A stretch of DNA of 64,000 nt, from contig CBDFLE010000005.1 of the NCBI GenBank assembly GCA_965248925.1, forward strand, positions 1,696,001 to 1,760,000, in the 5' to 3' direction. The position numbers and the translations under genes are program-made. Positions within the stretch are counted from its first letter, which is position 1, and each line of letters opens with the position of its first letter. This stretch comes from Candidatus Multivoradales bacterium (GTDB taxonomy: Bacteria; Acidobacteriota; Thermoanaerobaculia; Multivoradales; J023). Below the pieces are notes generated by a model. It was not told where the DNA came from and ran no database searches. It saw only the letters and a list, made by a program, of their open reading frames with translations. Below, piece after piece: positions 1 to 64,000 of this stretch.

Positions 1-861
1 AAGACCGCTGCGAAGTTGACCGAGAAAGGACTTTGGAAAGCTCTCATCTCCGGGAAATCCAAGCTCGATATCGCGTCCATCGGAGGGTACGCAGGCGGTG
101 CCAAACAGGTAGTCCCAGAGGCTGAGAGTCAAACCGTAGTTGATGCCATAAGACCGACCCTCAGGCAATCGCTTGACATGATGCCAAATGTGCATTTGCG
201 GACTATTAAAAATATACTTCAACGGCCCGAGAGGCAGGCGTAGGTTCGAGTGATTGAAATGGCCCACCGCCAGAGTGAAGATGTGGACGATGAAAAAATC
301 ATCGATACCGAAGCCAATCATCGCCAGAGGGATGTACTCCAGCGTGCGATAGACAACATTTTCCATCCAGTGATAGCGCAAGTGGGCGGCGAAGCCCATC
401 TGCTCGACCGAGTGATGCACCTGGTGGAATCGCCACAGAAAGGGACTGCGATGCAGCAGTCTGTGGACATTCCACTGCACGAAATCGCGCACCAAAAACA
501 GGATCAGCAACTGCACCCAAACCCCCCAGCCGCCAATCTCGATCGCCACCAGATTGCGGACTCCCAGCAGCGCCAGAAAATCGCTGAACAGACTGACCGC
601 GACCTCAGCAGCCGCGTTGTAGATCACCAGCGAAAAGAGGAAGACATTAAAGAACATATAAAAGGCATCGAGCCAAAAATCCTTACGGAATCTGGCCTGC
701 TGCTGGCGCCACGGCCGCGCCAGTTCGAGGCCAAAGAACAGCACCGAGATGGCGATCAGCCAGAGCAAGTAGTTCTTGGCGTGCAGCTGAGTGATCTCGC
801 CCCAGAGGTAATGGGAATAGTCGCCATAGCCGGTAAGAAAAATTTGCCAGTACCTCTCCAC
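1..861 (-). CDS. Sterol desaturase / fatty acid hydroxylase family protein (3' end runs off the window)
   Basis: Not in the ORF track because it has no stop in the window. Manual translation from GTG at 861 (GGAGAG RBS) gives a membrane protein with His boxes HRLLH, HQVHH, HFNH, HIWHH and NYGLTLSLWDYLFGT. Confidence 0.9.
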   Translation of the reverse strand, partial: MERYWQIFLTGYGDYSHYLWGEITQLHAKNYLLWLIAISVLFFGLELARPWRQQQARFRKDFWLDAFYMFFNVFLFSLVIYNAAAEVAVSLFSDFLALLGVRNLVAIEIGGWGVWVQLLILFLVRDFVQWNVHRLLHRSPFLWRFHQVHHSVEQMGFAAHLRYHWMENVVYRTLEYIPLAMIGFGIDDFFIVHIFTLAVGHFNHSNLRLPLGPLKYIFNSPQMHIWHHVKRLPEGRSYGINYGLTLSLWDYLFGTACVPSDGRDIELGFPGDESFPKSFLGQLRSGL

Positions 862-908
862 GGCCTCTCCCTATTGGCGGCGAGAATTATCATTCAGCGG
901 CCCTGTGA

Positions 909-2039
909 TCAGCGGTCGCCCTGCCGCGGTTCGAGATCGGCCAGCGCGAGGGTCTCCGCCAATACCGTGTCGCCCTCCAGATCGCGCACTTCTAGCTGCA
1001 CCGTGCCGGCAGACCAATCGATGGCGATGGCACCGTAGTTCTCGGCAAGATAAGTCGGCCCGAGGCGTTGGGGTCCGGGCTCCTCCTCGATGTCGTCGAC
1101 CACCAGATTCAAGGCACTGGAGGTGATTTCGTAGAGGGAGTAGTTGATGGCCTCGTCGTGGCGGTAGATGCCGGCCCGGTGGCGATCTCCAGAGAGCAAA
1201 ATCACCCCCCCGGCGCCGGATTCCTGCAGGACAGTGTAGAGACGCTGTCGTTCCGTCGGCAGGGTTCGCCAGGCTTCCCAACCATGGCCCTCGGCGAGCA
1301 CTTGGATAGACGAAACCAACAAACGCACCTCCGCTGGCTGCCGTAGCTGCTGCCGTAGCCAGGCCCACTGCGCGTCGCCCAGCATGGTCTTGGCGGGATC
1401 CTCGTCCGGAACGTAGCGCTCCCGGCCCGGCCCTCGCGGATCCGCCCGCCGCAGCGGTGAGCGGAAAAAGCGAGTGTCGAGGAGTATGATCTGCACCCGC
1501 CGCCCTTCGGGGCCAAGGATCGCCGAGTCATAGACCCCGGGACGCTGAGCACTGGCGGCGGCGCTCGGAATCTCCCAGAACTCTTCGAACAGCTGCTCCG
1601 CCCCTTCCCGGCTCGGAAAGTCGGCTCCGGCGTCATTGAGGCCGTAGTCGTGATCGTCCCACACCGCCATCACCGGAGTGGACTGCCGCAGCGCGCTCAG
1701 CTCTGCGGATTGCCCCTGCTGGGCGTAGGCTTGGCGCAGGGGATTCAGGTCGTCGAGCTGGTCGCGATCAACATCTCCGTAAACATTGTCGCCGAGAAAA
1801 AGGAAGAGCTGAAAAGCCTCTTCGCTCACCGTCTCGAGAATCGGCTGAGGAAAACCCTGATGCAGGCAAGAGCCGAAGCCGATGTGGGTTAGCTCCGCAG
1901 AAGCATCAACCGACGGCGGCGCCGCCAGGTCTCCTTCGGGATCGGCATCGGGACCGGCGGTGGAAACACAGCCGATCAAGGAGACGAGACACAGAACGCT
2001 CAACCAGGACCAAGCCACTTGGGCACCGCTGTATTGCAT
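909..2039 (-). CDS. Alkaline phosphatase D (PhoD) family lipoprotein
   Basis: FGSC, LGDNVYGD, WDDHDYG, LLDTR and LSGDRH motifs; lipobox-like LIGC. Confidence 0.9.
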   Translation of the reverse strand: MQYSGAQVAWSWLSVLCLVSLIGCVSTAGPDADPEGDLAAPPSVDASAELTHIGFGSCLHQGFPQPILETVSEEAFQLFLFLGDNVYGDVDRDQLDDLNPLRQAYAQQGQSAELSALRQSTPVMAVWDDHDYGLNDAGADFPSREGAEQLFEEFWEIPSAAASAQRPGVYDSAILGPEGRRVQIILLDTRFFRSPLRRADPRGPGRERYVPDEDPAKTMLGDAQWAWLRQQLRQPAEVRLLVSSIQVLAEGHGWEAWRTLPTERQRLYTVLQESGAGGVILLSGDRHRAGIYRHDEAINYSLYEITSSALNLVVDDIEEEPGPQRLGPTYLAENYGAIAIDWSAGTVQLEVRDLEGDTVLAETLALADLEPRQGDR

Positions 2040-2120
2040 GGCCCTATTGTAGCGCCGGGTCCTGCCTCAACGCAAAATTGCTCCCCGCCTTCTCTACTCC
2101 GGCGATTCACCGGTCAGCCA

Positions 2121-3791
2121 TCACTCGACTCTGCCCGATCCCAATGCGGTCGGGTTGTCGAGATCCAGCGGCGCCAGCTCCGGTTCAGTATCCGGATCGA
2201 AGACCCACAGCCTGCGGCCGGCAAAGAGAGTCAGTAGCGAGGCAGTGGAATCTGTCCCAAGATCCGCCGCCCACAACACCGGCGCCTGCAAATCCTGGAA
2301 ATTGTAGACCGCTGCTGATTTGGGATTTACCAGAATCAGATGCTCACCACCCTGTGCTTGCAGCTGACGGGTTATCCGCGCCTGACGCATGAAATACTCG
2401 CCCGGATGATGGCGCAAGGCCGGCAGCTGGAGGGCGAAGGAAGCGACCTCGATCAACAGAGCCGCGCCGAGCAATGCCCACCCCTGGCGAAACCAAGTCG
2501 GTGGCCGCAAGCTGAGGTTGCGCAACGCGGCCAACCCGAGAATCATCAGCGGCGCGGCCATCGGTGCCGAGTAGTGCGGAAAATAGAAATGGACGATCGC
2601 GTGACTGCCACCTACCAACAGAGACGAAACTACTAGCAGGCGGTAGCGCCGCGTCGCCCACAGCCGCGGCAAGCTGAGCAAGATAGCCAGCAGCAAGGCC
2701 GGCCCGAGCAAGAAATACCCGGCTTTCATTGCTCGCTTATAGAGGTAGAGCGCCGACTGTCGCCACCAGCCGCGGCGCTCCGCCGCCGGAACCTCCACAT
2801 CTACCCACGACATGCGGTGTTCGCTGCGGATCCAGCGCTGCCAGACGAACTCACCAGCCACCGGCCGATCCTGCTCGTACTGCTGGTGGGCAAAGCGGGT
2901 CACGGAACCAGTGGTGCGGAAGTTGTAGTAACCGAGAAAGACCAACGTCGCCGCCCCGACCAGAGCCAACGGAAGCCCTGCTCGCAAACCCGCCGCGGCG
3001 TTGCTCACCGTCCTCCTCCACCACCAGAAAACCAACCAGATCAACAGCGGCAGCGCAACCCAGAAGCCCTCCCACGGCCGGGTGACGGCGAGTATCGCCA
3101 AGCCACCTGCCAGGGCCGGCAAATTGCGCACCGTGCCACCCTGTGGTGAGGAGCAGAAGTGCCGACCCAATCCGCCGAACACCAAGGCACCACCGATGGC
3201 GGCCACCGAACCACCCCAATAACTGTTGTTCCAATAGCTGCCGACCGCCAAGCGCAACAAGACCAGCACCGCGGCCAGCAGGGCCCAGCGCCGCGGCAAC
3301 CAACCGCGCACGCACCAAGTCATGGAGGCGGCCAACAGACCCGCTGAGATCATCAACGCGATTCCCGGATGGCCGAGTCCAAAGCCGAGCGCCAACATCA
3401 AGCCCTGGCCGGGAGGGTACTTGCCGGCATAGACCGGAGTCGCCAGCACCTGCTCCGGCACCAGAGCCAAGTGAGGGGCAGGCGGGTTGACCAGCTGGCC
3501 ACTCGCGAAGGTTTCTCCCATCACCAGATATGCAGCGGCGTCATCCGTGCCGAGCACCGGAAAACCATAAAAAGCAGTGATCAGCGCACAACCGATAAAG
3601 CCGATTACGCCGGCCAACACCACCAACTTGGTATCCGACCGCAGCCGGCCAGCCACGGAGGTCAGCAGAGAGAGCGGCAACCGCGACGACCGTCCGCCGC
3701 GGATCGTAGAGACGATCACCAACACGGCGAGCAAAGTGCACTCGACAAGCGGCACCAAGCCGCTCGGGAAGGTAGCACTTGGATTCTCCAT
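2121..3791 (-). CDS. Polytopic membrane protein, probable GT-C-fold glycosyltransferase
   Basis: 556 aa, many TM segments, DDAAAY acidic motif after TM2, GKYPPG, TRPWEG. Confidence 0.6.
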   Translation of the reverse strand: MENPSATFPSGLVPLVECTLLAVLVIVSTIRGGRSSRLPLSLLTSVAGRLRSDTKLVVLAGVIGFIGCALITAFYGFPVLGTDDAAAYLVMGETFASGQLVNPPAPHLALVPEQVLATPVYAGKYPPGQGLMLALGFGLGHPGIALMISAGLLAASMTWCVRGWLPRRWALLAAVLVLLRLAVGSYWNNSYWGGSVAAIGGALVFGGLGRHFCSSPQGGTVRNLPALAGGLAILAVTRPWEGFWVALPLLIWLVFWWWRRTVSNAAAGLRAGLPLALVGAATLVFLGYYNFRTTGSVTRFAHQQYEQDRPVAGEFVWQRWIRSEHRMSWVDVEVPAAERRGWWRQSALYLYKRAMKAGYFLLGPALLLAILLSLPRLWATRRYRLLVVSSLLVGGSHAIVHFYFPHYSAPMAAPLMILGLAALRNLSLRPPTWFRQGWALLGAALLIEVASFALQLPALRHHPGEYFMRQARITRQLQAQGGEHLILVNPKSAAVYNFQDLQAPVLWAADLGTDSTASLLTLFAGRRLWVFDPDTEPELAPLDLDNPTALGSGRVE

Positions 3792-3929
3792 CTTGAGAGC
3801 TTAGCTCACTGCGAAGCGAGAGACGCTGCGAGGCCTCGGGCCAGCAGCAAACCGGCCTGCACATCATTCGCGGGCAGATCGGTGAAAGCGGCTGCCAAGA
3901 CAGAGGACTCCAAGACAGCGCCGGGCTGG

Positions 3930-6900
3930 CTAGCCACCGCTACTCAGATCGAGCAGGTCGTGGACGGTCTCGAGGGCCGCTGCGACCGAGTCTTCGAGCC
4001 GCAGGTCGAAGCGGGCTTCGAGCTCACCGATCAACTCGACACGAGTCAGGGAATCAACACCAAGATCGGCCAACCGATCTTCGCCGCGGAGCAAGTCGGC
4101 ACGGCTGTGGGTGAGGCGGGCAAGACACTCGATGACTACAGCTTCGGCCGCACTTCGTTCTTCGGCCATGGGCGGCGGTGACGGTGCAACCTGGCTGCTA
4201 CCCCGCTCCCCAGCCAGCAGCGCGGCACGTAGCACCGCCCGTTTGACCTTCATGGTGGTGGTCTTGGGCAGCTCTCCGCGCCAAAACTCGATGCCGGCGA
4301 TCTGCTGGTAGCTCGGAATCTCGCTGGAGCGGGTCGCGATGGCCGCCCGAATACCATCCTCACTGGCACCAACCGCGGCCACCACCAGAGCGGTCAGCCG
4401 CTCGCCGCCAGCAGCGCCTGGAAGGCCCAAAATTACTAATTCGGCAACTCCTGGCAACTCGCGATAGCGCGCTTCGACCTCTTCGGGGTAGATATTCTTG
4501 CCAGCGCTGGTGACGATGACATCCTTGCTGCGGCCCGAGATGTGGAGGTAGCCATCGTCATCGAAGAAACCGATATCGCCGGTGTTCAGCCAATCACCAT
4601 CCATCACTTCGGAGGTAGCCTCGGGGTTCTGGTAGTAACCGGCCATAACGTTGGCGCCGCGTACCCACACTTCGCCAGCGCCAGGTGCCACCCCAATAGC
4701 ATCCTCAGCGGGCGGGCGCAGCACGATCTCGACCCCTGGCAAGCGCTGACCGACCGAGCCAAAACGGATGCTGTCCCACGGATTGACGGTCAGCACCGGG
4801 CTAGTCTCGGTCATGCCATAGCCCTCGGCGACTTTGAAGCCCATCAGCTGGAAACTGCGGCCAAGACTAGGTTCGAGAGCCGAGCCGCCACTGGCGATGC
4901 GGCGCAGAGAACCACCGAATCGCCGGTGTACTTTGGCAAAAATCCGATGACCGTTCGCTCCATTCTGGCGTCGGCTCAGAGCGAAGAGGACTTTGAAGAT
5001 CAGCTTCAATACCGGGCCGCCGGCGTCCACGCTCTGGCGGATTCCGCCGTGCAGCAACTCCAGCAGGCGTGGCACAGCGACCAAGACTGTCGGCTGAGTA
5101 GTGTTCATCATCCAACTGATCTCGGCCGGCTTGATCTCCGCCACATAGCTGATGGTGCTGCCCCCAGCCAGCGGCACCAACAACCCAACCATCTGCTCGA
5201 ACACATGATGGATCGGCAACACCGACAGTAGGCGTTCGCGGGTCAGCTGCATCAGCGGCAGCAGATCGCGTACGTTTGCCAGGTAGTTGCCATGGGTCAG
5301 CGGCACTGCTTTGGGCGCCAGGGTGGTGCCGCTGGTGAAGATGATGCTGGCCAGATCACCAGCCTCGCCAACCACTGGCAACGATGCAGCGCCAGCAAGC
5401 GGTCCAACATCCGGCTCGGGCACAAAAGGGGCCGCCAGGGTGACCACCGGGCAGCCAGGCTGCACCGACCCATCCGCGAGGCTCGCCACCAGACCTGGCG
5501 CGGCACAGATCAACTTGGCCCCGACCAGCCGCGCCGCTTGCACCATTTCCACTGCCGGCCACTGTGGATCAATCGGCACGGTGGTGGCCCCCAGGCGGTG
5601 GGTGGCGAAGGTCGTCAGAACCCACTCGGGACAGCCGCTCGACCACAACACCAATCGATCGCCAGGTCCGATACCGAGGTCGTTCAGCCGCAGCGCCACG
5701 TTGGCGCAAGCCTCGAGGGCCTGCCGATAGTTGTAGCGCAGCCACTGCCCTTGGCGATGGATTTGAAAAGCCATCACCCGCGGATAGACCTCGGCGGTGG
5801 CGGCAAAGAGTTCGAACAAAGTGCTGGCTGAAGCTGCATGCCCGACCGCCCGAGCGATGATCTCAGTCGCCGACTGCCGGGGCTCTAGCTCGACCTTGGG
5901 CGCCCCGCTAGCAGCTCGCAAGGCAAAACGCACCAAACCTGGAATGTGAACCTCGGCAATGTAGGAATGCCAGTCGAGAGCAGCTATATCGAAAGGAAAC
6001 ACAGCTTGATCGGCAGCCGACAACCGCTGCCACAGCTGCTGGGTGCGGGCATCGTCGTAACCAGCACCGGGGCCCAGGTAAGGCCGGTAGACCGCCAACA
6101 AGTGGATCAGGTGGTCGAGCGCCCGCTCACCACTGGCCAACGCCAGCCGATTCGGCGAAGTGCGCCGACGCGGCACCCAGCGGGCCAAACGCCGCAGTCG
6201 CCGACGACGCTTGATGAGCCTCTGGCGGTAGACCTCCGGCGCAGTGAAACGAGCCTCGCCAGGTACGATGGGCTGGCCGTCTTGATCGCGCAGCGGCACA
6301 CGGGCGAATCCTTGCCGAGCGTGAGCCATCAAAACACCCAGAGTGATCGGATTGCGTCGCGAGCCCAGCTGGTAGACCGGAATCTCAGCATCCGCCGCCG
6401 CCTCATCGAGCCGTCGCGGCAAGGCGGATAGGGCGGCAATCAGGGCATTGACTATGAAATCGACCGGGATCATCTCCAGCGCCACGTCCGCACTGCCGGG
6501 GAACTCCTCCGTCCGACCGCGACCATAGGCCACTAACAACGGATCCGACACCCGCACCGCTTCAATCCAGCCGGGAATCGGCTCGGTGCAGCGCTCTCGA
6601 CAATCGCTGGCCGCAAAATGGCCAGCGGCACGGCCCCCTGGTGGCGCACCAGCAGACGTTCGCCAAGCGCTTTGGTCAGGGTGTAGATGTCGTTGAAAGC
6701 AAAACACTTAGCTTGCTCCGAGCCGGCCGCCACCCAAGCACTGTCAGCAGTCTCCCCGCGCTGGCGCAGGGTCAAGCACGCTGCTTCGAGAGCGGCCAGG
6801 GCGGAATCGAGGTCGAGTGCCTCTGCGCCTACCGCCCGCTCCTCGATGAGACCTTCGCGACGGCCACTGACAAAGCAGGTCGAGACTTGCAGCAGTGGCA

Positions 6901-7378
6901 CGTCGCCAGCCGCGCGAGCCAGCTCCAGCGTGCGCGAAGTTCCGCGAACGTTGATCGCCAGCGAACGATCGAGGCGCTCGTCGAAAGTCACCGTGGCAGC
7001 ACTGGCCACCACCCGGTCAACCCGCTGACAAAGCTCGGCGTAGGCCCGCGGATCGAGGCCAAATCGGTCTTGGTCGAGATCGCCAGCCAAAGCAGTGATC
7101 TTGGCCGCGGCGAAGGTTGGCCAATGCTCGTCATAGCGGGCCCGCAGCCGAGCCATGATCGGCGCCGCCAGAATCTCCTCTTGCAAGCGCTGCTGCGCGT
7201 CGCGATCCTGAGAAGACCGGATCAAAAGAATCAGCTGTGACACCCCCGGCACCGACCACAGCAGCTTCTCCACCAGGACTTTGCCGAGAAAGCCGGTGGC
7301 GCCGGTGATGAAGAGGCACTGGCCGTCGAGTGACGAGGCGATTGCCATCGATCTCGGCGCTGCTGTCGCTGATTTCAC
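3930..7378 (-). CDS. Multidomain fatty acyl reductase (NAD_binding_4/Sterile)-AMP-binding-ACP protein, ElbD-like; 1-nt frameshift near 6590
   Basis: ORF 6533-7378 has TGATGFLG, YTLTK and LRPAIVES. It continues in another frame as EPIPGW..., FTSGTT..PKAV, GYGMTE, TGD and the ACP motif LGVDSL. AAGGAG RBS before GTG 7378. Confidence 0.85.
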
Positions 7379-7727
7379 AGGGACTCCTTTGCCAGCGATG
7401 CTATCCCGCTGTGGCAGAGGCAGAGACCGGTGCGGGTAGGAATGGCTCCAAAATCGCTCCCCGCTGGCAGAGCGAGACCGCTGAAAACCAACTTGGCAAC
7501 TTCGCGCGGCTCGATATCGCGTTCGAGCTTCTTACTCTTCGTCCCGCCAGGGACGTCACACCATAGTGAGGGATTTCAATCCCTCGTGGCGACTCGCCAT
7601 GATTCGCTGGGCGCAAGCTCCGGAACCCCGCAAGTGATTGAAATCACTCGCTGAATCATGGCGTCCCTGCCGGGACGGGGACGCTACGCACCCCAAGGTT
7701 GCGCGCAGCGCCGGCTTCGGCCCTCGC

Positions 7728-8561
7728 CTAAAGAAGGGTGAAGAACTCACCCAACAGGCGGCCGATCTCCTCGGGACGCTCTGCTTGCAGGAAGTGGCCG
7801 CAGTCCTCCAGGACGGTGACTCCGGCTTGTGGGAGATCACGCTTAACCCGCGCCATGGTGCGCGCCACGTCGGGCAGAATCCGGTCGCGGCCGCCGTAGA
7901 CGATTCGCACCGGCACTTCGAGACCAGGCAGTTTGGCGGCGATCTCCGCGAATCCTTTGGGACTCAGATGGGTGCCGGTCGCCACCAGCGCCTGGCGAGC
8001 TTGCGAGCTTGCGAATGGGGCTCGCACACCGGCCAATACATCGTCAGTGATATTTCGCCGGTCGCTGACACCGATCTTCATCGCCCGTCCCAGTCCCCAA
8101 GGGCTGGTCAGCAACGAGCGTAGGCCCGGCAAGCGCAATGAAAGGACAAAGAGGATCACCGCCCACGAAGGCTTGGGATAGATCAAGGTATTGAGCAAGG
8201 CAAGACGCCCCAAGCGCTCGGGCCGCTGGCAGGCCCAGTAGAGGCCCAGCGGTCCACCCAGGTCATGCACCGCTAACCCGATCCGTTGCATACCGAGGGC
8301 AGCGACGAAACCATCGAGAATCTTGGCGTAGTAACGAAAGCTGTAGGAGACATCGAGCGGCTTGTCCGAACGCCCGAATCCAGGAAGATCCAGCGCCAGC
8401 ACGCGGTTGCCCGCGGCCATCGGTGGCATCACCTTGCGCCAAAGAAAAGACGAGGTTGGCCAGCCATGCAACAGCAGCACTGGCTCTCCTTGGCCCGCCT
8501 CCAGGTAGTGCAGGCGGAGGCCCTCGACAGTGACAAAACGGCTGCTCGGTTGTTCACTCAT
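7728..8561 (-). CDS. Alpha/beta hydrolase, haloalkane dehalogenase/epoxide hydrolase-like
   Basis: LLHGWP, DLPGFGRS, VHDLGG nucleophile elbow, CGHFLQ. Confidence 0.9.
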   Translation of the reverse strand: MSEQPSSRFVTVEGLRLHYLEAGQGEPVLLLHGWPTSSFLWRKVMPPMAAGNRVLALDLPGFGRSDKPLDVSYSFRYYAKILDGFVAALGMQRIGLAVHDLGGPLGLYWACQRPERLGRLALLNTLIYPKPSWAVILFVLSLRLPGLRSLLTSPWGLGRAMKIGVSDRRNITDDVLAGVRAPFASSQARQALVATGTHLSPKGFAEIAAKLPGLEVPVRIVYGGRDRILPDVARTMARVKRDLPQAGVTVLEDCGHFLQAERPEEIGRLLGEFFTLL

Positions 8562-8592
8562 CTTGAGCCGATGTGACTGCCATCACCGGCGC

Positions 8593-10202
8593 TCAGCCCG
8601 CGGCCGGCTCGGCCATGCTGAGCGAAGCCGGCGCCGCCTTGCCCAAGCCGACGAAGGGCTCGATCACCGGCGGCTGGCGGCTGATCTCGGGCTCCCAATA
8701 GTTCTCAGTCTCGTACAGGCAGCGGATCTGAGCGTAACTAAACATCGACATCATCACCATGGTGCCGGCTTCGGGTTTCTCGGCCAATGCCAAGGAGATG
8801 GTCCTCCACATCTGCCGCTCACGCGGACCGAGGCCGATCACCTTGCGAATCACGCCGCTGGCCTGGACCTCGATGGGACGCGGCTTGTGGGGGGTGTAGC
8901 CGGCCTTGAAGGGCCCCCGCTGGGGACCGAGACGCTCGATCATCGCTACCATTCGCTGGCCGAAGCTCTCTGGCTCGTAGAGCCGATTGCCTAACCACTT
9001 GAGGCCGCTGAACAGATCTTCCGGCCGCATCAGGACCGGCAGGATGTTGGTGTTCCACACTCCCTGGGTCTCGGAACTGCCTTCGGTGACCAACCGCCCG
9101 TCAGCTTTCATGCGGTCAAAGAGGGGCGTCGCCGCCGGCGCTACCAAGGCACCGAGGGTGAAGATCGGAACCGGGTTCCGCATCGCAAAGTCATACTGCA
9201 TCTGGAAGATGTTCGGCCCATCGTGGTCGAAACCAACGATCATTCCGCCGGTGACCGAAATCCCATGATCAAGGAAGATCTGCACTTGCTCGACCAGGTC
9301 TATACCCACGTTCTGCCGTTTGCCGGTCTCTTTCAGGCTCTCTTCGTTGGGGGTCTCGATGCCAATGAAAACTCGGGTGAGGCCGGCTTCGCCGCACAAT
9401 TCCATGATCTCTGAATCGCGGGCAGCGTCGATCGACACTTGGGTGTGGAAAGCCACCGGGCCGTCGGGGCGCTTGACGTTCCAGTCGCGCAGCGCCGCCA
9501 TCACATTCTTGGCCCGCTTGCGGTACACGGTAAAGTTGTCGTCGGCCAAGAAGACGGTGCGGAAACCGGTGGCATAGAGCACATCCAGCTCCGCAATGAT
9601 TGATCTACAGACTTGTGGCGCTGCTTGCGCCCCAAATACTGGATCACATCGCAGAATTCACACTCGAAGGGGCATCCCCGCGAGGTCTGCAAACAACCCG
9701 AAAGAATGCGGGAATTAGGATAGAGGTCGAAACGCGGCAGCGGTGAAGTCTCGAGATCGGGCTTCTCGGCGGTGTATTCGGCCTGCCAAGTGCCTTGCTC
9801 CAGGTCGGCAAAGAAGTCCTCGGCGATCGCCTCCAGCTCGCCAATCACCAGCACGTCACAATGACCCCGCACCGCCTCGGGCGACAGCGAGGCATGCGGA
9901 CCGCCGATCAGCACCGTCTTGCCGCGACGGCGGAACTCGTCCGCCACCTCGTTCATCCTCTGTCCTTGAATGACCTTGCCGGTGATGCCGATGAAATCGG
10001 CGTCGGTGTCGAAGTCGATCGGCTCGACATGCTCCTCACAAACCGTCACTTGCCAGTCGCTGGGGGCCAGGGCGGCGACGGTCACGGTGGCCAGGTCGGC
10101 GATCGCCTGCGCCGGGTCGTAGCCCCAGCGAGCGAAGGACTCGGCACCGAAATAACTAGGAGAAGCTGGGCAAGGGTTGATCAAGTACAGAGATTTTGAC
10201 AC
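8593..10202 (-). CDS. B12-binding radical SAM protein (DUF4070-type); 1-nt frameshift near 9600
   Basis: GGPHAS B12-binding domain and SRGCPFECEFC. GATCAATCATTGCG lacks one A, which would give ...DQIIAELD and join the ADDNF and GIET ORF. Confidence 0.88.
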
Positions 10203-10891
10203 CTAATACTCTCCTAAAGCGCGCACCGCGCATCTCGAAAGACGGCGGCGGGCGGCGGGTTATGCCCCTCCGAGGGGTCAAAGACCATCCCCAACCGGGA
10301 CGGCGAGCCAAAACTAGAGCGGATCCATCTTTACTCTACACCAGTCGACAAATCGGGCCGGTTCTTCGATTCTGGCCGATATCGGCGCTCTCCGCGGGCA
10401 GGAGCTGAATCCTGACCCCGCCGGAGCACTGGAGGCTCTATGCAGCACCCGCAGCCAGAATCCAAGGAAGACATCCAGGGGCAGATTTTGACCACCGGCG
10501 GGCCAATAGCCTCTTGCTGATTGAGGCGATCAGAGTTCGGGGCATGCCATGCGCCCTGTCGGGCCGCGGCAACAGAGATGTCTCTCACCCATTCGCCCAC
10601 TAGCCCGACAACCGCGGCTGGCAGCTCGCCAAGCGGGCCTAAGTACTCCGCCGGAAACCGCCTGTTCGTTCTTTCGCACAGTCTTAATTCAAGTCTCCGG
10701 AGATTCGTCCAATTCTATGTAAATGTTTCATTAAAAAAGGCTAATTGGATTCATTCTTTTGGAATTTTGATCCACAGAAAAAACTGTGTCTAATCGATGA
10801 AAAAAGTCAGTCTTGCGGGAAACACTCACCAGCGCAATCCGTTATATCGATGACTGGGTATGGTCCATTGATTTGCGAAGTGAGGTGCTAA

Positions 10892-11836
10892 ATGTTCGCT
10901 CTGCGCTCGGTTCTGTTTGCTCTGCCGGCTCTGTTTGTCTTCGTCTTCGTCGGCGTCAGCGTCAGCTTCAACTTCCCTCTCTCCGCCGCCAACGAAACCC
11001 CACCCCTGAGAATCTACACCGCCGAGCGAGTCTACGGTCCCTTCACCCTCGCCAGCGAGCAGCTGCAGCAACGGCCAGGAGGGATCAAGCCGGTTCCTTT
11101 CGAAGAAGCGACCTGGCTGGTCGGCTACTCCGCCGAGATACTCGACCCTCAAGGAGTTCCCCTTTCCCAAGATATGCAGTGCCACACCATGCTGATGAAA
11201 GGCGCTGCAACTCAAGGGAGCCACCACCGGATGAACTCGCGGCCATTCAAGGGAATCTATTCGGATGGCTACACCCCCGAAATCAGGCTACCTGAGGGAT
11301 TCGGTATCTACTTCGAGGGCGGCGAAACAGTTGATTTGATCCCGATGTTTAATAATCGGCATGCCAAGCAGGTCTCTGCTGCGGTGCGGGTACAGACCCA
11401 CTTTATCCTCGCCGCGGAACTGGAACAGCCGCTGACCCCTCTGTACTCGACTATCCAATCGGTCGCCGCCCCCCACCTCTACCACGTGGCTGCGGGCAAA
11501 GATGTCCGCGAACTCGAATTCACCCTTCCCTACGCTGGCCGCATCCATGCCATGGGCGTGCACATCCACCCCTATGGCCGGTCGATTGAGCTGATCGACC
11601 TCGAGCACGACCAGACCCTCTGGAACTCGGTCGGCGAAGTTGATGCAGACGGCAGACTGATCGCCATGCCCTTCTTCTCCAGTTCAATGGGTATTCCCTT
11701 CGAATCCGGCCAACGCTTTCTGCTCCGGGCCACCTACGACAACGTCACTTCTCAAGAGCAAGACGCCATGGCCGGCCTGTTCATGTTTTTCAGCACCCCG
11801 GACGGCAAACCTCCGGCCATCCACGGCGCCCACTAG
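10892..11836 (+). CDS. Exported protein with copper type II ascorbate-dependent monooxygenase (PHM-like) features
   Basis: Signal peptide; CHTML, GVHIHPYG and C-terminal YDN...DAMA resemble the HxH and Met CuM ligands. Confidence 0.55.
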   Translation: MFALRSVLFALPALFVFVFVGVSVSFNFPLSAANETPPLRIYTAERVYGPFTLASEQLQQRPGGIKPVPFEEATWLVGYSAEILDPQGVPLSQDMQCHTMLMKGAATQGSHHRMNSRPFKGIYSDGYTPEIRLPEGFGIYFEGGETVDLIPMFNNRHAKQVSAAVRVQTHFILAAELEQPLTPLYSTIQSVAAPHLYHVAAGKDVRELEFTLPYAGRIHAMGVHIHPYGRSIELIDLEHDQTLWNSVGEVDADGRLIAMPFFSSSMGIPFESGQRFLLRATYDNVTSQEQDAMAGLFMFFSTPDGKPPAIHGAH

Positions 11837-11874
11837 TCCATCCAGCGCCAGCTAAGCCAGACCGGCTGGACCAG

Positions 11875-13131
11875 CTAGAAAGTGTAGCTGGTCCACAGCC
11901 ACAGTTTGTCAGTGTCGGCTGAGAAATCATCAGCCTGATAGAACGCCGCTTTGGCGCCAAAGCTCTGCCCCCAGGAAGCGCCGAAGGTGAGTCGCAAGTC
12001 GAGTTCGGAGCCGTAGTCGAGACTACGGCTCTCGGCGGAGAAGTCATGGTAAATCGCTTTCCAGGCAATCTTCCGAATATCTCCCGAGATTGCCAGATAG
12101 AAATCTTCCAAACCCGCCGGCGGCGTGGCGAGGAACTTGTCCGCCCAACCGTTCCACTTGTGCAGCGTAGCAAGCGGCGTCGTAAAGCGCCCGCCAGCAC
12201 CGCCCTCCAGGCTCTCGAAACCGGCTTGCAACGTCCAGCCAGCGAGCCGGCCGCCAAGCACCGTGTGTTGGTAGCTGGCGTCGATCTCCCCAGGATGATC
12301 TCCGGTTTCCCGCTGCTCGGCGATCTCGACCTCGAAGAAACACTCGACCTCGCCAAACTTTCGCTGGCCGGTGAGTTCGAACCCATGGGTCGCGGTCGAC
12401 AGAGCTGCATCTGCCAAGCGGTCAAAATCTAGCGAGTAGACATAGACCCGCAGCTTGAACTGCGGCAGCTTGAAAGCGCCGTCGAGCAGATGGCTCGACA
12501 TCGGCTTGTGATCACCCAAAATGCGATGTACTTCGTCGAGATAGCGGTAGGTGAAGCTCACCCGATCATTGAAGGCGTGGGTCAACCCAAAGTGATCGAA
12601 GCTCTGATGGTTCTGCCGCCAACCCACCGGCCCAATGAAGCGCTGATCGGCTACCGCGATCTCCTGTCTCCCCACATCTACACGGGTAGATCCGCGGGCG
12701 AATCGCAAGTAGGCCTGGTTGATCTCCGTCGAGCGCGGATCGGCCACCACTGGGCGATCCGCGGCATTGTTAGCCGGGTTGCCTCCAAGGTCATTGAACA
12801 AACCACGGGAGCCCACCTCGGTCGAGTTCTCGGCCTCCAAGACCAAGCTGAAGCCACGGAACGGCTGGCTGTGATAGCCCAGCGTGGAGCGCAAGGTGGA
12901 AGACCGCCCATCTTTATCAAAGCGATCGTCCTCGACATTCTCAAACCGATAGCGCAGTTTGATCTTCACCTCACCGCTCTTCAAAGCCGCCGCCAGAGTG
13001 GCCGGCGGCTTGTCCTCCGCCACCGCCACGCTGGCTAGAAGGCCCAACCTGAATCCACTCAGCAACATCACGCTCAGCCACAGAGCTTTCGTTGTTAGCT
13101 CATAGGACGTGGGTCGGCGAATCAGTCTCAC
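11875..13131 (-). CDS. Outer-membrane beta-barrel, alginate-export family porin
   Basis: Signal peptide, LRYRFENV, GRQEI, GWRQNHQSFD, ATLHKWNGWADKF, C-terminal YTF. Start placed at GTG 13131 to avoid overlap with the upstream gene. Confidence 0.8.
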   Translation of the reverse strand: MRLIRRPTSYELTTKALWLSVMLLSGFRLGLLASVAVAEDKPPATLAAALKSGEVKIKLRYRFENVEDDRFDKDGRSSTLRSTLGYHSQPFRGFSLVLEAENSTEVGSRGLFNDLGGNPANNAADRPVVADPRSTEINQAYLRFARGSTRVDVGRQEIAVADQRFIGPVGWRQNHQSFDHFGLTHAFNDRVSFTYRYLDEVHRILGDHKPMSSHLLDGAFKLPQFKLRVYVYSLDFDRLADAALSTATHGFELTGQRKFGEVECFFEVEIAEQRETGDHPGEIDASYQHTVLGGRLAGWTLQAGFESLEGGAGGRFTTPLATLHKWNGWADKFLATPPAGLEDFYLAISGDIRKIAWKAIYHDFSAESRSLDYGSELDLRLTFGASWGQSFGAKAAFYQADDFSADTDKLWLWTSYTF

Positions 13132-13141
13132 GCTACTACTC

Positions 13142-14794
13142 TCACGGCCCTTCAGCCGTACCACCCTGGCCATAACGCTCCTCCATTTTCTTGCGGATAG
13201 CGCGCATTTGTAATTCGGCGCCTTCCTCGTACCACGCATGCTCGGGACGGGCAAGGATCCCGTCGATCACCGCGTCCACCGCCCGCGCCGCCGCCCCATC
13301 GCCACCAGTGCGACCGTGGCGGGTGATCTCGCGAGCTTCCGGAATCAACTCCATATAGAACCGCTCAGCGACCTCGAACATGCCGTGCCAGTGGGTGTAG
13401 TCGGGCGCCATCATCGAGGCGCCGTGGCGCGCCCGGCGACCTTCGTGGTGCCAGAGGTAGAACCAAGTCCACTCGATCGGCTCGTCGAATTGGGTCGAAG
13501 TGATCAAACCCTGCTGCCGCAATGCCACCATGATCGCCTGCCCCGGCTTAGCGAATTTCTCGTTGTAAAGAATCAGCAGGTCGTCGTACTGCTCGTAGAA
13601 AGCATTGGCAAAACTCGGCGTGTGGCAGTGTGAACACACCGCCTTCATTCGATTGCGCTTAGCCTCGGCGGTGTCGACAATCGCGTTGGCGCGCTCCTCC
13701 GGGTCGAGGGTCTTGACAATGTTGCCCTCGGCGTCAGTATCCATCACCAAGCTCACCGGTGGCCGGTTGGTCCAGGAGATGCGCTGCCCCGGATCGTGGG
13801 TGATCTTGCCGCCATTGCGGCTGTGGCCCGACAGGTGGCAAGTCGCGCAGGTCGGCGCCGCCGAATAGTCCTCGCCCAGCACCCAACTGTCGCCATCCAG
13901 GTTGAGTTCATCCTTGAGATCGCGATAGGCGACGCCGTGCTTGCTCTCCTCGTAGATCTCCTTCTGAGGATGATCCGGTCCGAGGTGGCACTTGCCGCAG
14001 TTCTCGGGCTGGCGCGCGCGCCGCGGGGAGAAGTCGTGACGGCTGTGGCAGGCCGAGCAAGAGCCCCGTGAGCCGTCCATGTTGAGCCGGCCGATACCGG
14101 TGTTGGGCCAGGTGCTGGAGGCGAATAGGGGTCGGCCGTCAGCATCGCGAAGAATCTGCGCCACGGCTTCCGTGGCGGTGGGCAGCCCATTCTCGTCAGG
14201 CAGAAAATCGGTCACGTCCAGGCGACCGCCATCGACCGACTGGAAGGCCACTTTCGAGCCATGGCACTGCTGGCAGCCGGAAGCCGCGCTGGCCAGCCCG
14301 TCTACCACCTGCACCGCCTTTCCAGGGGTCGGTGAATGGGGACTGAATGGCACTCGCGACCCCTCGACAGTCTCGGCCAGGAAATTGTCCAGCGAGTTGA
14401 GAATATCCCCCGCCTTGGCGTGGTGGCTGCCTTGAAACTCGGCCGCTACTTCACCATGACAGCGACCGCAATCGCGGGGAGTGACGATAGCGGCGATATG
14501 GTTGCCATAGTGGTCAAAACCATCGACATCGCCGGCCTGGGCTTCGTGGCATTCGAAGCACGCAACCCCGGAGATCGCATGCTGGCTACCCTGCCAATGT
14601 TCGAGAATGCCGGGCGTGGTCTCACCATGACAATCTACACAGGCCCGCGAACTGGCCGGCACCGCCACATGATGCTCGACCACTCCCAATTCCACTCGAC
14701 GGCGAGAGATTTCCATCCACTGCACCAACACCAACGACAGCAGGAAAAGCAGCGCCAAGGCGGCGATGATGAAGCGTTTCTGATTCAGAGTCAT
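13142..14794 (-). CDS. Membrane-anchored octaheme cytochrome c, hydroxylamine oxidoreductase (HAO) family, reductive epsilon-Hao-like type
   Basis: Eight CxxCH (CVDCH, CFECH, CGRCH, CQQCH, CSACH, CGKCH, CATCH, CSHCH); CHLGPDHPQKEIYEESKHG; HHEGRRARHGASMMAPDYTHWHG; N-terminal TM. Confidence 0.9.
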   Translation of the reverse strand: MTLNQKRFIIAALALLFLLSLVLVQWMEISRRRVELGVVEHHVAVPASSRACVDCHGETTPGILEHWQGSQHAISGVACFECHEAQAGDVDGFDHYGNHIAAIVTPRDCGRCHGEVAAEFQGSHHAKAGDILNSLDNFLAETVEGSRVPFSPHSPTPGKAVQVVDGLASAASGCQQCHGSKVAFQSVDGGRLDVTDFLPDENGLPTATEAVAQILRDADGRPLFASSTWPNTGIGRLNMDGSRGSCSACHSRHDFSPRRARQPENCGKCHLGPDHPQKEIYEESKHGVAYRDLKDELNLDGDSWVLGEDYSAAPTCATCHLSGHSRNGGKITHDPGQRISWTNRPPVSLVMDTDAEGNIVKTLDPEERANAIVDTAEAKRNRMKAVCSHCHTPSFANAFYEQYDDLLILYNEKFAKPGQAIMVALRQQGLITSTQFDEPIEWTWFYLWHHEGRRARHGASMMAPDYTHWHGMFEVAERFYMELIPEAREITRHGRTGGDGAAARAVDAVIDGILARPEHAWYEEGAELQMRAIRKKMEERYGQGGTAEGP

Positions 14795-14818
14795 CGGTCA
14801 GATCTCCAGAAATACGAA

Positions 14819-15868
14819 CTAGTGGGCAACCAAGCCTTCCCACACCGTCAATGCAAGGATGGTCAAAACAGCCACGATTCCGATCCAGACGCTGGCTTCG
14901 GCATATTTAGTACGGCGGCGGATAAAGGCATCAATAAACGGCCAAACAAACATGATGAAGACCACCAAGCCTGTCGACAGAAGGGCAAAAGTGCCCGAGA
15001 ACAATTTCAGCCAGCGAAAAGCGACATAGAAGAACCACTCGGGCTTAATCACCTCGGGAGTGATCAGCGGATTGGCTTTGGGACCCAGAGTGGCGGGCAA
15101 GACGGTAGCCAAGACCGACAGCACAATCATCAGTCCCAAGCCGAGAATCAGCTCGGTGTAGAGATGGTCGGGAAAGAAATTGAATGATTTCTTTTCGCCT
15201 TCATCTCCCTCAAAGTGCAGTTCGGTGATGCCTTGCAGGCGAATCAAGGCGATGTGGATGCCGATCAATAAAATCAGCAGCATCGGCAGCACCGCCGCGT
15301 GGAGGATGAAAAAACGTGGCAAAGTGCGGACGTTGTATTCCTCACCGCCGAGCAACAGCTGCTTGATAAAGCCTCCCACCCAGGGCACGCTGGCGGCCAT
15401 GTTGGCGGCCACCGTCGCCCCCCAATAGCTGAGTTGCTCGTAGACCAAGCTGTAACCGGTGAAGCCCAGCATCAACACGGCGATCAGCATCGACATGCCG
15501 ACCATCCAGTTGAGCTCTCGCGGCTGGCGGTAAGCGCCGGTGAAATAAACCCGCATCTGGTGCAGGATGACGGCGGCGATCATCAAGGTAGCCGCCCATT
15601 TGTGCAACCCGCGCAAGTACCAGCCAAAGGCCGCATCCTCGGTGATGTAACGCACCGCCTCGTAGGCCGTGCCCGGTGCCGGTTGGTAGTAGACCGCCAG
15701 CGAGATGCCGGTGACGATCAACACCACGAAGAGGTATGCCGGGGTGCCCCCGAGGGCAAACCACCAGCGCTTGAGATGATTGGGTACGGGCTCGTTGGTG
15801 AGCTCCCGCAGCTGCTCGCCGGAAATCGGCACGCGCTGGCGGAACCACTCACTGATCGCGCTGAGCAT
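14819..15868 (-). CDS. petB: Cytochrome b of a Rieske/cytb (bc-type) complex
   Basis: Heme His pairs LHKW...LHQMR and ILHAA...IHIA; GFTGYSL, SYWGATV and PEWF (PEWY-like Qo motif). ATG 15868 overlaps the Rieske stop. Confidence 0.92.
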   Translation of the reverse strand: MLSAISEWFRQRVPISGEQLRELTNEPVPNHLKRWWFALGGTPAYLFVVLIVTGISLAVYYQPAPGTAYEAVRYITEDAAFGWYLRGLHKWAATLMIAAVILHQMRVYFTGAYRQPRELNWMVGMSMLIAVLMLGFTGYSLVYEQLSYWGATVAANMAASVPWVGGFIKQLLLGGEEYNVRTLPRFFILHAAVLPMLLILLIGIHIALIRLQGITELHFEGDEGEKKSFNFFPDHLYTELILGLGLMIVLSVLATVLPATLGPKANPLITPEVIKPEWFFYVAFRWLKLFSGTFALLSTGLVVFIMFVWPFIDAFIRRRTKYAEASVWIGIVAVLTILALTVWEGLVAH

Positions 15869-16455
15869 CAGGACCGCCGCCCAGCCGCCGCTGAGCCACA
15901 AGGACCGCAACCCGCGGCCGCGGCCGGCACCGCCGCCAAGAGATCAGGAGGAGCCTGAATGAACAGCAGCCCCCGATCGACCCGCAGTGGAAACTGCAAC
16001 AACGCCTGCCCGGCATCGGCCGGCGGACCTGCGATCGCCTTGCCCTCGGCGGTGAAGACCCCGTTGTGACAAGGGCAGAAGAAGCGATCGTTCTGAGCCT
16101 GCCAATGCACTTGACAGCCAAGGTGGGGGCAGGTGCTCGACAAGGCGATGAAGTCTGCTGCGGCAGCCCTGGTCCCGCGGCGGGTGATGTGCACCGGGCT
16201 ACCGCTGGGTAAGTTGAAGGGCAGCGACTCCCCCGGTGCGATGCGCGCCGCCTCGCGGACGAACAACCAACTCTTGTCCGCCGGCTTCGCCGGGTACAAG
16301 AAACGGCCGATCACAGCCGCCAGCGTGCCATAGGCCATTAGCAAGCCACCCGCCATGGTCAGCGACGACAGCCAGGTCAAGAAAGTCCGTCGGTCTTGGC
16401 CGCCAGCCACCTGGGCTTCGGTCGCTCGAGTCTCGAGATCATGATCGTCGCTCAT
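15868..16455 (-). CDS. Rieske 2Fe-2S subunit (Tat-exported)
   Basis: DRRTFL Tat motif plus TM; CPHLGC and CPCHNG boxes; GPP. GGAG RBS before ATG 16455. Confidence 0.93.
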   Translation of the reverse strand: MSDDHDLETRATEAQVAGGQDRRTFLTWLSSLTMAGGLLMAYGTLAAVIGRFLYPAKPADKSWLFVREAARIAPGESLPFNLPSGSPVHITRRGTRAAAADFIALSSTCPHLGCQVHWQAQNDRFFCPCHNGVFTAEGKAIAGPPADAGQALLQFPLRVDRGLLFIQAPPDLLAAVPAAAAGCGPCGSAAAGRRS

Positions 16456-16557
16456 CCGCAACTCCTGCTGGGCACGGCTCACCGGGCAACCTCAAGGCAA
16501 CCATGAGCAGCACTAAAAGAATGCAGCGATCTTGCGGAACCCAGCCGCCCGCTACCA

Positions 16558-16627
16558 CGGTCTTGCGGGTAGTTGAGCGAACTTCAGCGGGTGGGCTCCG
16601 CCGCTTGCGCAGCCACCCCCGAAGGTA
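16558..16627. promoter_or_regulatory. Candidate response-regulator boxes (YACC-N6-GGYR) upstream of the Rieske operon
   Basis: CACC-CCCGAA-GGTA at 16614-16627; AACT-TCAGCG-GGTG at 16580-16593; half site ...GGTA at 16558-16571. Confidence 0.45.
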
Positions 16628-16641
16628 GGAGGCAGGGACTC

Positions 16642-17283
16642 TCAGCTGGCGACGATGCCGTGGCGCAAGGCATGGCTCACCACCTGAGCGCGGTTGTGCA
16701 GATGCAGCTTGTCGAGGATGTTGCGAACGTGGAATTTGACCGTGTTCTCGCTGATCCCCAGATGCTTGGCTAGCTCGCGATTGGTGGTGACCCCGGCCAC
16801 CATCGCCTCCAGCACTTCCAACTCACGGGCGGTCAGGGCGTCCGGGTCCTTGTCTGCCACCGCTTGCCTAGGGTTGGCGAATTCGCTCAACAGCTTGCGC
16901 GCCAGCAGTGGAGTCAGCGCCGGTTCGCCCCGTAACACTCCTTCGAGCAAGGGGAAAAAGCGGTCGGCTTCGAGGTCTTTGAGCAAATAGCCTTCGGCAC
17001 CAGACTTGATAGCCTCGAACAGATCCTCGTCTTCGTGGGAAGCGGTCAGCACCACCACCTTGACCTGCGGCAACTCGGCACTGATCAAGCGGGTGGCGGC
17101 CAGCCCGTTCATCTCCGGCATGGCGAGGTCCATCAGCACGATATCGGGCTTGAGGCGCTGCGCCAACTCGAACGCTTCGCGGCCGTTACTAGCCTCGCCA
17201 ACGACTTGCAACCCGCGGGCACTGAGCAGGCTCTTCAAACCATCGCGAAACAGCACATGGTCATCTGCGATCAGCAATCTCAT
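16642..17283 (-). CDS. NarL/FixJ-family response regulator
   Basis: MRLLIADDH, VLMDLAMP, GYLLK and LuxR HTH LTARELEVL...TVKFHVRNILDKL. Confidence 0.95.
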   Translation of the reverse strand: MRLLIADDHVLFRDGLKSLLSARGLQVVGEASNGREAFELAQRLKPDIVLMDLAMPEMNGLAATRLISAELPQVKVVVLTASHEDEDLFEAIKSGAEGYLLKDLEADRFFPLLEGVLRGEPALTPLLARKLLSEFANPRQAVADKDPDALTARELEVLEAMVAGVTTNRELAKHLGISENTVKFHVRNILDKLHLHNRAQVVSHALRHGIVAS

Positions 17284-17291
17284 CCGTTCAC

Positions 17292-18641
17292 CTACTTCGT
17301 AGAGCGTCCGCGCAACAGCGGGTAGAAAACCTCCACCCGGGTGCCTTCGCCAGGACGCGATTTGAGCTTCAGCTTGGCGCCGATCGCTTCGGCGCGCTCG
17401 CGCATGGTCGCCAGGCCAAAGCGCGGCATTTGGCTGCGGCCCAGGGCGGCGGGATCGAACCCTACCCCGCGATCCGCCACCACGATCAAGATACCGTCGC
17501 CACGATGCTCGACCACCACCTCGGCCTGCTGTGCGCCGGAGTGTTTGCGCACATTGGCCAGCGCCTCCTGCAGGATCCGCAACAGCTGCAACTCGATATC
17601 GGTGGTCAGCCCCGGCACTTCCTCGGCCCGCAGTTCGACGGTGATGCCCGACTGATCCTGCCATGCCTCGATGTGGTGGCGAACGGTGTCGCCGAAGCCA
17701 GTCTCACCGTCGGTAATGGTGCGCAGGCCGAGAATACCCTCTCGAACGTCGGCATAGACCTCGCGCGCGGCCTTGGCCAGATCCCCTAAGTGCTGGCGCG
17801 CCTCCTCGCTACGCCCCGAGCGCAACAGCTCTTCCACCGCTTGGGCCTTGGTGTTGACGTAGGCCAGCACCTGCGCCTGGCCATCGTGCATCTCATGGGC
17901 CAGCCGCAGCCGCTCCTGCGCCACCGCCAGCGTGCCTACCTGAGCGTGTAGATGAGCATTGTCGACCGCGATCCCGGCCTGGCTGGCGAAGCGCGCCAAG
18001 GTGTCCTCCTCCTCGGCCGAGAACGGCTCTCCGTCGAGCTTTTGCGATAGGTAGAGATTGCCGCGAAACGGTCCGCTGCAAACCACCGGCACCGCCAGCA
18101 ACGACTGCATGGCCGGATGATCGGCGGGAAAGCCGCAAGAGCGCGCGTCGGTACCGATTTCGTCAACCCGCAAACACTGCCCTTGGCGCAGGGATACTCC
18201 CAGTAATCCCCTGCCGACCGGCAGATCGCCAATACGCTGCCGCTCCTGCTCGCCAACTCCGGTGGTGACGAAGCTGCGAATCGCGCCTTCATCGTCGTAG
18301 ACCGCCAGGGCGCCATAGTGAGTGCTGATCAGGTTGCAAGCTAGGTCGACGATCTTCTGCAATACCAGATCGAGGGATAGCTCCGAAGATATTTCCAAAC
18401 TGGCACCCCGCAGCGCCACCAGCTCACGGTTCTGGCGTTGAAGCTGGTGCTGCATCTCGTCGATCAGAGCAAAAACAAAGCCATAAAAGAACACCGCGCC
18501 AAGCAATACAACCCCATCCATCAGCAGCCGTCCCTGCCACGATCCAAGCACCGACGCGAAGGCGTAGCGGGCATACTCCAGCACACCGACAAAGACGATC
18601 GGCGCAAGCATGGCGAGCCATTTGAGACGGCGAAAACTCAC
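17292..18641 (-). CDS. GAF-domain sensor histidine kinase (HisKA_3, DosS/NarX-like)
   Basis: Two TM; GAF with GFPADHPAMQSLL; ERLRLAHEMHDG; QEALANVRKH, DRGVGF, FGLATMRER. Confidence 0.93.
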   Translation of the reverse strand: MSFRRLKWLAMLAPIVFVGVLEYARYAFASVLGSWQGRLLMDGVVLLGAVFFYGFVFALIDEMQHQLQRQNRELVALRGASLEISSELSLDLVLQKIVDLACNLISTHYGALAVYDDEGAIRSFVTTGVGEQERQRIGDLPVGRGLLGVSLRQGQCLRVDEIGTDARSCGFPADHPAMQSLLAVPVVCSGPFRGNLYLSQKLDGEPFSAEEEDTLARFASQAGIAVDNAHLHAQVGTLAVAQERLRLAHEMHDGQAQVLAYVNTKAQAVEELLRSGRSEEARQHLGDLAKAAREVYADVREGILGLRTITDGETGFGDTVRHHIEAWQDQSGITVELRAEEVPGLTTDIELQLLRILQEALANVRKHSGAQQAEVVVEHRGDGILIVVADRGVGFDPAALGRSQMPRFGLATMRERAEAIGAKLKLKSRPGEGTRVEVFYPLLRGRSTK

Positions 18642-18727
18642 GACGGTCGAAGACCTCCGGCGGCGGGTCGATAGAAATAGCGTCTACTCGGAAAGCTATT
18701 CGATGCTAGCACGTCGAGTCTTTCTCC

Positions 18728-18766
18728 CACCCGCCGAGGTGGGCAGAAACCCTACCCTAGAGGCCG
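18728..18766. promoter_or_regulatory. Candidate response-regulator boxes in the divergent promoter
   Basis: CACC-CGCCGA-GGTG at 18728-18741 (within CCCACC..GGTGGG); TACC-CTAGAG-GCCG at 18753-18766. Confidence 0.5.
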
Positions 18767-18862
18767 TTTCCTCAAGCTTGCTAAGCGCGAGATCATCCGC
18801 TCAGGATGCTCGGATGCTCATATCGGCCGGCAAAATTTGTCTCTTATGAAGTTCAACCGCAA

Positions 18863-19060
18863 ATGAAGTTCAACAACACAGGATCCGGCGAGCGGCTGGC
18901 TCGCATTCTCATCGGCATCTTGCTGTTGGCGATCGGCTGGCGAGCCGAAGTGGGTTCGTGGTCATTGCCACTGCGGGTCTTCGCCCTCTACCCGCTGGTC
19001 ACCGGCCTGGCGGGTTGGTGTCCGATCTACTCCTTGTTGCGTATCGGCGCCCGGCGTTAG
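18863..19060 (+). CDS. DUF2892 (YgaP-like) small membrane protein
   Basis: NTGSGERLARILIG...LVTGLAGWCPIYSLL signature. Confidence 0.85.
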   Translation: MKFNNTGSGERLARILIGILLLAIGWRAEVGSWSLPLRVFALYPLVTGLAGWCPIYSLLRIGARR

Positions 19061-19194
19061 GCGCAAGGAGGCTCGCTGGCGGCTAGATCTTCCAGTGGCT
19101 GCCAGAATTCGACCCAGACAACCTAGCTCTCGAGTCACAGCCGCTTAGTTCTCACCGTAGTTAGCGCTGGCGCAAGTCCTCACGACCCACTTCC

Positions 19195-19287
19195 CGCCTG
19201 CCGGGGTGGGCAGCTTCTCTCTAGTTGTCCGCCGTCGGGATGGGCGAGCCCACCCGACAGAGCTTGCCCATACCACCCTGAAGGCTG
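19195..19287. promoter_or_regulatory. Candidate response-regulator boxes upstream of the CBS/SQR operon
   Basis: CGCC-TGCCGG-GGTG at 19195-19208; CACC-CGACAG-AGCT at 19251; CACC-CTGAAG-GCTG at 19274. Confidence 0.4.
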
Positions 19288-19354
19288 TTGTTGCTCGATC
19301 GGCTGGCGCCCATGATTACCGCCGGATGATCGAAATATCGCCAGGGGAGAACCG

Positions 19355-19771
19355 ATGCGACCTATCACTGTCGCCGAGTTGATGAGCCGCGAGCTGATCA
19401 CTGTCGGCGCCGACGATACGCTGGCCGTGCTGCGCGACAAGATGTACGCCAATCACATTCGCCACATTCCAGTGATCGATCAGCGAGGTGGTTTGGTGGG
19501 CCTGGTTTCGCACCGTGACCTGCTGCGCAACACGTTGATGGAAAGACGGCAAATTTCGCAGTATGTCGAGGATTCAATCCTAGAAGAATTGGTCGTCAGC
19601 GAAGTGATGACCACCGAACTAGAGATTGCTACCCCAAGAACTAATGTGCGCACTGCCGCTCGCATCATGCTGAACAAGAAACTCGGCTGCTTGCCGGTGG
19701 TCGAAGGCACTCATCTGGTCGGAATCCTCACCGAAGCCGACTTTCTCCGAGCCGCGCTCTACGAGGACTAG
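19355..19771 (+). CDS. CBS domain protein
   Basis: Tandem CBS: IRHIPVID...LVGLVSHRD and GCLPVV...LVGILTEAD. Confidence 0.92.
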   Translation: MRPITVAELMSRELITVGADDTLAVLRDKMYANHIRHIPVIDQRGGLVGLVSHRDLLRNTLMERRQISQYVEDSILEELVVSEVMTTELEIATPRTNVRTAARIMLNKKLGCLPVVEGTHLVGILTEADFLRAALYED

Positions 19772-19813
19772 CCGGGCCGGGCGCTGATCGAAGAGGCGGA
19801 GGATTACACAACA

Positions 19814-21064
19814 ATGAAAAACCTGGTGGTACTAGGATCCGGAACCGCCGGAACAATTGTTGCCAATCGGCTACAAGAGAGGCTCCCCAGCGACTGGTCA
19901 ATTCGGGTGGTCGACGCTGAGGCTCAACACCTTTATCAACCTGGGCTGTTGTTCCTACCCTTCGGTGCCCGCGACGAAGCCATGATGGTGCGTCCTCGGC
20001 GCCGCACTCTTGCCGGTGACGTCCAATGACTGCACGGCAAGGTCGAGGCGGTTGATCCCGACAGCCGGCAAGTAGTGCTGGCAGATGGCTCGAAACTAGC
20101 CTACGACCTGTTGGTGATCGCCAGCGGCGCGCAAACCCGACCGGGCGAGACCGAGGGCATGCTCGGAGCCCACTGGCGCCAGTCGGTGCACGATTTCTAC
20201 ACTCTCGACGGGCACAGCGCCTGCGCCAGGCGCTGCCGATTTTGACGGTGCAGGCTGCTGCTGAATATTGTCGAGATGCCGATCAAATGCCCGGTGGCGC
20301 CGCTTGAATTCCTCTTTCTGGCTGACGCCTATTTTACCCAACGCGGAATTCGTGACCGGGTGGAGTTGATCTACGCTACCCCCCTCAATGGCGCTTTCAC
20401 CAAACCGGTAGCCGCCCACCACCTGGGGGCGATGCTGGAACAGAAAGGGATCAAGGTCGAGAGTGAATACAACACCGGTGAGGTTGATGGAGACGCCCGG
20501 ATCCTGACGTCGTGGGATGAGCGCGAGCTTGCCTACGACCTGCTGGTCACCGTCCCCACCCACATGGGCGCGCCGTTTGTCGAGGCTTCTGGCCTCGGCA
20601 ATGAGCAGGCCTTTGTACCCACCGAACCGCACAGTCTGTTCGCCAAAGGGCACGACAACATTCTAGTGCTCGGCGACGCTACCGATCTGCAGAGTTCCAA
20701 GGCCGGCTCTGTGGCTCACTTTCAGAGTGAAGTGATCGTCGAGAATGTCCTGCGGACCCTCCGCGGCGACAGCCCGGTCGAGGAATTCGATGGCCACTCC
20801 ACCTGCTTTATTGAAAGCGGTTTCGGCAAAGCCCTGCCGATCGACTTCAACTACGAGACCGAACCCCTGCCAGGCAAGTTTCCGCTGCCCTGGCTGGGAC
20901 CAATGACCCTGCTCGAGGAAAGCCGCCGCAATCACTGGGGCAAGCTCGCCTTTCGTTGGGTCTACTGGAACATGCTGCTGCCCGGCCGGCCGCTGCCCAT
21001 TTCGGGCCGCATGTCGATGTTGGGAAAACGTAGCGATCCAACCACTGTTCAAGCGAATGCTTGA
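19814..21064 (+). CDS. sqr: Sulfide:quinone oxidoreductase-like FAD oxidoreductase (type III-like); interrupted in this sequence
   Basis: LGSGTAG, HLYQPG, YDLLVIASG, IKCPVAPLE, GDATD, SKAGSVAH, FDGHSTCFIE. In-frame TGA at 20027-20029, plus three apparent 1-nt G deletions at about 20210-20250 that restore the frame. Confidence 0.82.
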
Positions 21065-21082
21065 TTGACCAGAAGGTGTACC

Positions 21083-21418
21083 GTGTCCAGCCAACAAACC
21101 GTGACTGTCCAGCAATACGCTGGCGCAGATGTCGAGGTCGACGGCGAAGGATTCCTCACCGATAGCGGCGAATGGAAGCCGGAAATCGCGCGCGCCATCG
21201 CTGAGACCGTCGGCATCGAAACGTTGACCACCGAGCATTGGCAGGTCGTCGATTACTGCCGCAAAGATGCCGATGAGCAAGGCCAGCCGCCCGGCTTACG
21301 CCGCATCTCCAAGTTCTCAGGAGTCACCATGAAAACCCTCTACCAACTCTTCCCCAAGGGCCCCGGCAAGCTGGCGGCAAGGATTTCCGGTCTGGCCAAA
21401 CCCAAGGGTTGTATTTGA
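21083..21418 (+). CDS. tusE: TusE/DsrC/DsvC-family sulfur relay protein
   Basis: VDGEGFL, LTTEHWQVV, LYQLFPKGP and C-terminal GLAKPKGCI with the penultimate Cys. Confidence 0.9.
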   Translation: MSSQQTVTVQQYAGADVEVDGEGFLTDSGEWKPEIARAIAETVGIETLTTEHWQVVDYCRKDADEQGQPPGLRRISKFSGVTMKTLYQLFPKGPGKLAARISGLAKPKGCI

Positions 21419-21431
21419 AGGAACAAGAACC

Positions 21432-21978
21432 ATGAGTACACCAAATCTCGTAGAGCAAGCTAGCAGCGGGGCGCAACCCTCCGAGCTGCATCTCGCAGAG
21501 CAGCAGCCACGGCCCAAGGCGATCGAGCACATTGCCATCATCTGCTCGAAGGGCAGCCTCGACATGGCCTATCCGGGCCTGATTCTGGCCAATGCCGCCC
21601 GCATGACGGGCATCGACGCGGCTCTCTTCTTCACCTTCTGGGGCCTCGACATCGTCACCGAGAAGACCATCGACAAGCTGCATGTGCCAACCGTGGGCAA
21701 CCCGTCGATGCATGTACCCACCCTGCTCGGTGGGCTACCGGGCAGGGAGAGCCTGGCCACCCTGATGATGAAGTAAAGACATGGAGCACCTCGAAATCCC
21801 GCCGGTACGTGAGCTGATCGAGATGCTCAGCGACGCTGGCGCCCACCTTTTCGGCTGCCGCATGGCGATGGATATTTTCAAACGCAAACGCGAGGACCTG
21901 GTACCGCAGGTCGAAGAAGTCATCTCAGCGATGGATTTCTACGACAAGGCTGCCGGCGCTCAGATCCTCTTCATCTAG
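21432..21978 (+). CDS. DsrE/DsrF/DrsH-like sulfurtransferase; 1-nt insertion near 21774
   Basis: IICSKGSLD, FFTFWGL, then GCRMAMD and AQILFI. AAGTAAAGAC reads K-K-D if one T is removed. Confidence 0.85.
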
Positions 21979-22084
21979 GAGTCTTCCAGAAGACCCTGGA
22001 GCTTGCTATAAGATCGGCGTGTCGTCGGCGACCCGTCGGCGCCGATCAACGACAGCTAGCAGGTCCCTGCTTGGAGAGTTCCGC

Positions 22085-23557
22085 ATGCCGCCTGAGACAA
22101 CAACCCCTACACCGGCAGCCGCCACCGCCAACCTGGGAGATCAGCCGCCGCCCGCGGCCGCCGACGCGACGAACCGATGGCCAGCGTTCTGCGAGGCCAA
22201 CCCCGGCTTCCAGGAGACTGACATTCTCGATCGTTTGCGGCAGCGCGACTTCAGCCGACTCGACGCCGAGAAACACGTCTACCTCGACTACACCGGTGGC
22301 GGACTGTACGGCGACTGGCAGATTCGCCAGCACATGGCGTTGCTGCTACGCCAAGTGCTGGGCAATCCGCACTCCTCCAACCCGACCTCCTCGGTGGCGA
22401 CGGAGATGGCGGAACGTTGCCGCCGCCATGTACTCGACTACTTCGGTGCCTCGCCCGAGCAGTACGCGGTCATCTTCACCGCCAACGCCAGCCAGGCGCT
22501 CAAGCTAGTCGGTGAGTCCTACCCTTTTGGCCCCGGCGACCGCTTCCTGCTCACCTTCGACAATCACAACTCGGTCAACGGCATCCGCGAGTACGATCGG
22601 GTGCGCGGCGCACAAACCACCTATGTGCCGCTGGTTCCTCCCGACCTGCGAGTCGACCCAGAGACCCTTGATCGCTATCTGGCGGAAGCCGACCCCAGCG
22701 CCAACAATCTCTTCGCATTTCCGGCACAGTCGAACTTCTCCGGCGTCCAACACCCCTTGTCTTGGATCGAACGAGCTCAGTCCCGCGGCTGGGATGTGCT
22801 GCTCGACGCCGCTGCTTTCGTGCCTACCAACAGGCTCGACTTGGCAGCGCTGCGCCCCGACTATGTCGCGCTGTCCTTCTACAAGATGTTCGGCTACCCG
22901 ACCGGCGTCGGTGCTCTGATCGCCAGTCACCGGGCCTTGGCCAAACTGGACCGACCTTGGTTTGCCGGCGGCACCATCTCAGTCGCCTCGGTGCAGGCTG
23001 ACAGCCATGTGCTGGCGGCGGGCGCGGAGGCCTTCGAGGACGGCACCCTTAACTACACCAGCCTTCCGGCGGTCGACCTCGGTCTCGACTTGCTGGACAA
23101 GGTTGGGATTGATTTGGTGCATCAGCGGGTGCAAGCCCTTGCCGCTTGGTTGCTCGATGGCCTGTTGGCGATGCGCCACCACAATGGCGAACTACTGGTG
23201 CGCATCTACGGGCCGCCAACGACCGTCGACCGCGGCGCCACAATCGCTTTTAACTTCTGCGACCCGGACGGCGGAGTGCTGGAGCAAGACGAGATCGAAG
23301 CTCGAGCGACCGCCCAGAACATCTCCTTGCGGACCGGCTGCTTCTGCAATCCCGGCGCCGGCGAGCAGGCCTTCGGACTGTCCCGGCAGCAGATCGTCAG
23401 CTGTCTCCACGACACCGAGCAGTGCATGACCTACGAAGATTTCCGCCGCTGCGTCGACTCCGACTCGACCGGCGCGGTGCGCATCTCCCTCGGCTTGGTC
23501 AGTTCTTTCGAAGACGTCGAGACCTTCCTCTCCTTTACCAAAACCTTTCTCGAGTAG
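22085..23557 (+). CDS. Class V PLP aminotransferase, molybdenum-cofactor sulfurase / cysteine desulfurase-like
   Basis: YLDYTGGG, NPHS, DNHNSVNG, AQSNFSG, LDAA, SFYKMFGYPTG, LRTGCFCNPG. Confidence 0.9.
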   Translation: MPPETTTPTPAAATANLGDQPPPAAADATNRWPAFCEANPGFQETDILDRLRQRDFSRLDAEKHVYLDYTGGGLYGDWQIRQHMALLLRQVLGNPHSSNPTSSVATEMAERCRRHVLDYFGASPEQYAVIFTANASQALKLVGESYPFGPGDRFLLTFDNHNSVNGIREYDRVRGAQTTYVPLVPPDLRVDPETLDRYLAEADPSANNLFAFPAQSNFSGVQHPLSWIERAQSRGWDVLLDAAAFVPTNRLDLAALRPDYVALSFYKMFGYPTGVGALIASHRALAKLDRPWFAGGTISVASVQADSHVLAAGAEAFEDGTLNYTSLPAVDLGLDLLDKVGIDLVHQRVQALAAWLLDGLLAMRHHNGELLVRIYGPPTTVDRGATIAFNFCDPDGGVLEQDEIEARATAQNISLRTGCFCNPGAGEQAFGLSRQQIVSCLHDTEQCMTYEDFRRCVDSDSTGAVRISLGLVSSFEDVETFLSFTKTFLE

Positions 23558-23599
23558 CAGCCACCCAAAGAGCCCGCGTTGGAAGTCAGACGCAGGCGG

Positions 23600-24703
23600 T
23601 CACCAGGTCTTCTTCCAACCCCCAAGAACGGCACGAATCGGCCATGGACTCGGCTTCCACCGCTCAGCCGGCCATGGATGGGTCGGGCGGCGGGGGAAGC
23701 GGCTCAACTCGGAGCACCTCAGAAACGGCTGCCAATACTTGGTGAACATCTCCTCGAGGTGCTCTTCCTTGAAAAAGTCGCTATGCTCGAAATTCTCCTG
23801 CGGCAGGTTGACAAGAGCCGAGGCGGCGTTCGGTAGTTCGTCGTCCCATCCGCCCGGCGAGTCGAAGCCGCGGTGCCCGGAAGGTCCCGCGTCGGGCACT
23901 CCAAAGTGTGCCCACGGGATCACTGAGTCCTCGGTCCCATAATGATTGAGTACCCCTTCGACCTGCCCGCGGCGGAAAAGGGTCGCCCAGTCGAAATCGG
24001 GGCGTAGCGCGCTCCCGAGCAGAATTAGACGTCCGATCTTGAGCTTCGGATGGCTGTGGAGAGCGTGACCAATGAGCCAGGTGCCAAAGCTATGAGCGAT
24101 GACGTCAGGTTTGGTCTTGCCAATCACTTGGCGCACTTTCTGCTCGGCGATATGCAGCGTCTTGACGACCGTCTCGACCATCCGGCGCTGGCGGCACTTG
24201 ACGGTCACTCCCAGCGTCCTAAAACCGTATTTCTGGATACGCACCGGCACCATCCGGCCGTAGGACATTGATACGTTCCAACTGAACTCTTCCTGCCACT
24301 CGCCACGCGACAACATGCCATGCAAGGCATAGAGCCAGCCCACATGCCGACGCTCGAACCCGGCACGCCGAATCGCCACGACATGAATCGGTCCCGAATG
24401 GCCCTCGTCGGTGAAACTGTGTTGCTGGGACGCACACAGGTCGCCAATCGGCTTTTGATCTTGTTGCTCTTGGCAGATCGGGCACTTCCAGAACTCCGCC
24501 TCGAGATCGCACCAGACGGTCGAAGCCAGCTCCTTGAGCATTTTGACCGCGACCTCGGCCGGCCGATCGAGGTTGTCGGCGATCGGCCATCGCACCACAC
24601 TTTCGTTGTCGAGATCCACCGGCTCAATGCCGTCGCCCAGCCTTCGCAACTTGATCAGCCACTCGTCCGGATAACGCCCTTTGAGATTGTCGATCACATT
24701 CAT
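23600..24703 (-). CDS. Alpha/beta-hydrolase-fold protein with N-terminal Zn-ribbon-like domain
   Basis: CPIC...C...H in the N-terminus; LHGM, IAHSFGT nucleophile elbow, LLGS, EDSV, FEHSDFF. Confidence 0.7.
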   Translation of the reverse strand: MNVIDNLKGRYPDEWLIKLRRLGDGIEPVDLDNESVVRWPIADNLDRPAEVAVKMLKELASTVWCDLEAEFWKCPICQEQQDQKPIGDLCASQQHSFTDEGHSGPIHVVAIRRAGFERRHVGWLYALHGMLSRGEWQEEFSWNVSMSYGRMVPVRIQKYGFRTLGVTVKCRQRRMVETVVKTLHIAEQKVRQVIGKTKPDVIAHSFGTWLIGHALHSHPKLKIGRLILLGSALRPDFDWATLFRRGQVEGVLNHYGTEDSVIPWAHFGVPDAGPSGHRGFDSPGGWDDELPNAASALVNLPQENFEHSDFFKEEHLEEMFTKYWQPFLRCSELSRFPRRPTHPWPAERWKPSPWPIRAVLGGWKKTW

Positions 24704-25764
24704 CGTACGCCGTCCAGAGTGAGTAAGATGTCCCAGACATCCTCGCGGTCGAGCTCGCTGCCGATCCGGATTCGGCTCTTTGAAGGATAGAGGTGGACGC
24801 GGGTTAGGCGCGAACTGCGGCGGTCAGGATCGGCATTGAAACCGAACTCGCCGGCCGACGCTTCGAAATCTTCTCGTAGGGCCTTCTTCGAGATCGTTCT
24901 GCGCACATCCATGACCGCCGGAGGCAGCGCCCCTGGGGCCGTATTGGTGAACTGCACCGCGGCTCGCTGGTGGGTGAGCTTGGTGGCACGGACCTGATAG
25001 CGCCCCGCTGCTTCGTTCTTGTTGACGACCGCGGAGTCCACCTTCTTGATCAGATCCGACAACTGCCAGGCCCTACCGGCAATCGATCCCAAGTTCCCAC
25101 TGCCGACGGCCACCTTGCCCAAATCGGCCCAAGCCTGCTGGACGGCGCCCGCGTGATCGCTGGTCCTCACGCCTTGGCGCACGAACAAGGCGGCAAGCGC
25201 CCGACGGCTGTCGCGGGGAGCGAGTAGAGCAAAACGGGTCACGATCCGCCCCGGTTGCAGGCGAAAGGCGTCGAAGCGATAGACGTCTCCTTCGATCTCC
25301 TTGCGTTCAATATCCTGCGACGTGTCGCGGACCCAGCCCGGCACCCCCATGTGCCACTCGAAGATCAGCGCCCGCGCGTCGTCGTCGAAGAAGACGCGAG
25401 TGAGTTCGGTCTTGGGCGGAAAGAGGTTCGAGTTGGGAGCGTCCCAGAACTTGGTGAGGCCATTGTTGCGAATCAGTTTCTTAGCAGCGTTCTCGGAACC
25501 GAAATTGGCCCTCGCGGCGAAGGCTTTCGGTACTTCGAACGGGTAGATATGCTGGTTCCCCCACCCTTCGACCTTATCGATCCAATCGTCGAGAATCTTT
25601 GCAGTGAGTTTCCCGCTGTCGATGGCTTTCTTAAGCAATGCCTCGAACTGATCCTTGTTGGCACCAGCACCGAGATTCTTGCTGCGCAGCAACTCACGGA
25701 TGAAGACGTTACCCTGTTTCAACACGATGTGATCGATACGTTCGTATAATTCATTCTCCGACAC
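24700..25764 (-). CDS. Hypothetical protein (354 aa), translationally coupled to the hydrolase
   Basis: Long ORF with AGGAGG RBS; ATGA overlap with the next gene; no family recognised. Confidence 0.75.
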   Translation of the reverse strand: MSENELYERIDHIVLKQGNVFIRELLRSKNLGAGANKDQFEALLKKAIDSGKLTAKILDDWIDKVEGWGNQHIYPFEVPKAFAARANFGSENAAKKLIRNNGLTKFWDAPNSNLFPPKTELTRVFFDDDARALIFEWHMGVPGWVRDTSQDIERKEIEGDVYRFDAFRLQPGRIVTRFALLAPRDSRRALAALFVRQGVRTSDHAGAVQQAWADLGKVAVGSGNLGSIAGRAWQLSDLIKKVDSAVVNKNEAAGRYQVRATKLTHQRAAVQFTNTAPGALPPAVMDVRRTISKKALREDFEASAGEFGFNADPDRRSSRLTRVHLYPSKSRIRIGSELDREDVWDILLTLDGVR

Positions 25765-25861
25765 AGCTGAGCCCTCCTAATGCTTCTACAGCGCAAACCT
25801 TATTGTGAATCCCCCACTCGAATATGGGACGATCCTGATCCCTGGTGGAAAAAACCTCTCC

Positions 25862-26584
25862 TCAACCCATCAGCCGACTCAGAAAATCACCAATCCAGTA
25901 GGCCAGAGCCGCGGCCCCGCCGCCGATCAATAGAGTCCCCAAGCCAGCCTTCCACCAGGGTTCTACCGACCACCGGCTGCGGGCACAGCCGATGGCAAAG
26001 AACACCAGGCCGGTCATCACGGTGGCTATCGCGAAGGGATGTGCAGAGCCAATCAGGTAGGGCAGCAAGGGCACAACTCCGCAGAGCTGAAAAGCGACAA
26101 AGGTACTCCAGCCAGCCAGCCACGGCGAGCGCACCTCGCCGGGCAAGCCATACTCCTCGCGCAGCATGGCACCGACCCAACGCTCGCGATCGGCGGTGAT
26201 CGCCGCCACCACCTGCGCCAGCTCCTCACCTTCCAGACCTTTGGCGGCGAAGATTTGGCGAATCTCCTCCCGTTCACCGTCTGGATTGTGCTCTATATGG
26301 CGCAGCTCGACGCGGCGCAGATGCTCCAATTCGTCCAACTCAGCGCGGGTTGCCGAATAGTTGCCGGCGGCCATTGAGAAACCATCAGCGACCAGATTGG
26401 CTACGCCGAGAATTACGATCAGCCGCGACTCAAGATCGGCGCCGGCAACCCCCGAGACTATGGCGAAGGTGGTGACCGCGCCATCGATACCGCCATAGAT
26501 CCAATCGCGCAGGTAGCTCAGCCGCGGGCCGGCGGCCAGGCGCTGGCTAATCGCTTCCGGAGTGTGCTCGTGTTCCATTTTCAT
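25862..26584 (-). CDS. VIT1/CCC1 family Fe/Mn transporter
   Basis: YLRDWIYGGIDGAVTTFA, NLVADGFSMAAGNY, EREEI, MLREEYG. Confidence 0.93.
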   Translation of the reverse strand: MKMEHEHTPEAISQRLAAGPRLSYLRDWIYGGIDGAVTTFAIVSGVAGADLESRLIVILGVANLVADGFSMAAGNYSATRAELDELEHLRRVELRHIEHNPDGEREEIRQIFAAKGLEGEELAQVVAAITADRERWVGAMLREEYGLPGEVRSPWLAGWSTFVAFQLCGVVPLLPYLIGSAHPFAIATVMTGLVFFAIGCARSRWSVEPWWKAGLGTLLIGGGAAALAYWIGDFLSRLMG

Positions 26585-26655
26585 CGCTAGTTCCCTCTCG
26601 CCCGCAACCGGGCCGCCAGCCAACGCCGGTGAGAGAACTCCGGTGGGAGAACTCG

Positions 26656-28551
26656 CTACAGCCCCGCGGCCACCGCCCGCAGCAGATCGCGCTCGGTGAG
26701 GATACCCACTAGTCGCTGATCAGCAACTACCAGCAAGCAGCCGCCGCCGCTGTCGAGCACCAATTGTAAAGCCTGGCGCCATGGCACTTCGGGGGCAACT
26801 CGAGGAGGATCACGGTCCATGATCGTTTCGACCGCCACCGACTCGGCACCACTCTCAGCCGTCCGCCGCTGCTGCAAGCGGAGCAAGGCTCGGTGCGACA
26901 CCAAGCCCACCAACTGGCCGCCGGTGGTCTCCACCGGCACATGGCGAAAGTGCTTCCAACTCATCAGCCGGGTCGCCAGATCGACCACGTCATGGGGTCG
27001 CACGGTGAACAGATCTGTAGTCATTATGTCAGCCACGGTTGAAGCCTGTAAGGCCACCGCGATAGTGGCTGGTTCGAGAGGTGGCCAGGCATGGACCGGC
27101 TCGCCACTCTGCTGATGGCTGATCATCGCTTCCACCAGCCGCGCCGCCCGCGCGTCGAGGGCAGTCCGCGGGTCGAGAGAGGCGACCGCGTCGAGAAGCC
27201 ACCGGGCGCCCGTGCGGCGCGACTCCACTCGTGCTTCGACAGTCCCCAGATAGCGATCTACATCCTCTTCCGGCACTGCGATCGAGCTTAGGCCACGACG
27301 GGCGATCGGCAGCAACTCCTCAAGTAGTAGCTGGCGAGCACCGATGCGTCGGCCATCGAGCCAACTGAGTCGCGCGCCCAGACTCTGGCGAGCAGCGTTA
27401 ACGAAATTGCCCTTGGCGGCATCGAACAACATCCGCGACGGAATCTCGGCGCTGCTCTCGTCGAGCCCGACCATCAGACCGTAAAACAGGGCCGCGTTGG
27501 CAACTTCGTCGAGCACCGTCGGTCCGGCGGGCAGCACCCGGTTCTCAATCCGTAGATGGGCCACTCCGTCGGCCACGCCGTAGCAAGGGCGATTCCAGCG
27601 CCACACGGTGCCGTTGTGCAACATCAGCGCCGACAACTTGGGAGCCTCACCTCGCTCCACCCGCTCCAGCGGCGGTGGGTCGAGTTCCCGGCTGAGCATT
27701 ACTGGAAAACGCGCCGCGGCATCCTGAAAGAGCTCTAGAACAGACTCGTCTACCCAACCGTTGCCGAAAGTCACCCTTGGCGCCCGCCCACGCTCCCGAG
27801 CGGCACCCGAGCGGGCATCGACCGAACGCTCGAACAGTGCCACTCGGGTCTCATGCCAAAGACGTTTACCGAGCAGCAAGGGTGAATTGGCCGCCGCTGC
27901 CAGCAGCGGAGCGGTGATCAGTTGGGCCAGGTTATAACGCCGCGCAAAATCCTCAGGCCCCACCTGCAAGTGCAGCTGGAAGCTGGTGTTGGCGGCCTCG
28001 AACATGACGTTGTCGGAACTCAGTTCCAACTCGTCGACACCGCGAATGAAGATCGAAAAACTACCCTCGCCGAGAGCCAGCAAAGCTTCGTTGAGCTGGT
28101 GATAGCGAGGCATCGGAGTCATGAACTTCAGACTCAAATCCTCGCGCCGCAAACTAGGCAGAATACCGGTGAGCAAGACCCGTGCGCCCTCCTCCCGAGC
28201 ACCCGAGTTCACTTCGGCGACAACCGCAACGAGTTCATTCTCCAACTGCCGCAGGAAGGACCCGCCGAGCCGCTGCGGGTCAAGATTGGCTTCGAGGTTG
28301 AAGACAGCCAGTTCAGTGGTGAGGCGGGGGTCTTGACAGCCTTCCAACACCGCCAACGAAGCCCCCGCTGGCCGACCACCGCTATCGACCAGGGTCATCT
28401 CCTGTTCAGCACCAATCCGCCGCACCCCGGTCTCGAACATCCCGCGGCGCAGCATCGATTCGAGCGCTTCGAGGTCGGCCAACACCGCCTGGGTGAAGTC
28501 GCGTATCTCTTCCGGATCATTGCCGGTGCGTGTTTCGTGGTGACCCATCAA
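26656..28551 (-). CDS. Glutamate-cysteine ligase family 2 protein fused to a C-terminal CBS pair
   Basis: IGAEQE, TTELAVFNLE, TSFQLHLQ, ANSP, WRWNRP, LRIENR; CBS FRHVPV and LVGILTERD. Confidence 0.85.
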   Translation of the reverse strand: MMGHHETRTGNDPEEIRDFTQAVLADLEALESMLRRGMFETGVRRIGAEQEMTLVDSGGRPAGASLAVLEGCQDPRLTTELAVFNLEANLDPQRLGGSFLRQLENELVAVVAEVNSGAREEGARVLLTGILPSLRREDLSLKFMTPMPRYHQLNEALLALGEGSFSIFIRGVDELELSSDNVMFEAANTSFQLHLQVGPEDFARRYNLAQLITAPLLAAAANSPLLLGKRLWHETRVALFERSVDARSGAARERGRAPRVTFGNGWVDESVLELFQDAAARFPVMLSRELDPPPLERVERGEAPKLSALMLHNGTVWRWNRPCYGVADGVAHLRIENRVLPAGPTVLDEVANAALFYGLMVGLDESSAEIPSRMLFDAAKGNFVNAARQSLGARLSWLDGRRIGARQLLLEELLPIARRGLSSIAVPEEDVDRYLGTVEARVESRRTGARWLLDAVASLDPRTALDARAARLVEAMISHQQSGEPVHAWPPLEPATIAVALQASTVADIMTTDLFTVRPHDVVDLATRLMSWKHFRHVPVETTGGQLVGLVSHRALLRLQQRRTAESGAESVAVETIMDRDPPRVAPEVPWRQALQLVLDSGGGCLLVVADQRLVGILTERDLLRAVAAGL

Positions 28552-28605
28552 CCAACCTAGGTAGCCATCTCAATATTCCAAGGTAGCGCTGAAACTAGCT
28601 CTACT

Positions 28606-28691
28606 TACCCGTCAAGGCCACACCCTAAAAGGCGGTATCTCTCGGCCCCGTCCGCGCCCCGGCATGGGAGCCCGAACTACCTTGGCGGGCG
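28606..28691. promoter_or_regulatory. Candidate response-regulator boxes upstream of the GCS2-CBS/VIT1 operon
   Basis: TACC-CGTCAA-GGCC at 28606; CACC-CTAAAA-GGCG at 28621; TACC-TTGGCG-GGCG at 28678. Confidence 0.45.
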
Positions 28692-28714
28692 GGAACGTGA
28701 AGCGCCAGTTGGCG

Positions 28715-30622
28715 TCAAGAGGCTAACAAATGCTCCAGGAAGGCAGCCGCCTGATCGTTGTCTGGCTCGAGGCTGAGTGCCTGGCGATAAGCTCGCGCGG
28801 CTTCCGCGGGCTCTTCGAGCCGTTCTAAGACCCGCCCCAGATAGACCCAGGCGACAGGGAAATTGGGGCGCAGCTCAACCGCCTGGCGGAGCGCCGCGGC
28901 CGCTTCCTCGAAACGCCCCAAGGCGGCCAGCACCAACCCTTGATTAAACAGCGGCTCCGGGCGGCCCCCAGCAGTGGCCAACGACAGCTTCAGATCCGCC
29001 AACGCACCTTCTTTATCCTCCAGTTGGACGCGGGCAATGGCCCGCCAATCCCGGGCCGACACCAGCTCTGGCCACACCTCCAGAGTCGCCGTCGCCACCG
29101 CGGCCGCCGCAGCGAAGTTCCCCACTCCGAGCAAGCCCTTGATCAGGTCGAGTTGCGGCTCTGGCGAATCCAGCTGCTGGCCTGGCAGGACCGCGGCCAA
29201 GTAGCGAGTCGCAGCAGCGCTGCCACCAGCGCGAATCACCGCACTCGCCCGGTAGATGCCGTCCAGCTCAGCATTGGAACCTGGCAGCGGCCGGATCAAC
29301 TCGGCTTCGGTCAGAATCGGCACCGTCTCCTCCAGCTCGGCGAGCAGTTCTTCGCCGCCGGGTCGACGACGGATGAGATGGTCTGTCATCACCACCTGCA
29401 CGACATCCTGAGTCCGCCGCCGAGACATGTGGCAAGCGGCACAATCGTCTGCCGCCACCGCCGGCAGGTCGACCCCGTCAGCCATCGACGACAGGGCGCA
29501 AGCCGCCGCCTGATGGCAGGAGAGACAGGCGTCGCGATAGTGCGCCTTGCGCGCGGCCGGCGCCACCTTGCGATGGGGATCGTGGCAGCGACTACAGCTC
29601 AGCTCGCCCGGCGGCGATTGCCTGAAGCAAGCACTCTGCTCTAACCGGTAAGGATGATGATTGATCTCGAAACGCTGTTCCCGGCTTCTATCTTGCTCAT
29701 CGACATCGAGCAACGCCAAGTAATCGGTCAGAGGTTCACCAGGGCGGAAGGAGTAGATCGAGCGACCAAAACGACGTACTCCAGCGAGCACCACGGAGGG
29801 TTGGAAATGGCAGCCATAGCAAATGTCAGCCGCCAGCCGCGGCGCCAACTTCGCCGGATTGACGATGGTCGAGCGCGCCGCTTCGCTAGCGCCCGAGACC
29901 GCTGCACGCAAGTGTTCAGCACCGGGGCCGTGGCAACGCTGGCAACCGATCCCCTGTGGCAGGTCCAGCGGAAAAGTCTGCGCCATGGCATAGGCATCGC
30001 TGCCGCTGGCAACCTCCGGATAGGCGTTGTGGCAGAACATGCACTCATGCCGCACCCGTCGTTCCAGGCCGGCATGATCAGCCGAGTCAAACCCCGGCGC
30101 CATCCCCCACTTCGCCCCCTGGCTGTACCAGGCCAGAGGCAGCTGGTAGAGCTCGCCGCCAGGGTCGTGGATCAGATAGAGGCGCGAGGTATGACCCGAA
30201 CCGAGAATCCAATCGACCTCGACCTCGTAGGGATGCAGCCGCTGGCCATCGCTGTCGACTCGGTAGCGCTCGAAAAACAGCCGCTCCCCCTGGCGTCGCA
30301 TGCGGTAATAGCGCTGTGAGGGCTGGTGGTAGAACGGCTCGGCGGTGAAATCCTCGATCATCCGCTCAGCGCTGGGCCGAAAAAAACTCTGCGCCATGCC
30401 GACCTCTTGAAAGGCGCTGTAGATCTCCGAATGACAGCTGGCACAGGCGCGATCGGGTACATAGCCGGGGGCCGCGCCGACGCTGACCGGGATACCCCTT
30501 TGCGCCAGCACATCCCCCGAGGGGGCCCGGCAGCCAGCGCTCAGCAGCGCGACCGCCACTAGCAATGCAGCCGCCGCCTGCCTTGCAAGGCGACTCGTCG
30601 AGGGCTGGTCGATGAGGGACAA
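28715..30622 (-). CDS. Multiheme cytochrome c (7 CxxCH) with C-terminal TPR repeats, lipoprotein
   Basis: CASCH, CMFCH, CQRCH, CYGCH, CSRCH, CLSCH, CAACH; LSAGC lipobox; TPR-like C-terminus. Confidence 0.88.
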   Translation of the reverse strand: MSLIDQPSTSRLARQAAAALLVAVALLSAGCRAPSGDVLAQRGIPVSVGAAPGYVPDRACASCHSEIYSAFQEVGMAQSFFRPSAERMIEDFTAEPFYHQPSQRYYRMRRQGERLFFERYRVDSDGQRLHPYEVEVDWILGSGHTSRLYLIHDPGGELYQLPLAWYSQGAKWGMAPGFDSADHAGLERRVRHECMFCHNAYPEVASGSDAYAMAQTFPLDLPQGIGCQRCHGPGAEHLRAAVSGASEAARSTIVNPAKLAPRLAADICYGCHFQPSVVLAGVRRFGRSIYSFRPGEPLTDYLALLDVDEQDRSREQRFEINHHPYRLEQSACFRQSPPGELSCSRCHDPHRKVAPAARKAHYRDACLSCHQAAACALSSMADGVDLPAVAADDCAACHMSRRRTQDVVQVVMTDHLIRRRPGGEELLAELEETVPILTEAELIRPLPGSNAELDGIYRASAVIRAGGSAAATRYLAAVLPGQQLDSPEPQLDLIKGLLGVGNFAAAAAVATATLEVWPELVSARDWRAIARVQLEDKEGALADLKLSLATAGGRPEPLFNQGLVLAALGRFEEAAAALRQAVELRPNFPVAWVYLGRVLERLEEPAEAARAYRQALSLEPDNDQAAAFLEHLLAS

Positions 30623-30680
30623 CTAGCGACTTCTCCGTGGTCCGAGCATGGCCCGATTGTGCCACGAACCGGGTCCCAGA

Positions 30681-30701
30681 AAAGAGTGGCACCTTGTTCG
30701 G
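30681..30701 (+). repeat. 21-bp direct repeat, copy 1
   Basis: AAAGAGTGGCACCTTGTTCGG; 18/21 identical to copy 2. Confidence 0.7.
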
Positions 30702-30828
30702 GTGCGAGTGCGGTTCTTTGGTGATTGCCAATACCGGCTAGAGTTCACAAAGTCGCCCAATCCGCCGATAGCACCTCTGCCTGTTCTAACACCGTCCGGG
30801 TAGCCTTCTCTTGCTTGTCCAGCCACGA

Positions 30829-30849
30829 AGAGGGTGGCACCTCGTTCGG
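30829..30849 (+). repeat. 21-bp direct repeat, copy 2
   Basis: AGAGGGTGGCACCTCGTTCGG. Confidence 0.8.
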
Positions 30850-30985
30850 CACCAAGTGCGGAATTTCATCGCGGCGACTGATCTCAAAAAATTTATTCAC
30901 TTCGGACGGATTCTACGCTTTTCGAGATAGGGCCAAACAGGAGCCCGCTGTTTCTATCCTCAGCTCGAGAATAAGGAGTTCAAGA

Positions 30986-31726
30986 ATGCGTCGGAGAATC
31001 CTCGCTACTGCCCTCTCAACCATGTTGATGTTGCTACCCATGAGCACCGCGTTGGCAGCCGGCACTGCCAGCCGTGGCTTCGACATCCAACCCAGTACTT
31101 GTCCTGCGCCAGATGCCGATATCGTTCCGGTCGAGAAAAAACTGGCCCGCCTGCTGGCCACACCCTTCGTGCCTCTGACCCAGGAAAACGTCGCCGAGAC
31201 CACCGATGCGGTGCTCGGCGCCGACATCCTGACCAACGAGCAAACCGTGATCATTCAGTCCTATCAGGACTACATGTTTGGCAGCCTGTCGGCCGATAGT
31301 CGCGACGTCATGGACGCCTTCCAACAAGAGGCCGAGATGCTCGGTGTGCTACCGCACGAGATCGACGAGCGCTCCGCGGAATTCCAGATCCCCCTCACCG
31401 ATCCGCGCTGGGGTGCCTTTGAGATCGAAGCCCAGACCCTATTTGAGTCCCTACCAGCGACTCGCCAAGCCAACGAGCAGAGCCGTTTCTTCATCTTCGG
31501 AGCGGTCACTATCCTCGCCATCATTGCCTGTGACTTCAAAATTCAGGCCTGCGCCACCGATGTGGCCGATGCCCTGGAAGATTGCGTCGAAGGGCGTCTC
31601 TGCGACGACGATGAATGCGTTGACAAAGATTGCTGTGCTTCAAAAGCCGCCAACGACATCAAGAATTGCCTCATCACCTGCGGTCTGAACGGCCCCGACG
31701 GCGACTATAAGAACTGCTGCGAGTAG
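30986..31726 (+). CDS. Secreted protein with Cys-rich C-terminal domain (246 aa)
   Basis: TAAGGAG RBS; signal peptide MRRRILA...ALA; 11 Cys in the last ~67 aa. Confidence 0.8.
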   Translation: MRRRILATALSTMLMLLPMSTALAAGTASRGFDIQPSTCPAPDADIVPVEKKLARLLATPFVPLTQENVAETTDAVLGADILTNEQTVIIQSYQDYMFGSLSADSRDVMDAFQQEAEMLGVLPHEIDERSAEFQIPLTDPRWGAFEIEAQTLFESLPATRQANEQSRFFIFGAVTILAIIACDFKIQACATDVADALEDCVEGRLCDDDECVDKDCCASKAANDIKNCLITCGLNGPDGDYKNCCE

Positions 31727-31900
31727 CCTACCTACAGCAACATCCAAGCCCCCGAAGCGACTCACTCAGCTTCTGAGAAACGCCCCTTCGGGGAACCCAT
31801 TCACACCCTGCGAGGCTCTGCCAGCAGGGTGTTTCTGCCTCAGCTGCTCCCACCAACCCAAGCGTCGACAAAACGGCATGAGTCGGCAACGTCCCCTCCC

Positions 31901-31942
31901 CGAAGAGGCTGGCACAACAGCTACAGCCACAGGCACCTCGTT
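31901..31942 (+). repeat. Degenerate or split copy of the 21-bp repeat
   Basis: CGAAGAGGCTGGCAC matches 30826-30840 at 14/15; GGCACCTCGTT follows at 31932-31942. Confidence 0.55.
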
Positions 31943-31971
31943 GCTCGTTTGGGTCATAGGGCGCTCGGCAG

Positions 31972-32346
31972 CTAGATCAACCGGAGCTTGGTGTGCGCCG
32001 TGAAATGTCGAAAGTCCGCGTCGCGGGTGATCAGGGGCGTTTGGTGATCGATACAGCTTTGCGAGATCAACGTGTCGGCTAGCCGCGCCTTGAGACGCTT
32101 GCTGAGCAGGCGAGAACGAATTGCCGCGGCACGCTCCCAGAATCCTGGCCGAATCTGGAGCACGGGCAGCTCCCGAACCCAACGCCCGACCCGCAGATCA
32201 AGTGTTGGGTTGGAGAGGAGCTCGGTCAGCACTACAGGCGGTAGGACCGCCTGCTGCATTTCCAGAGCTGCATCCACGGCCTCGACGTCCAACCCGCGCT
32301 CATCGCCGAGGAAGGCGATGAAGGAGCTGGTGTCGATGGCGATCAA
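31972..32346 (-). CDS. vapC: PIN-domain toxin (VapC)
   Basis: IAIDTSSFI, VLTELL, LADTLISQSC, LITRDADF; TTG start overlaps the antitoxin stop. Confidence 0.9.
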   Translation of the reverse strand: MIAIDTSSFIAFLGDERGLDVEAVDAALEMQQAVLPPVVLTELLSNPTLDLRVGRWVRELPVLQIRPGFWERAAAIRSRLLSKRLKARLADTLISQSCIDHQTPLITRDADFRHFTAHTKLRLI

Positions 32347-32549
32347 CGGCGGTCCTGACGCAACTCGGCAAGGTTGACTTGCAGATCTACCTTGCCGCGA
32401 AGCTCCCGCAAGCGCTTGTAGGCCTCGCCAGCCGCTACCAGCTGCAAACCCTGGCGGACGGTCTCGGTGATTCCCCGTCCCGTCGAGTCCCTCGCCTTGG
32501 CGAGCAGCTCTTCTGGAACGTGAACAGTGATCTTCTTGGCGCTCTGCAT
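32343..32549 (-). CDS. vapB: Antitoxin (VapB-like), probably leaderless
   Basis: 68 aa, KKITVHVPEELL (RHH-like), upstream of the PIN gene. TATACT -10 lies 6 nt before ATG; CCGTAA direct repeat in the promoter. Confidence 0.85.
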   Translation of the reverse strand: MQSAKKITVHVPEELLAKARDSTGRGITETVRQGLQLVAAGEAYKRLRELRGKVDLQVNLAELRQDRR

Positions 32550-32609
32550 TGATGCAGTATACCGTAACCTGTGCCGTAAACTGATATGGCACTTTCTCGA
32601 CCGAGCCAA

Positions 32610-32630
32610 AGAGGGTGGCATCTCGTTCGG
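32610..32630 (+). repeat. 21-bp direct repeat, copy 3
   Basis: AGAGGGTGGCATCTCGTTCGG; 20/21 identical to copy 2. Confidence 0.8.
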
Positions 32631-32716
32631 AGCTGACAAGAGCATCTCCAGCCGATAGGGTCGCTGGCACCGGTCAGCTATCAACCCAGGCCGGGTGAAA
32701 TTTTCAAGGGAACTCG

Positions 32717-33709
32717 ATGCAATACCGACTACTAGGCCGTACCGGGGTCAAAGTCTCGCCCTTGTGCTTTGGCACCATGTCCTTCGGTGGCGACGCCGAT
32801 GCCGCCACCTCGGCGGCGATGTTCGGCGCCTGCCGCGACGCCGGGATCAACTTCTTCGACTGCGCCGACGTCTACAGCGAGGGCCGCTCCGAGGAGATCC
32901 TCGGCCACTTGATCACCGACTGCCGCGACCAGATCGTGCTGACCTCAAAGGCCTACTTCCCGACTTCTAAAGACCCCAACGGCGGCGGGCTGAGCGCCTA
33001 TCATCTGGTGCGGGCGGTGGAGGCCAGCCTGCGACGCCTCGGTACCGACCGTATCGACCTCTACTTTCTCCACCGCTTCGACGACGCCATGCCCCTCGAA
33101 GAAGCCTTGCGCGGCCTCGAATTGCTGGTGCAGCAGGGCAAGATCCTCTACCCCGCCGCCAGCAACTTCGCCGCCTGGCAGATCGCCAAGGGCTTGGGTA
33201 TCGCCGAGCGCCGTGGTTGGGCTCCCATGGCCTGCATCCAACCGATGTACAACCTGGTCAAGCGCCAAGCCGAAGTCGAGCTGCTGCCCCTGGCTCGGGC
33301 AGAAGGGCTGGGGGTGATCTCCTACAGCCCCTTGGGCGGCGGCCTGCTGACCGGCAAATACGCTGTCGACGCCCGCCCCGAGGCTGGCCGCTTAGTCGAC
33401 AACCAGATGTACACCCTGCGTTACGGCGCCGACAACAACTACCAGATCGCCCAGCGCTTCAGCGAACACGCCCGCCAGCTTGGTCACCACCCCGCCTCCC
33501 TGGCCATCGCCTGGACTGCCGCCCACCCGGCGATCACCGCCCCGATCCTCGGCGCCCGCAACCTCGAGCAACTGGTTCCGTGCTTGGCTGCGACAGAGAT
33601 CCAGCTCACCAAGGAAGAGTATGCCGAGATCAGCCGGCTCTCACCCAGCCCGCCACCGGCTACGGATCGCAATGACGAGGGAAGTATCGATTTCTACGGA
33701 CCACGGTGA
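32717..33709 (+). CDS. Aldo/keto reductase
   Basis: LCFGTM, FDCADVY, SLRRLGTDRIDLY, SNF, YSPLGGGLL. Confidence 0.95.
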   Translation: MQYRLLGRTGVKVSPLCFGTMSFGGDADAATSAAMFGACRDAGINFFDCADVYSEGRSEEILGHLITDCRDQIVLTSKAYFPTSKDPNGGGLSAYHLVRAVEASLRRLGTDRIDLYFLHRFDDAMPLEEALRGLELLVQQGKILYPAASNFAAWQIAKGLGIAERRGWAPMACIQPMYNLVKRQAEVELLPLARAEGLGVISYSPLGGGLLTGKYAVDARPEAGRLVDNQMYTLRYGADNNYQIAQRFSEHARQLGHHPASLAIAWTAAHPAITAPILGARNLEQLVPCLAATEIQLTKEEYAEISRLSPSPPPATDRNDEGSIDFYGPR

Positions 33710-33762
33710 CGTAGCTCTCCCGACATCGCCATACCGCCTCCCTGCTGCGAAAAAACACTAAG

Positions 33763-33796
33763 GCCGTCGAATCAGCATAAATGCTGATTCGACGGC
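33763..33796. terminator. Perfect 16-bp inverted repeat, probable terminator
   Basis: GCCGTCGAATCAGCAT-AA-ATGCTGATTCGACGGC downstream of the AKR gene. Confidence 0.65.
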
Positions 33797-34182
33797 TCCT
33801 CTCAGCGGTTTTCTAGAACTGAGCGCCACCTGAACCGTCTGAAGGTACCCATTCAAGCTATTACCAGAGCCTCCGTGCGGGACTGCGTGCCGACGAGCCA
33901 GCCAGATCGACGCTATCGCCGCTCTTCATCCGCCAACCGCTAACCCACCACATGGACGGTGAGCAAGACCCGTGGACGTTGAGGATCGGGCTCGATTTTC
34001 TTGCGTAGCGACACTACATGGACATCGACCGTGCGGTCGACACTCCCTGGCGATCGAGCCGCTGCCAGCTGGCCTGGCCGGCATCATCGATCTGCCGCAA
34101 GTAGGCATCTCGCCACAGCTGGTTGAGCAGTCGAACTTGGCCACGGCTCCAGGGTTTGGGCCAGCAGTGGCCGCCGCGGCCA

Positions 34183-34416
34183 TTAGGCGATCCAGGTCGA
34201 AGCCTGGATCAACGGCAGGTGCCAAGCAAAGATGGTGGCGTCGAACTCTTCGCGGAAGGCCTCGACGCTGGCTGCCAGATCGGCGCCACGGCGCTCGGCC
34301 TCGACGTCGTGCAACTGGCCGATCCAGCGGTATTGCAACCAACCGACGACCAGCAGCACCACCAGCAAGCCGGTGGCCGCCAGCCACAGCGCACTTTGAT
34401 TCAACAGCTTTCTCAC
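34183..34416 (-). pseudogene. N-terminal fragment of a membrane sensor histidine kinase
   Basis: TM plus LQYRWIGQL..AER..L typical of sensor kinase N-termini, then an early stop. Confidence 0.55.
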
Positions 34417-34581
34417 CCGACGGATTCTAGCCTGTCACTAGCCCCCGACTGGCCCAGCGCCAGCAAGCCTTACATTCTTAACAACTTCTTGCAGCGGCCT
34501 AACCACTTTCTCCGTCCAGCCACCTACCTTGCAGAGTGCCCGGCCACCGCCAGGCCCCAAACCTGAACTGGAGAACCGAGA

Positions 34582-35200
34582 ATGCCAAATCTCTTGAGCC
34601 GCACTGCCGCCTTCGCCTCCCTGATCTGCCCTCTGGCCCTCTTGATGCAGGCTCAGACCGCCGCCGAGCCGACCACCGCAGGGAGGGTGGAGTTCGACAT
34701 CGACTACGAGGACCTGGGAGCGCTCGGCGCCATGATGCCGAAAAAGCAGACCCTCTCCTTCCGCGCCGGCCAACGCCGTATCGAGATGGGCGGTTCGGTC
34801 ACTCTGATCGGCGTCGAACCCGGCAAGCAAATTCAACTGATGGACTTCGGGGGAAAGAAGGTCGCCTTTGTTCTTCCTGAGGAGTCCGACCTCGGAGCGG
34901 CAGCCAGCGATCTGCGCCGGGAGCAAACCGACCGCCGCGAGCTAGTCGCCGGGCTTTCGGCGCGGGCGGTCGACCTGGTCGATGTGCTCGATCCGAGCAA
35001 CCGCCTGCCGCTGCCGGTCACCGATCAGATCGCCACCACCAGCAGCCATCTGCACTCTGAACTAGAAGGCTTTGCCCTGGACTATTACCAGCCGATTCAG
35101 GACGGCTTGGGCCATTGGCGAGCCCAGCGAGCCGAGGCCGAGAAACTCGACCCGGCACTGTTCACCATTCCCGCCGACTATCAGCGTATCGAGCTCCCTG
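34582..35200 (+). CDS. Secreted DUF4412-like protein (3' end fused to unrelated fragments)
   Basis: Signal peptide; ends in DPALFTIPADYQRI. The ORF then reads through into off-frame ABC-ATPase sequence. End coordinate is approximate. Confidence 0.55.
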
Positions 35201-35560
35201 GCGGTGCGCAACCTGCTCGAACGGACCAATCTCTGGCATGTGCGCCAGTGCAAGCTGGGTACTTTCTCGGGCGGTATGCGACAGCGCTTCGGCATCGCCC
35301 AGGCGCTACTCGCCAAACCGCAGCTAGTGATCGTCGCCGAACCCACCAGCGGCCTCGATCCGGAGGAGCGGGCGCGCTTTTTCGATGCTCTGTCGGAAAT
35401 TGGCGACGGGGTGGTGGTGGTGCTGTCGACCCACATCGTCGACGATGTCGCCCAGCTGGCCTCGCGGCTGGCGATTCTCGACCGCGGCCAGCTGCTCTTT
35501 GTCGGCAGCCCGCAGCAAGCAGTGGCCGGAATCGAGGGCAAGATCTGGACTACGGTGGTA
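35200..35560 (+). pseudogene. C-terminal fragment of an ABC transporter ATPase
   Basis: FSGGMRQRFGIAQAL, EPTSGLDP and LSTHIVDD present; Walker A absent. Confidence 0.8.
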
Positions 35561-35569
35561 CAGCCGGCA

Positions 35570-36186
35570 CACCTTGGACGAGAGGCCGTTGTCGCGCATC
35601 CAAGGCGGCCAGCAGCACTTGCACTACAACAAGGGAGCGCTAGCGACCTGGGCCTTGGCCGACCGCATCGGCTACGAGCGAATGGGACGCGGCTCTGGCC
35701 GAATACTTGCGCCGCTACGCCGGCACCTCGGCCCCTTACCCCACCACCGCTGACTTCTTGAGGATACTGAAAACCCACGCTGAGCCACGGCACCACTCCT
35801 TGATCAACGATCTATTCGAACGCATCACGTTTGATGATCTGGAAACCCGCCAAGCCGACTGCCTGGACCTGCCCAACGGCCGTTTCCGAGTCACCCTGGA
35901 GGTGATCGCCAGCAAATCCTACGCCGATGGCGCCGGCAATCTGACCCTCGCGGGCCTCGAGCGGCCGATCGAGATCGGGGTCTTCGGTGAGAAGCGGGTG
36001 CTGCGCAAGAAAGTACCGAGGCAGCTGTCTCTTGAGCGCCACCAGCTGGCGAGCGGTCCGCAAACTTTTGAGATCGAGGTCGAATCGCGCCCTCAGCGAG
36101 CCGGCATCGACCCCTACTTCAAACAAATCGACCAGGATCCCTTCGACAATGTCCAAGAACTGAAATGCAAGCCGGCGCCATCGTAG
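35570..36186 (+). pseudogene. C-terminal fragment of an ABC-permease/M1 aminopeptidase fusion
   Basis: ERPL...HYNKG, PYPTT, LINDLFERIT, AGIDPY...ID...DN; frameshifted, N-terminal part missing. Confidence 0.75.
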
Positions 36187-36317
36187 CCCTGCCCTTGCTC
36201 CTCTACTGTCCCTTTGTGAGACACTGCTGGCGGTGAATAGCCAACAGAGTTCGGGCGTACCGGTAGCTAACCGCACCGATCTTGCCGACGAGGTTCAGTC
36301 CACGACAAGGAGACAAC

Positions 36318-36632
36318 ATGTACCTGAGCAACACCGAGACCATCCCTGGGAGGCAGACTGTCGAGTTCTACAGCATTGTCAGTGGCAGCACGGTGCGCGC
36401 CAAGCATGTCGGGCGCGACATCATGGCCGGGCTCAAGAACCTGGTCGGCGGCGAACTCAAGGGCTACACCGAGTTGCTGCAGGAGTCGCGCCGCGAAGCG
36501 GTGCAGCGGATGTGCCAACAAGCCGAGTCGTTGGGCGCCAACGCCATCGTCAATGTGCGCTATTCCACCAGCTCGGTTGCTCAGGGCGCCGCCGAGCTAT
36601 TCGCCTACGGCACTGCCGTGAAGGTGGAGTGA
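36318..36632 (+). CDS. YbjQ / UPF0145 family protein
   Basis: AGLKNLVGGELKGY, GANAIVNVRY, AYGTAV; AGGAG RBS. Confidence 0.93.
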   Translation: MYLSNTETIPGRQTVEFYSIVSGSTVRAKHVGRDIMAGLKNLVGGELKGYTELLQESRREAVQRMCQQAESLGANAIVNVRYSTSSVAQGAAELFAYGTAVKVE

Positions 36633-36633
36633 A

Positions 36634-37113
36634 ATGGAGACCACGAGTATCCTCCAGGCTTTCGCACCGCTGATCTTCAGCGTCCTCCTGTTGCTGGTCA
36701 CCTACCTGATCGGCAGCTCCCTAGAGCGTCGCCACTTCGCCGACCTACGCCGCCGCGAGGCAGCGAATAAGGGATTCCCGGTGATCAGTTTCGAGACTTT
36801 GCCAGACGGCTGGCAGATGGTCCGCGGCCATCTAGTGGCCGGCAGCGTGGTGATCTCGCTGGACTACTTCAAACGCTTCCTGGGAGCGGTCCGGGGCTTG
36901 ATCGGTGGCCGGATCAAGAGCTACGAACCCCTGCTCGACCGCGCCCGCCGCGAAGCTATGCTACGGATGATCGATCAAGCACGCTCCAAGGGCTACGACG
37001 CGGTGATTAACACCCGCCTCGAAACCTCCCGTCTGGCCACTGCGAGGGGCAACGGCAAAGGCACCGCGGGGGTCGAGATTCTCGTCTTTGGTACCGCTAT
37101 CAAGCGAGCTTGA
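36634..37113 (+). CDS. YbjQ / UPF0145 family protein with N-terminal TM
   Basis: DYFKRF, GGRIKSYE, RARREA, GTA. Confidence 0.9.
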   Translation: METTSILQAFAPLIFSVLLLLVTYLIGSSLERRHFADLRRREAANKGFPVISFETLPDGWQMVRGHLVAGSVVISLDYFKRFLGAVRGLIGGRIKSYEPLLDRARREAMLRMIDQARSKGYDAVINTRLETSRLATARGNGKGTAGVEILVFGTAIKRA

Positions 37114-37158
37114 GTTCGCGACTCAGATCGATGTGCCGAGCAGGCCAGGGACACTGTG

Positions 37159-38566
37159 CCCGCCAGTTGCATAGAAAACTCGCTCAATCTGGTGTAAACC
37201 ACTGAAAGCCAGCTGCTTACCTAAGAAACCGTCCTGGCGGTCAACTTTACCGCCAGTGAGGTTAGCCAACACCTCGTTGGAGCCTCTGGTAAACGTAAAA
37301 CGGCAGCCTTCATAGGGTATAATTGTGAAACAACAGAAACACACCAATTACCCACAGAGGGTCGCCGAGATGAAGCTTACCAGTAAATAGGTCCAGTGCC
37401 GAACCAGGACTCTGCCCCAGCTTCAGTTCGCTGACCAGAAGCTCACCTCGTTCTCGGGACTCATGCTCTTTCAGAGCTTGTTTCAGAAGCTTGACCTGCG
37501 GCATCGACTCCGTGCTTGTTTTCGCCATGCCGAAGCGAAACCCACCTACGACCGTGCCCTCTTGGTTCGCGGCCTGATTGTTCATTTCTTGTTGGGATTC
37601 TTGTTGGGATACAGGAAGTTGCGCGACATGGCTTTAATCGTGACGACCCCATGGTGCTGCGCTTGTTGGGTCTCAGCCGGTTGCCTGATGTCGCCACTCT
37701 CAGCCGCGCTCTGGCGCAGATCGATTCGCGGGCACCGGACCGCCTGCGTGAGCTTTGCCGAGATCTCGTCTTACGGCGGTCGGCTACAACCGCCGTAAGA
37801 AAGGCCAGAGGAGCTACTACCCGCTGTTCTGCACCGTTGCGCAGACTGGCCAGGTCTTCGACTTCCATCATCACCCTGGAATGTGCACGACTCCTACGGC
37901 GCCGAGACCTTCATCCGAGACTGTATCCGCAGGATCCGCAACGTCCTACCGGACGCGATCATCGAGATCCGCATGGACGGAGCTTTCTTCAGTGACGCGC
38001 TGATTTCCATGCTGGAGGAGTGTGGTGTGGAGTTCACCATCTCTGTGCCCTTCCCGCGATGGCTCGACCTCAAGAGCCGCGTCGAGAAGCGCCGCCGGTG
38101 GACTCGGGTCAACGACCAGGTTTTCGACTTCGAGTTCCGCTGGAAGCCGAAGAGCTGGAAGCGCCGCGCTCGGTTTCTCGCCATTCGATCCGCCAAGGCC
38201 GGGCAGCACAAAGAGCCGTTGCAATTGGACCTCTTCATCCCCCAGGTCTTTGGCAACGAATTCAAAGTGGTGGTGACGAATAAGGCTATCTCCGCGCGCC
38301 ACGCCGTCGCCTTCCGCGAAGGCAGAGGTGCCCAAGAAGCGATTTTCGGCGAGCTGAAGTCCGAGGGGCAGAGGGACTACATTCCGGCGCGCACGCTGCT
38401 CGGGAATCAGGTGTACCTGCTGGCAACGATCTTCGCCCACAACCTCAACCGCTAGGTGTCCTGACGCAGACTCTTGGGGTAAATCGGGCAATCAAGCATG
38501 AGTTTCTTAGCTACCTCGGAACGCTCGGAGCGGCCGCCTGAGGGGAGATCTTATGCAACGATCGGG
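37159..38566 (+). mobile_element. Degenerate IS1380-family insertion sequence
   Basis: Transposase pieces [30 protein letters not shown], with stops and frameshifts. Imperfect terminal IRs CCCGCCAGTTGCATA (37159-37173) and TATGCAACGATCGGG (38552-38566), 12/15. Confidence 0.85.
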
Positions 38567-38639
38567 TTTACTTGGATCTATGCGCTAGATCTGGGACTAG
38601 CGAGGCTGCCTGGCGGTTTCGACAAGCGCGGGAGATCCA

Positions 38640-38925
38640 GCGTCGTAGGTTTGGGCCATCGGCGATCGGGTGTGGCTGGATGCCGACGGGGATGGGGTCC
38701 AGGATCTCGGTGAACCGGGCCTGGCCAACGTCACGGCCGAGCTGTTCGATCCGGGCCTGGGCGGTATGGTGGGCGGCGGTGACGATGTGCTGGTGGCGAC
38801 GGCGACCACCGACGCCAACGGCAACTACCTATTCGACCACCTACTGGCCGGCGACTACTTCGTGGCGGTGGACGACACGACGTTGCCCACCGGTCTGACC
38901 ACCTCGCCCGGCACCACCTTCTGGT
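38640..38925 (+). pseudogene. Isolated SdrD B-like repeat fragment
   Basis: [19 protein letters not shown]...[14 protein letters not shown]; same repeat type as the downstream giant protein; no start context. Confidence 0.75.
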
Positions 38926-39280
38926 CAGCACCTTTCTGGTCGGAGAGAGCTTGGCAGAGCCCGTGGGAGCAACGGCCATGCAGAGGGCTGCGTGGAGTCG
39001 CTCCAACCTCGCCGGCTACTGCCAAGACCTCGAGGGCCTGTGACCCAGGCCACCGTGCCGAGAGCCTCGCCTCTGGGGGAATCTCCCGTCTGACACGAAG
39101 TTCAGAGAATGTCCTACAACCTTGCCACTAGCCGTCGCTCCATCGTCGCCTTTAAGATACAGGGGTAGGTCGCGCAGTCTCGGTCGACTGCCTGTCTACT
39201 TGTCTGCAACTTCTGCACTGATCCCCGCCAGGTAGGGCCTACCTTAACCCTCCTGTTTTCTTTTTCCAAGAGGTTTGGTG

Positions 39281-42200
39281 ATGTCTTCTAGTACATTGGT
39301 TTTCTTGCCGAGTGGTGGTTTCGCGCCCCGGTGCGCATCTCCTCGGGTCGGGCGTGGCGCACTTTTCCTGGCCATGGCTTTTTTGTTCCTGGTTCCCTTC
39401 GAGATCCAGGCGCAGCCCGCCCTCGAGGCGTCGATCAACGCCGGCTACAACTACGTGGTCGATTCGAACGTGCTGTCTCCCTCCACCTACGCTCCCTCGG
39501 TAGCCACGGTCATGGGAAGACTCTGCAATACGGGGACGGTTCCGCTGACGGATGTGTCGGGCTACATCGGCGACATGACCGCGGGGACGCCCGGCCTCTA
39601 CCCGACCCGGGACAGCTCCGCAGCTGCCTTCATCACCGAGCATCCTCATCTCGCCACCACCGGCCTCTACTCGCTCACCCATGTCGGAGGGAGCGCGGGG
39701 TTGGCGGATGCGACCCGCTATGTCGGCAGCCTGGATGTCGGTGAGTGTCGGACGCAGTATTGGCATATGACCTATCCGCGGCGGACCAACCCGGACAACA
39801 CGGGACCGGATCCGGTGTGGGGTCTCACCCGGGATCCCGACGACGACCTGTGGCTGACCTTTGACATCTGGGTCACCTCCACCGAAGGAGCATCGGCTTC
39901 CGCTACACACCGCGCCACCCTGCGCAACGAGATCTCCGCTAACGCCAACAAGATCGAGCCCAACGGCGGTATCTGGTTCAACGATCCCTCGATGGTCAAG
40001 CCCGGTGAGTTGTTGATCACCAACGGTTTCAACTATGACCTCGGGGTCATCAACAAGGGTTTCGACAACGATGGCGATCTCGACTTCGACTTCAACGCCT
40101 GGCTACAGCCGATCGGTGATCCCTCGTACGATCCCAGCTGCTACCGCCTGGTCAAGACCGAAGGGCAACTAGTCATCTCTCGGTCCGGGGGCAATCCGGA
40201 CACCATCATCGATTTCGTCGACCAACTCTACTTCACGGATCTTCCCGATGACAATAACGGCGGCCTCGGAGTCGTCAAATACACGTTCCTGGCCTTGAAC
40301 GGCCCCTGCGCGACCACCATCACTCCCTACCAGGAGGTGGCATCCGGTGCGGATAACGAGAAGTTCGCCGGCGATTTCGGAACAGAGGCACCCTCCTTGG
40401 AGAGCCTTCCGGCGGACGTGACCCTGGACAAGTCCGTGGACAAGAGTTCGGCGAACCTCGGCGAGACCCTGACCTATTCCATGGACATCGAGAACACCGG
40501 TGCGAGCGCCGTGGGCCAGCCCGACTTCGGAACCCCTCTGGTGGTTCGGGACTCGATTCCCTCCGGCACGAGTTATGTCGCCGCCTCGGCCAGCTTTGTC
40601 CTTGGCTTCAGTCCGAACGATGGCGTCCGAACGCTCTTCTCGACCGACGGCGGCACGATCTGGTCCTCCACCGAACCGGCGAATCCGGCTCTCGTCACAG
40701 ATCTCCAATGGTGGCTGAGAGATCCTCTACCTGCCGCTACCACCGGGACCTTTTCGTTTCAGGTGACGATCGACGCGGGATTCGGCGGCCTCTCGATTCC
40801 CAATACGGCCGGTCTCTCCTTCGCCAACGCCGGTCCGTTCGCCGAGGACTCGGCCTTGACCCTGATTTTGGGAACGAACACCATCGGTGACTTCATCTGG
40901 CGGGACCTCGATCAGGACGGCGTCCAGGACGGAGGTGCCGAGACCGCAATCTCCGACGTCACGGTCTCTCTCTATTTCGATGCCGACGGTGACGGCTTGA
41001 TCGGTCCCGGCGACCTGCTCATCGGTACTACCACCACGGCCGTCGACGGCTCCTACTCCTTCCCCGATCTTGTCGACGGTGACTTTGTCGTACAGGTCGA
41101 CAAGGCGGATCCGGACCTGGGGGTCGGCTGGGCGCTGACCACTGACGAGACGATCGCCGTAACCCTGGCCGGAGGCGACTTCCTCACCGCCGACTTCGGA
41201 TTCTCGCCGATCCTGGCTCTCACCAAGACCCTTACCTCCGCCTCGCCGGCCACCGAGGGCGAGCTCGTCACTTATGACATCCAGCTGACCAATCTGCTCG
41301 AAGAAGGCGGGGCTGGCGGGGAGTGTGTCTATACCGAATGGGCGAATGACGAAAATGGAAGCGGATTCAACAATCCCACGAATGCATTAGGTGCTCCGGA
41401 TGGGCAGTACGCGGACACGACGTCAACCAACATCCCCTTTCTGGGAGGAGCCTTTAACTTCGTTCCAGCGGATTTGAGTGAGGAGATAGTCAAGGTCGAG
41501 GTATTGGCGTGGGCCTATGTCGATTTCTCCTCCCCGCCCCTGGGCGACCTAAGTATCACCCTCCAACAGTGGTATAATCAGATGCCCGGTACCGTGTTCG
41601 AAATATTCACTTCCTTCACCACTCCCAGCTCCAACGACTACATTGGCAGCGCCAATGCTGGCCTCCTGGTCTTGGACGCCACCTCCGCTAGAACCTGGTC
41701 TCAGTCGGATCTCAACACACCCTCCGTGACCTTGGGGCACTCCAGTATCATTAGGTTTTCTTACTCAGGAGGGGGAGGCGAAACGGCCACTTTCTTTGTC
41801 GATGCGCTCGGAGTGAGGGTAACGACTCAATGTAGCGGTCCGCTCGGAGGTGTCATTCAACCCTTGCCACTGGCCGATACCTACAACGCGGATCTGCTGG
41901 AATTCGTCTCCGCGGTGCCGCCGGTGAGCAGTGTGACCACGGGGGGGGCGACGCCCTACACCAACACCGGTGCCCTCTCGTGGGCTGACGTAGGCCCTCT
42001 CCCGGGGCTGACCTCGAGTTCGGTAACGGTGACTTTTCGGGCGCTTGAGCCTCCGGACACCGATGCCGACGGCGAGAATGACCCGGCCTTCCTGCCCAAC
42101 GATGCCCTAGCGACTGGCGCCTTCCTCGTGGACGGTACGCCGGTCAACGAAGCGAGCGACGACGCTGATACCACCGTCAACCCGAGAGGTACCTTCTCGG

Positions 42201-45200
42201 GCACGGTGTGGAACGACAGCGGGTTCGGTGGTGGAACCTCCGGCGACGGCATACGAGACGGCGCGGAGCAGGGCATCCCGAGCGTTACGGTGACGCTGTT
42301 CACCGACCCGAACGGCGATGGCGACCCGAGCGACGGCGTGGCGATCAATAGCCAGGTGACCGACGCCAACGGGGACTACCTCTTCCTCGGCCTCACCGAC
42401 GGCAGCTACGTGGCGGTGGTCGACACGGCGACCTTGCCGGGATCCACCTTCACCCAGACGGCCGACCCGGATGCTTCACTCGATAACCAGGGCGGCGGTG
42501 GCCTCGACAACGACGACAGCAACCCGGCCAACGATGACATCGCGGACATCGATTTCGGCTACACCATTCCCAACACCGTCTTCGGCAACTTGTGGGAAGA
42601 CAACGACGCCAACGGCTCCCAGGGGACGGGTGAGAATCCTTTCGCGGGAGTGACGGTCAACCTTCTCGACTGCGGCGCCGACACCGTTTGCGGCAACGGC
42701 GACGACGGGGCGACGGTATCTGCGACCACCGACGCCAACGGCGACTACAGCTTCGAGGACGTGGTGGACGGTAACTATCGCGTGGCGGTGGACACGACCA
42801 CCCTGCCGGCTGGGGTCACATGGAGCCAGACGGTGGACCCGGATGCCACTCTCGACGACCGGACGACGGCGACGCTCTCGATTACCGGCGGCAATGTCTA
42901 CGGTCCTTTCGACTTCGCCTACACCGGTACCGGCAGCTCCGACATCGGCGATACGCTGTTTACCGACTGGGATGGCGACGGTGTGCCGGACATCGGCGAA
43001 GAGGGAATTGCCAGCGTCACGGTCTTCCTTTACGAAGATACCAACGGCGACGGCATGATCGATCCGTTGGACGATGCCCTGGTGGCCACCACGGTCACCA
43101 GTGCCAGTGGCGGCTACCTCTTCCCGGACCTGCCGGCTGGGGACTGGATCGTGGTGGTGGACGGCACCGACCCGGACCTTCCCGATTCATACGTACAAAG
43201 CCTCGATCCGGACGAGGCCGGGATTTGCGCGACCTGCGACGGCTCCGCCTCGGTGACTACCGACGGCACCGCCGATCAGCTCGACGTCGACTTTGCCTAT
43301 CAGCCCAGCGGCTTCGGCCAGATCGGTGACACAGTCTTTCTCGACGCCGACCGCGATGGTATCCAAGATGCGGCGGAGGCCGGGATCGCCTCGATCACGG
43401 TGACTCTTTACGAGGACTCCAACAACGACGGCCTGATCGGCGCCGGCGACGCGGTCGTCGCCACGGTCGAAACCAATTCGGACGGCGGCTATCTGTTCCG
43501 CGACCTGCCGGCAGGCAACTACCTGGTGGACGTGGACGCGGCGGACGCCGACTTGCCGACGGACGGTAACGGCGATCAGTACATCCTTTCGACCGCCAAC
43601 GATCCACAGCAGGTGACACTGGCGACTGCCAACGACGTCTTCCTCGACGCCGATTTCGGCTTCACGCCGGGCGGTGTGATCGGCGATACGATCTGGCGGG
43701 ACGACAACGGAGATGGCCTCGAGAGCGCCGAGGAGCTTCCTATCGCCAACGTGACCGTCAGCCTCTACGACGACGTCAATGGGGACGGCGATTACGACCC
43801 GGGCACCGACACGCTGGTTGCAACGGATGTGACGGACGTCAACGGTCAATATCAGTTCAGCGGACTGCCGGCGGGCGCCTATGTGGTGGTGGTGGACTCC
43901 ACCGATCCGGACCTGCCTTCGACCACGGTGACCTACGACGCCGACGGCAGCTTGGACTTCGAAACCGGCGTTGACCTGAGCCCTGGGCAGATTGTCAATT
44001 TCGTAGACTTCGGGATCCAACCGCCGGGCGTGATCGGTGACGTGGTCTTTATCGACAACGACGGAGACGGAATCTTCGACCCGACCGCCGGGGACGAAGG
44101 CATCTCCGGTACGACGGTCGAACTCTACAACGACGTCAACGGGAACGGTGTCTACGATCCCGGTACGGATACCTTGGTGAGCTCCGTGGTCACGGATACG
44201 AACGGTCTCTACGCCTTCGGCGATCTATCGGATGGGGACTATGTCGTAGTGGTCAATACCGCGACTTTGCCGGCAAACCTCAACCCAACCTTCGACCCGG
44301 ACGAAGGCAACGGCTGCGTGACCTGCGACAGTGTCGGTGCCACCACCCTCACGGGAGGGAATATCGACCTGACCCTCGACTTCGGTTACCAGCACCTTCC
44401 GCTGCCGGAGCTTCGTATCGACAAGGACACGACCACACCCATCGTCGTTGCCGGGGGCCAGGCCACCTATACGATCAAGATTCAGAACGCTGGCACCGCG
44501 ACGGCGGAGGATGTCGGCGCAGCGGACACCCTACCGGCCGGCTTCACCTACGCCACGACCGATAGCATCGTGGAAGACGGTGCCGTGCGCACGGTGACTA
44601 CTTCACCCTCGGTGGGAGCCAATGCTCCAGCTTGGGGTGTTTGGGATATCGCGGCCAAAGGTTCGCTTCTGATCACCTTCACCGTAGACGTCGGCGTGGC
44701 GGTCGCGGACGGTACCTACGACAACACCGCCACCGCGAGCTATGACTCCGATGGCGACAACATCCCCGACACCACCGTCGACGACGATGGCACCCAGCCG
44801 CAGGATGCGGACACGCCCCCGCTGTTCGATCCGGAAGACGACGAAGACGTGACCGTCCAGCCGGCCCCAGTGCTGGCGGTGACCAAAGTGTCCAGCGCCG
44901 GCGCGGCAGCAGACCCGGGCGAGACCATCACCTACGCCATGACCGTCACCAACAACGGCTCCGCCGCGGCGAGCAACGTAACGCTCAGCGATGCGCTGCC
45001 AGAGGGTACGACCTACGTCGCGTCGAGCTCCATGGTGACGACGCCGGTCAACCAACCGCCGGAAACCTTCGCCGATGACTTCGAGAGCGGAGGTTATGCG
45101 GGGTCGACTGGGACGCAGAACTGGGCGACCAGCCCGTGGTCCGAGATCGGCGACGACGGCAGTGCCACCGGTGGCGACGTGCAGGTGGTCGCGGACTTGG

Positions 45201-48200
45201 GAGACAACAGTCTCGAGATGCGCCGAGCCGGCAATGGCGCCCTCCGGCAGGCCGATCTGTCGGCCTTTGATTTCGCGACCCTGACATTCGACTTCCGGCG
45301 TTCGGGTTTCGACAATGCGTCGGACCTAGTGACCGTGGAAGTCTCGAACAACGGTGGTGGCAGTTGGACACCCTTGGCCACCTACGACGGCGCCACGATC
45401 GCCACGGACGCCACTTACCAGCCGGCGAGCTTCGACATCTCGAATCAAATTGCTAGCAACACACAAATCCGATTCGTCACCGCCGGTCTCGGAACCCAGG
45501 ACCGCTTCTACGTGGACGACGTTCAGATCGAGGTCATCGCTCGTCCGACGGTACTGAGCGCCGGCGCGGCGCCGGCCGGCCTGGTCGTATCGGCGGATGG
45601 CTACGACCTCCTCCCGGGGGAGACGATGACGGTGACCTTCCAAGCGGTGGTCGACAGTCCCGCGCCGCTGGGCCAGACCTCGGTCGACAATACGGTCTTC
45701 GCCGCCGCGGACGAAATCGCTGACCCTGTCAGCGCTGAGGTCAGCGACCCGCTCAATAGTCTCAACCAGGCGACGATCGGCGACCTGGTGTGGAACGACG
45801 TCAACGGCGACGGCGATCCGACGGGCGAGGACGGCCTCGCGGGAGTGCGAGTGCTGCTGTACACCGCGGGACTCGACATGATGTTCGGTACGCCCGACGA
45901 TGTGCTTATCGCCACCGAGGTGACCGACACCACTGGTGCATACGACTTCATCGGACTGTCGGTGGGGACCTATCAGGTGGTCATCGATCAGGACTCACTT
46001 CCGCCGTCGTACTTCCTGACCACGGGCAACGAGCCGTTGACGGTCACCCTCACCAGCAACTCCGAAGACTTCAACGATGCCGACTTCGGCTACCAACATC
46101 AGCCGGTCACGCTACCGGTGACCCTATCGTCATTCCGCTTGGAGGTACTCGGTGGCACCCTCCGTTTCACCTGGACGACGGAGACCGAGACGGCAAATGT
46201 CGGCTTCTTTCTCTACGGTGAGACCGAGGCTGGCTGGGTGCCACTTCACGATGAGTTGATCCCGTCTCTAGTCGTCGACTCCGTGGTGCAGCAGCAGTAC
46301 ACTCTCGATGTGCCGGCGGCCGGCACGCAGCGCTTTCTGTTGATCGACATCGACACCCGGGGAAGGTCGACTCATCACGGTCCATTCACGCTGGGCGAAG
46401 CCATCGCCGCGGCTTCGCCCCGGCCGGCCGAGCGGATCCAGTGGTCGGCAATTCGCATGCGCCACCACGCCCAGGAAAGAGAGCGGCAGGGAGGCTGGCG
46501 CCAGAGAGACCTACCGGAGGTCGAGATCTCCGTGCCGGCAAACGGCCTCTACCGAATCACCTGGGAACAGCTCGACGCGGCGGGCCTCGACTTGTCCGGA
46601 GTGCCGCTACATCACCTGGCGGTCACCGTGGCAGGCGAGCCGGTGGCGGCATACACCAGCGGCAAGGGCACCTGGAAGGCCGGAGCGGCGCTCGAGTTGA
46701 TTGGCGAGAGGCTCGAGACCCTCTACGCCGATACCAACCTATACCGCCTGTCCGTCGATCCGGCCACCGCCGAGCGCGTATCGGTCGACCCGCGGCCCGC
46801 GCCGCGAGGGGGTACCGCGGTGACGACCTATCGTGAGACCGCCCGAGTCGGCGAAGAGAACCTCTACAGCTTCGGCGCCCCGAACGGCGATCCTTGGATC
46901 GATCGCTGGCTGTTGGCCTTCGGCGCCCCGGCGAGCGCCGAAATACCGGTGAGCGTCGACCATGTGGTCGACGGCGGCCAGAACGCCGTGCTGCGGGTCG
47001 AGCTCTGGGGGGTGACCGCATGGCCCGAGCGACCCGATCACCATGTGGTTCTTTCCTTCAATGGAAGGCAATTGGCCAGTGTTTGGTTCGACGGTCTGGT
47101 GAACTACCCCATCGAGATTCCACTACCGGAGGGCCTGCTTCGCGAGGGAGAGAACCTCGTGCGGATCGAGCTTCCGAACGACACCGGTTTGCCCTTCGAT
47201 CTGGTCGCGCTCGATCGGGTCGAGGTGACCTTCGACCGACAGACGGTCGCAACGCAGGGAACCCTCTCCTTCGAAGCGAGCGGCTCGGCGGTCGAGGTGA
47301 GTGGCTTGCCGAGTGAGAAGGTCACTGTCTACCGAGAGTCGGACGGCGAGCTCGAGAGACTGGCCAAGGTCACCGTCACCGCCGGGACCGAGGGCTTCAC
47401 GGCTCGTTTCCGCGGCTCCGACGGCCGCCTAGCTCGCTATATCGTGACCGCCGCCGGTAGCGAGCAGGAGGGCGGCCTCGCGGCGGCCCGGCCACTCGTA
47501 GACATCCACGCTGGCTCCGCCGAGTACCTCATCCTCAGCCATCCGGACTTCCTCGAAGCCTTGCCACCTCTGGTGGCGGCAAGGCAGCGGCAAGGCCTCA
47601 CCGTGCGGGTGGTCGATGTCGAAGACGTCTACGCTCACTACTCGGGCGGGGTGCTCGACGCAGAGGCGATTCGATCGTTCATCGCCCATGCGGCGACCAA
47701 GCTCGGCACACGCTATGTGCTGCTGGTCGGGGGCGACAGCTACGATTACAAGAACTACTTGGGAATTGGCAGCATCAGCTTCCTGCCGTCGCTCTACAGC
47801 CGGACCGGATCGGTGGTCTACTTCGCACCGTCCGACCCCCTCTACGGCGACCTCGACTACGACCGGGTGCCTGACCTTGCGATCGGCCGGTTCCCGGTAC
47901 GCACGGTGGAAGAGCTCGAAGAGGTCATCGCCAAAACGCTCACCTTCGAGCAAATCTACTATCGGCGAACGACCTTGGTGGCGACTGACGCGGACAATTC
48001 AGCAGAAGCGATCTCCTTCCGTGAGGCGGGCGACCAGCTCACCTCTGAGTTGAGTGCAGGATGGGAAGTTCGCCGAGCGGATATCGACCATCTGGGAGTT
48101 GACGGCGCGCGGTCGGCGTTGATCCAAGCCATCGAGCAAGGCACAGCGCTGACCCAATACTTCGGCCACTCCGGGCCGACTCTGTGGTCCTTCCACCGGC

Positions 48201-48562
48201 TGTTCGACACTACCGACGCGAGCGCGCTCACCAATGACGGTTATCCGACGACAATCCTCCAGTGGGGCTGTTGGAATACCTACTACGTGGCGCCCGAGAA
48301 CAACACGATGGCTCACCGGCTGCTGCTCTCGGGTGCGCAGGGCGCGGCCGCGGTCTTGGGGGCCGCCACCTTGACCACCAGTCAGTCGGATCTGGCCCTC
48401 GGTCGGCATTTCCTGCCGTTGGTAACCCAGCCTGGGCTCACCGTGGGCGAGGCGCTGACAGCGGCCAAGCAGGCGCTAGACGCCGAGGCCCCCGGAGCCT
48501 TCATGGACGTGATCGTCGGCTGGACTCTCCTCGGGGATCCGGCCCTGGTAATCGACCCATGA
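39281..48562 (+). CDS. Giant secreted adhesin-like protein (4 DUF11-like and 8 SdrD B-like domains) with C-terminal C25 (gingipain-family) peptidase
   Basis: 3093 aa; repeated IGD..W.D.D.DG units; LPVTLSSF linker; YVLLVGG, DLAIGRFP, YFGHSG (His), WGCWN (Cys), LLGDP. Confidence 0.9.
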   Translation: MSSSTLVFLPSGGFAPRCASPRVGRGALFLAMAFLFLVPFEIQAQPALEASINAGYNYVVDSNVLSPSTYAPSVATVMGRLCNTGTVPLTDVSGYIGDMTAGTPGLYPTRDSSAAAFITEHPHLATTGLYSLTHVGGSAGLADATRYVGSLDVGECRTQYWHMTYPRRTNPDNTGPDPVWGLTRDPDDDLWLTFDIWVTSTEGASASATHRATLRNEISANANKIEPNGGIWFNDPSMVKPGELLITNGFNYDLGVINKGFDNDGDLDFDFNAWLQPIGDPSYDPSCYRLVKTEGQLVISRSGGNPDTIIDFVDQLYFTDLPDDNNGGLGVVKYTFLALNGPCATTITPYQEVASGADNEKFAGDFGTEAPSLESLPADVTLDKSVDKSSANLGETLTYSMDIENTGASAVGQPDFGTPLVVRDSIPSGTSYVAASASFVLGFSPNDGVRTLFSTDGGTIWSSTEPANPALVTDLQWWLRDPLPAATTGTFSFQVTIDAGFGGLSIPNTAGLSFANAGPFAEDSALTLILGTNTIGDFIWRDLDQDGVQDGGAETAISDVTVSLYFDADGDGLIGPGDLLIGTTTTAVDGSYSFPDLVDGDFVVQVDKADPDLGVGWALTTDETIAVTLAGGDFLTADFGFSPILALTKTLTSASPATEGELVTYDIQLTNLLEEGGAGGECVYTEWANDENGSGFNNPTNALGAPDGQYADTTSTNIPFLGGAFNFVPADLSEEIVKVEVLAWAYVDFSSPPLGDLSITLQQWYNQMPGTVFEIFTSFTTPSSNDYIGSANAGLLVLDATSARTWSQSDLNTPSVTLGHSSIIRFSYSGGGGETATFFVDALGVRVTTQCSGPLGGVIQPLPLADTYNADLLEFVSAVPPVSSVTTGGATPYTNTGALSWADVGPLPGLTSSSVTVTFRALEPPDTDADGENDPAFLPNDALATGAFLVDGTPVNEASDDADTTVNPRGTFSGTVWNDSGFGGGTSGDGIRDGAEQGIPSVTVTLFTDPNGDGDPSDGVAINSQVTDANGDYLFLGLTDGSYVAVVDTATLPGSTFTQTADPDASLDNQGGGGLDNDDSNPANDDIADIDFGYTIPNTVFGNLWEDNDANGSQGTGENPFAGVTVNLLDCGADTVCGNGDDGATVSATTDANGDYSFEDVVDGNYRVAVDTTTLPAGVTWSQTVDPDATLDDRTTATLSITGGNVYGPFDFAYTGTGSSDIGDTLFTDWDGDGVPDIGEEGIASVTVFLYEDTNGDGMIDPLDDALVATTVTSASGGYLFPDLPAGDWIVVVDGTDPDLPDSYVQSLDPDEAGICATCDGSASVTTDGTADQLDVDFAYQPSGFGQIGDTVFLDADRDGIQDAAEAGIASITVTLYEDSNNDGLIGAGDAVVATVETNSDGGYLFRDLPAGNYLVDVDAADADLPTDGNGDQYILSTANDPQQVTLATANDVFLDADFGFTPGGVIGDTIWRDDNGDGLESAEELPIANVTVSLYDDVNGDGDYDPGTDTLVATDVTDVNGQYQFSGLPAGAYVVVVDSTDPDLPSTTVTYDADGSLDFETGVDLSPGQIVNFVDFGIQPPGVIGDVVFIDNDGDGIFDPTAGDEGISGTTVELYNDVNGNGVYDPGTDTLVSSVVTDTNGLYAFGDLSDGDYVVVVNTATLPANLNPTFDPDEGNGCVTCDSVGATTLTGGNIDLTLDFGYQHLPLPELRIDKDTTTPIVVAGGQATYTIKIQNAGTATAEDVGAADTLPAGFTYATTDSIVEDGAVRTVTTSPSVGANAPAWGVWDIAAKGSLLITFTVDVGVAVADGTYDNTATASYDSDGDNIPDTTVDDDGTQPQDADTPPLFDPEDDEDVTVQPAPVLAVTKVSSAGAAADPGETITYAMTVTNNGSAAASNVTLSDALPEGTTYVASSSMVTTPVNQPPETFADDFESGGYAGSTGTQNWATSPWSEIGDDGSATGGDVQVVADLGDNSLEMRRAGNGALRQADLSAFDFATLTFDFRRSGFDNASDLVTVEVSNNGGGSWTPLATYDGATIATDATYQPASFDISNQIASNTQIRFVTAGLGTQDRFYVDDVQIEVIARPTVLSAGAAPAGLVVSADGYDLLPGETMTVTFQAVVDSPAPLGQTSVDNTVFAAADEIADPVSAEVSDPLNSLNQATIGDLVWNDVNGDGDPTGEDGLAGVRVLLYTAGLDMMFGTPDDVLIATEVTDTTGAYDFIGLSVGTYQVVIDQDSLPPSYFLTTGNEPLTVTLTSNSEDFNDADFGYQHQPVTLPVTLSSFRLEVLGGTLRFTWTTETETANVGFFLYGETEAGWVPLHDELIPSLVVDSVVQQQYTLDVPAAGTQRFLLIDIDTRGRSTHHGPFTLGEAIAAASPRPAERIQWSAIRMRHHAQERERQGGWRQRDLPEVEISVPANGLYRITWEQLDAAGLDLSGVPLHHLAVTVAGEPVAAYTSGKGTWKAGAALELIGERLETLYADTNLYRLSVDPATAERVSVDPRPAPRGGTAVTTYRETARVGEENLYSFGAPNGDPWIDRWLLAFGAPASAEIPVSVDHVVDGGQNAVLRVELWGVTAWPERPDHHVVLSFNGRQLASVWFDGLVNYPIEIPLPEGLLREGENLVRIELPNDTGLPFDLVALDRVEVTFDRQTVATQGTLSFEASGSAVEVSGLPSEKVTVYRESDGELERLAKVTVTAGTEGFTARFRGSDGRLARYIVTAAGSEQEGGLAAARPLVDIHAGSAEYLILSHPDFLEALPPLVAARQRQGLTVRVVDVEDVYAHYSGGVLDAEAIRSFIAHAATKLGTRYVLLVGGDSYDYKNYLGIGSISFLPSLYSRTGSVVYFAPSDPLYGDLDYDRVPDLAIGRFPVRTVEELEEVIAKTLTFEQIYYRRTTLVATDADNSAEAISFREAGDQLTSELSAGWEVRRADIDHLGVDGARSALIQAIEQGTALTQYFGHSGPTLWSFHRLFDTTDASALTNDGYPTTILQWGCWNTYYVAPENNTMAHRLLLSGAQGAAAVLGAATLTTSQSDLALGRHFLPLVTQPGLTVGEALTAAKQALDAEAPGAFMDVIVGWTLLGDPALVIDP

Positions 48563-48595
48563 GGGGGCTATGAGGCCAGCGGAGAGTGAACGCTA

Positions 48596-49090
48596 CTACC
48601 TGCGGCTTCGCTCTTCGCTTCGAACCCAACTAGGTTCCAGCCGATTCGACCGCCGCGCTAAAGGCCGACGAACCTTGAGGGCTCCAACTAGCTCGACATG
48701 CTGCATGAATCCAGGGTGCTGGCGACCTTGCCACCCGTGTCGGCTTCGTGAACAGATTTTGGCGCAGTACTGCGTCCCTCCCCAACGCTGCAATTCCTCG
48801 GCGACACCTTTCTTGTCGAGCGTCTTCCTCGAGCTCCAAGAGCATTTCAGTGACTCGCTGCTGATATTCGGTAGGGTCAAGGTTTTCCCAACAAGGGAGC
48901 GGCGCTAGTTCAAGAGACTTGGGGTCGGCGTAGGGGTAGGTGCCGAAGTCCCCGCCGCGTCGTTTGGCGTTGAATTCCGCGGTTCGATTGAACCAGAATC
49001 CCTGCATCGGGCGCCCAGTAGATAGAGACTTTGCGCTGTGGACTCCGGGCCAGTCGACGCACTGCTCGACCGGGCGTTCTTTGACGCCAT
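48596..49090 (-). mobile_element. C-terminal remnant of a Y1 (IS200/REP-associated) tyrosine transposase
   Basis: GVKERLV...DWPGVHS, GFWFNRT, LAPLPCW, SPAP; frameshifted, HUH N-terminus absent. Confidence 0.65.
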
Positions 49091-49243
49091 GGCTTAGTAG
49101 ATACCGCAGACGAGCGATCTATGCTGCGGGCTCTGCGCTGACCGGAATGGCCGAATACCGACGGCCCCAGATCTTCTCTCGCCAGCCCGTCAGTCGGCCC
49201 ACTCCGCGGGCTATCTTGGAGCAGATACCTCTCGGGTAGGCGC

Positions 49244-49363
49244 TTCGGGGTGACCGGGGTACCGACCTTCGTCGCCGCCGGGCGCGGGCTGGTCGGCGCC
49301 CAGCCTTACGAAGAGTTGGAGCGGCTGGTGGTGGCGGCCGGCGCAGTATTGGTCGTCTCTTGA
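49244..49363 (+). pseudogene. C-terminal fragment of a DsbA/FrnE-family thioredoxin-fold protein
   Basis: FGVTGVPTFV...LVGAQPYEEL. Confidence 0.65.
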
Positions 49364-49663
49364 CCGGGGCCAGATCGTGGTTGAGAGTTTTCCCGCGCTG
49401 ACCGCTGATCGCAGTTCCGACGCCGAGAAGATCGCTAGAGTTAGTCCTGGCCCACATTTCTCATCAGCGATCTATCGGGTCGCCGTATCTACCTGTATCG
49501 GCGGCTCTTCGCTCGCTAATGCTTCTCGACGTAAGTTCTATACGCCTACAGCGCTTTCGCTCGCAAGCCCTGCGGCTACAGGCATCGACAGCGACTCATA
49601 ACGATCTGGTGAGAAAAGTGGGCCGAGCTTCTCGGGTTTCAGAAACCGTGAGCAAGACGGGCG

Positions 49664-49973
49664 CTAGTTAGCGGCCGCGCACGAGAAAACCTTGGCACAA
49701 GTTTTGTATTGTTTATGGCAAGTAATGAGACATGCATCGTCCTCGCAGTCGCTTCTGCAGGAAATGAAATCGACCAGGCACAAAAAGGCATCCGATTTCG
49801 AACGCTTTGGTGGAAGGTGCCTTCGTCGCCGTCGCGAAGATGAAAGGCTCGGACACCTCAATTGAGGTGAAGACAGACTCCACGCGATCATCAGGGGCCT
49901 GGGGAGCGGCGAAGACCAGTGCGGAAGTGGCTAGTAGCACGAGGGTAGCTAGGACTGCTTTCTTGAGAGTCAT
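49664..49973 (-). CDS. Small secreted Cys-rich peptide precursor; 1-nt frameshift in a T run near 49785
   Basis: Signal peptide MTLKKAVLA...FA. Removing one T joins it to CLLCLVDFISCRSDCEDDACLITCHKQYKTCAKVFSC (8 Cys). Confidence 0.7.
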
Positions 49974-50314
49974 TGACACTTCTCCATCTGAAGACTAACT
50001 GATGCGCCTTGGCCCTCTGGAAGACTCTTCCAGCCCTGTTTGCCAGAGTCTTGTGACAATGGCGAAGGCACAGTCCTGGTTCGTTACTGACCTGCTCTAC
50101 GGGGCTTGTTGCAGCACGGATTCCTTTAAGTTGCATTTCATGGGCGCCTTTTGGAATTGGGCAAACGCGGCACGGGCCTGCCCGTTTCCGTAGACAGCTT
50201 GCTGGGTTTATTGGATGCCGAGGCGAGAGGAATGGTCGCTCTCCGAGGAGTTGGAGCGTCTGGTGCTCGTCGGTACGATCCCTCGGTGAGCCGACGTCCG
50301 ACGCTGCGTGGGCG

Positions 50315-52261
50315 TCAGTGACCGCTGGCCGGAGTTGCTTCGAAAGGCGGATGGGCGCCGCCCAGCCAGCGCCACAGCGAGAATCTGCCGCTGATCTCGG
50401 TCAGCAGGATCTGATGGCGGCCGGCCGGCACTCGCAGGCCCCGATGAATGACGTTGACCGGCCAGCTGGCGACGGGCCGGTCGCCAATCCAAGCCCGCCA
50501 GGTGCCTGGCAGATGGTCGAAGACCACCAGCCAGCCGGGTTGGTCTGACTCGACCTCCAACACAATTCGGCGGTCGGCCCACTCCGTGACCCGTACCCCT
50601 GCGGTGCCGGCGATCTCGCGATTGCCCGGACGGCCGATGACGACTGCCTGGCGGGTGGCATCGAAGTCCGCGGCGGTCAGCAGGGCCACGGCGCCATCGA
50701 GGCCGTCGCTCGAGAGCAGCTCTGGAACGACCGCCGCCACCGGTAGGGACGGCGGATCGCAGGCGGGAACCTCGAGCCGTACCAGATCCTCGCTGAAGTC
50801 TATTGCCGAGAAGCCCCTGGCCCGCAGTGCTTCGAGCTGCTCGGGGGTGGCGCCAGTCAGCAGAACAGGCAACCCAGGTGTCACCAGCCGACCCCGCGGC
50901 GGCAGCCGAAACCGCCGTCCTTGGCAAAGATAGCGGCGGATCTCTTCCATTCCAAAGCTGGTGAAGGGCGCCGGCGCCGGCACTTGCAGCAGCTCCCTGC
51001 CGCCGCCCGCATTGTCCACGAGCATCGCGTAGCTGAGTCGCATCGAGAGCGGGTAGCCGAGACTCAGGACTACCGAGGGGTCGGGCGCTTGGTCGAGAAT
51101 CTCGCCGGCCGGCTGGAGATCTGGCCCGCGCCGCCGGTCGGCGTCATGCCAGTTGACCCAACCCAGACCGACCGGCAGCAGCAGCGCCGCCCAAGCCAGG
51201 CGATGGCGCTGTTCGCCGAGTAGGACGAGCAGCCGCTGCATGCCAAAGGCGGCGTAGCACGAACCGATCATGACGATCGGCGGCAAGTAGGCCTCCAGAT
51301 CGTTGACCGAGTAGCCCATAACGAAGATCAAGTTGCAAGCGCCGGCGGTGAGCAGAAGGCCGTCCCGACGGCCGGGCCGCCGGAGCAGCCCGACCAGGGC
51401 CAGCGGGGCGAAGAGCCACAGCTCAGCCAGCAGCGAGCGCCCGATCCACGGCAGGCGCTGCGAAAAGATCTCGCCGACGCTTTGTTGCCACAAGAAACCC
51501 TTGTTGATCCCGCCGCTCATGACCTGAGCCAGCTCCGCAAGGTCACTGGCGGTGGTTTCGAGAAACCGCGTGTCGGGATCAAAGGTGCTCCAGGCCAGAT
51601 AACCGTACTGAAGGGATCCCACGACCACGAAGGCTGCCCCGGCCACCAGGATCCGCGGTCTGGCCAGGCCGGTGGGGTCGACCCGCAAGACAAACCAGAT
51701 GACTGCTGGCAGCCAACAAGCGATGGTGACGTGGTTGCCTCCGGCGAGCGCCAGCACCGCGAAGGCCGCCAAAAGATCGCCGGTTTGCTGCCAGCGCTGC
51801 CAGCGCAGGAGAAAGAGCAATATCAAGGTACCGCACAACCAGTGCAAGGCGTAAACCTCGGCGATGGTTGCATAGGACCACAAAGTCGCGCTGAGCCCCA
51901 AGCCGCAGGCGGCGGCGATGGCCACCGTCCGAGAGACCTCGGCGACCCGCAAAGCGACCGCCAACACGGCGCAGGCCAATGCCGCCAAGATCGCCGACAG
52001 GAGATTTGCCAGCAAAGCCGCCGAGCCCCAAGGGATCAGTCGAACGAAAGCTTGATTAATCAGCAGGTAGGCCGGGTAGCCGGTGGCATGGGGGGTGCCA
52101 GCATGCGCGCCCAAGATCTGAAACTTGACCGAATCCCCCGAGCCGCCGACGCCGGGTTGCAGAGTCAGGGCGTAGACCGTCAACAGCAGCGCGGCGACGG
52201 CTACGAAGGTGTCCCAGTCCCGGCGCAGGCTGACGCCTGCCGGGGTCGAGCTTCGAGTCAT
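50315..52261 (-). CDS. DUF2723 (TMEM260-like) membrane glycosyltransferase with YfhO-like C-terminus
   Basis: GDSVKFQ, HATGYPAY, AEVYAL; C-terminal PGWLV...W.A...G.H. Confidence 0.82.
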   Translation of the reverse strand: MTRSSTPAGVSLRRDWDTFVAVAALLLTVYALTLQPGVGGSGDSVKFQILGAHAGTPHATGYPAYLLINQAFVRLIPWGSAALLANLLSAILAALACAVLAVALRVAEVSRTVAIAAACGLGLSATLWSYATIAEVYALHWLCGTLILLFLLRWQRWQQTGDLLAAFAVLALAGGNHVTIACWLPAVIWFVLRVDPTGLARPRILVAGAAFVVVGSLQYGYLAWSTFDPDTRFLETTASDLAELAQVMSGGINKGFLWQQSVGEIFSQRLPWIGRSLLAELWLFAPLALVGLLRRPGRRDGLLLTAGACNLIFVMGYSVNDLEAYLPPIVMIGSCYAAFGMQRLLVLLGEQRHRLAWAALLLPVGLGWVNWHDADRRRGPDLQPAGEILDQAPDPSVVLSLGYPLSMRLSYAMLVDNAGGGRELLQVPAPAPFTSFGMEEIRRYLCQGRRFRLPPRGRLVTPGLPVLLTGATPEQLEALRARGFSAIDFSEDLVRLEVPACDPPSLPVAAVVPELLSSDGLDGAVALLTAADFDATRQAVVIGRPGNREIAGTAGVRVTEWADRRIVLEVESDQPGWLVVFDHLPGTWRAWIGDRPVASWPVNVIHRGLRVPAGRHQILLTEISGRFSLWRWLGGAHPPFEATPASGH

Positions 52262-52370
52262 TGGCTGATTGTAACCCCTCTGTTTTCGGCCCGATGGCCC
52301 CGGCTCTGCCGAGACTTGCGTGGACCGCTGTGAACGCCCACTTGCCAGGCCAGAGCAGAAGGAGGTCGCG

Positions 52371-52511
52371 ATGTTGAAGAGTCTTCTCAGTCGGTTACAG
52401 CCGGTTCACCAGGCGGTGACACGGGAAGAGCGCGAGGCGGTCTACCGCTTCCGCTACCGGGTCTACGTCGAGGAGTTCGGCCGCGAGCTGGGCGCAACGT
52501 GGGCGAGATAG
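52371..52511 (+). pseudogene. N-terminal fragment of a GNAT / N-acyl amino acid synthase-like protein
   Basis: AGGAGG RBS; EEREAVYRFRYRVYVEE, then a stop. Confidence 0.6.
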
Positions 52512-52599
52512 AGCGCCTCTGCCATCCTTGATCGAATGGAGCAACGGCCATGAACGCCGCAACAGAATCCCGCAATATCCGCATCTGGCCCGGTATTGT

Positions 52600-53202
52600 C
52601 ATCGTCGCCTTGCGGTCGACACCGGCGCCAAGCTGCCCGACTGGGGCTTTGCCAGCTGGCCGTGGGTCACCGACGGCCTAGTGGTGGTCTACAGCGGTGC
52701 TGAGGGCCGCAAGGCGGCGGTGGCCTACGACGTCGAGGACGGCGAGCCGAGCTGGTTTGCGCCGGGCCGGGGCGCTGACCGCCGATGGCGGCGTGCTGGT
52801 GGGCACCGGCTTCGGCCAAGGGCTGCGGCTGGTCGCGGTCGAGGGCGGCCCGGCGGGATGGCAGACCGAGGAGGTCTGGACCTCGAAGGGCTTGAAGCCC
52901 TATTACAACGATCTCGTCGTCCACCAAGACCACAGCTACGGCTTCGACGGTCGAATCCTGGTCAGTCTCGAGGTGGCTACCGGCGAGCGGACCTGGAAGG
53001 GCGGCCGCTACGGCAACGGTCAGCTGCTGCTGTTGCCCGATCAGAATCTACTGCTGGTGCTGTCCGATCGCGGCAAGGTGGCGCTGGTCGAGGCGCTGCC
53101 GGGGCCTTCTCCGAGGTCGCCGAGATCGAGGCGATCGAGGGCAAGACCTGGAATCACCCGGTGATCGTCGAGGGCGTGCTCTACGTGCGCAACGGCGAGG
53201 AG
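52600..53202 (+). pseudogene. Fragment of a PQQ-like beta-propeller protein
   Basis: WGFASWP, WKGGRYGNGQLL, KTWNHPVI...LYVRNGEEM; multiple frameshifts. Confidence 0.75.
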
Positions 53203-53460
53203 ATGGCCTTTGATCGCCTGCTGCCGCTGGTCTATGACGAGCTGCGCCGGGCAGCCCGGCAGCAGCTGCGTCGCTGGCGGCCGAGCCAGACCCTCGACAC
53301 CACCGCCTTGGCTCACGAGGCCTATCTGCGCCTGTCTGACCGGCCGGGGTCGGACTGGCGCGACCGCCAGCACTTCTTGGCCGTTTCGGCGGTCGCCATG
53401 CGTCACATCTTGGTCGACTATGCCCGCCGCCAGACCGCCAAGAAGCGCGGCGGCGACGAG
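53203..53460 (+). pseudogene. Internal fragment of an ECF sigma factor (TIGR02999-type)
   Basis: LLPLVYDELRR, TLDTTALAHEAYLRL, AMRHILVDYAR...KRGG; cut off at 53460. Confidence 0.8.
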
Positions 53461-53962
53461 TGTAGGGTCCCACGCGGTTTCGTGACCGCCATGGCTTCAG
53501 GTTCCAGATAGGGCCGAGTTCAGCTAGATTCGGGTTTGGCGCATCGCGGATGATCGGGGTGTGCAAAAGGGGAGGCCACCGCGGCTTCGATGGTTGGCGC
53601 CAGACGTGTCCCACGGCGACCTCCCAGAGGAGTCGTGATGCTATGTCTGGTCGGCGTCGGTAGCAAGGCGTACATCGCTGGGTGGTCTCGCGTCCTTCAG
53701 TGTCGGACGCAGCTATCGTGCCCGGACCCAGGTTGTGGGGGCTCTGGGTTGGTTTGAGATACGACCAGGATGATCGACATGGCGACAACTCTCAAATCCC
53801 GCGCGCCCTCCTGCTCACAGAATTGCTCAATCCGGTGCCTGTGCCCAGCCCTGCTTGGCGGCCTCCAGATCGTCTTGACCCCGTCGCCCACAGGTCTAGG
53901 GGCGACAGCGGCTGACCCCGGGTCAAGGGCGGCGGAGCCGGCGAAACGTACCCTTGAGGCGG

Positions 53963-54436
53963 TCAGACGATGGCGCCACACTGGGCCAGCGACGGGGCTT
54001 GCATGGACTGGTCTGACGAGTCCGACCAGACCATGACCTCCTCATTTCCCGGATGAACCACCTTTTGACTCTCCCAGTCCGACACCGACAGGAAGTGATG
54101 CAAAGCTTGGGAATCGGAATCGGGGACAACTTCAGCCATTTGCAGCATGGTAGCGCGTCGCGCCTGCATCAGGCCGCAAAGATACTGCCCCGCCTGCGGC
54201 AGCACACTCCGTGTAAAGCGAGAGAAACAAAGGGCAAAGCCCTAGGCAAAATCCCAGAATTCGCGCCCCAGATTTTGGTAGGAAACTGGGGCATCGCTGA
54301 TCTCCGAACGACTAGGGAACTGGGGGCTCAAGCTGAGCCATGAGTTCCTCCACGGGTTTAGTGACGGCCTTCATTGGGGTCGACAATACAGGTTAAAGCC
54401 TTTGTTGTCAACAATTTAAGTAATCTGACAAAGTAG
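53963..54436 (-). mobile_element. IS701-family transposase remnant with probable terminal repeat
   Basis: YLCGLM...MAEVVPDSDSQALHHFLSVSDW; IS701-like end CTGACAAAGTAG at 54425-54436. Confidence 0.7.
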
Positions 54437-54452
54437 AATTAAAAGCCATCGT

Positions 54453-55832
54453 TCAACTTGAGAAGGGCATCCCGAGCTGGCCGAGAATGCGCCCCCCAAA
54501 GCTAAAATATGGATGCATATGGCTTGGCGTCAACACTCGGGTACTGGAGAACTGAGTCCGCCAACTGTTTTGCGGCACTAAGACCGCCGCAACCTCCCCC
54601 TTCGACGAAGACCGCCAAACTTTCGTCCCTTCGACAAAAACCACATCCCTGAGTTCGAGCTGGTCGATGACCTTCGGGGAATGGGTGTTGATCACCACTT
54701 GCCGCAGTGGATTGCTGTCTTCGACAGCGAATTCCGGATCACATGCCATATCTCGTAGCAGCTCAACCATCGCCGCCACACGCTGCGGATGGATTCCGTT
54801 CTCGGGCTCTTCGAGACAAACGACTCCGCGCCCCTCCGGGTCGATCGCCAGAGTGGTCAGTACCAAGAATCTCAAGGTGCCATCAGACAGCGAACGCGCA
54901 GGATGGAACACATCGTCAGCACCCTTGACTTCTAGAGTCAACGTCTCGGATGGGTCGTCCAGCAAGACCCGCACCTCCTGAACGTCGTCGATCAACTCGC
55001 TCAGCCGATTCTCGATTCTGGAGTAGGTTTGACCGACCTTCGATTCTCGCTTTCGCAACCGTTCGATCGCAGCTGGCATATTGGCACCACGCGAATCGAC
55101 CTGGCGAGGATCTGAGAAGAACGACGGAGAACGCATGGCCGAGGGCTCGAGCAACAAAGTTTGCCACGACTCCATCTCCCGTTGCACCGCGAGCAGGGTC
55201 GGAAAGTCGCTAGAAGCGACCCCATTGAGGACCGTTCGAGACGATTTGGGAGCCGGCAGCAAACGCCCACCATGACCTTCCTGATGCACCCTGATCTGAT
55301 GGCTGCCAGCTTCTCTCAGGGTCGAGATCAGCGGCTTGGTGCGACGCCCGGTAACCGTTGAGTTCAAGAATTGCTTGCTCGCCTCAAAGCCGATCTTCTT
55401 TCGCGCCTCCTTCAGCGAGATCGGGGCGAGTTCCTCTGCCACCAACTCCAACCTCTCACGACGGCTGCTCTCATCGAGTCGAAAGGCCACCGAGTAGCGC
55501 AAGGTGGAGATCGAGGCCTCGACTTCGACTCCGAAATCGTCAACGGCTTTCCGATCGACGATCAGATCGGCGGTTAGGCGTATTAGCGGTGCCCTGAAAT
55601 CACCGAAGGCGGTAAACAACGAGCGGGGCTCTAGCGACCGGCCCCGCGATTCACGCAGCATTTGCACCGCTTCCATGATCGGAAATCGGGCCAGCAGGTG
55701 AAGCAGGCGGATGGCATCGAAGATATTCGACTTCCCCGCCCCATTCAACCCGGCGATACAAGTGAAGGGGCCGAGCCGGAGATCGACATCCAAGAGGTTC
55801 TTGAAGCCCTCTACTTGCAGCCGGGTCAGCAT
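54453..55832 (-). CDS. AAA_21 / RecF-like ABC-type ATPase
   Basis: VEGFKNL, GLNGAGKSN, LSDGTLRF, LEEPENGIHP, INTHSP. Confidence 0.9.
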   Translation of the reverse strand: MLTRLQVEGFKNLLDVDLRLGPFTCIAGLNGAGKSNIFDAIRLLHLLARFPIMEAVQMLRESRGRSLEPRSLFTAFGDFRAPLIRLTADLIVDRKAVDDFGVEVEASISTLRYSVAFRLDESSRRERLELVAEELAPISLKEARKKIGFEASKQFLNSTVTGRRTKPLISTLREAGSHQIRVHQEGHGGRLLPAPKSSRTVLNGVASSDFPTLLAVQREMESWQTLLLEPSAMRSPSFFSDPRQVDSRGANMPAAIERLRKRESKVGQTYSRIENRLSELIDDVQEVRVLLDDPSETLTLEVKGADDVFHPARSLSDGTLRFLVLTTLAIDPEGRGVVCLEEPENGIHPQRVAAMVELLRDMACDPEFAVEDSNPLRQVVINTHSPKVIDQLELRDVVFVEGTKVWRSSSKGEVAAVLVPQNSWRTQFSSTRVLTPSHMHPYFSFGGRILGQLGMPFSS

Positions 55833-55898
55833 TCGAGATCCTCGAATCGGTTGCGCCCGGCCAATGGACTTTCACCTGAAGTGGCGGCCATGGCCCCT

Positions 55899-56417
55899 CT
55901 ACTCGCCGTTGGCCGCGCCGGCGGCGCTTTCAACGCCATGCCTGACGACGTACTCCTCGACATAGAGCAAGTTTCCCTCGCCGGCACGCTTGACCACGCT
56001 GAGCAAGGTGGTCATGGTGCTGACCTCTTCGAGCTGCTCGTCGACGAACCAATCAAGGAAGCGCAAGGCGATGTGGTTGCGCTCCTGCTGGCATTTGTCC
56101 ACCAAATCGTAGATCTGCTGGGTGACTTCACGCTCCCAGGCCAGAGCAGCCTCCACGGCTTCGACGGCGGAGGAGAACTCACTCCGCGGCGCGGCGATCG
56201 CCGGCATCTGCGGGACGCCGCCAACCTCGAGGATGAAGTGGACGAACTTCATCGCATGCTGACGCTCTTCCTCGGACTGGCGAAAGAAAAACTGAGCGAG
56301 TTGATCGAGATCCTCGTCGGCGAAGTAGGAAGCGATCGAGATGTATTGGTTGGAAGCGCCCAACTCATTGCCTACCTGGGCGCTGAAGGCATCGATGATG
56401 GCTTGGCTGGCTAGCAC
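55899..56417 (-). CDS. ftnA: Non-heme ferritin
   Basis: QVGNE, QSEEERQHAMK, WERE, FLDWFVDEQLEE. Confidence 0.92.
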   Translation of the reverse strand: MLASQAIIDAFSAQVGNELGASNQYISIASYFADEDLDQLAQFFFRQSEEERQHAMKFVHFILEVGGVPQMPAIAAPRSEFSSAVEAVEAALAWEREVTQQIYDLVDKCQQERNHIALRFLDWFVDEQLEEVSTMTTLLSVVKRAGEGNLLYVEEYVVRHGVESAAGAANGE

Positions 56418-56481
56418 AGAAGGATCTCCGTCGATTGTGGGTTCGCTGCGCCGCGTAGTCTAGCCTACACTGGAGGTCTTC

Positions 56482-56508
56482 GTAGGGGCGCACGCCGTGC
56501 GCCCCTAC
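56482..56508. repeat. GTAG-type REP-like palindrome
   Basis: GTAGGGGCGCAC-GCC-GTGCGCCCCTAC, intergenic. Confidence 0.75.
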
Positions 56509-56534
56509 AAGCCGGCTACCACCGTTCGCAGTTT

Positions 56535-58667
56535 TCACTTCTCTGCCGTCCAGCGTGCCAGCCAGGCGAGCACGGTTTGGTGCCATTGGATGCTGTTGTT
56601 GGGCCTCAGCACCCAATGATTCTCGTCCGGATAGTACAGCAGCTGGCTGGGCACACCTCGGCGCTGCAAGGCGGTGAACGCCGCCAGGCCCTGGGTGTCG
56701 ACCACCCGGTAGTCCGCGCCGCCATGCACCACCAGCATGGGGGTCTGCCAGTTGCCGACATGGTTGGCCGGATTGTGGCGCTGGAAGGCCGCTGGCTGCT
56801 GCCACGGGGTGCCGCCGAATTCCCACTCGGGGAACCACAGCTCCTCGGTGCTGTAGTACATCGAGGGCAGGTCAAACAGGCCGTCGTGGTTGACCAGACA
56901 GCGAAAACGCTCGGGCCAATTGCCGGCGATCCAGTTGATCATGTAACCGCCGTAGGAAGCTCCCAGGGCGCAGACCCGCTCACCGTCGAGGAAGGGGTAG
57001 CGGGCGAGGGCCGCCGCCAGCCCTTTCTGCAAATCTTCGAAAGGCTTGCCTCCCCAATCACCGGCGATGGAGTCGGTGAACGCCTGGCCGTAACCCGTGG
57101 AACCGTGGAAATCGACCATCACCGAGGCAAAGCCGGCGCCGGCATATATTTGGGGGTTCCAGCGATAGTGAAAATCGTCGCCGAAGGAGCCTTGAGGACC
57201 GCCGTGGATCAGAAACGCCACCGGATATCGCTTCTTTGGGTCGAAGTTGGCTGGACGCACCACATAGGCATGCACTGTCTCATCGTTCCAGCCGGCGAAG
57301 GTAAACTGCTCGGGCTCCCCCATTGCTACCTGACCAAGACGTTGCCGATTGAAATCAGTCAAACGCTGGAGATCTCCGCCCGCGGCATCGGTGGTGAAAA
57401 GTTCCACCGGCGAACGCAGATGGTCGCGACCGAACACCAACCTCTCGCCGACCGCCGCTGGCGAACGCACCCGGCCACCGCCGATCAGCTTATTGACTTC
57501 GCCACTCTCCACATCGACTTCGTAAAGCGGCCGGCTGCCGAGGTCGACTACCACGGTGTAGATCTTGCGGCCATCGGCGGAGAAGGTGATTCCGCTGGGC
57601 GAACGGTCCCACTCTTCGGTCAGCACCCGCTCGTCACCACTGGCCCAATCGCGCAAGACAATGCGGAAGCGATCGGACTCATAACCCGGCCGGCGCATCG
57701 CTAGATAGGCCAAGGTGCGGCCATCGGGAGAAAACACCGGCCCCGTATCCCAGGCGGCATTGTCGCTCAAACGGCGCGGCGCGGCGGAACCATCGACCGG
57801 AGCGACGAAAAGGTCAAAATCAGTCGACCAGGGCTCACTAGCACCCGCCGTGCGGGCGGTGAAGACAATCTGCTGACCGTCCGGGGTGAAGGTGATCTCC
57901 TCTGCGCCACCGAAAGGCTGCGAAGGTACATCGGCGTCAAGAGCCGCACTGATATCGACCGGTTCCTCCACCCCCAGCCGCCAGGCGAAGAGGTGCGACC
58001 GGCTGCCGTCTTTCCAGGTATCCCAGTGGCGGACAAAGAGCCGTTCGTAGAGCTGGCCGCTGACCTTGCTTGCCTGGCGTGCCTCTGCTCGTCGCGCCAT
58101 GCAAGCCAGATCTGCGCACTCGGCCGCCATCGCCGCGGTGAAGGCCAGCTGCCCAGCCACTTCTGACACCACTAGATTTCCGATGTCGACCGGCAGATCA
58201 GTAACTTGCCGCGGCTTGCCACCGGCGATCTTCAAACTCCAGATCTGCGACGACTCTGAACGGGTCGACAAGAAATAGAGGCTCTGCCCGTCCGCCGCCC
58301 AGCGCGGGCTGTGGTCGTCTGCCGGATCTTCGGTCAGCCGCCGCGCAAGCGCCGAGCCATCACTGGCCACCAACCACAGATCGGTGCGTCCCTTGTCGGC
58401 CGCCAAGTCGGTCGCGCGTACGGTGAAGGCCACCCAGCGTCCATCCGGCGACGGCTGGGGATCGGATAGGCGATCAAACAGCACCAGATCGTCCACCGCG
58501 AAGGGGCGAGTCTCGGCCTGAGCGCCGCCACTCAACAGCAGCAACAGCAGAAGTTGAAGGGTGGCGGAAACCACCTTGGAGAAGTACACGGAAGCAGGGC
58601 GACAACTGATCAAAGCGAATCTCCTATGGCGGTTCAAGGCGCTCAAAGCCGGCTCAACCCAGCTCAA
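56535..58667 (-). CDS. S9 family peptidase (dipeptidyl peptidase V-like)
   Basis: PD40 propeller; IHGGPQG, GASYGG, DYRV, ENHW. The true start may be about 25 codons downstream. Confidence 0.93.
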   Translation of the reverse strand: MSWVEPALSALNRHRRFALISCRPASVYFSKVVSATLQLLLLLLLSGGAQAETRPFAVDDLVLFDRLSDPQPSPDGRWVAFTVRATDLAADKGRTDLWLVASDGSALARRLTEDPADDHSPRWAADGQSLYFLSTRSESSQIWSLKIAGGKPRQVTDLPVDIGNLVVSEVAGQLAFTAAMAAECADLACMARRAEARQASKVSGQLYERLFVRHWDTWKDGSRSHLFAWRLGVEEPVDISAALDADVPSQPFGGAEEITFTPDGQQIVFTARTAGASEPWSTDFDLFVAPVDGSAAPRRLSDNAAWDTGPVFSPDGRTLAYLAMRRPGYESDRFRIVLRDWASGDERVLTEEWDRSPSGITFSADGRKIYTVVVDLGSRPLYEVDVESGEVNKLIGGGRVRSPAAVGERLVFGRDHLRSPVELFTTDAAGGDLQRLTDFNRQRLGQVAMGEPEQFTFAGWNDETVHAYVVRPANFDPKKRYPVAFLIHGGPQGSFGDDFHYRWNPQIYAGAGFASVMVDFHGSTGYGQAFTDSIAGDWGGKPFEDLQKGLAAALARYPFLDGERVCALGASYGGYMINWIAGNWPERFRCLVNHDGLFDLPSMYYSTEELWFPEWEFGGTPWQQPAAFQRHNPANHVGNWQTPMLVVHGGADYRVVDTQGLAAFTALQRRGVPSQLLYYPDENHWVLRPNNSIQWHQTVLAWLARWTAEK

Positions 58668-59716
58668 CCTGGCATCAGTTCGGCGGCACGGTAACCCTGA
58701 AAATACAACAGCCCGGTCAAGTCGGCATGGTCGATGCGAAAGCGGGCGGCCGCGGCCACCGCCGGTTTGGCGCGGTAGGCGACCCCGAGTCCGGCAAGAC
58801 CGATCAGTTCGAGATCGTTGGCGCCGTCACCCACCGCGGCGGTCTCGGCCGGGCTGATGCCGAGCTCGCGGATCTGGGCTTCGAGGGCCCGTCGCTTGGC
58901 GTCGCGGTCAAGAATCGGCTCACTCACCCGACCGGTCAAACGCCCGTTCTCGATCTCGAGTTTATTGGCCCGCCAATGGGCCACCTTGAGCCGCGCCGCC
59001 ACCCGCTCTACGAACCAGTCGAAGCCACCGCTGACGATCACCACCCGCACCCCGTGGCCGCGTAAGGTAGCCACCAGCAACTCGGCACCAGGGTTGATTA
59101 CCAGCGTTTTCCAAGCCTGCTCGAGCAACGCTTCGGGCTGGCCCGCCAGCAGGGCAGTCCGCTGACGCAGGGCGGCGGCGAAATCGAGTTCGCCGTGCAT
59201 TGCCCGCGAAGTGATCTCTGCCACCTGCTGGCCAACCCCAACCAACTCACCGATTTCGTCCAACATCTCGTTGCCAATCAAGGTGGACTCCATGTCGGCC
59301 ACCAGCAGGCGCTTGCTGCGACCTTCGCTGCTCTGCACGGCGCAATCGACCGCTGCTCCGGCGAGCTGATCTTCGAGCAACTGCGCGGCCCGTACCGGCC
59401 GAAGACCCCGGAAGTACAGATCGCAAGCCACCCCTAGCGCCAACCAATCAACATGCTCCAGCGTGGCACCAGCTCCGCGCAGGGTTTCACTCACCTGGCG
59501 CACCAGCTCCCGGGGCAACTCACCGTCGGCGGCGGCCACCAGAGTCGCCACCCAACGATGCTCCAGCTTGGCCAGCCGATTCCAATCGATCGGCGGGGCC
59601 TCAGAAGCCGAAGGATGCGATACGCTTACCGACTCGGATGAGGCTCTCACCCCAGTGCTCTTGCGGGCTGTGTCCTTGGTTTTCATAAATCCTGTCTGGT
59701 TAGCACTCCTTGCCAT
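58664..59716 (-). CDS. serB: Phosphoserine phosphatase
   Basis: ADMESTL, ITSRAMHGELDF, VSGGF, VGDGANDL, AKP. Confidence 0.9.
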   Translation of the reverse strand: MARSANQTGFMKTKDTARKSTGVRASSESVSVSHPSASEAPPIDWNRLAKLEHRWVATLVAAADGELPRELVRQVSETLRGAGATLEHVDWLALGVACDLYFRGLRPVRAAQLLEDQLAGAAVDCAVQSSEGRSKRLLVADMESTLIGNEMLDEIGELVGVGQQVAEITSRAMHGELDFAAALRQRTALLAGQPEALLEQAWKTLVINPGAELLVATLRGHGVRVVIVSGGFDWFVERVAARLKVAHWRANKLEIENGRLTGRVSEPILDRDAKRRALEAQIRELGISPAETAAVGDGANDLELIGLAGLGVAYRAKPAVAAAARFRIDHADLTGLLYFQGYRAAELMPG

Positions 59717-59736
59717 GACCGACCCTGAAGCTTAAT

Positions 59737-61644
59737 TTGACCGACACAAAGAAAAAATCTCTCTTCCGCCTGTCAAGCGTCGCCCGCGAAGCTCGCGATC
59801 TAATTTGGGCGCGGCGCTGGCGGGTTCTCAGCGGTCTCGGTCTGATCCTGGTCAGCCGGGCTGCCGGTCTGATGCTGCCGGGCAGCACCAAGATTCTGGT
59901 CGACGACATCATCTTGCCAGCCGCCGGTGGCGCGACTTCGACCGGGCCGGTCACCCTCGCCGGGGGCCTGGTGAGCATCGAACGGGCCAATCTGCTGGCG
60001 GTGTTGTTGCTGGTGGTAGGTTGCGCGGTAGTGGTCCAGGCGATCACTTCGTTTGCCCTGACCCAGCTGCTCAGTATTGCCGCGCAACGGGCCATCACCG
60101 AGATGCGCAAATCCGTCCAACAGCACGTCATCCGTCTGCCGGTGGCGTTCTTCGACAGCGCCAAGTCCGGCGCGCTGATCTCGCGCATCATGACCGATCC
60201 CGAGGGCATCCGCAATCTGGTTGGCACCGGCCTGGTGCAGCTGGTCGGTGGGCTGATAACCGCCAGCGTGTCGATGACGGTGCTGTTTTATCTCAACGCA
60301 CAGATGACCTTCTTTATCCTCGGCATCTTGCTGGTGTTCGCGCTGGTCACCGGCTACGCCTTCAAGATGCTGCGCCCCATCTTCCGCCAGCGGGGCGCCT
60401 TGAACGCAGAAGTCAGCGGCCGCTTGGCGGAGACCCTGGGAGGGGTACGGATCGTCAAGTCTTACACCGCCGAAAAGCGAGAGGATCTGGTCTTTGCCCG
60501 CGGTGTACACAACCTCTACCGGAAAGTGGCCAAGACCCTCAGTGGTTTCGCCTTGGTCGGCAGCCTGGCGCAGATCCTGCTCGGCGCGATCAGCTTGATG
60601 ATGATGTACGGCGGCACCCGAGCTATCCAGCGCGGTGAGATGAGCTTCGGCGATCTGCTGATGTACATGGCCTTCACCGCCATGGTGGTGGCGCCGATGG
60701 TGCAAATTTCGTCGATCATCACGCAGCTAAGTGAAGCATTCGCCGGCCTCGATCGTATTCGCGAACTGCGCCAGAACTCCACCGAGGCCGACGACGATAG
60801 CGACAAAGTCAGGCTACAGTCGGTCCGCGGCGATATCGAGATGGACGATGTCACCTTCGAGTACAAACCCGATCTGCCGGTACTGAAACACATCTCGTTC
60901 AGCGCCTCAGCCGGCACCACCACCGCCCTGGTGGGTTCGAGCGGCTCGGGCAAGAGCACTTTGATCAGCCTGGTCATGGCCTTCAATCGGCCCAAATCGG
61001 GCCGCGTGCTGGTCGACAGCAAGGATCTGCGAGAGGTTCGCCTGGCGGACTACCGGTCGCATTTCGGCATCGTCATGCAGGACAACTTCTTGTTCGACGG
61101 CACGGTGGCCGACAACATCCGCTATGGCAACCCCAGCGCCAGCCGCGAGGAGATCGAAGACGCCGGAAGAGTCGCTCACTGTGGCGTCTTCGTAGCTGAT
61201 TTCCCGGAGGGCTACGACACCGTGGTCGGTGAGCGCGGGGTCAAGGTTTCCGGCGGTCAGCGGCAGCGAATCGCCATCGCACGGGCAATTCTGGCCAATC
61301 CGACGCTACTGATTCTCGACGAAGCCACCTCCAGCCTAGATAGTGAGTCCGAAGCACAGATCCAGGACGGCCTGGCCTCGCTGCGCCAAGGGCGTACCGC
61401 CTTCGTCATCGCCCACCGGCTGTCGACCATCCGCTCGGCCGATCAGATCCTGGTGCTGGAACATGGAGAGATCGTCGAACGCGGCACCCACGACGCGCTG
61501 CTCGCCCTCGGCGGCCGCTATCGCGAGTTGCATGACAAGCAGTATCGTCTAGAACAGAATCGCTTTATCAATCCGGGTGAGGACTTCTCTCCCGAGACCC
61601 AAGGCCCACGCTCCGACTTGCCCAAATCGAGCACCAAGTTCTAG
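59737..61644 (+). CDS. ABC exporter, fused permease/ATPase (MsbA-like)
   Basis: TMD plus GSSGSGKST, VSGGQRQR, ILDEATS, IAHRLST. Confidence 0.95.
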   Translation: MTDTKKKSLFRLSSVAREARDLIWARRWRVLSGLGLILVSRAAGLMLPGSTKILVDDIILPAAGGATSTGPVTLAGGLVSIERANLLAVLLLVVGCAVVVQAITSFALTQLLSIAAQRAITEMRKSVQQHVIRLPVAFFDSAKSGALISRIMTDPEGIRNLVGTGLVQLVGGLITASVSMTVLFYLNAQMTFFILGILLVFALVTGYAFKMLRPIFRQRGALNAEVSGRLAETLGGVRIVKSYTAEKREDLVFARGVHNLYRKVAKTLSGFALVGSLAQILLGAISLMMMYGGTRAIQRGEMSFGDLLMYMAFTAMVVAPMVQISSIITQLSEAFAGLDRIRELRQNSTEADDDSDKVRLQSVRGDIEMDDVTFEYKPDLPVLKHISFSASAGTTTALVGSSGSGKSTLISLVMAFNRPKSGRVLVDSKDLREVRLADYRSHFGIVMQDNFLFDGTVADNIRYGNPSASREEIEDAGRVAHCGVFVADFPEGYDTVVGERGVKVSGGQRQRIAIARAILANPTLLILDEATSSLDSESEAQIQDGLASLRQGRTAFVIAHRLSTIRSADQILVLEHGEIVERGTHDALLALGGRYRELHDKQYRLEQNRFINPGEDFSPETQGPRSDLPKSSTKF

Positions 61645-61663
61645 GCTCTGACTGCTGAATTCC

Positions 61664-62614
61664 ATGGACGTTCCCAGCTCCCCCCGCCTACCGTCTTGGC
61701 CTCCGGACGGCTCGCGGCCTTTGCCAGCCGCCGTGCCGACACTGCGCCACGACGATGGTAGCCTGCGCGGCCGCTGGCGTCGCCGGCCCCCCTGGCTGGT
61801 GCCGACAGTACTCTTTCTCGGCACTTGCTTCAGCACGATCTACGCCGGCCGGCTGCGCTACGGCTTAGCTGGAGCGCTGACCTACGCCATCTCTGTGATG
61901 GTGATCCTGACTTGCCACGAGATGGGCCACTGGCTACAAGCGCGGCGCTACCGGGTGCCGGCCAGCTTGCCCTATTTCATCCCCATGCCCTTCTCGCCCT
62001 TGGGCACCATGGGCGCGATCATCGCCATGCGGTCGCGCATCTCCAGCTCCAAGGCCCTGTTTGATATCGGTATCAGCGGCCCGCTAGCCGGGCTGGTGCC
62101 GACCTTGCTAATGACGGTGATTGGCTTACGCCTGTCGACGGTGGTCGATACGCCGCCTCAGGATCTGCAATTCTTCTTCGGCACGCCGCTGCTCTTCCGG
62201 CTGCTGATCGAGCATATGTTCGGCGCTCTCGAACCCGGCCAAGTGCTGCTTTTTCATCCCTTGGTGCGCGCCGGCTGGGTGGGCATGTTGATTACCGCCC
62301 TCAACTTGCTACCGATCGGCCAACTCGATGGTGGCCACATACTCTATGCGCTGCTGCGCGAGCGGGCGCAGAAGGTCAGCTTGGCCTTGTTGATCGCCGC
62401 CGTCCTGGCGGTGGTGGTGGGCGGTTACTACATGTGGTTGCTGATGCTGATCATCCTGATCATGATGGGCTACCGCCATCCGCCGACCAACGATCCCGAA
62501 GTGCCCCTGGGCTGGGGCCGGGTGGTCCTGGGCTGGCTGACCTTGGCCTTCTTGGTGCTCGGCTTCACCCCGCAACCCATCGTCTTCGCGCCCCCTGGCA
62601 CTTTCAGTCCCTGA
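61664..62614 (+). CDS. Site-2 protease (M50 family)
   Basis: HEMGH, GPLAG, NLLPIGQLDGGH. Confidence 0.93.
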   Translation: MDVPSSPRLPSWPPDGSRPLPAAVPTLRHDDGSLRGRWRRRPPWLVPTVLFLGTCFSTIYAGRLRYGLAGALTYAISVMVILTCHEMGHWLQARRYRVPASLPYFIPMPFSPLGTMGAIIAMRSRISSSKALFDIGISGPLAGLVPTLLMTVIGLRLSTVVDTPPQDLQFFFGTPLLFRLLIEHMFGALEPGQVLLFHPLVRAGWVGMLITALNLLPIGQLDGGHILYALLRERAQKVSLALLIAAVLAVVVGGYYMWLLMLIILIMMGYRHPPTNDPEVPLGWGRVVLGWLTLAFLVLGFTPQPIVFAPPGTFSP

Positions 62615-62693
62615 TTCACTGCCCTCGACCAGCTAACGCAGCCACTCGCAAGATCACCTCGACCAGCCTCCGCAATCGGCCCCAGGAGCCAGG

Positions 62694-64000
62694 ATGAAGC
62701 AAACGACTTTTCTCGTCACTCTTCTCGCCATCGGCAGTCTCTGGCTGAGCGGCCTCGGAACCCCGTCGGCCGCGGTTGAACTAAAGGACTACTTGCCCTC
62801 TGGAATCGAGTACGACCCGCAGATTCCGCGCCCCGCCGAGGTTCTCGGCTTCGAACCTGGCGAGCGCCATGTGCGGCACGACCAACTGGTGGCTTATTTG
62901 CGACGGTTGGCGGCAAGTTCCGAGCGCATTCAGATTCAAACCACTGGCCACACCCACGAGGGTCGCGAGCTGCTGCTGCTGACTATTTCTTCAGCCGCCA
63001 ACCTGGCCCGGCTCGAACAGCTGCGCGGCGAGCATCTGCGACTCAGCGATCCCAGCGTGGCGACCCCCGACACCCGCGACATGCCGGTGGTGGTCAACCT
63101 GGGCTACAGCGTGCATGGCAACGAGGCCAGCGGCGCGAACGCGGCGCCGGTGGTGGCCTACCACCTGGCGGCGGCCCAGGGGAGTGAGATCGACCGCTTG
63201 CTAGCCACCACCATCATCTTGCTCGATCCGAGTCTCAACCCCGACGGCCTGGCGCGCTTCGCCCAATGGTCGAATATGCACCTCGGCCAGGTACCGGTGG
63301 CCGATCCCGACCATCGGGAGCATCGCGAGGCCTGGCCCAATGGCCGCACCAACCACTATTGGTTCGATCTCAATCGCGATTGGCTGCTGCTGCAACATCC
63401 GGAAAGCCGTGCCAGGGTGACGCAGTTTCATCGTTGGCGCCCCAACGTGCTGACCGATTTTCATGAGATGGGCTCGGACTCGACCTACTTCTTCCAACCC
63501 GGCGTGCCACGGCGGCAGAACCCGCTGACGCCGGCCAAGAACCTGGAGCTGACCCGCAAGATCGCCAGCTTTCACGCCCAAGCCCTCGATCGAGCCGGTC
63601 GCCTTTACTACAGCGAAGAGACTTTCGACGATTATTACTTCGGCAAGGGCTCAACCTACCCCGACTTGCACGGCGCCATCGGCATCCTGTTCGAGCAGGC
63701 CAGTGCTCGCGGTCTGCTACAGGCCACCGTCAACGGACCGTTGAGCTTCCCGCTGGCGATCCACAACCAAGTGCTGACTTCGCTGTCGACCCTCGCAGCA
63801 GCTGTCGACCTACGCCACGAACTGCTCGACTACCAGGCCGAGTTTTACCGCACCGTCGGCCGCCAGACCGCGGGCTCCGGCTTGGCCGGTTGGGTTTTCG
63901 GCGAGCCCGCCGATGAAGCCCGCCAGCACCACTTGCTGGAGCTGCTGGCAGGGCATCAGATTGTTTTCCAACGTTCGCAGCAGCAGCTCGAGGTCGATGG
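62694..64000 (+). CDS. M14 zinc carboxypeptidase family protein (3' end runs off the window)
   Basis: Not in the ORF track. Manual translation from ATG 62694 gives a signal peptide, SVHGNE, NPDG, NHYWFDLNRD and DFHEM. Confidence 0.92.
   Translation, partial: MKQTTFLVTLLAIGSLWLSGLGTPSAAVELKDYLPSGIEYDPQIPRPAEVLGFEPGERHVRHDQLVAYLRRLAASSERIQIQTTGHTHEGRELLLLTISSAANLARLEQLRGEHLRLSDPSVATPDTRDMPVVVNLGYSVHGNEASGANAAPVVAYHLAAAQGSEIDRLLATTIILLDPSLNPDGLARFAQWSNMHLGQVPVADPDHREHREAWPNGRTNHYWFDLNRDWLLLQHPESRARVTQFHRWRPNVLTDFHEMGSDSTYFFQPGVPRRQNPLTPAKNLELTRKIASFHAQALDRAGRLYYSEETFDDYYFGKGSTYPDLHGAIGILFEQASARGLLQATVNGPLSFPLAIHNQVLTSLSTLAAAVDLRHELLDYQAEFYRTVGRQTAGSGLAGWVFGEPADEARQHHLLELLAGHQIVFQRSQQQLEVD

Follow-up and report, generated by a model that had tools for sequence, protein, structure and literature searches.

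A HAO-family octaheme cytochrome encoded with a Rieske/cytochrome b pair: a candidate quinol:nitrite reductase in Multivoradales and other bacteria

The DNA analyzed here, a 64,000-nucleotide stretch of a Candidatus Multivoradales genome (hereafter the window), encodes a Rieske/cytochrome b pair together with an octaheme cytochrome of the HAO family, and we lean toward reading the complex that they may form as a quinol:nitrite (N-oxide) reductase. As to its product, we lean toward ammonium over NO, although we put ammonium somewhat short of an even chance overall. The genes lie in a packed unit of four on the minus strand (11875-16482), with all ORFs present, downstream of two regulatory genes:

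17292..18641, minus strand: sensor histidine kinase with GAF, HisKA_3 and HATPase_c domains (Pfam), upstream of the operon on the same strand
16642..17283, minus strand: NarL/LuxR-type response regulator with Response_reg and GerE domains (Pfam); likely start at Met128 of a long ORF, at 17283
15868..16482, minus strand: Rieske [2Fe-2S] subunit with a twin-arginine signal/anchor (Pfam Rieske, 1.8e-9; motifs; synteny)
14819..15868, minus strand: cytochrome b of the fused b6 + subunit IV type (Pfam Cytochrome_B, 3.7e-47; Cytochrom_B_C, 4.2e-8)
13142..14794, minus strand: HAO-family octaheme cytochrome c with an N-terminal membrane helix (eight CxxCH; PDB profile matches)
11875..13131 (ORF to 13254), minus strand: 18-strand outer-membrane beta-barrel, alginate-export/OprD-Occ-like (Pfam Alginate_exp; AF2 model; Foldseek)

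The original prediction of four tightly linked genes was borne out by these ORFs, by their Pfam matches and by their spacing. The Rieske and cytochrome b genes overlap by 1 nt within TGATG, and 24 nt separate cytochrome b from the octaheme gene. The cytochrome b ORF reaches up to TTG 15910 (14819-15910); its likely start is Met15 (ATG 15868), which overlaps the Rieske stop. For the barrel, the candidate starts are ATG 13173, giving a 32-nt overlap with the octaheme gene, and GTG 13131, which is preceded by GAGAG and lies 10 nt past the octaheme stop. Judged by this spacing, the four genes may be co-transcribed; a scan of the operon for promoters and terminators performed no better than on shuffled sequences. 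Within the four-gene unit we found no NapC-type gene and no cytochrome c1-like gene, for which there is no room between the genes. The histidine kinase may regulate the operon. Its homologues (47-55% identity) adjoin the module in three of the 80 loci surveyed below (L003, L005 and L020) and also in L117; homologues of the response regulator (67-72% identity) do so in L005 and L020.

The octaheme cytochrome (550 aa) carries CxxCH motifs at residues 52, 79, 109, 174, 246, 266, 316 and 387 and has no CxxCK motif. It matches Pfam Multi-haem_cyto (PF13447; 6.3e-25) and the PDB profiles 4qo5 (3e-53), 6h5l (7e-30), 1fgj (NeHAO; 2.2e-19), 4n4j (3.4e-17) and 6hif (1.4e-16), and both the family order of its eight motifs and this homology to solved HAO-type structures place it in the HAO family. 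The distal Asp-His pair at heme 4 that characterizes the family is present, as D274/H275 align with D267/H268 of NeHAO, and R344 falls opposite NeHAO Y334. A conserved Asp/His pair and the cross-linking Tyr462 of HDH are described in the excerpted text of PMC6469936. In a MAFFT L-INS-i alignment of 58 sequences with tool-derived references, octaheme W469 shares a column with HDH Tyr462 and with Tyr451 of a HOX-like paralogue, and M461 occupies a column that is His in canonical enzymes. An earlier manual alignment, which had set Met for the His ligand and Trp for the cross-linking Tyr, is thus upheld, and the proposed check for that Tyr finds it absent. Fifteen family members, drawn from several phyla, all have W469, M461, D274, H275 and R344. 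Sequence identity within the family stands at 60-80% between phyla, along all 550 aa. Tyr at the cross-link column is confined to the HDH/HOX rows and one IhOCC-like row, with Trp in 15/15 family members; in the tree, the rows with Tyr branch apart as a clade of their own (support 100) and the window family falls outside the HDH/HOX clade. The octaheme therefore lacks the cross-linking Tyr that defines the oxidative (P460) HAO/HOX/HDH enzymes, an absence that it shares with epsilon-Hao. The placement of W469 is that suggested by the sequence alignment, where an invariant Tyr, Y466, aligns with an HDH Asp three columns from the W469 column and counts against the nitrite-reductase reading. In Campylobacterota, epsilon-Hao is linked to quinol through a NapC/NrfH-type tetraheme partner; the partners of the octaheme described here are instead Rieske and cytochrome b.

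The Rieske protein has a twin-arginine motif (RRTF) at residue 31, CPHLGC at 118 and CPCH at 136, and its NCBIfam b6f/bc1 Rieske matches all fall under their cut-offs. In cytochrome b, H103, H117, H204, H219 and P290-E291-W292-F293 (the PEWF motif at residue 290) are invariant in 13/13 sequences; Ala stands at the WWF(C) position, where 4/13 relatives have Cys. The pair thus resembles bc1/b6f complexes in its Rieske CxHxGC...CxCH boxes, its four b-heme His with b6-type spacing, its PEWY-type Qo motif (PEWF here) and its fused b6 + subunit IV. It differs from them in having no c1 or f subunit: the octaheme takes that place at 73/75 loci, so that the acceptor in the window would be an eight-heme enzyme held by an N-terminal helix. 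When the octaheme was modeled together with cytochrome b, as had been proposed, contact was predicted with a score of 0.73 (best control, 0.01), a mark attained by 116 of 157 solved complexes and 2 of 215 mismatched pairs, although this calibration holds only roughly because our own alignments were used, and the score is that of a model and not a measurement. The runs share at least 87% of contacts, the partner pLDDT is at least 84, and the predicted interface joins octaheme residues 1-36 with cytochrome b residues 108-124, 271-295 and 338-360. The N-terminal membrane helix of the octaheme is therefore predicted to sit on cytochrome b. As a monomer, the octaheme gave a poor AF2 model (pLDDT 52.7), in which helix 3-35 has pLDDT 82-91.

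In the scheme that we infer for catalysis, substrate, energy conservation and the role of the porin, the three inner genes would yield one membrane complex. Its Rieske/cytochrome b pair would oxidize (mena)quinol at the PEWF Qo site and could run a Q-cycle, since both pairs of b-heme His are present. The high-potential electron would pass from the Rieske cluster to the HAO-family octaheme, which stands in place of a c1 or f cytochrome and whose own N-terminal transmembrane helix would tether it to cytochrome b. The catalytic site would be the fourth heme (CQQCH), with the Asp-His pair and the Arg nearby; since it is without the Tyr cross-link of oxidative HAOs, this heme would act reductively in the periplasm. 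Nitrite is the putative substrate, with hydroxylamine and NO probably accepted too, and in this organism cytoplasmic NarGHI would supply the nitrite through a NarK-like antiporter. In the many relatives whose operon extends to genes for NapA and a NapB-like tetraheme protein, the heme chain would probably also feed nitrate reduction, replacing NapC. The barrel would act as a substrate-specific outer-membrane channel, letting a small anion in (or out).

The scan met relatives in 571 species genomes or more, of which 80 loci were kept for a cross-phylum survey, under the labels Planctomycetota, Acidobacteriota, Gemmatimonadota, Binatia and others. Cytochrome b lies directly upstream of the octaheme gene at 73/75 loci, and the order Rieske-cytochrome b-octaheme is kept at 70/73 informative loci. 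The synteny thus held for the three inner genes; as a four-gene arrangement it did not, the barrel being present in just 6/80 cross-phylum loci. Considering the 70 loci with enough downstream DNA, 29 have napA directly downstream on the same strand, followed by a tetraheme napB-like gene, and 41 have no nap gene directly downstream, which counts against the nitrite-reductase reading. The same neighborhood bears on the foremost alternative, namely that the octaheme is a heme wire only: in place of c1, it would relay electrons received from the Rieske protein to separate periplasmic reductases (NapAB in relatives, others in this organism) and would catalyze nothing itself. Such a wire would suit the 29 nap-bearing loci, in whose gene orders no NapC-type gene was seen, and the status of the window genes as the only Rieske/cytochrome b pair of their genome; the paper on Caldithrix abyssi, in its excerpted text, likewise weighs Rieske/cytochrome b as an electron donor to Nap (PMC5317091). 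However, the catalytic Asp-His pair and Arg344 do not vary from phylum to phylum, a wire would need less constraint than the identity through all 550 aa implies, the window genome retains the octaheme without a NapA orthologue, and 41 of the 70 loci have no nap gene for the wire to serve directly downstream. We consider a wire without catalysis unlikely.

The genome itself (96.9% complete) carries narGHJI and a NarK-like MFS transporter; NrfA, NirK and NirS were not found in it over their cut-offs, nor was a NapA orthologue. Its sole true cytochrome b is that of the window, and this single Rieske/cytochrome b pair counts against a dedicated nitrite reductase, as the pair could possibly have a more general respiratory role. 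Three ActD/ACIII loci are present, so that quinol:cytochrome c electron transfer in general has a route of its own and the Rieske/cytochrome b/octaheme complex can be a dedicated one. In a sample of the order, the octaheme orthologue is absent from all 13 genomes in which NrfA scores high, whereas an NrfA-like gene occurs in 4 of 29 genomes with the orthologue, which counts against the nitrite-reductase reading; this complementary pattern is weak because the kin are not independent. In another reading the complex acts on something other than an N-oxide, for instance a sulfur oxyanion like sulfite or tetrathionate, selenite/tellurite or a metal, and the nap linkage is secondary. Catalytic promiscuity is a trait of octaheme enzymes, and OTR and ONR are so discussed in the excerpted text of PMC8042395. 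The best NCBIfam match of cytochrome b is ExtP of a "selenite/tellurite reduction operon", but at 214 bits it lies under the cut-off of 290 and spans the b6-like half only. Clustering of the neighbors of the module returned nap genes as recurrent and no recurrent sulfur or selenium gene, and the nearest solved and characterized relatives act on nitrogen compounds. We therefore regard another substrate as less likely still than a wire.

The best solved relative of the octaheme is PDB 4qo5, a "hypothetical multiheme protein" that we take to be IhOCC of Ignicoccus hospitalis. Like the window family, the IhOCC-like rows have Met in the M461 column and, in the cross-link column, an aromatic residue other than Tyr; in our alignment they differ in forming a separate clade and in having DI/DV, without the His of the Asp-His pair, and we know of no Rieske/cytochrome b partner for IhOCC. 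Ammonium is the product of both epsilon-Hao and the Ignicoccus enzyme. Kuenenia HAOr (Kustc0458/7, PDB 6h5l) has the HAO fold and likewise lacks the Tyr cross-link; according to the excerpted text of PMC8042395, nitrite and hydroxylamine are reduced by HAOs that have no cross-link, and HAOr itself works only in the reductive direction, on nitrite, NO and hydroxylamine, and yields NO. Unlike the window octaheme, HAOr is described there as soluble with a diheme cytochrome partner; it also has His at the position of Met461 and belongs to a different clade. That the nearest characterized enzymes differ in product, NO or ammonium, was counted against the nitrite-reductase reading.

The Rieske/cytochrome b/octaheme architecture is already in print, in a 2017 genomic proposal of nitrite reduction by a nap-Rieske/cytochrome b-epsilonHao cluster of Caldithrix abyssi (Cabys_2564-2556; PMC5317091). 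As far as the excerpted text goes, that cluster has the same order of Rieske, cytochrome b and an HAO-type octaheme without the Tyr, has no c1 gene, adjoins nap genes in a genome without NrfA, and was proposed to run from quinol to nitrite with possible proton-motive force from Rieske/cytochrome b. The original prediction of a lineage in which such ammonification is not established is thus only partly fair. The likeness is one of gene order: in Caldithrix the nap genes (napMADGH type) lie upstream and the tetraheme NapM is invoked as mediator, whereas relatives of the window module have napA and a tandem-NapB-like tetraheme gene downstream, and the excerpted text describes neither an outer-membrane barrel nor an N-terminal anchor. 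What is added here to the Caldithrix proposal is the link to a porin and the wide spread of the module. An analogue also exists in anammox bacteria, where, in the excerpted text of PMC12485887, the Rieske/cytochrome b complex R/b-3 carries an HAO-family octaheme without the cross-link (HAO-like Kuste4574) and is suggested to reduce nitrite. We rejected orthology with it: the matching cluster of an anammox genome (G137) comprises six genes, as its cytochrome b is split and it has extra genes, is 30%, 34% and 24% identical to the window Rieske, cytochrome b and octaheme, respectively, and encodes an octaheme of the HAOr clade with a C-terminal membrane helix. The closest G137 homologue of the window octaheme (L111, ~50% identity) does not lie beside Rieske/cytochrome b. 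Of the earlier interpretation, then, HAO-family membership, the missing cross-link Tyr, the Rieske/cytochrome b linkage and the N-oxide context stand, and the anammox parallel is kept as analogy without orthology.

The barrel matches Pfam Alginate_exp (PF13372; E 1.4e-6, 27.8 bits, cut-off 25.2), as do its homologues, and its AF2 model has 18 strands (pLDDT 85.8). Foldseek matched this model to OccD3/OccK9/OpdK (E ~1.5e-15, TM 0.65-0.77) and AlgE (~1e-11). With its signal peptide and an aromatic C terminus (...SYTF), the barrel is, as modeled, an OprD/Occ/AlgE-like monomeric channel, although identity to those proteins is just 10-17% and its partners are nap and Rieske/cytochrome b/octaheme genes rather than alginate or carbon-uptake genes. 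It lies within 1.5 kb of octaheme, Rieske/cytochrome b or napAB genes in 16 of 29 barrel loci of the same order; its occurrence with the module in only six loci of the cross-phylum survey counts against our best explanation. Of the two roles first proposed for the porin, anion entry fits such a channel, whose gene often comes after napAB in relatives, better than electron transfer does. An extracellular electron conduit, in which octaheme and barrel would pair as cytochrome and porin to reduce or oxidize metals, could draw on the abutting of the two genes and on a second multiheme protein nearby (28715-30622), but the barrel has 18 strands and the fold of monomeric small-substrate channels (OprD/Occ, AlgE), the inner-membrane helix of the octaheme is predicted on cytochrome b, the barrel gene in relatives follows napAB or precedes the Rieske gene, away from the cytochrome, and 74/80 loci lack it; we regard a conduit as very improbable. 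Equally improbable is an oxidative HAO returning electrons from hydroxylamine or hydrazine backwards into the quinone pool, since, although NCBI and JGI name many homologues "hydroxylamine oxidoreductase/dehydrogenase" and Y466 lies close to the cross-link column, that column holds Trp throughout the family, the family lies outside the HDH/HOX clade, the window showed no gene context of ammonia monooxygenase or hydrazine synthase, and the usual neighbors are nap genes.

At its widest, the nitrite-reductase reading would make the complex a widespread, energy-conserving hub for nitrate and nitrite respiration, in which a Q-cycle runs, nitrite undergoes six-electron reduction to ammonium at heme 4, the same heme chain feeds NapAB, NapC and NrfAH are replaced, and some lineages add a dedicated outer-membrane anion channel; as a whole we hold this only tentatively and think it rather doubtful. 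If it is true, many environmental "hao" matches would indicate ammonification and not nitrification. Marker-gene surveys rely on nrfA, nirK and nirS and may file the octaheme gene under nitrification as "hao". If the nitrite-reductase reading holds, an uncounted route of nitrite reduction would exist in many soil, sediment and water bacteria, including Acidobacteriota, Gemmatimonadota and non-anammox Planctomycetota. Systems linked through NrfH or NapC are usually regarded as non-electrogenic; coupling through Rieske/cytochrome b would render the reduction of nitrite (and Nap-type nitrate reduction) electrogenic. Since the family is found in apparently complete genomes (single contigs), it may be testable in culture, and its ecological meaning would be set by its product, as nitrogen is retained with ammonium and lost with NO.

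The ORF map of the window places four nearly gapless ORFs on the minus strand:

15868-16482, minus strand: Rieske protein (Pfam Rieske, 1.8e-9), with an RRTF twin-arginine motif at residue 31, CPHLGC at 118, and CPCH at 136
14819-15910 (ORF), minus strand: cytochrome b of the fused b6 plus subunit IV type (Pfam Cytochrome_B, 3.7e-47; Cytochrom_B_C, 4.2e-8)
13142-14794, minus strand: octaheme of 550 aa (eight CxxCH and zero CxxCK motifs; Pfam Multi-haem_cyto, 6.3e-25)
11875-13254 (ORF), minus strand: barrel (Pfam Alginate_exp, 1.4e-6, above cut-off), with the C-terminus ...SYTF

No c1- or f-type cytochrome gene lies in this four-gene unit, and the ORF map, Pfam matches, and motifs together bear out the original prediction of four linked genes without a cytochrome c1. 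When the window's cytochrome b was aligned with 12 relatives, the haem ligands H103, H117, H204, and H219 and the motif P290-E291-W292-F293 were invariant; the relatives begin at window Met15, i.e., ATG 15868, and this start overlaps the stop codon of the Rieske gene in TGATG. At the WWFxLGG position (window residue 52, an Ala), four of the 13 aligned cytochromes b (loci L011, L044, L059, and L062) have Cys (WWFC), possibly the haem-ci-binding Cys of b6f-type complexes. The gap between cytochrome b and the octaheme is 24 nt, and the barrel has two candidate starts, ATG 13173, located 32 nt within the octaheme gene, and GTG 13131, 10 nt past the octaheme stop, with GAGAG 7 nt before it. It is this spacing that suggests co-transcription of the four genes; a promoter/terminator scan gave counts equal to those of shuffled sequence. 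Upstream on the same strand, Pfam identified a histidine kinase with GAF and HisKA_3 domains as well as a response regulator of the NarL type, while the downstream neighbor is a convergent gene with neither Pfam or NCBIfam matches nor a counterpart in related loci.

Elsewhere in the window, a B12-binding radical SAM gene (8593-10202, minus strand) is apparently split into two overlapping ORFs, one with the B12-binding domain and CxxxCxxC (9501-10202) and the other with Radical_SAM and DUF4070 (8593-9582); the split may reflect a frameshift or an assembly error. The window also holds a 3095-aa ORF (39275-48562, plus strand) with eight SdrD_B repeats, DUF11, DUF7507, and a C-terminal, gingipain-type Peptidase_C25, as well as a 635-aa protein (28715-30622, minus strand) with multihaem motifs (Paired_CXXCH, Cytochrome_C7) and C-terminal TPR repeats.

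A word-indexed search scored 8000 candidates and found 7993 proteins, of which the top 120 listed are 69-82% identical; the nearest homologues that carry names come from Acidobacteriota/Thermoanaerobaculia MAGs and one MAG labelled Deltaproteobacteria. Screening a single genome from each species placed octaheme relatives in at least 571 genomes. The best 80 loci of these, with phyla read from record titles, comprised 40 from Planctomycetota, 13 from Acidobacteriota, nine from Gemmatimonadota, and three from Binatia, together with single or double cases from Deltaproteobacteria, Anaerolineales, UBP7, Eiseniibacteriota, Krumholzibacteriota, and Polyangiaceae, and two doubtful labels. Upstream flanks of 1200 nt or more were available for 75 loci, and in 73 of them the gene immediately before the octaheme, in the same orientation, encodes cytochrome b. 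For 73 loci the flank extended to 1900 nt or more; Rieske and cytochrome b both preceded the octaheme in 70 of these, all but L018, L025, and L080. The synteny of these three genes is kept across phyla. The fourth gene, the barrel, was near the module in just six of the best 80 loci, at varying positions. One locus (L039) came from an 8.3-Mb MAG labelled 'Candidatus Kuenenia sp.' with a single HAO-family match, that to the window's family, whereas in true anammox genomes about ten HAO-family genes gave 16 matching stretches; its label or binning is doubtful, and it was dropped as an anammox reference.

The octaheme's residues 1-35 form a conserved hydrophobic helix (pLDDT 82-91). Complex modelling, which the original prediction had proposed, was run on cytochrome b plus octaheme and scored 0.73, the best control reaching 0.01; contact agreement between runs was at least 87% and partner pLDDT at least 84. 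Of 157 solved complexes, 116 attained a score of 0.73, as did two of 215 mismatched pairs; these counts give only a rough calibration, since our own alignments fed the prediction. The confident interface joins octaheme residues 1-36 to cytochrome b residues 108-124, 271-295, and 338-360. The AF2 model of the octaheme monomer, from a 15-row alignment, was poor (pLDDT 52.7). The predicted complex supports, rather than shows, an octaheme held as an integral subunit by its N-terminal helix. Cytochromes c1 and f are C-terminally anchored, whereas the octaheme's predicted anchor is N-terminal. Our preferred reading, to which we give slightly better than even chances, treats the complex as a quinol:nitrite oxidoreductase or, more broadly, one that acts on N-oxides: the HAO-family octaheme would be the putative catalytic subunit, anchored in the membrane as the third component beside Rieske and cytochrome b. 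A non-catalytic haem wire is a rival reading that we consider unlikely.

The genomic surroundings of the module point toward N-oxides. Of the 70 loci whose downstream flank reaches 1500 nt or more, 29 have a codirectional gene for a NapA-like protein of 780-790 aa as the next gene after the octaheme; these proteins share a molybdopterin fold, bear a twin-arginine signal, and are 69-78% identical among themselves. Across all 31 napA-bearing loci, including two with shorter flanks, 11 were from Planctomycetota, eight from Gemmatimonadota, six from Acidobacteriota, and the rest from others. Next after napA comes a protein of ~200 aa with four CxxCH motifs. This gene (L002:10018-10644, with matching genes in 25 further loci) encodes a repeated 'RLYDGAPPV(I/L)PH' stretch, and the product resembles a tandem of two NapB units, vs. 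the usual dihaem NapB. In these relatives, the octaheme complex would double as an electron entry to NapAB.

The window's own genome (8.0 Mb, six contigs, 96.9% complete) has no NapA orthologue, its best match being 35% identical over partial length, and no NrfA, NirK, or NirS above cut-offs. Among the respiratory nitrite reductases searched for (NrfA, NirK, NirS, and the octaheme), the candidate octaheme alone was found. The genome has one octaheme and one true cytochrome b. After its narGHJI come an MFS transporter gene and an alternative-complex-III cluster, and ActD loci number three in total. With narGHJI and the MFS transporter present, nitrate reduction could take place in the cytoplasm, and the resulting nitrite would be exported. 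On contig C6 (2129-2144 kb), narGHJI, the transporter, and alternative complex III stand in a row on one strand, and the latter looks complete (multihaem protein, ActB-like molybdopterin/FeS protein, NrfD-type ActC, ActD, and cytochrome c). A separate quinol:cytochrome c route thus exists in this genome. In four other carriers, NrfA scored above cut-off just once, as a partial 29-bit match within an 821-aa frame. Among 101 genomes of the window's order, 29 had the octaheme orthologue at 69% identity or more and 19 had NrfA. Both occurred together in four, where the NrfA match was split and lower-scoring, and the octaheme was absent from all 13 genomes whose NrfA scored high, a pattern that is only a hint because related genomes are not independent. 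Five of the orthologues in this sample contain a single in-frame stop (G348, TAG; G319, TGA; G306, TGA; G354, TAA; G382, TAG), and these may be pseudogenes or assembly errors. We consider a substrate other than an N-oxide rather improbable.

The barrel gave a good AF2 model (pLDDT 85.8, pTM 0.81, 18 strands). Foldseek matched it to the monomeric specific channels OccD3, OccK9, and OpdK (E ~1.5e-15, TM 0.65-0.77) and somewhat lower to AlgE (~1e-11), and 40 homologues share many invariant Arg and His residues. A small-solute, probably anion, channel fits these data, as does the suggestion that the porin admits the anion substrate. The other role offered for it, electron transfer, does not: a porin-cytochrome conduit is at odds with an 18-stranded, Occ-type monomeric channel fold, and extracellular electron transfer by the multihaem system is very improbable. 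In the order sample, the barrel was single-copy in 44 of 101 genomes and present in 22 of the 29 octaheme-orthologue carriers. Within 1.5-kb flanks, 16 of 29 barrel loci from other genomes had module or nap genes beside the barrel: napA-napB directly upstream in eight, Rieske-cytochrome b directly downstream in three, the octaheme directly upstream, as in the window, in two, a 48%-identical octaheme paralogue in two, and a NapA-like gene in one. That paralogue represents a second octaheme type (48% identical over ~500 residues by tblastn, 56-59% over the C-terminal half), which immediately follows a barrel homologue in L131 (G379) and L140 (G337) and occurs also in genomes G361, G371, and G376. 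In the window's order, the outer-membrane channel would serve the octaheme complex.

A profile search of the PDB returned as the octaheme's best solved relative 4qo5, a hypothetical multiheme protein (E 3e-53), followed by 6h5l, the Kuenenia enzyme without a cross-link (7e-30), Nitrosomonas HAO (1fgj/4fas, 2e-19), the hydroxylamine oxidoreductase 4n4j, which we take to be Kuenenia HOX (3.4e-17), and hydrazine dehydrogenase (6hif, 1.4e-16). HMMER alignment equated D274/H275 with D267/H268 of Nitrosomonas HAO, and R344 with its Y334. Since the HMMER alignments to this enzyme, single-sequence and profile alike, end short of the cross-link region, HDH, HOX-like, and HAOr-like genes picked from anammox genomes by the NCBIfam HDH model were aligned with MAFFT L-INS-i. 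The 58 rows held the window protein, three family members, these references, and 45 full-length representatives from a search whose relatives were all at E 1e-52 or better, a set without canonical HAOs and epsilon-Hao. No reference row had a gap between the conserved (I/V)E that precedes the last helices and the cross-link column. In HDH, Tyr462 is the residue bonded to haem 4 (available text of PMC6469936). Window Trp469 shares its column with this residue and with Tyr451 of the HOX-like paralogue; HAOr-like rows have Trp there and IhOCC-like rows, resembling the 4qo5 protein, Phe. The window's invariant Tyr466 falls opposite an Asp of HDH. The Met461 column, His in canonical enzymes, is His in 12 and Met in 45 of the 58 rows, so that MAFFT reproduced the earlier hand alignment of Met for the His ligand and Trp for the cross-link Tyr. 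In a quick maximum-likelihood tree with SH-aLRT support only, the HAOr/HOX/HDH rows formed one clade (support 100) separate from the 51 other rows, and the octaheme grouped with its own family (96, 99), nested in a 28-row set mostly sharing Trp469, Met461, Asp-His, and Arg344. As judged from its sequence, the octaheme is an HAO-family protein without the cross-link tyrosine, and the Trp in that column makes an oxidative HAO barely credible.

According to the available text of PMC8042395, HAOs without the cross-link reduce nitrite, NO, and hydroxylamine, and the product of the Kuenenia cross-link-less enzyme is NO. For the proposed N-oxide oxidoreductase, we lean toward ammonium as the product, which is not a result. 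Precedents exist. Caldithrix abyssi has Rieske, cytochrome b, and a Tyr-less HAO-type octaheme beside nap, with no NrfA, and the available text gives the same interpretation (PMC5317091); by description, its gene order is that of the window. The other is the anammox R/b-3 complex with Kuste4574 (available text of PMC12485887), the parallel drawn in the original prediction. We found a matching six-gene R/b-3-like cluster, with a split cytochrome b, in an anammox genome; compared with the window's proteins, its Rieske shows 30%, its cytochrome b 34%, and its octaheme 24% identity, and the octaheme, a member of the HAOr clade, carries its membrane helix at the C-terminus. The homologue closest to the window octaheme within that genome (G137), ~50% identical, stands alone. 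Given these identities, the differently anchored octaheme, and the lone closest homologue, the anammox system is analogous to the window complex. The lone gene (L111:9329-10993) encodes 554 aa with the same ...PDYTHWHG motif and a cleavable-looking signal in place of the membrane helix, and its neighbors are a DUF488 gene on one side and a transposase on the other, with no Rieske/cytochrome b.

A reductive 'hao' is noted in studies of Phycisphaerae, hypersaline mats, and cold seeps, the available portions of their text making no mention of a Rieske/cytochrome b link. Outside anammox bacteria, the Caldithrix paper alone described that link in the literature covered (supplements and subscription journals may hold more). 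This kind of complex has thus already been proposed from genomes and, for a system known from genomes alone, its interest lies in its breadth across phyla and its likely energy coupling.
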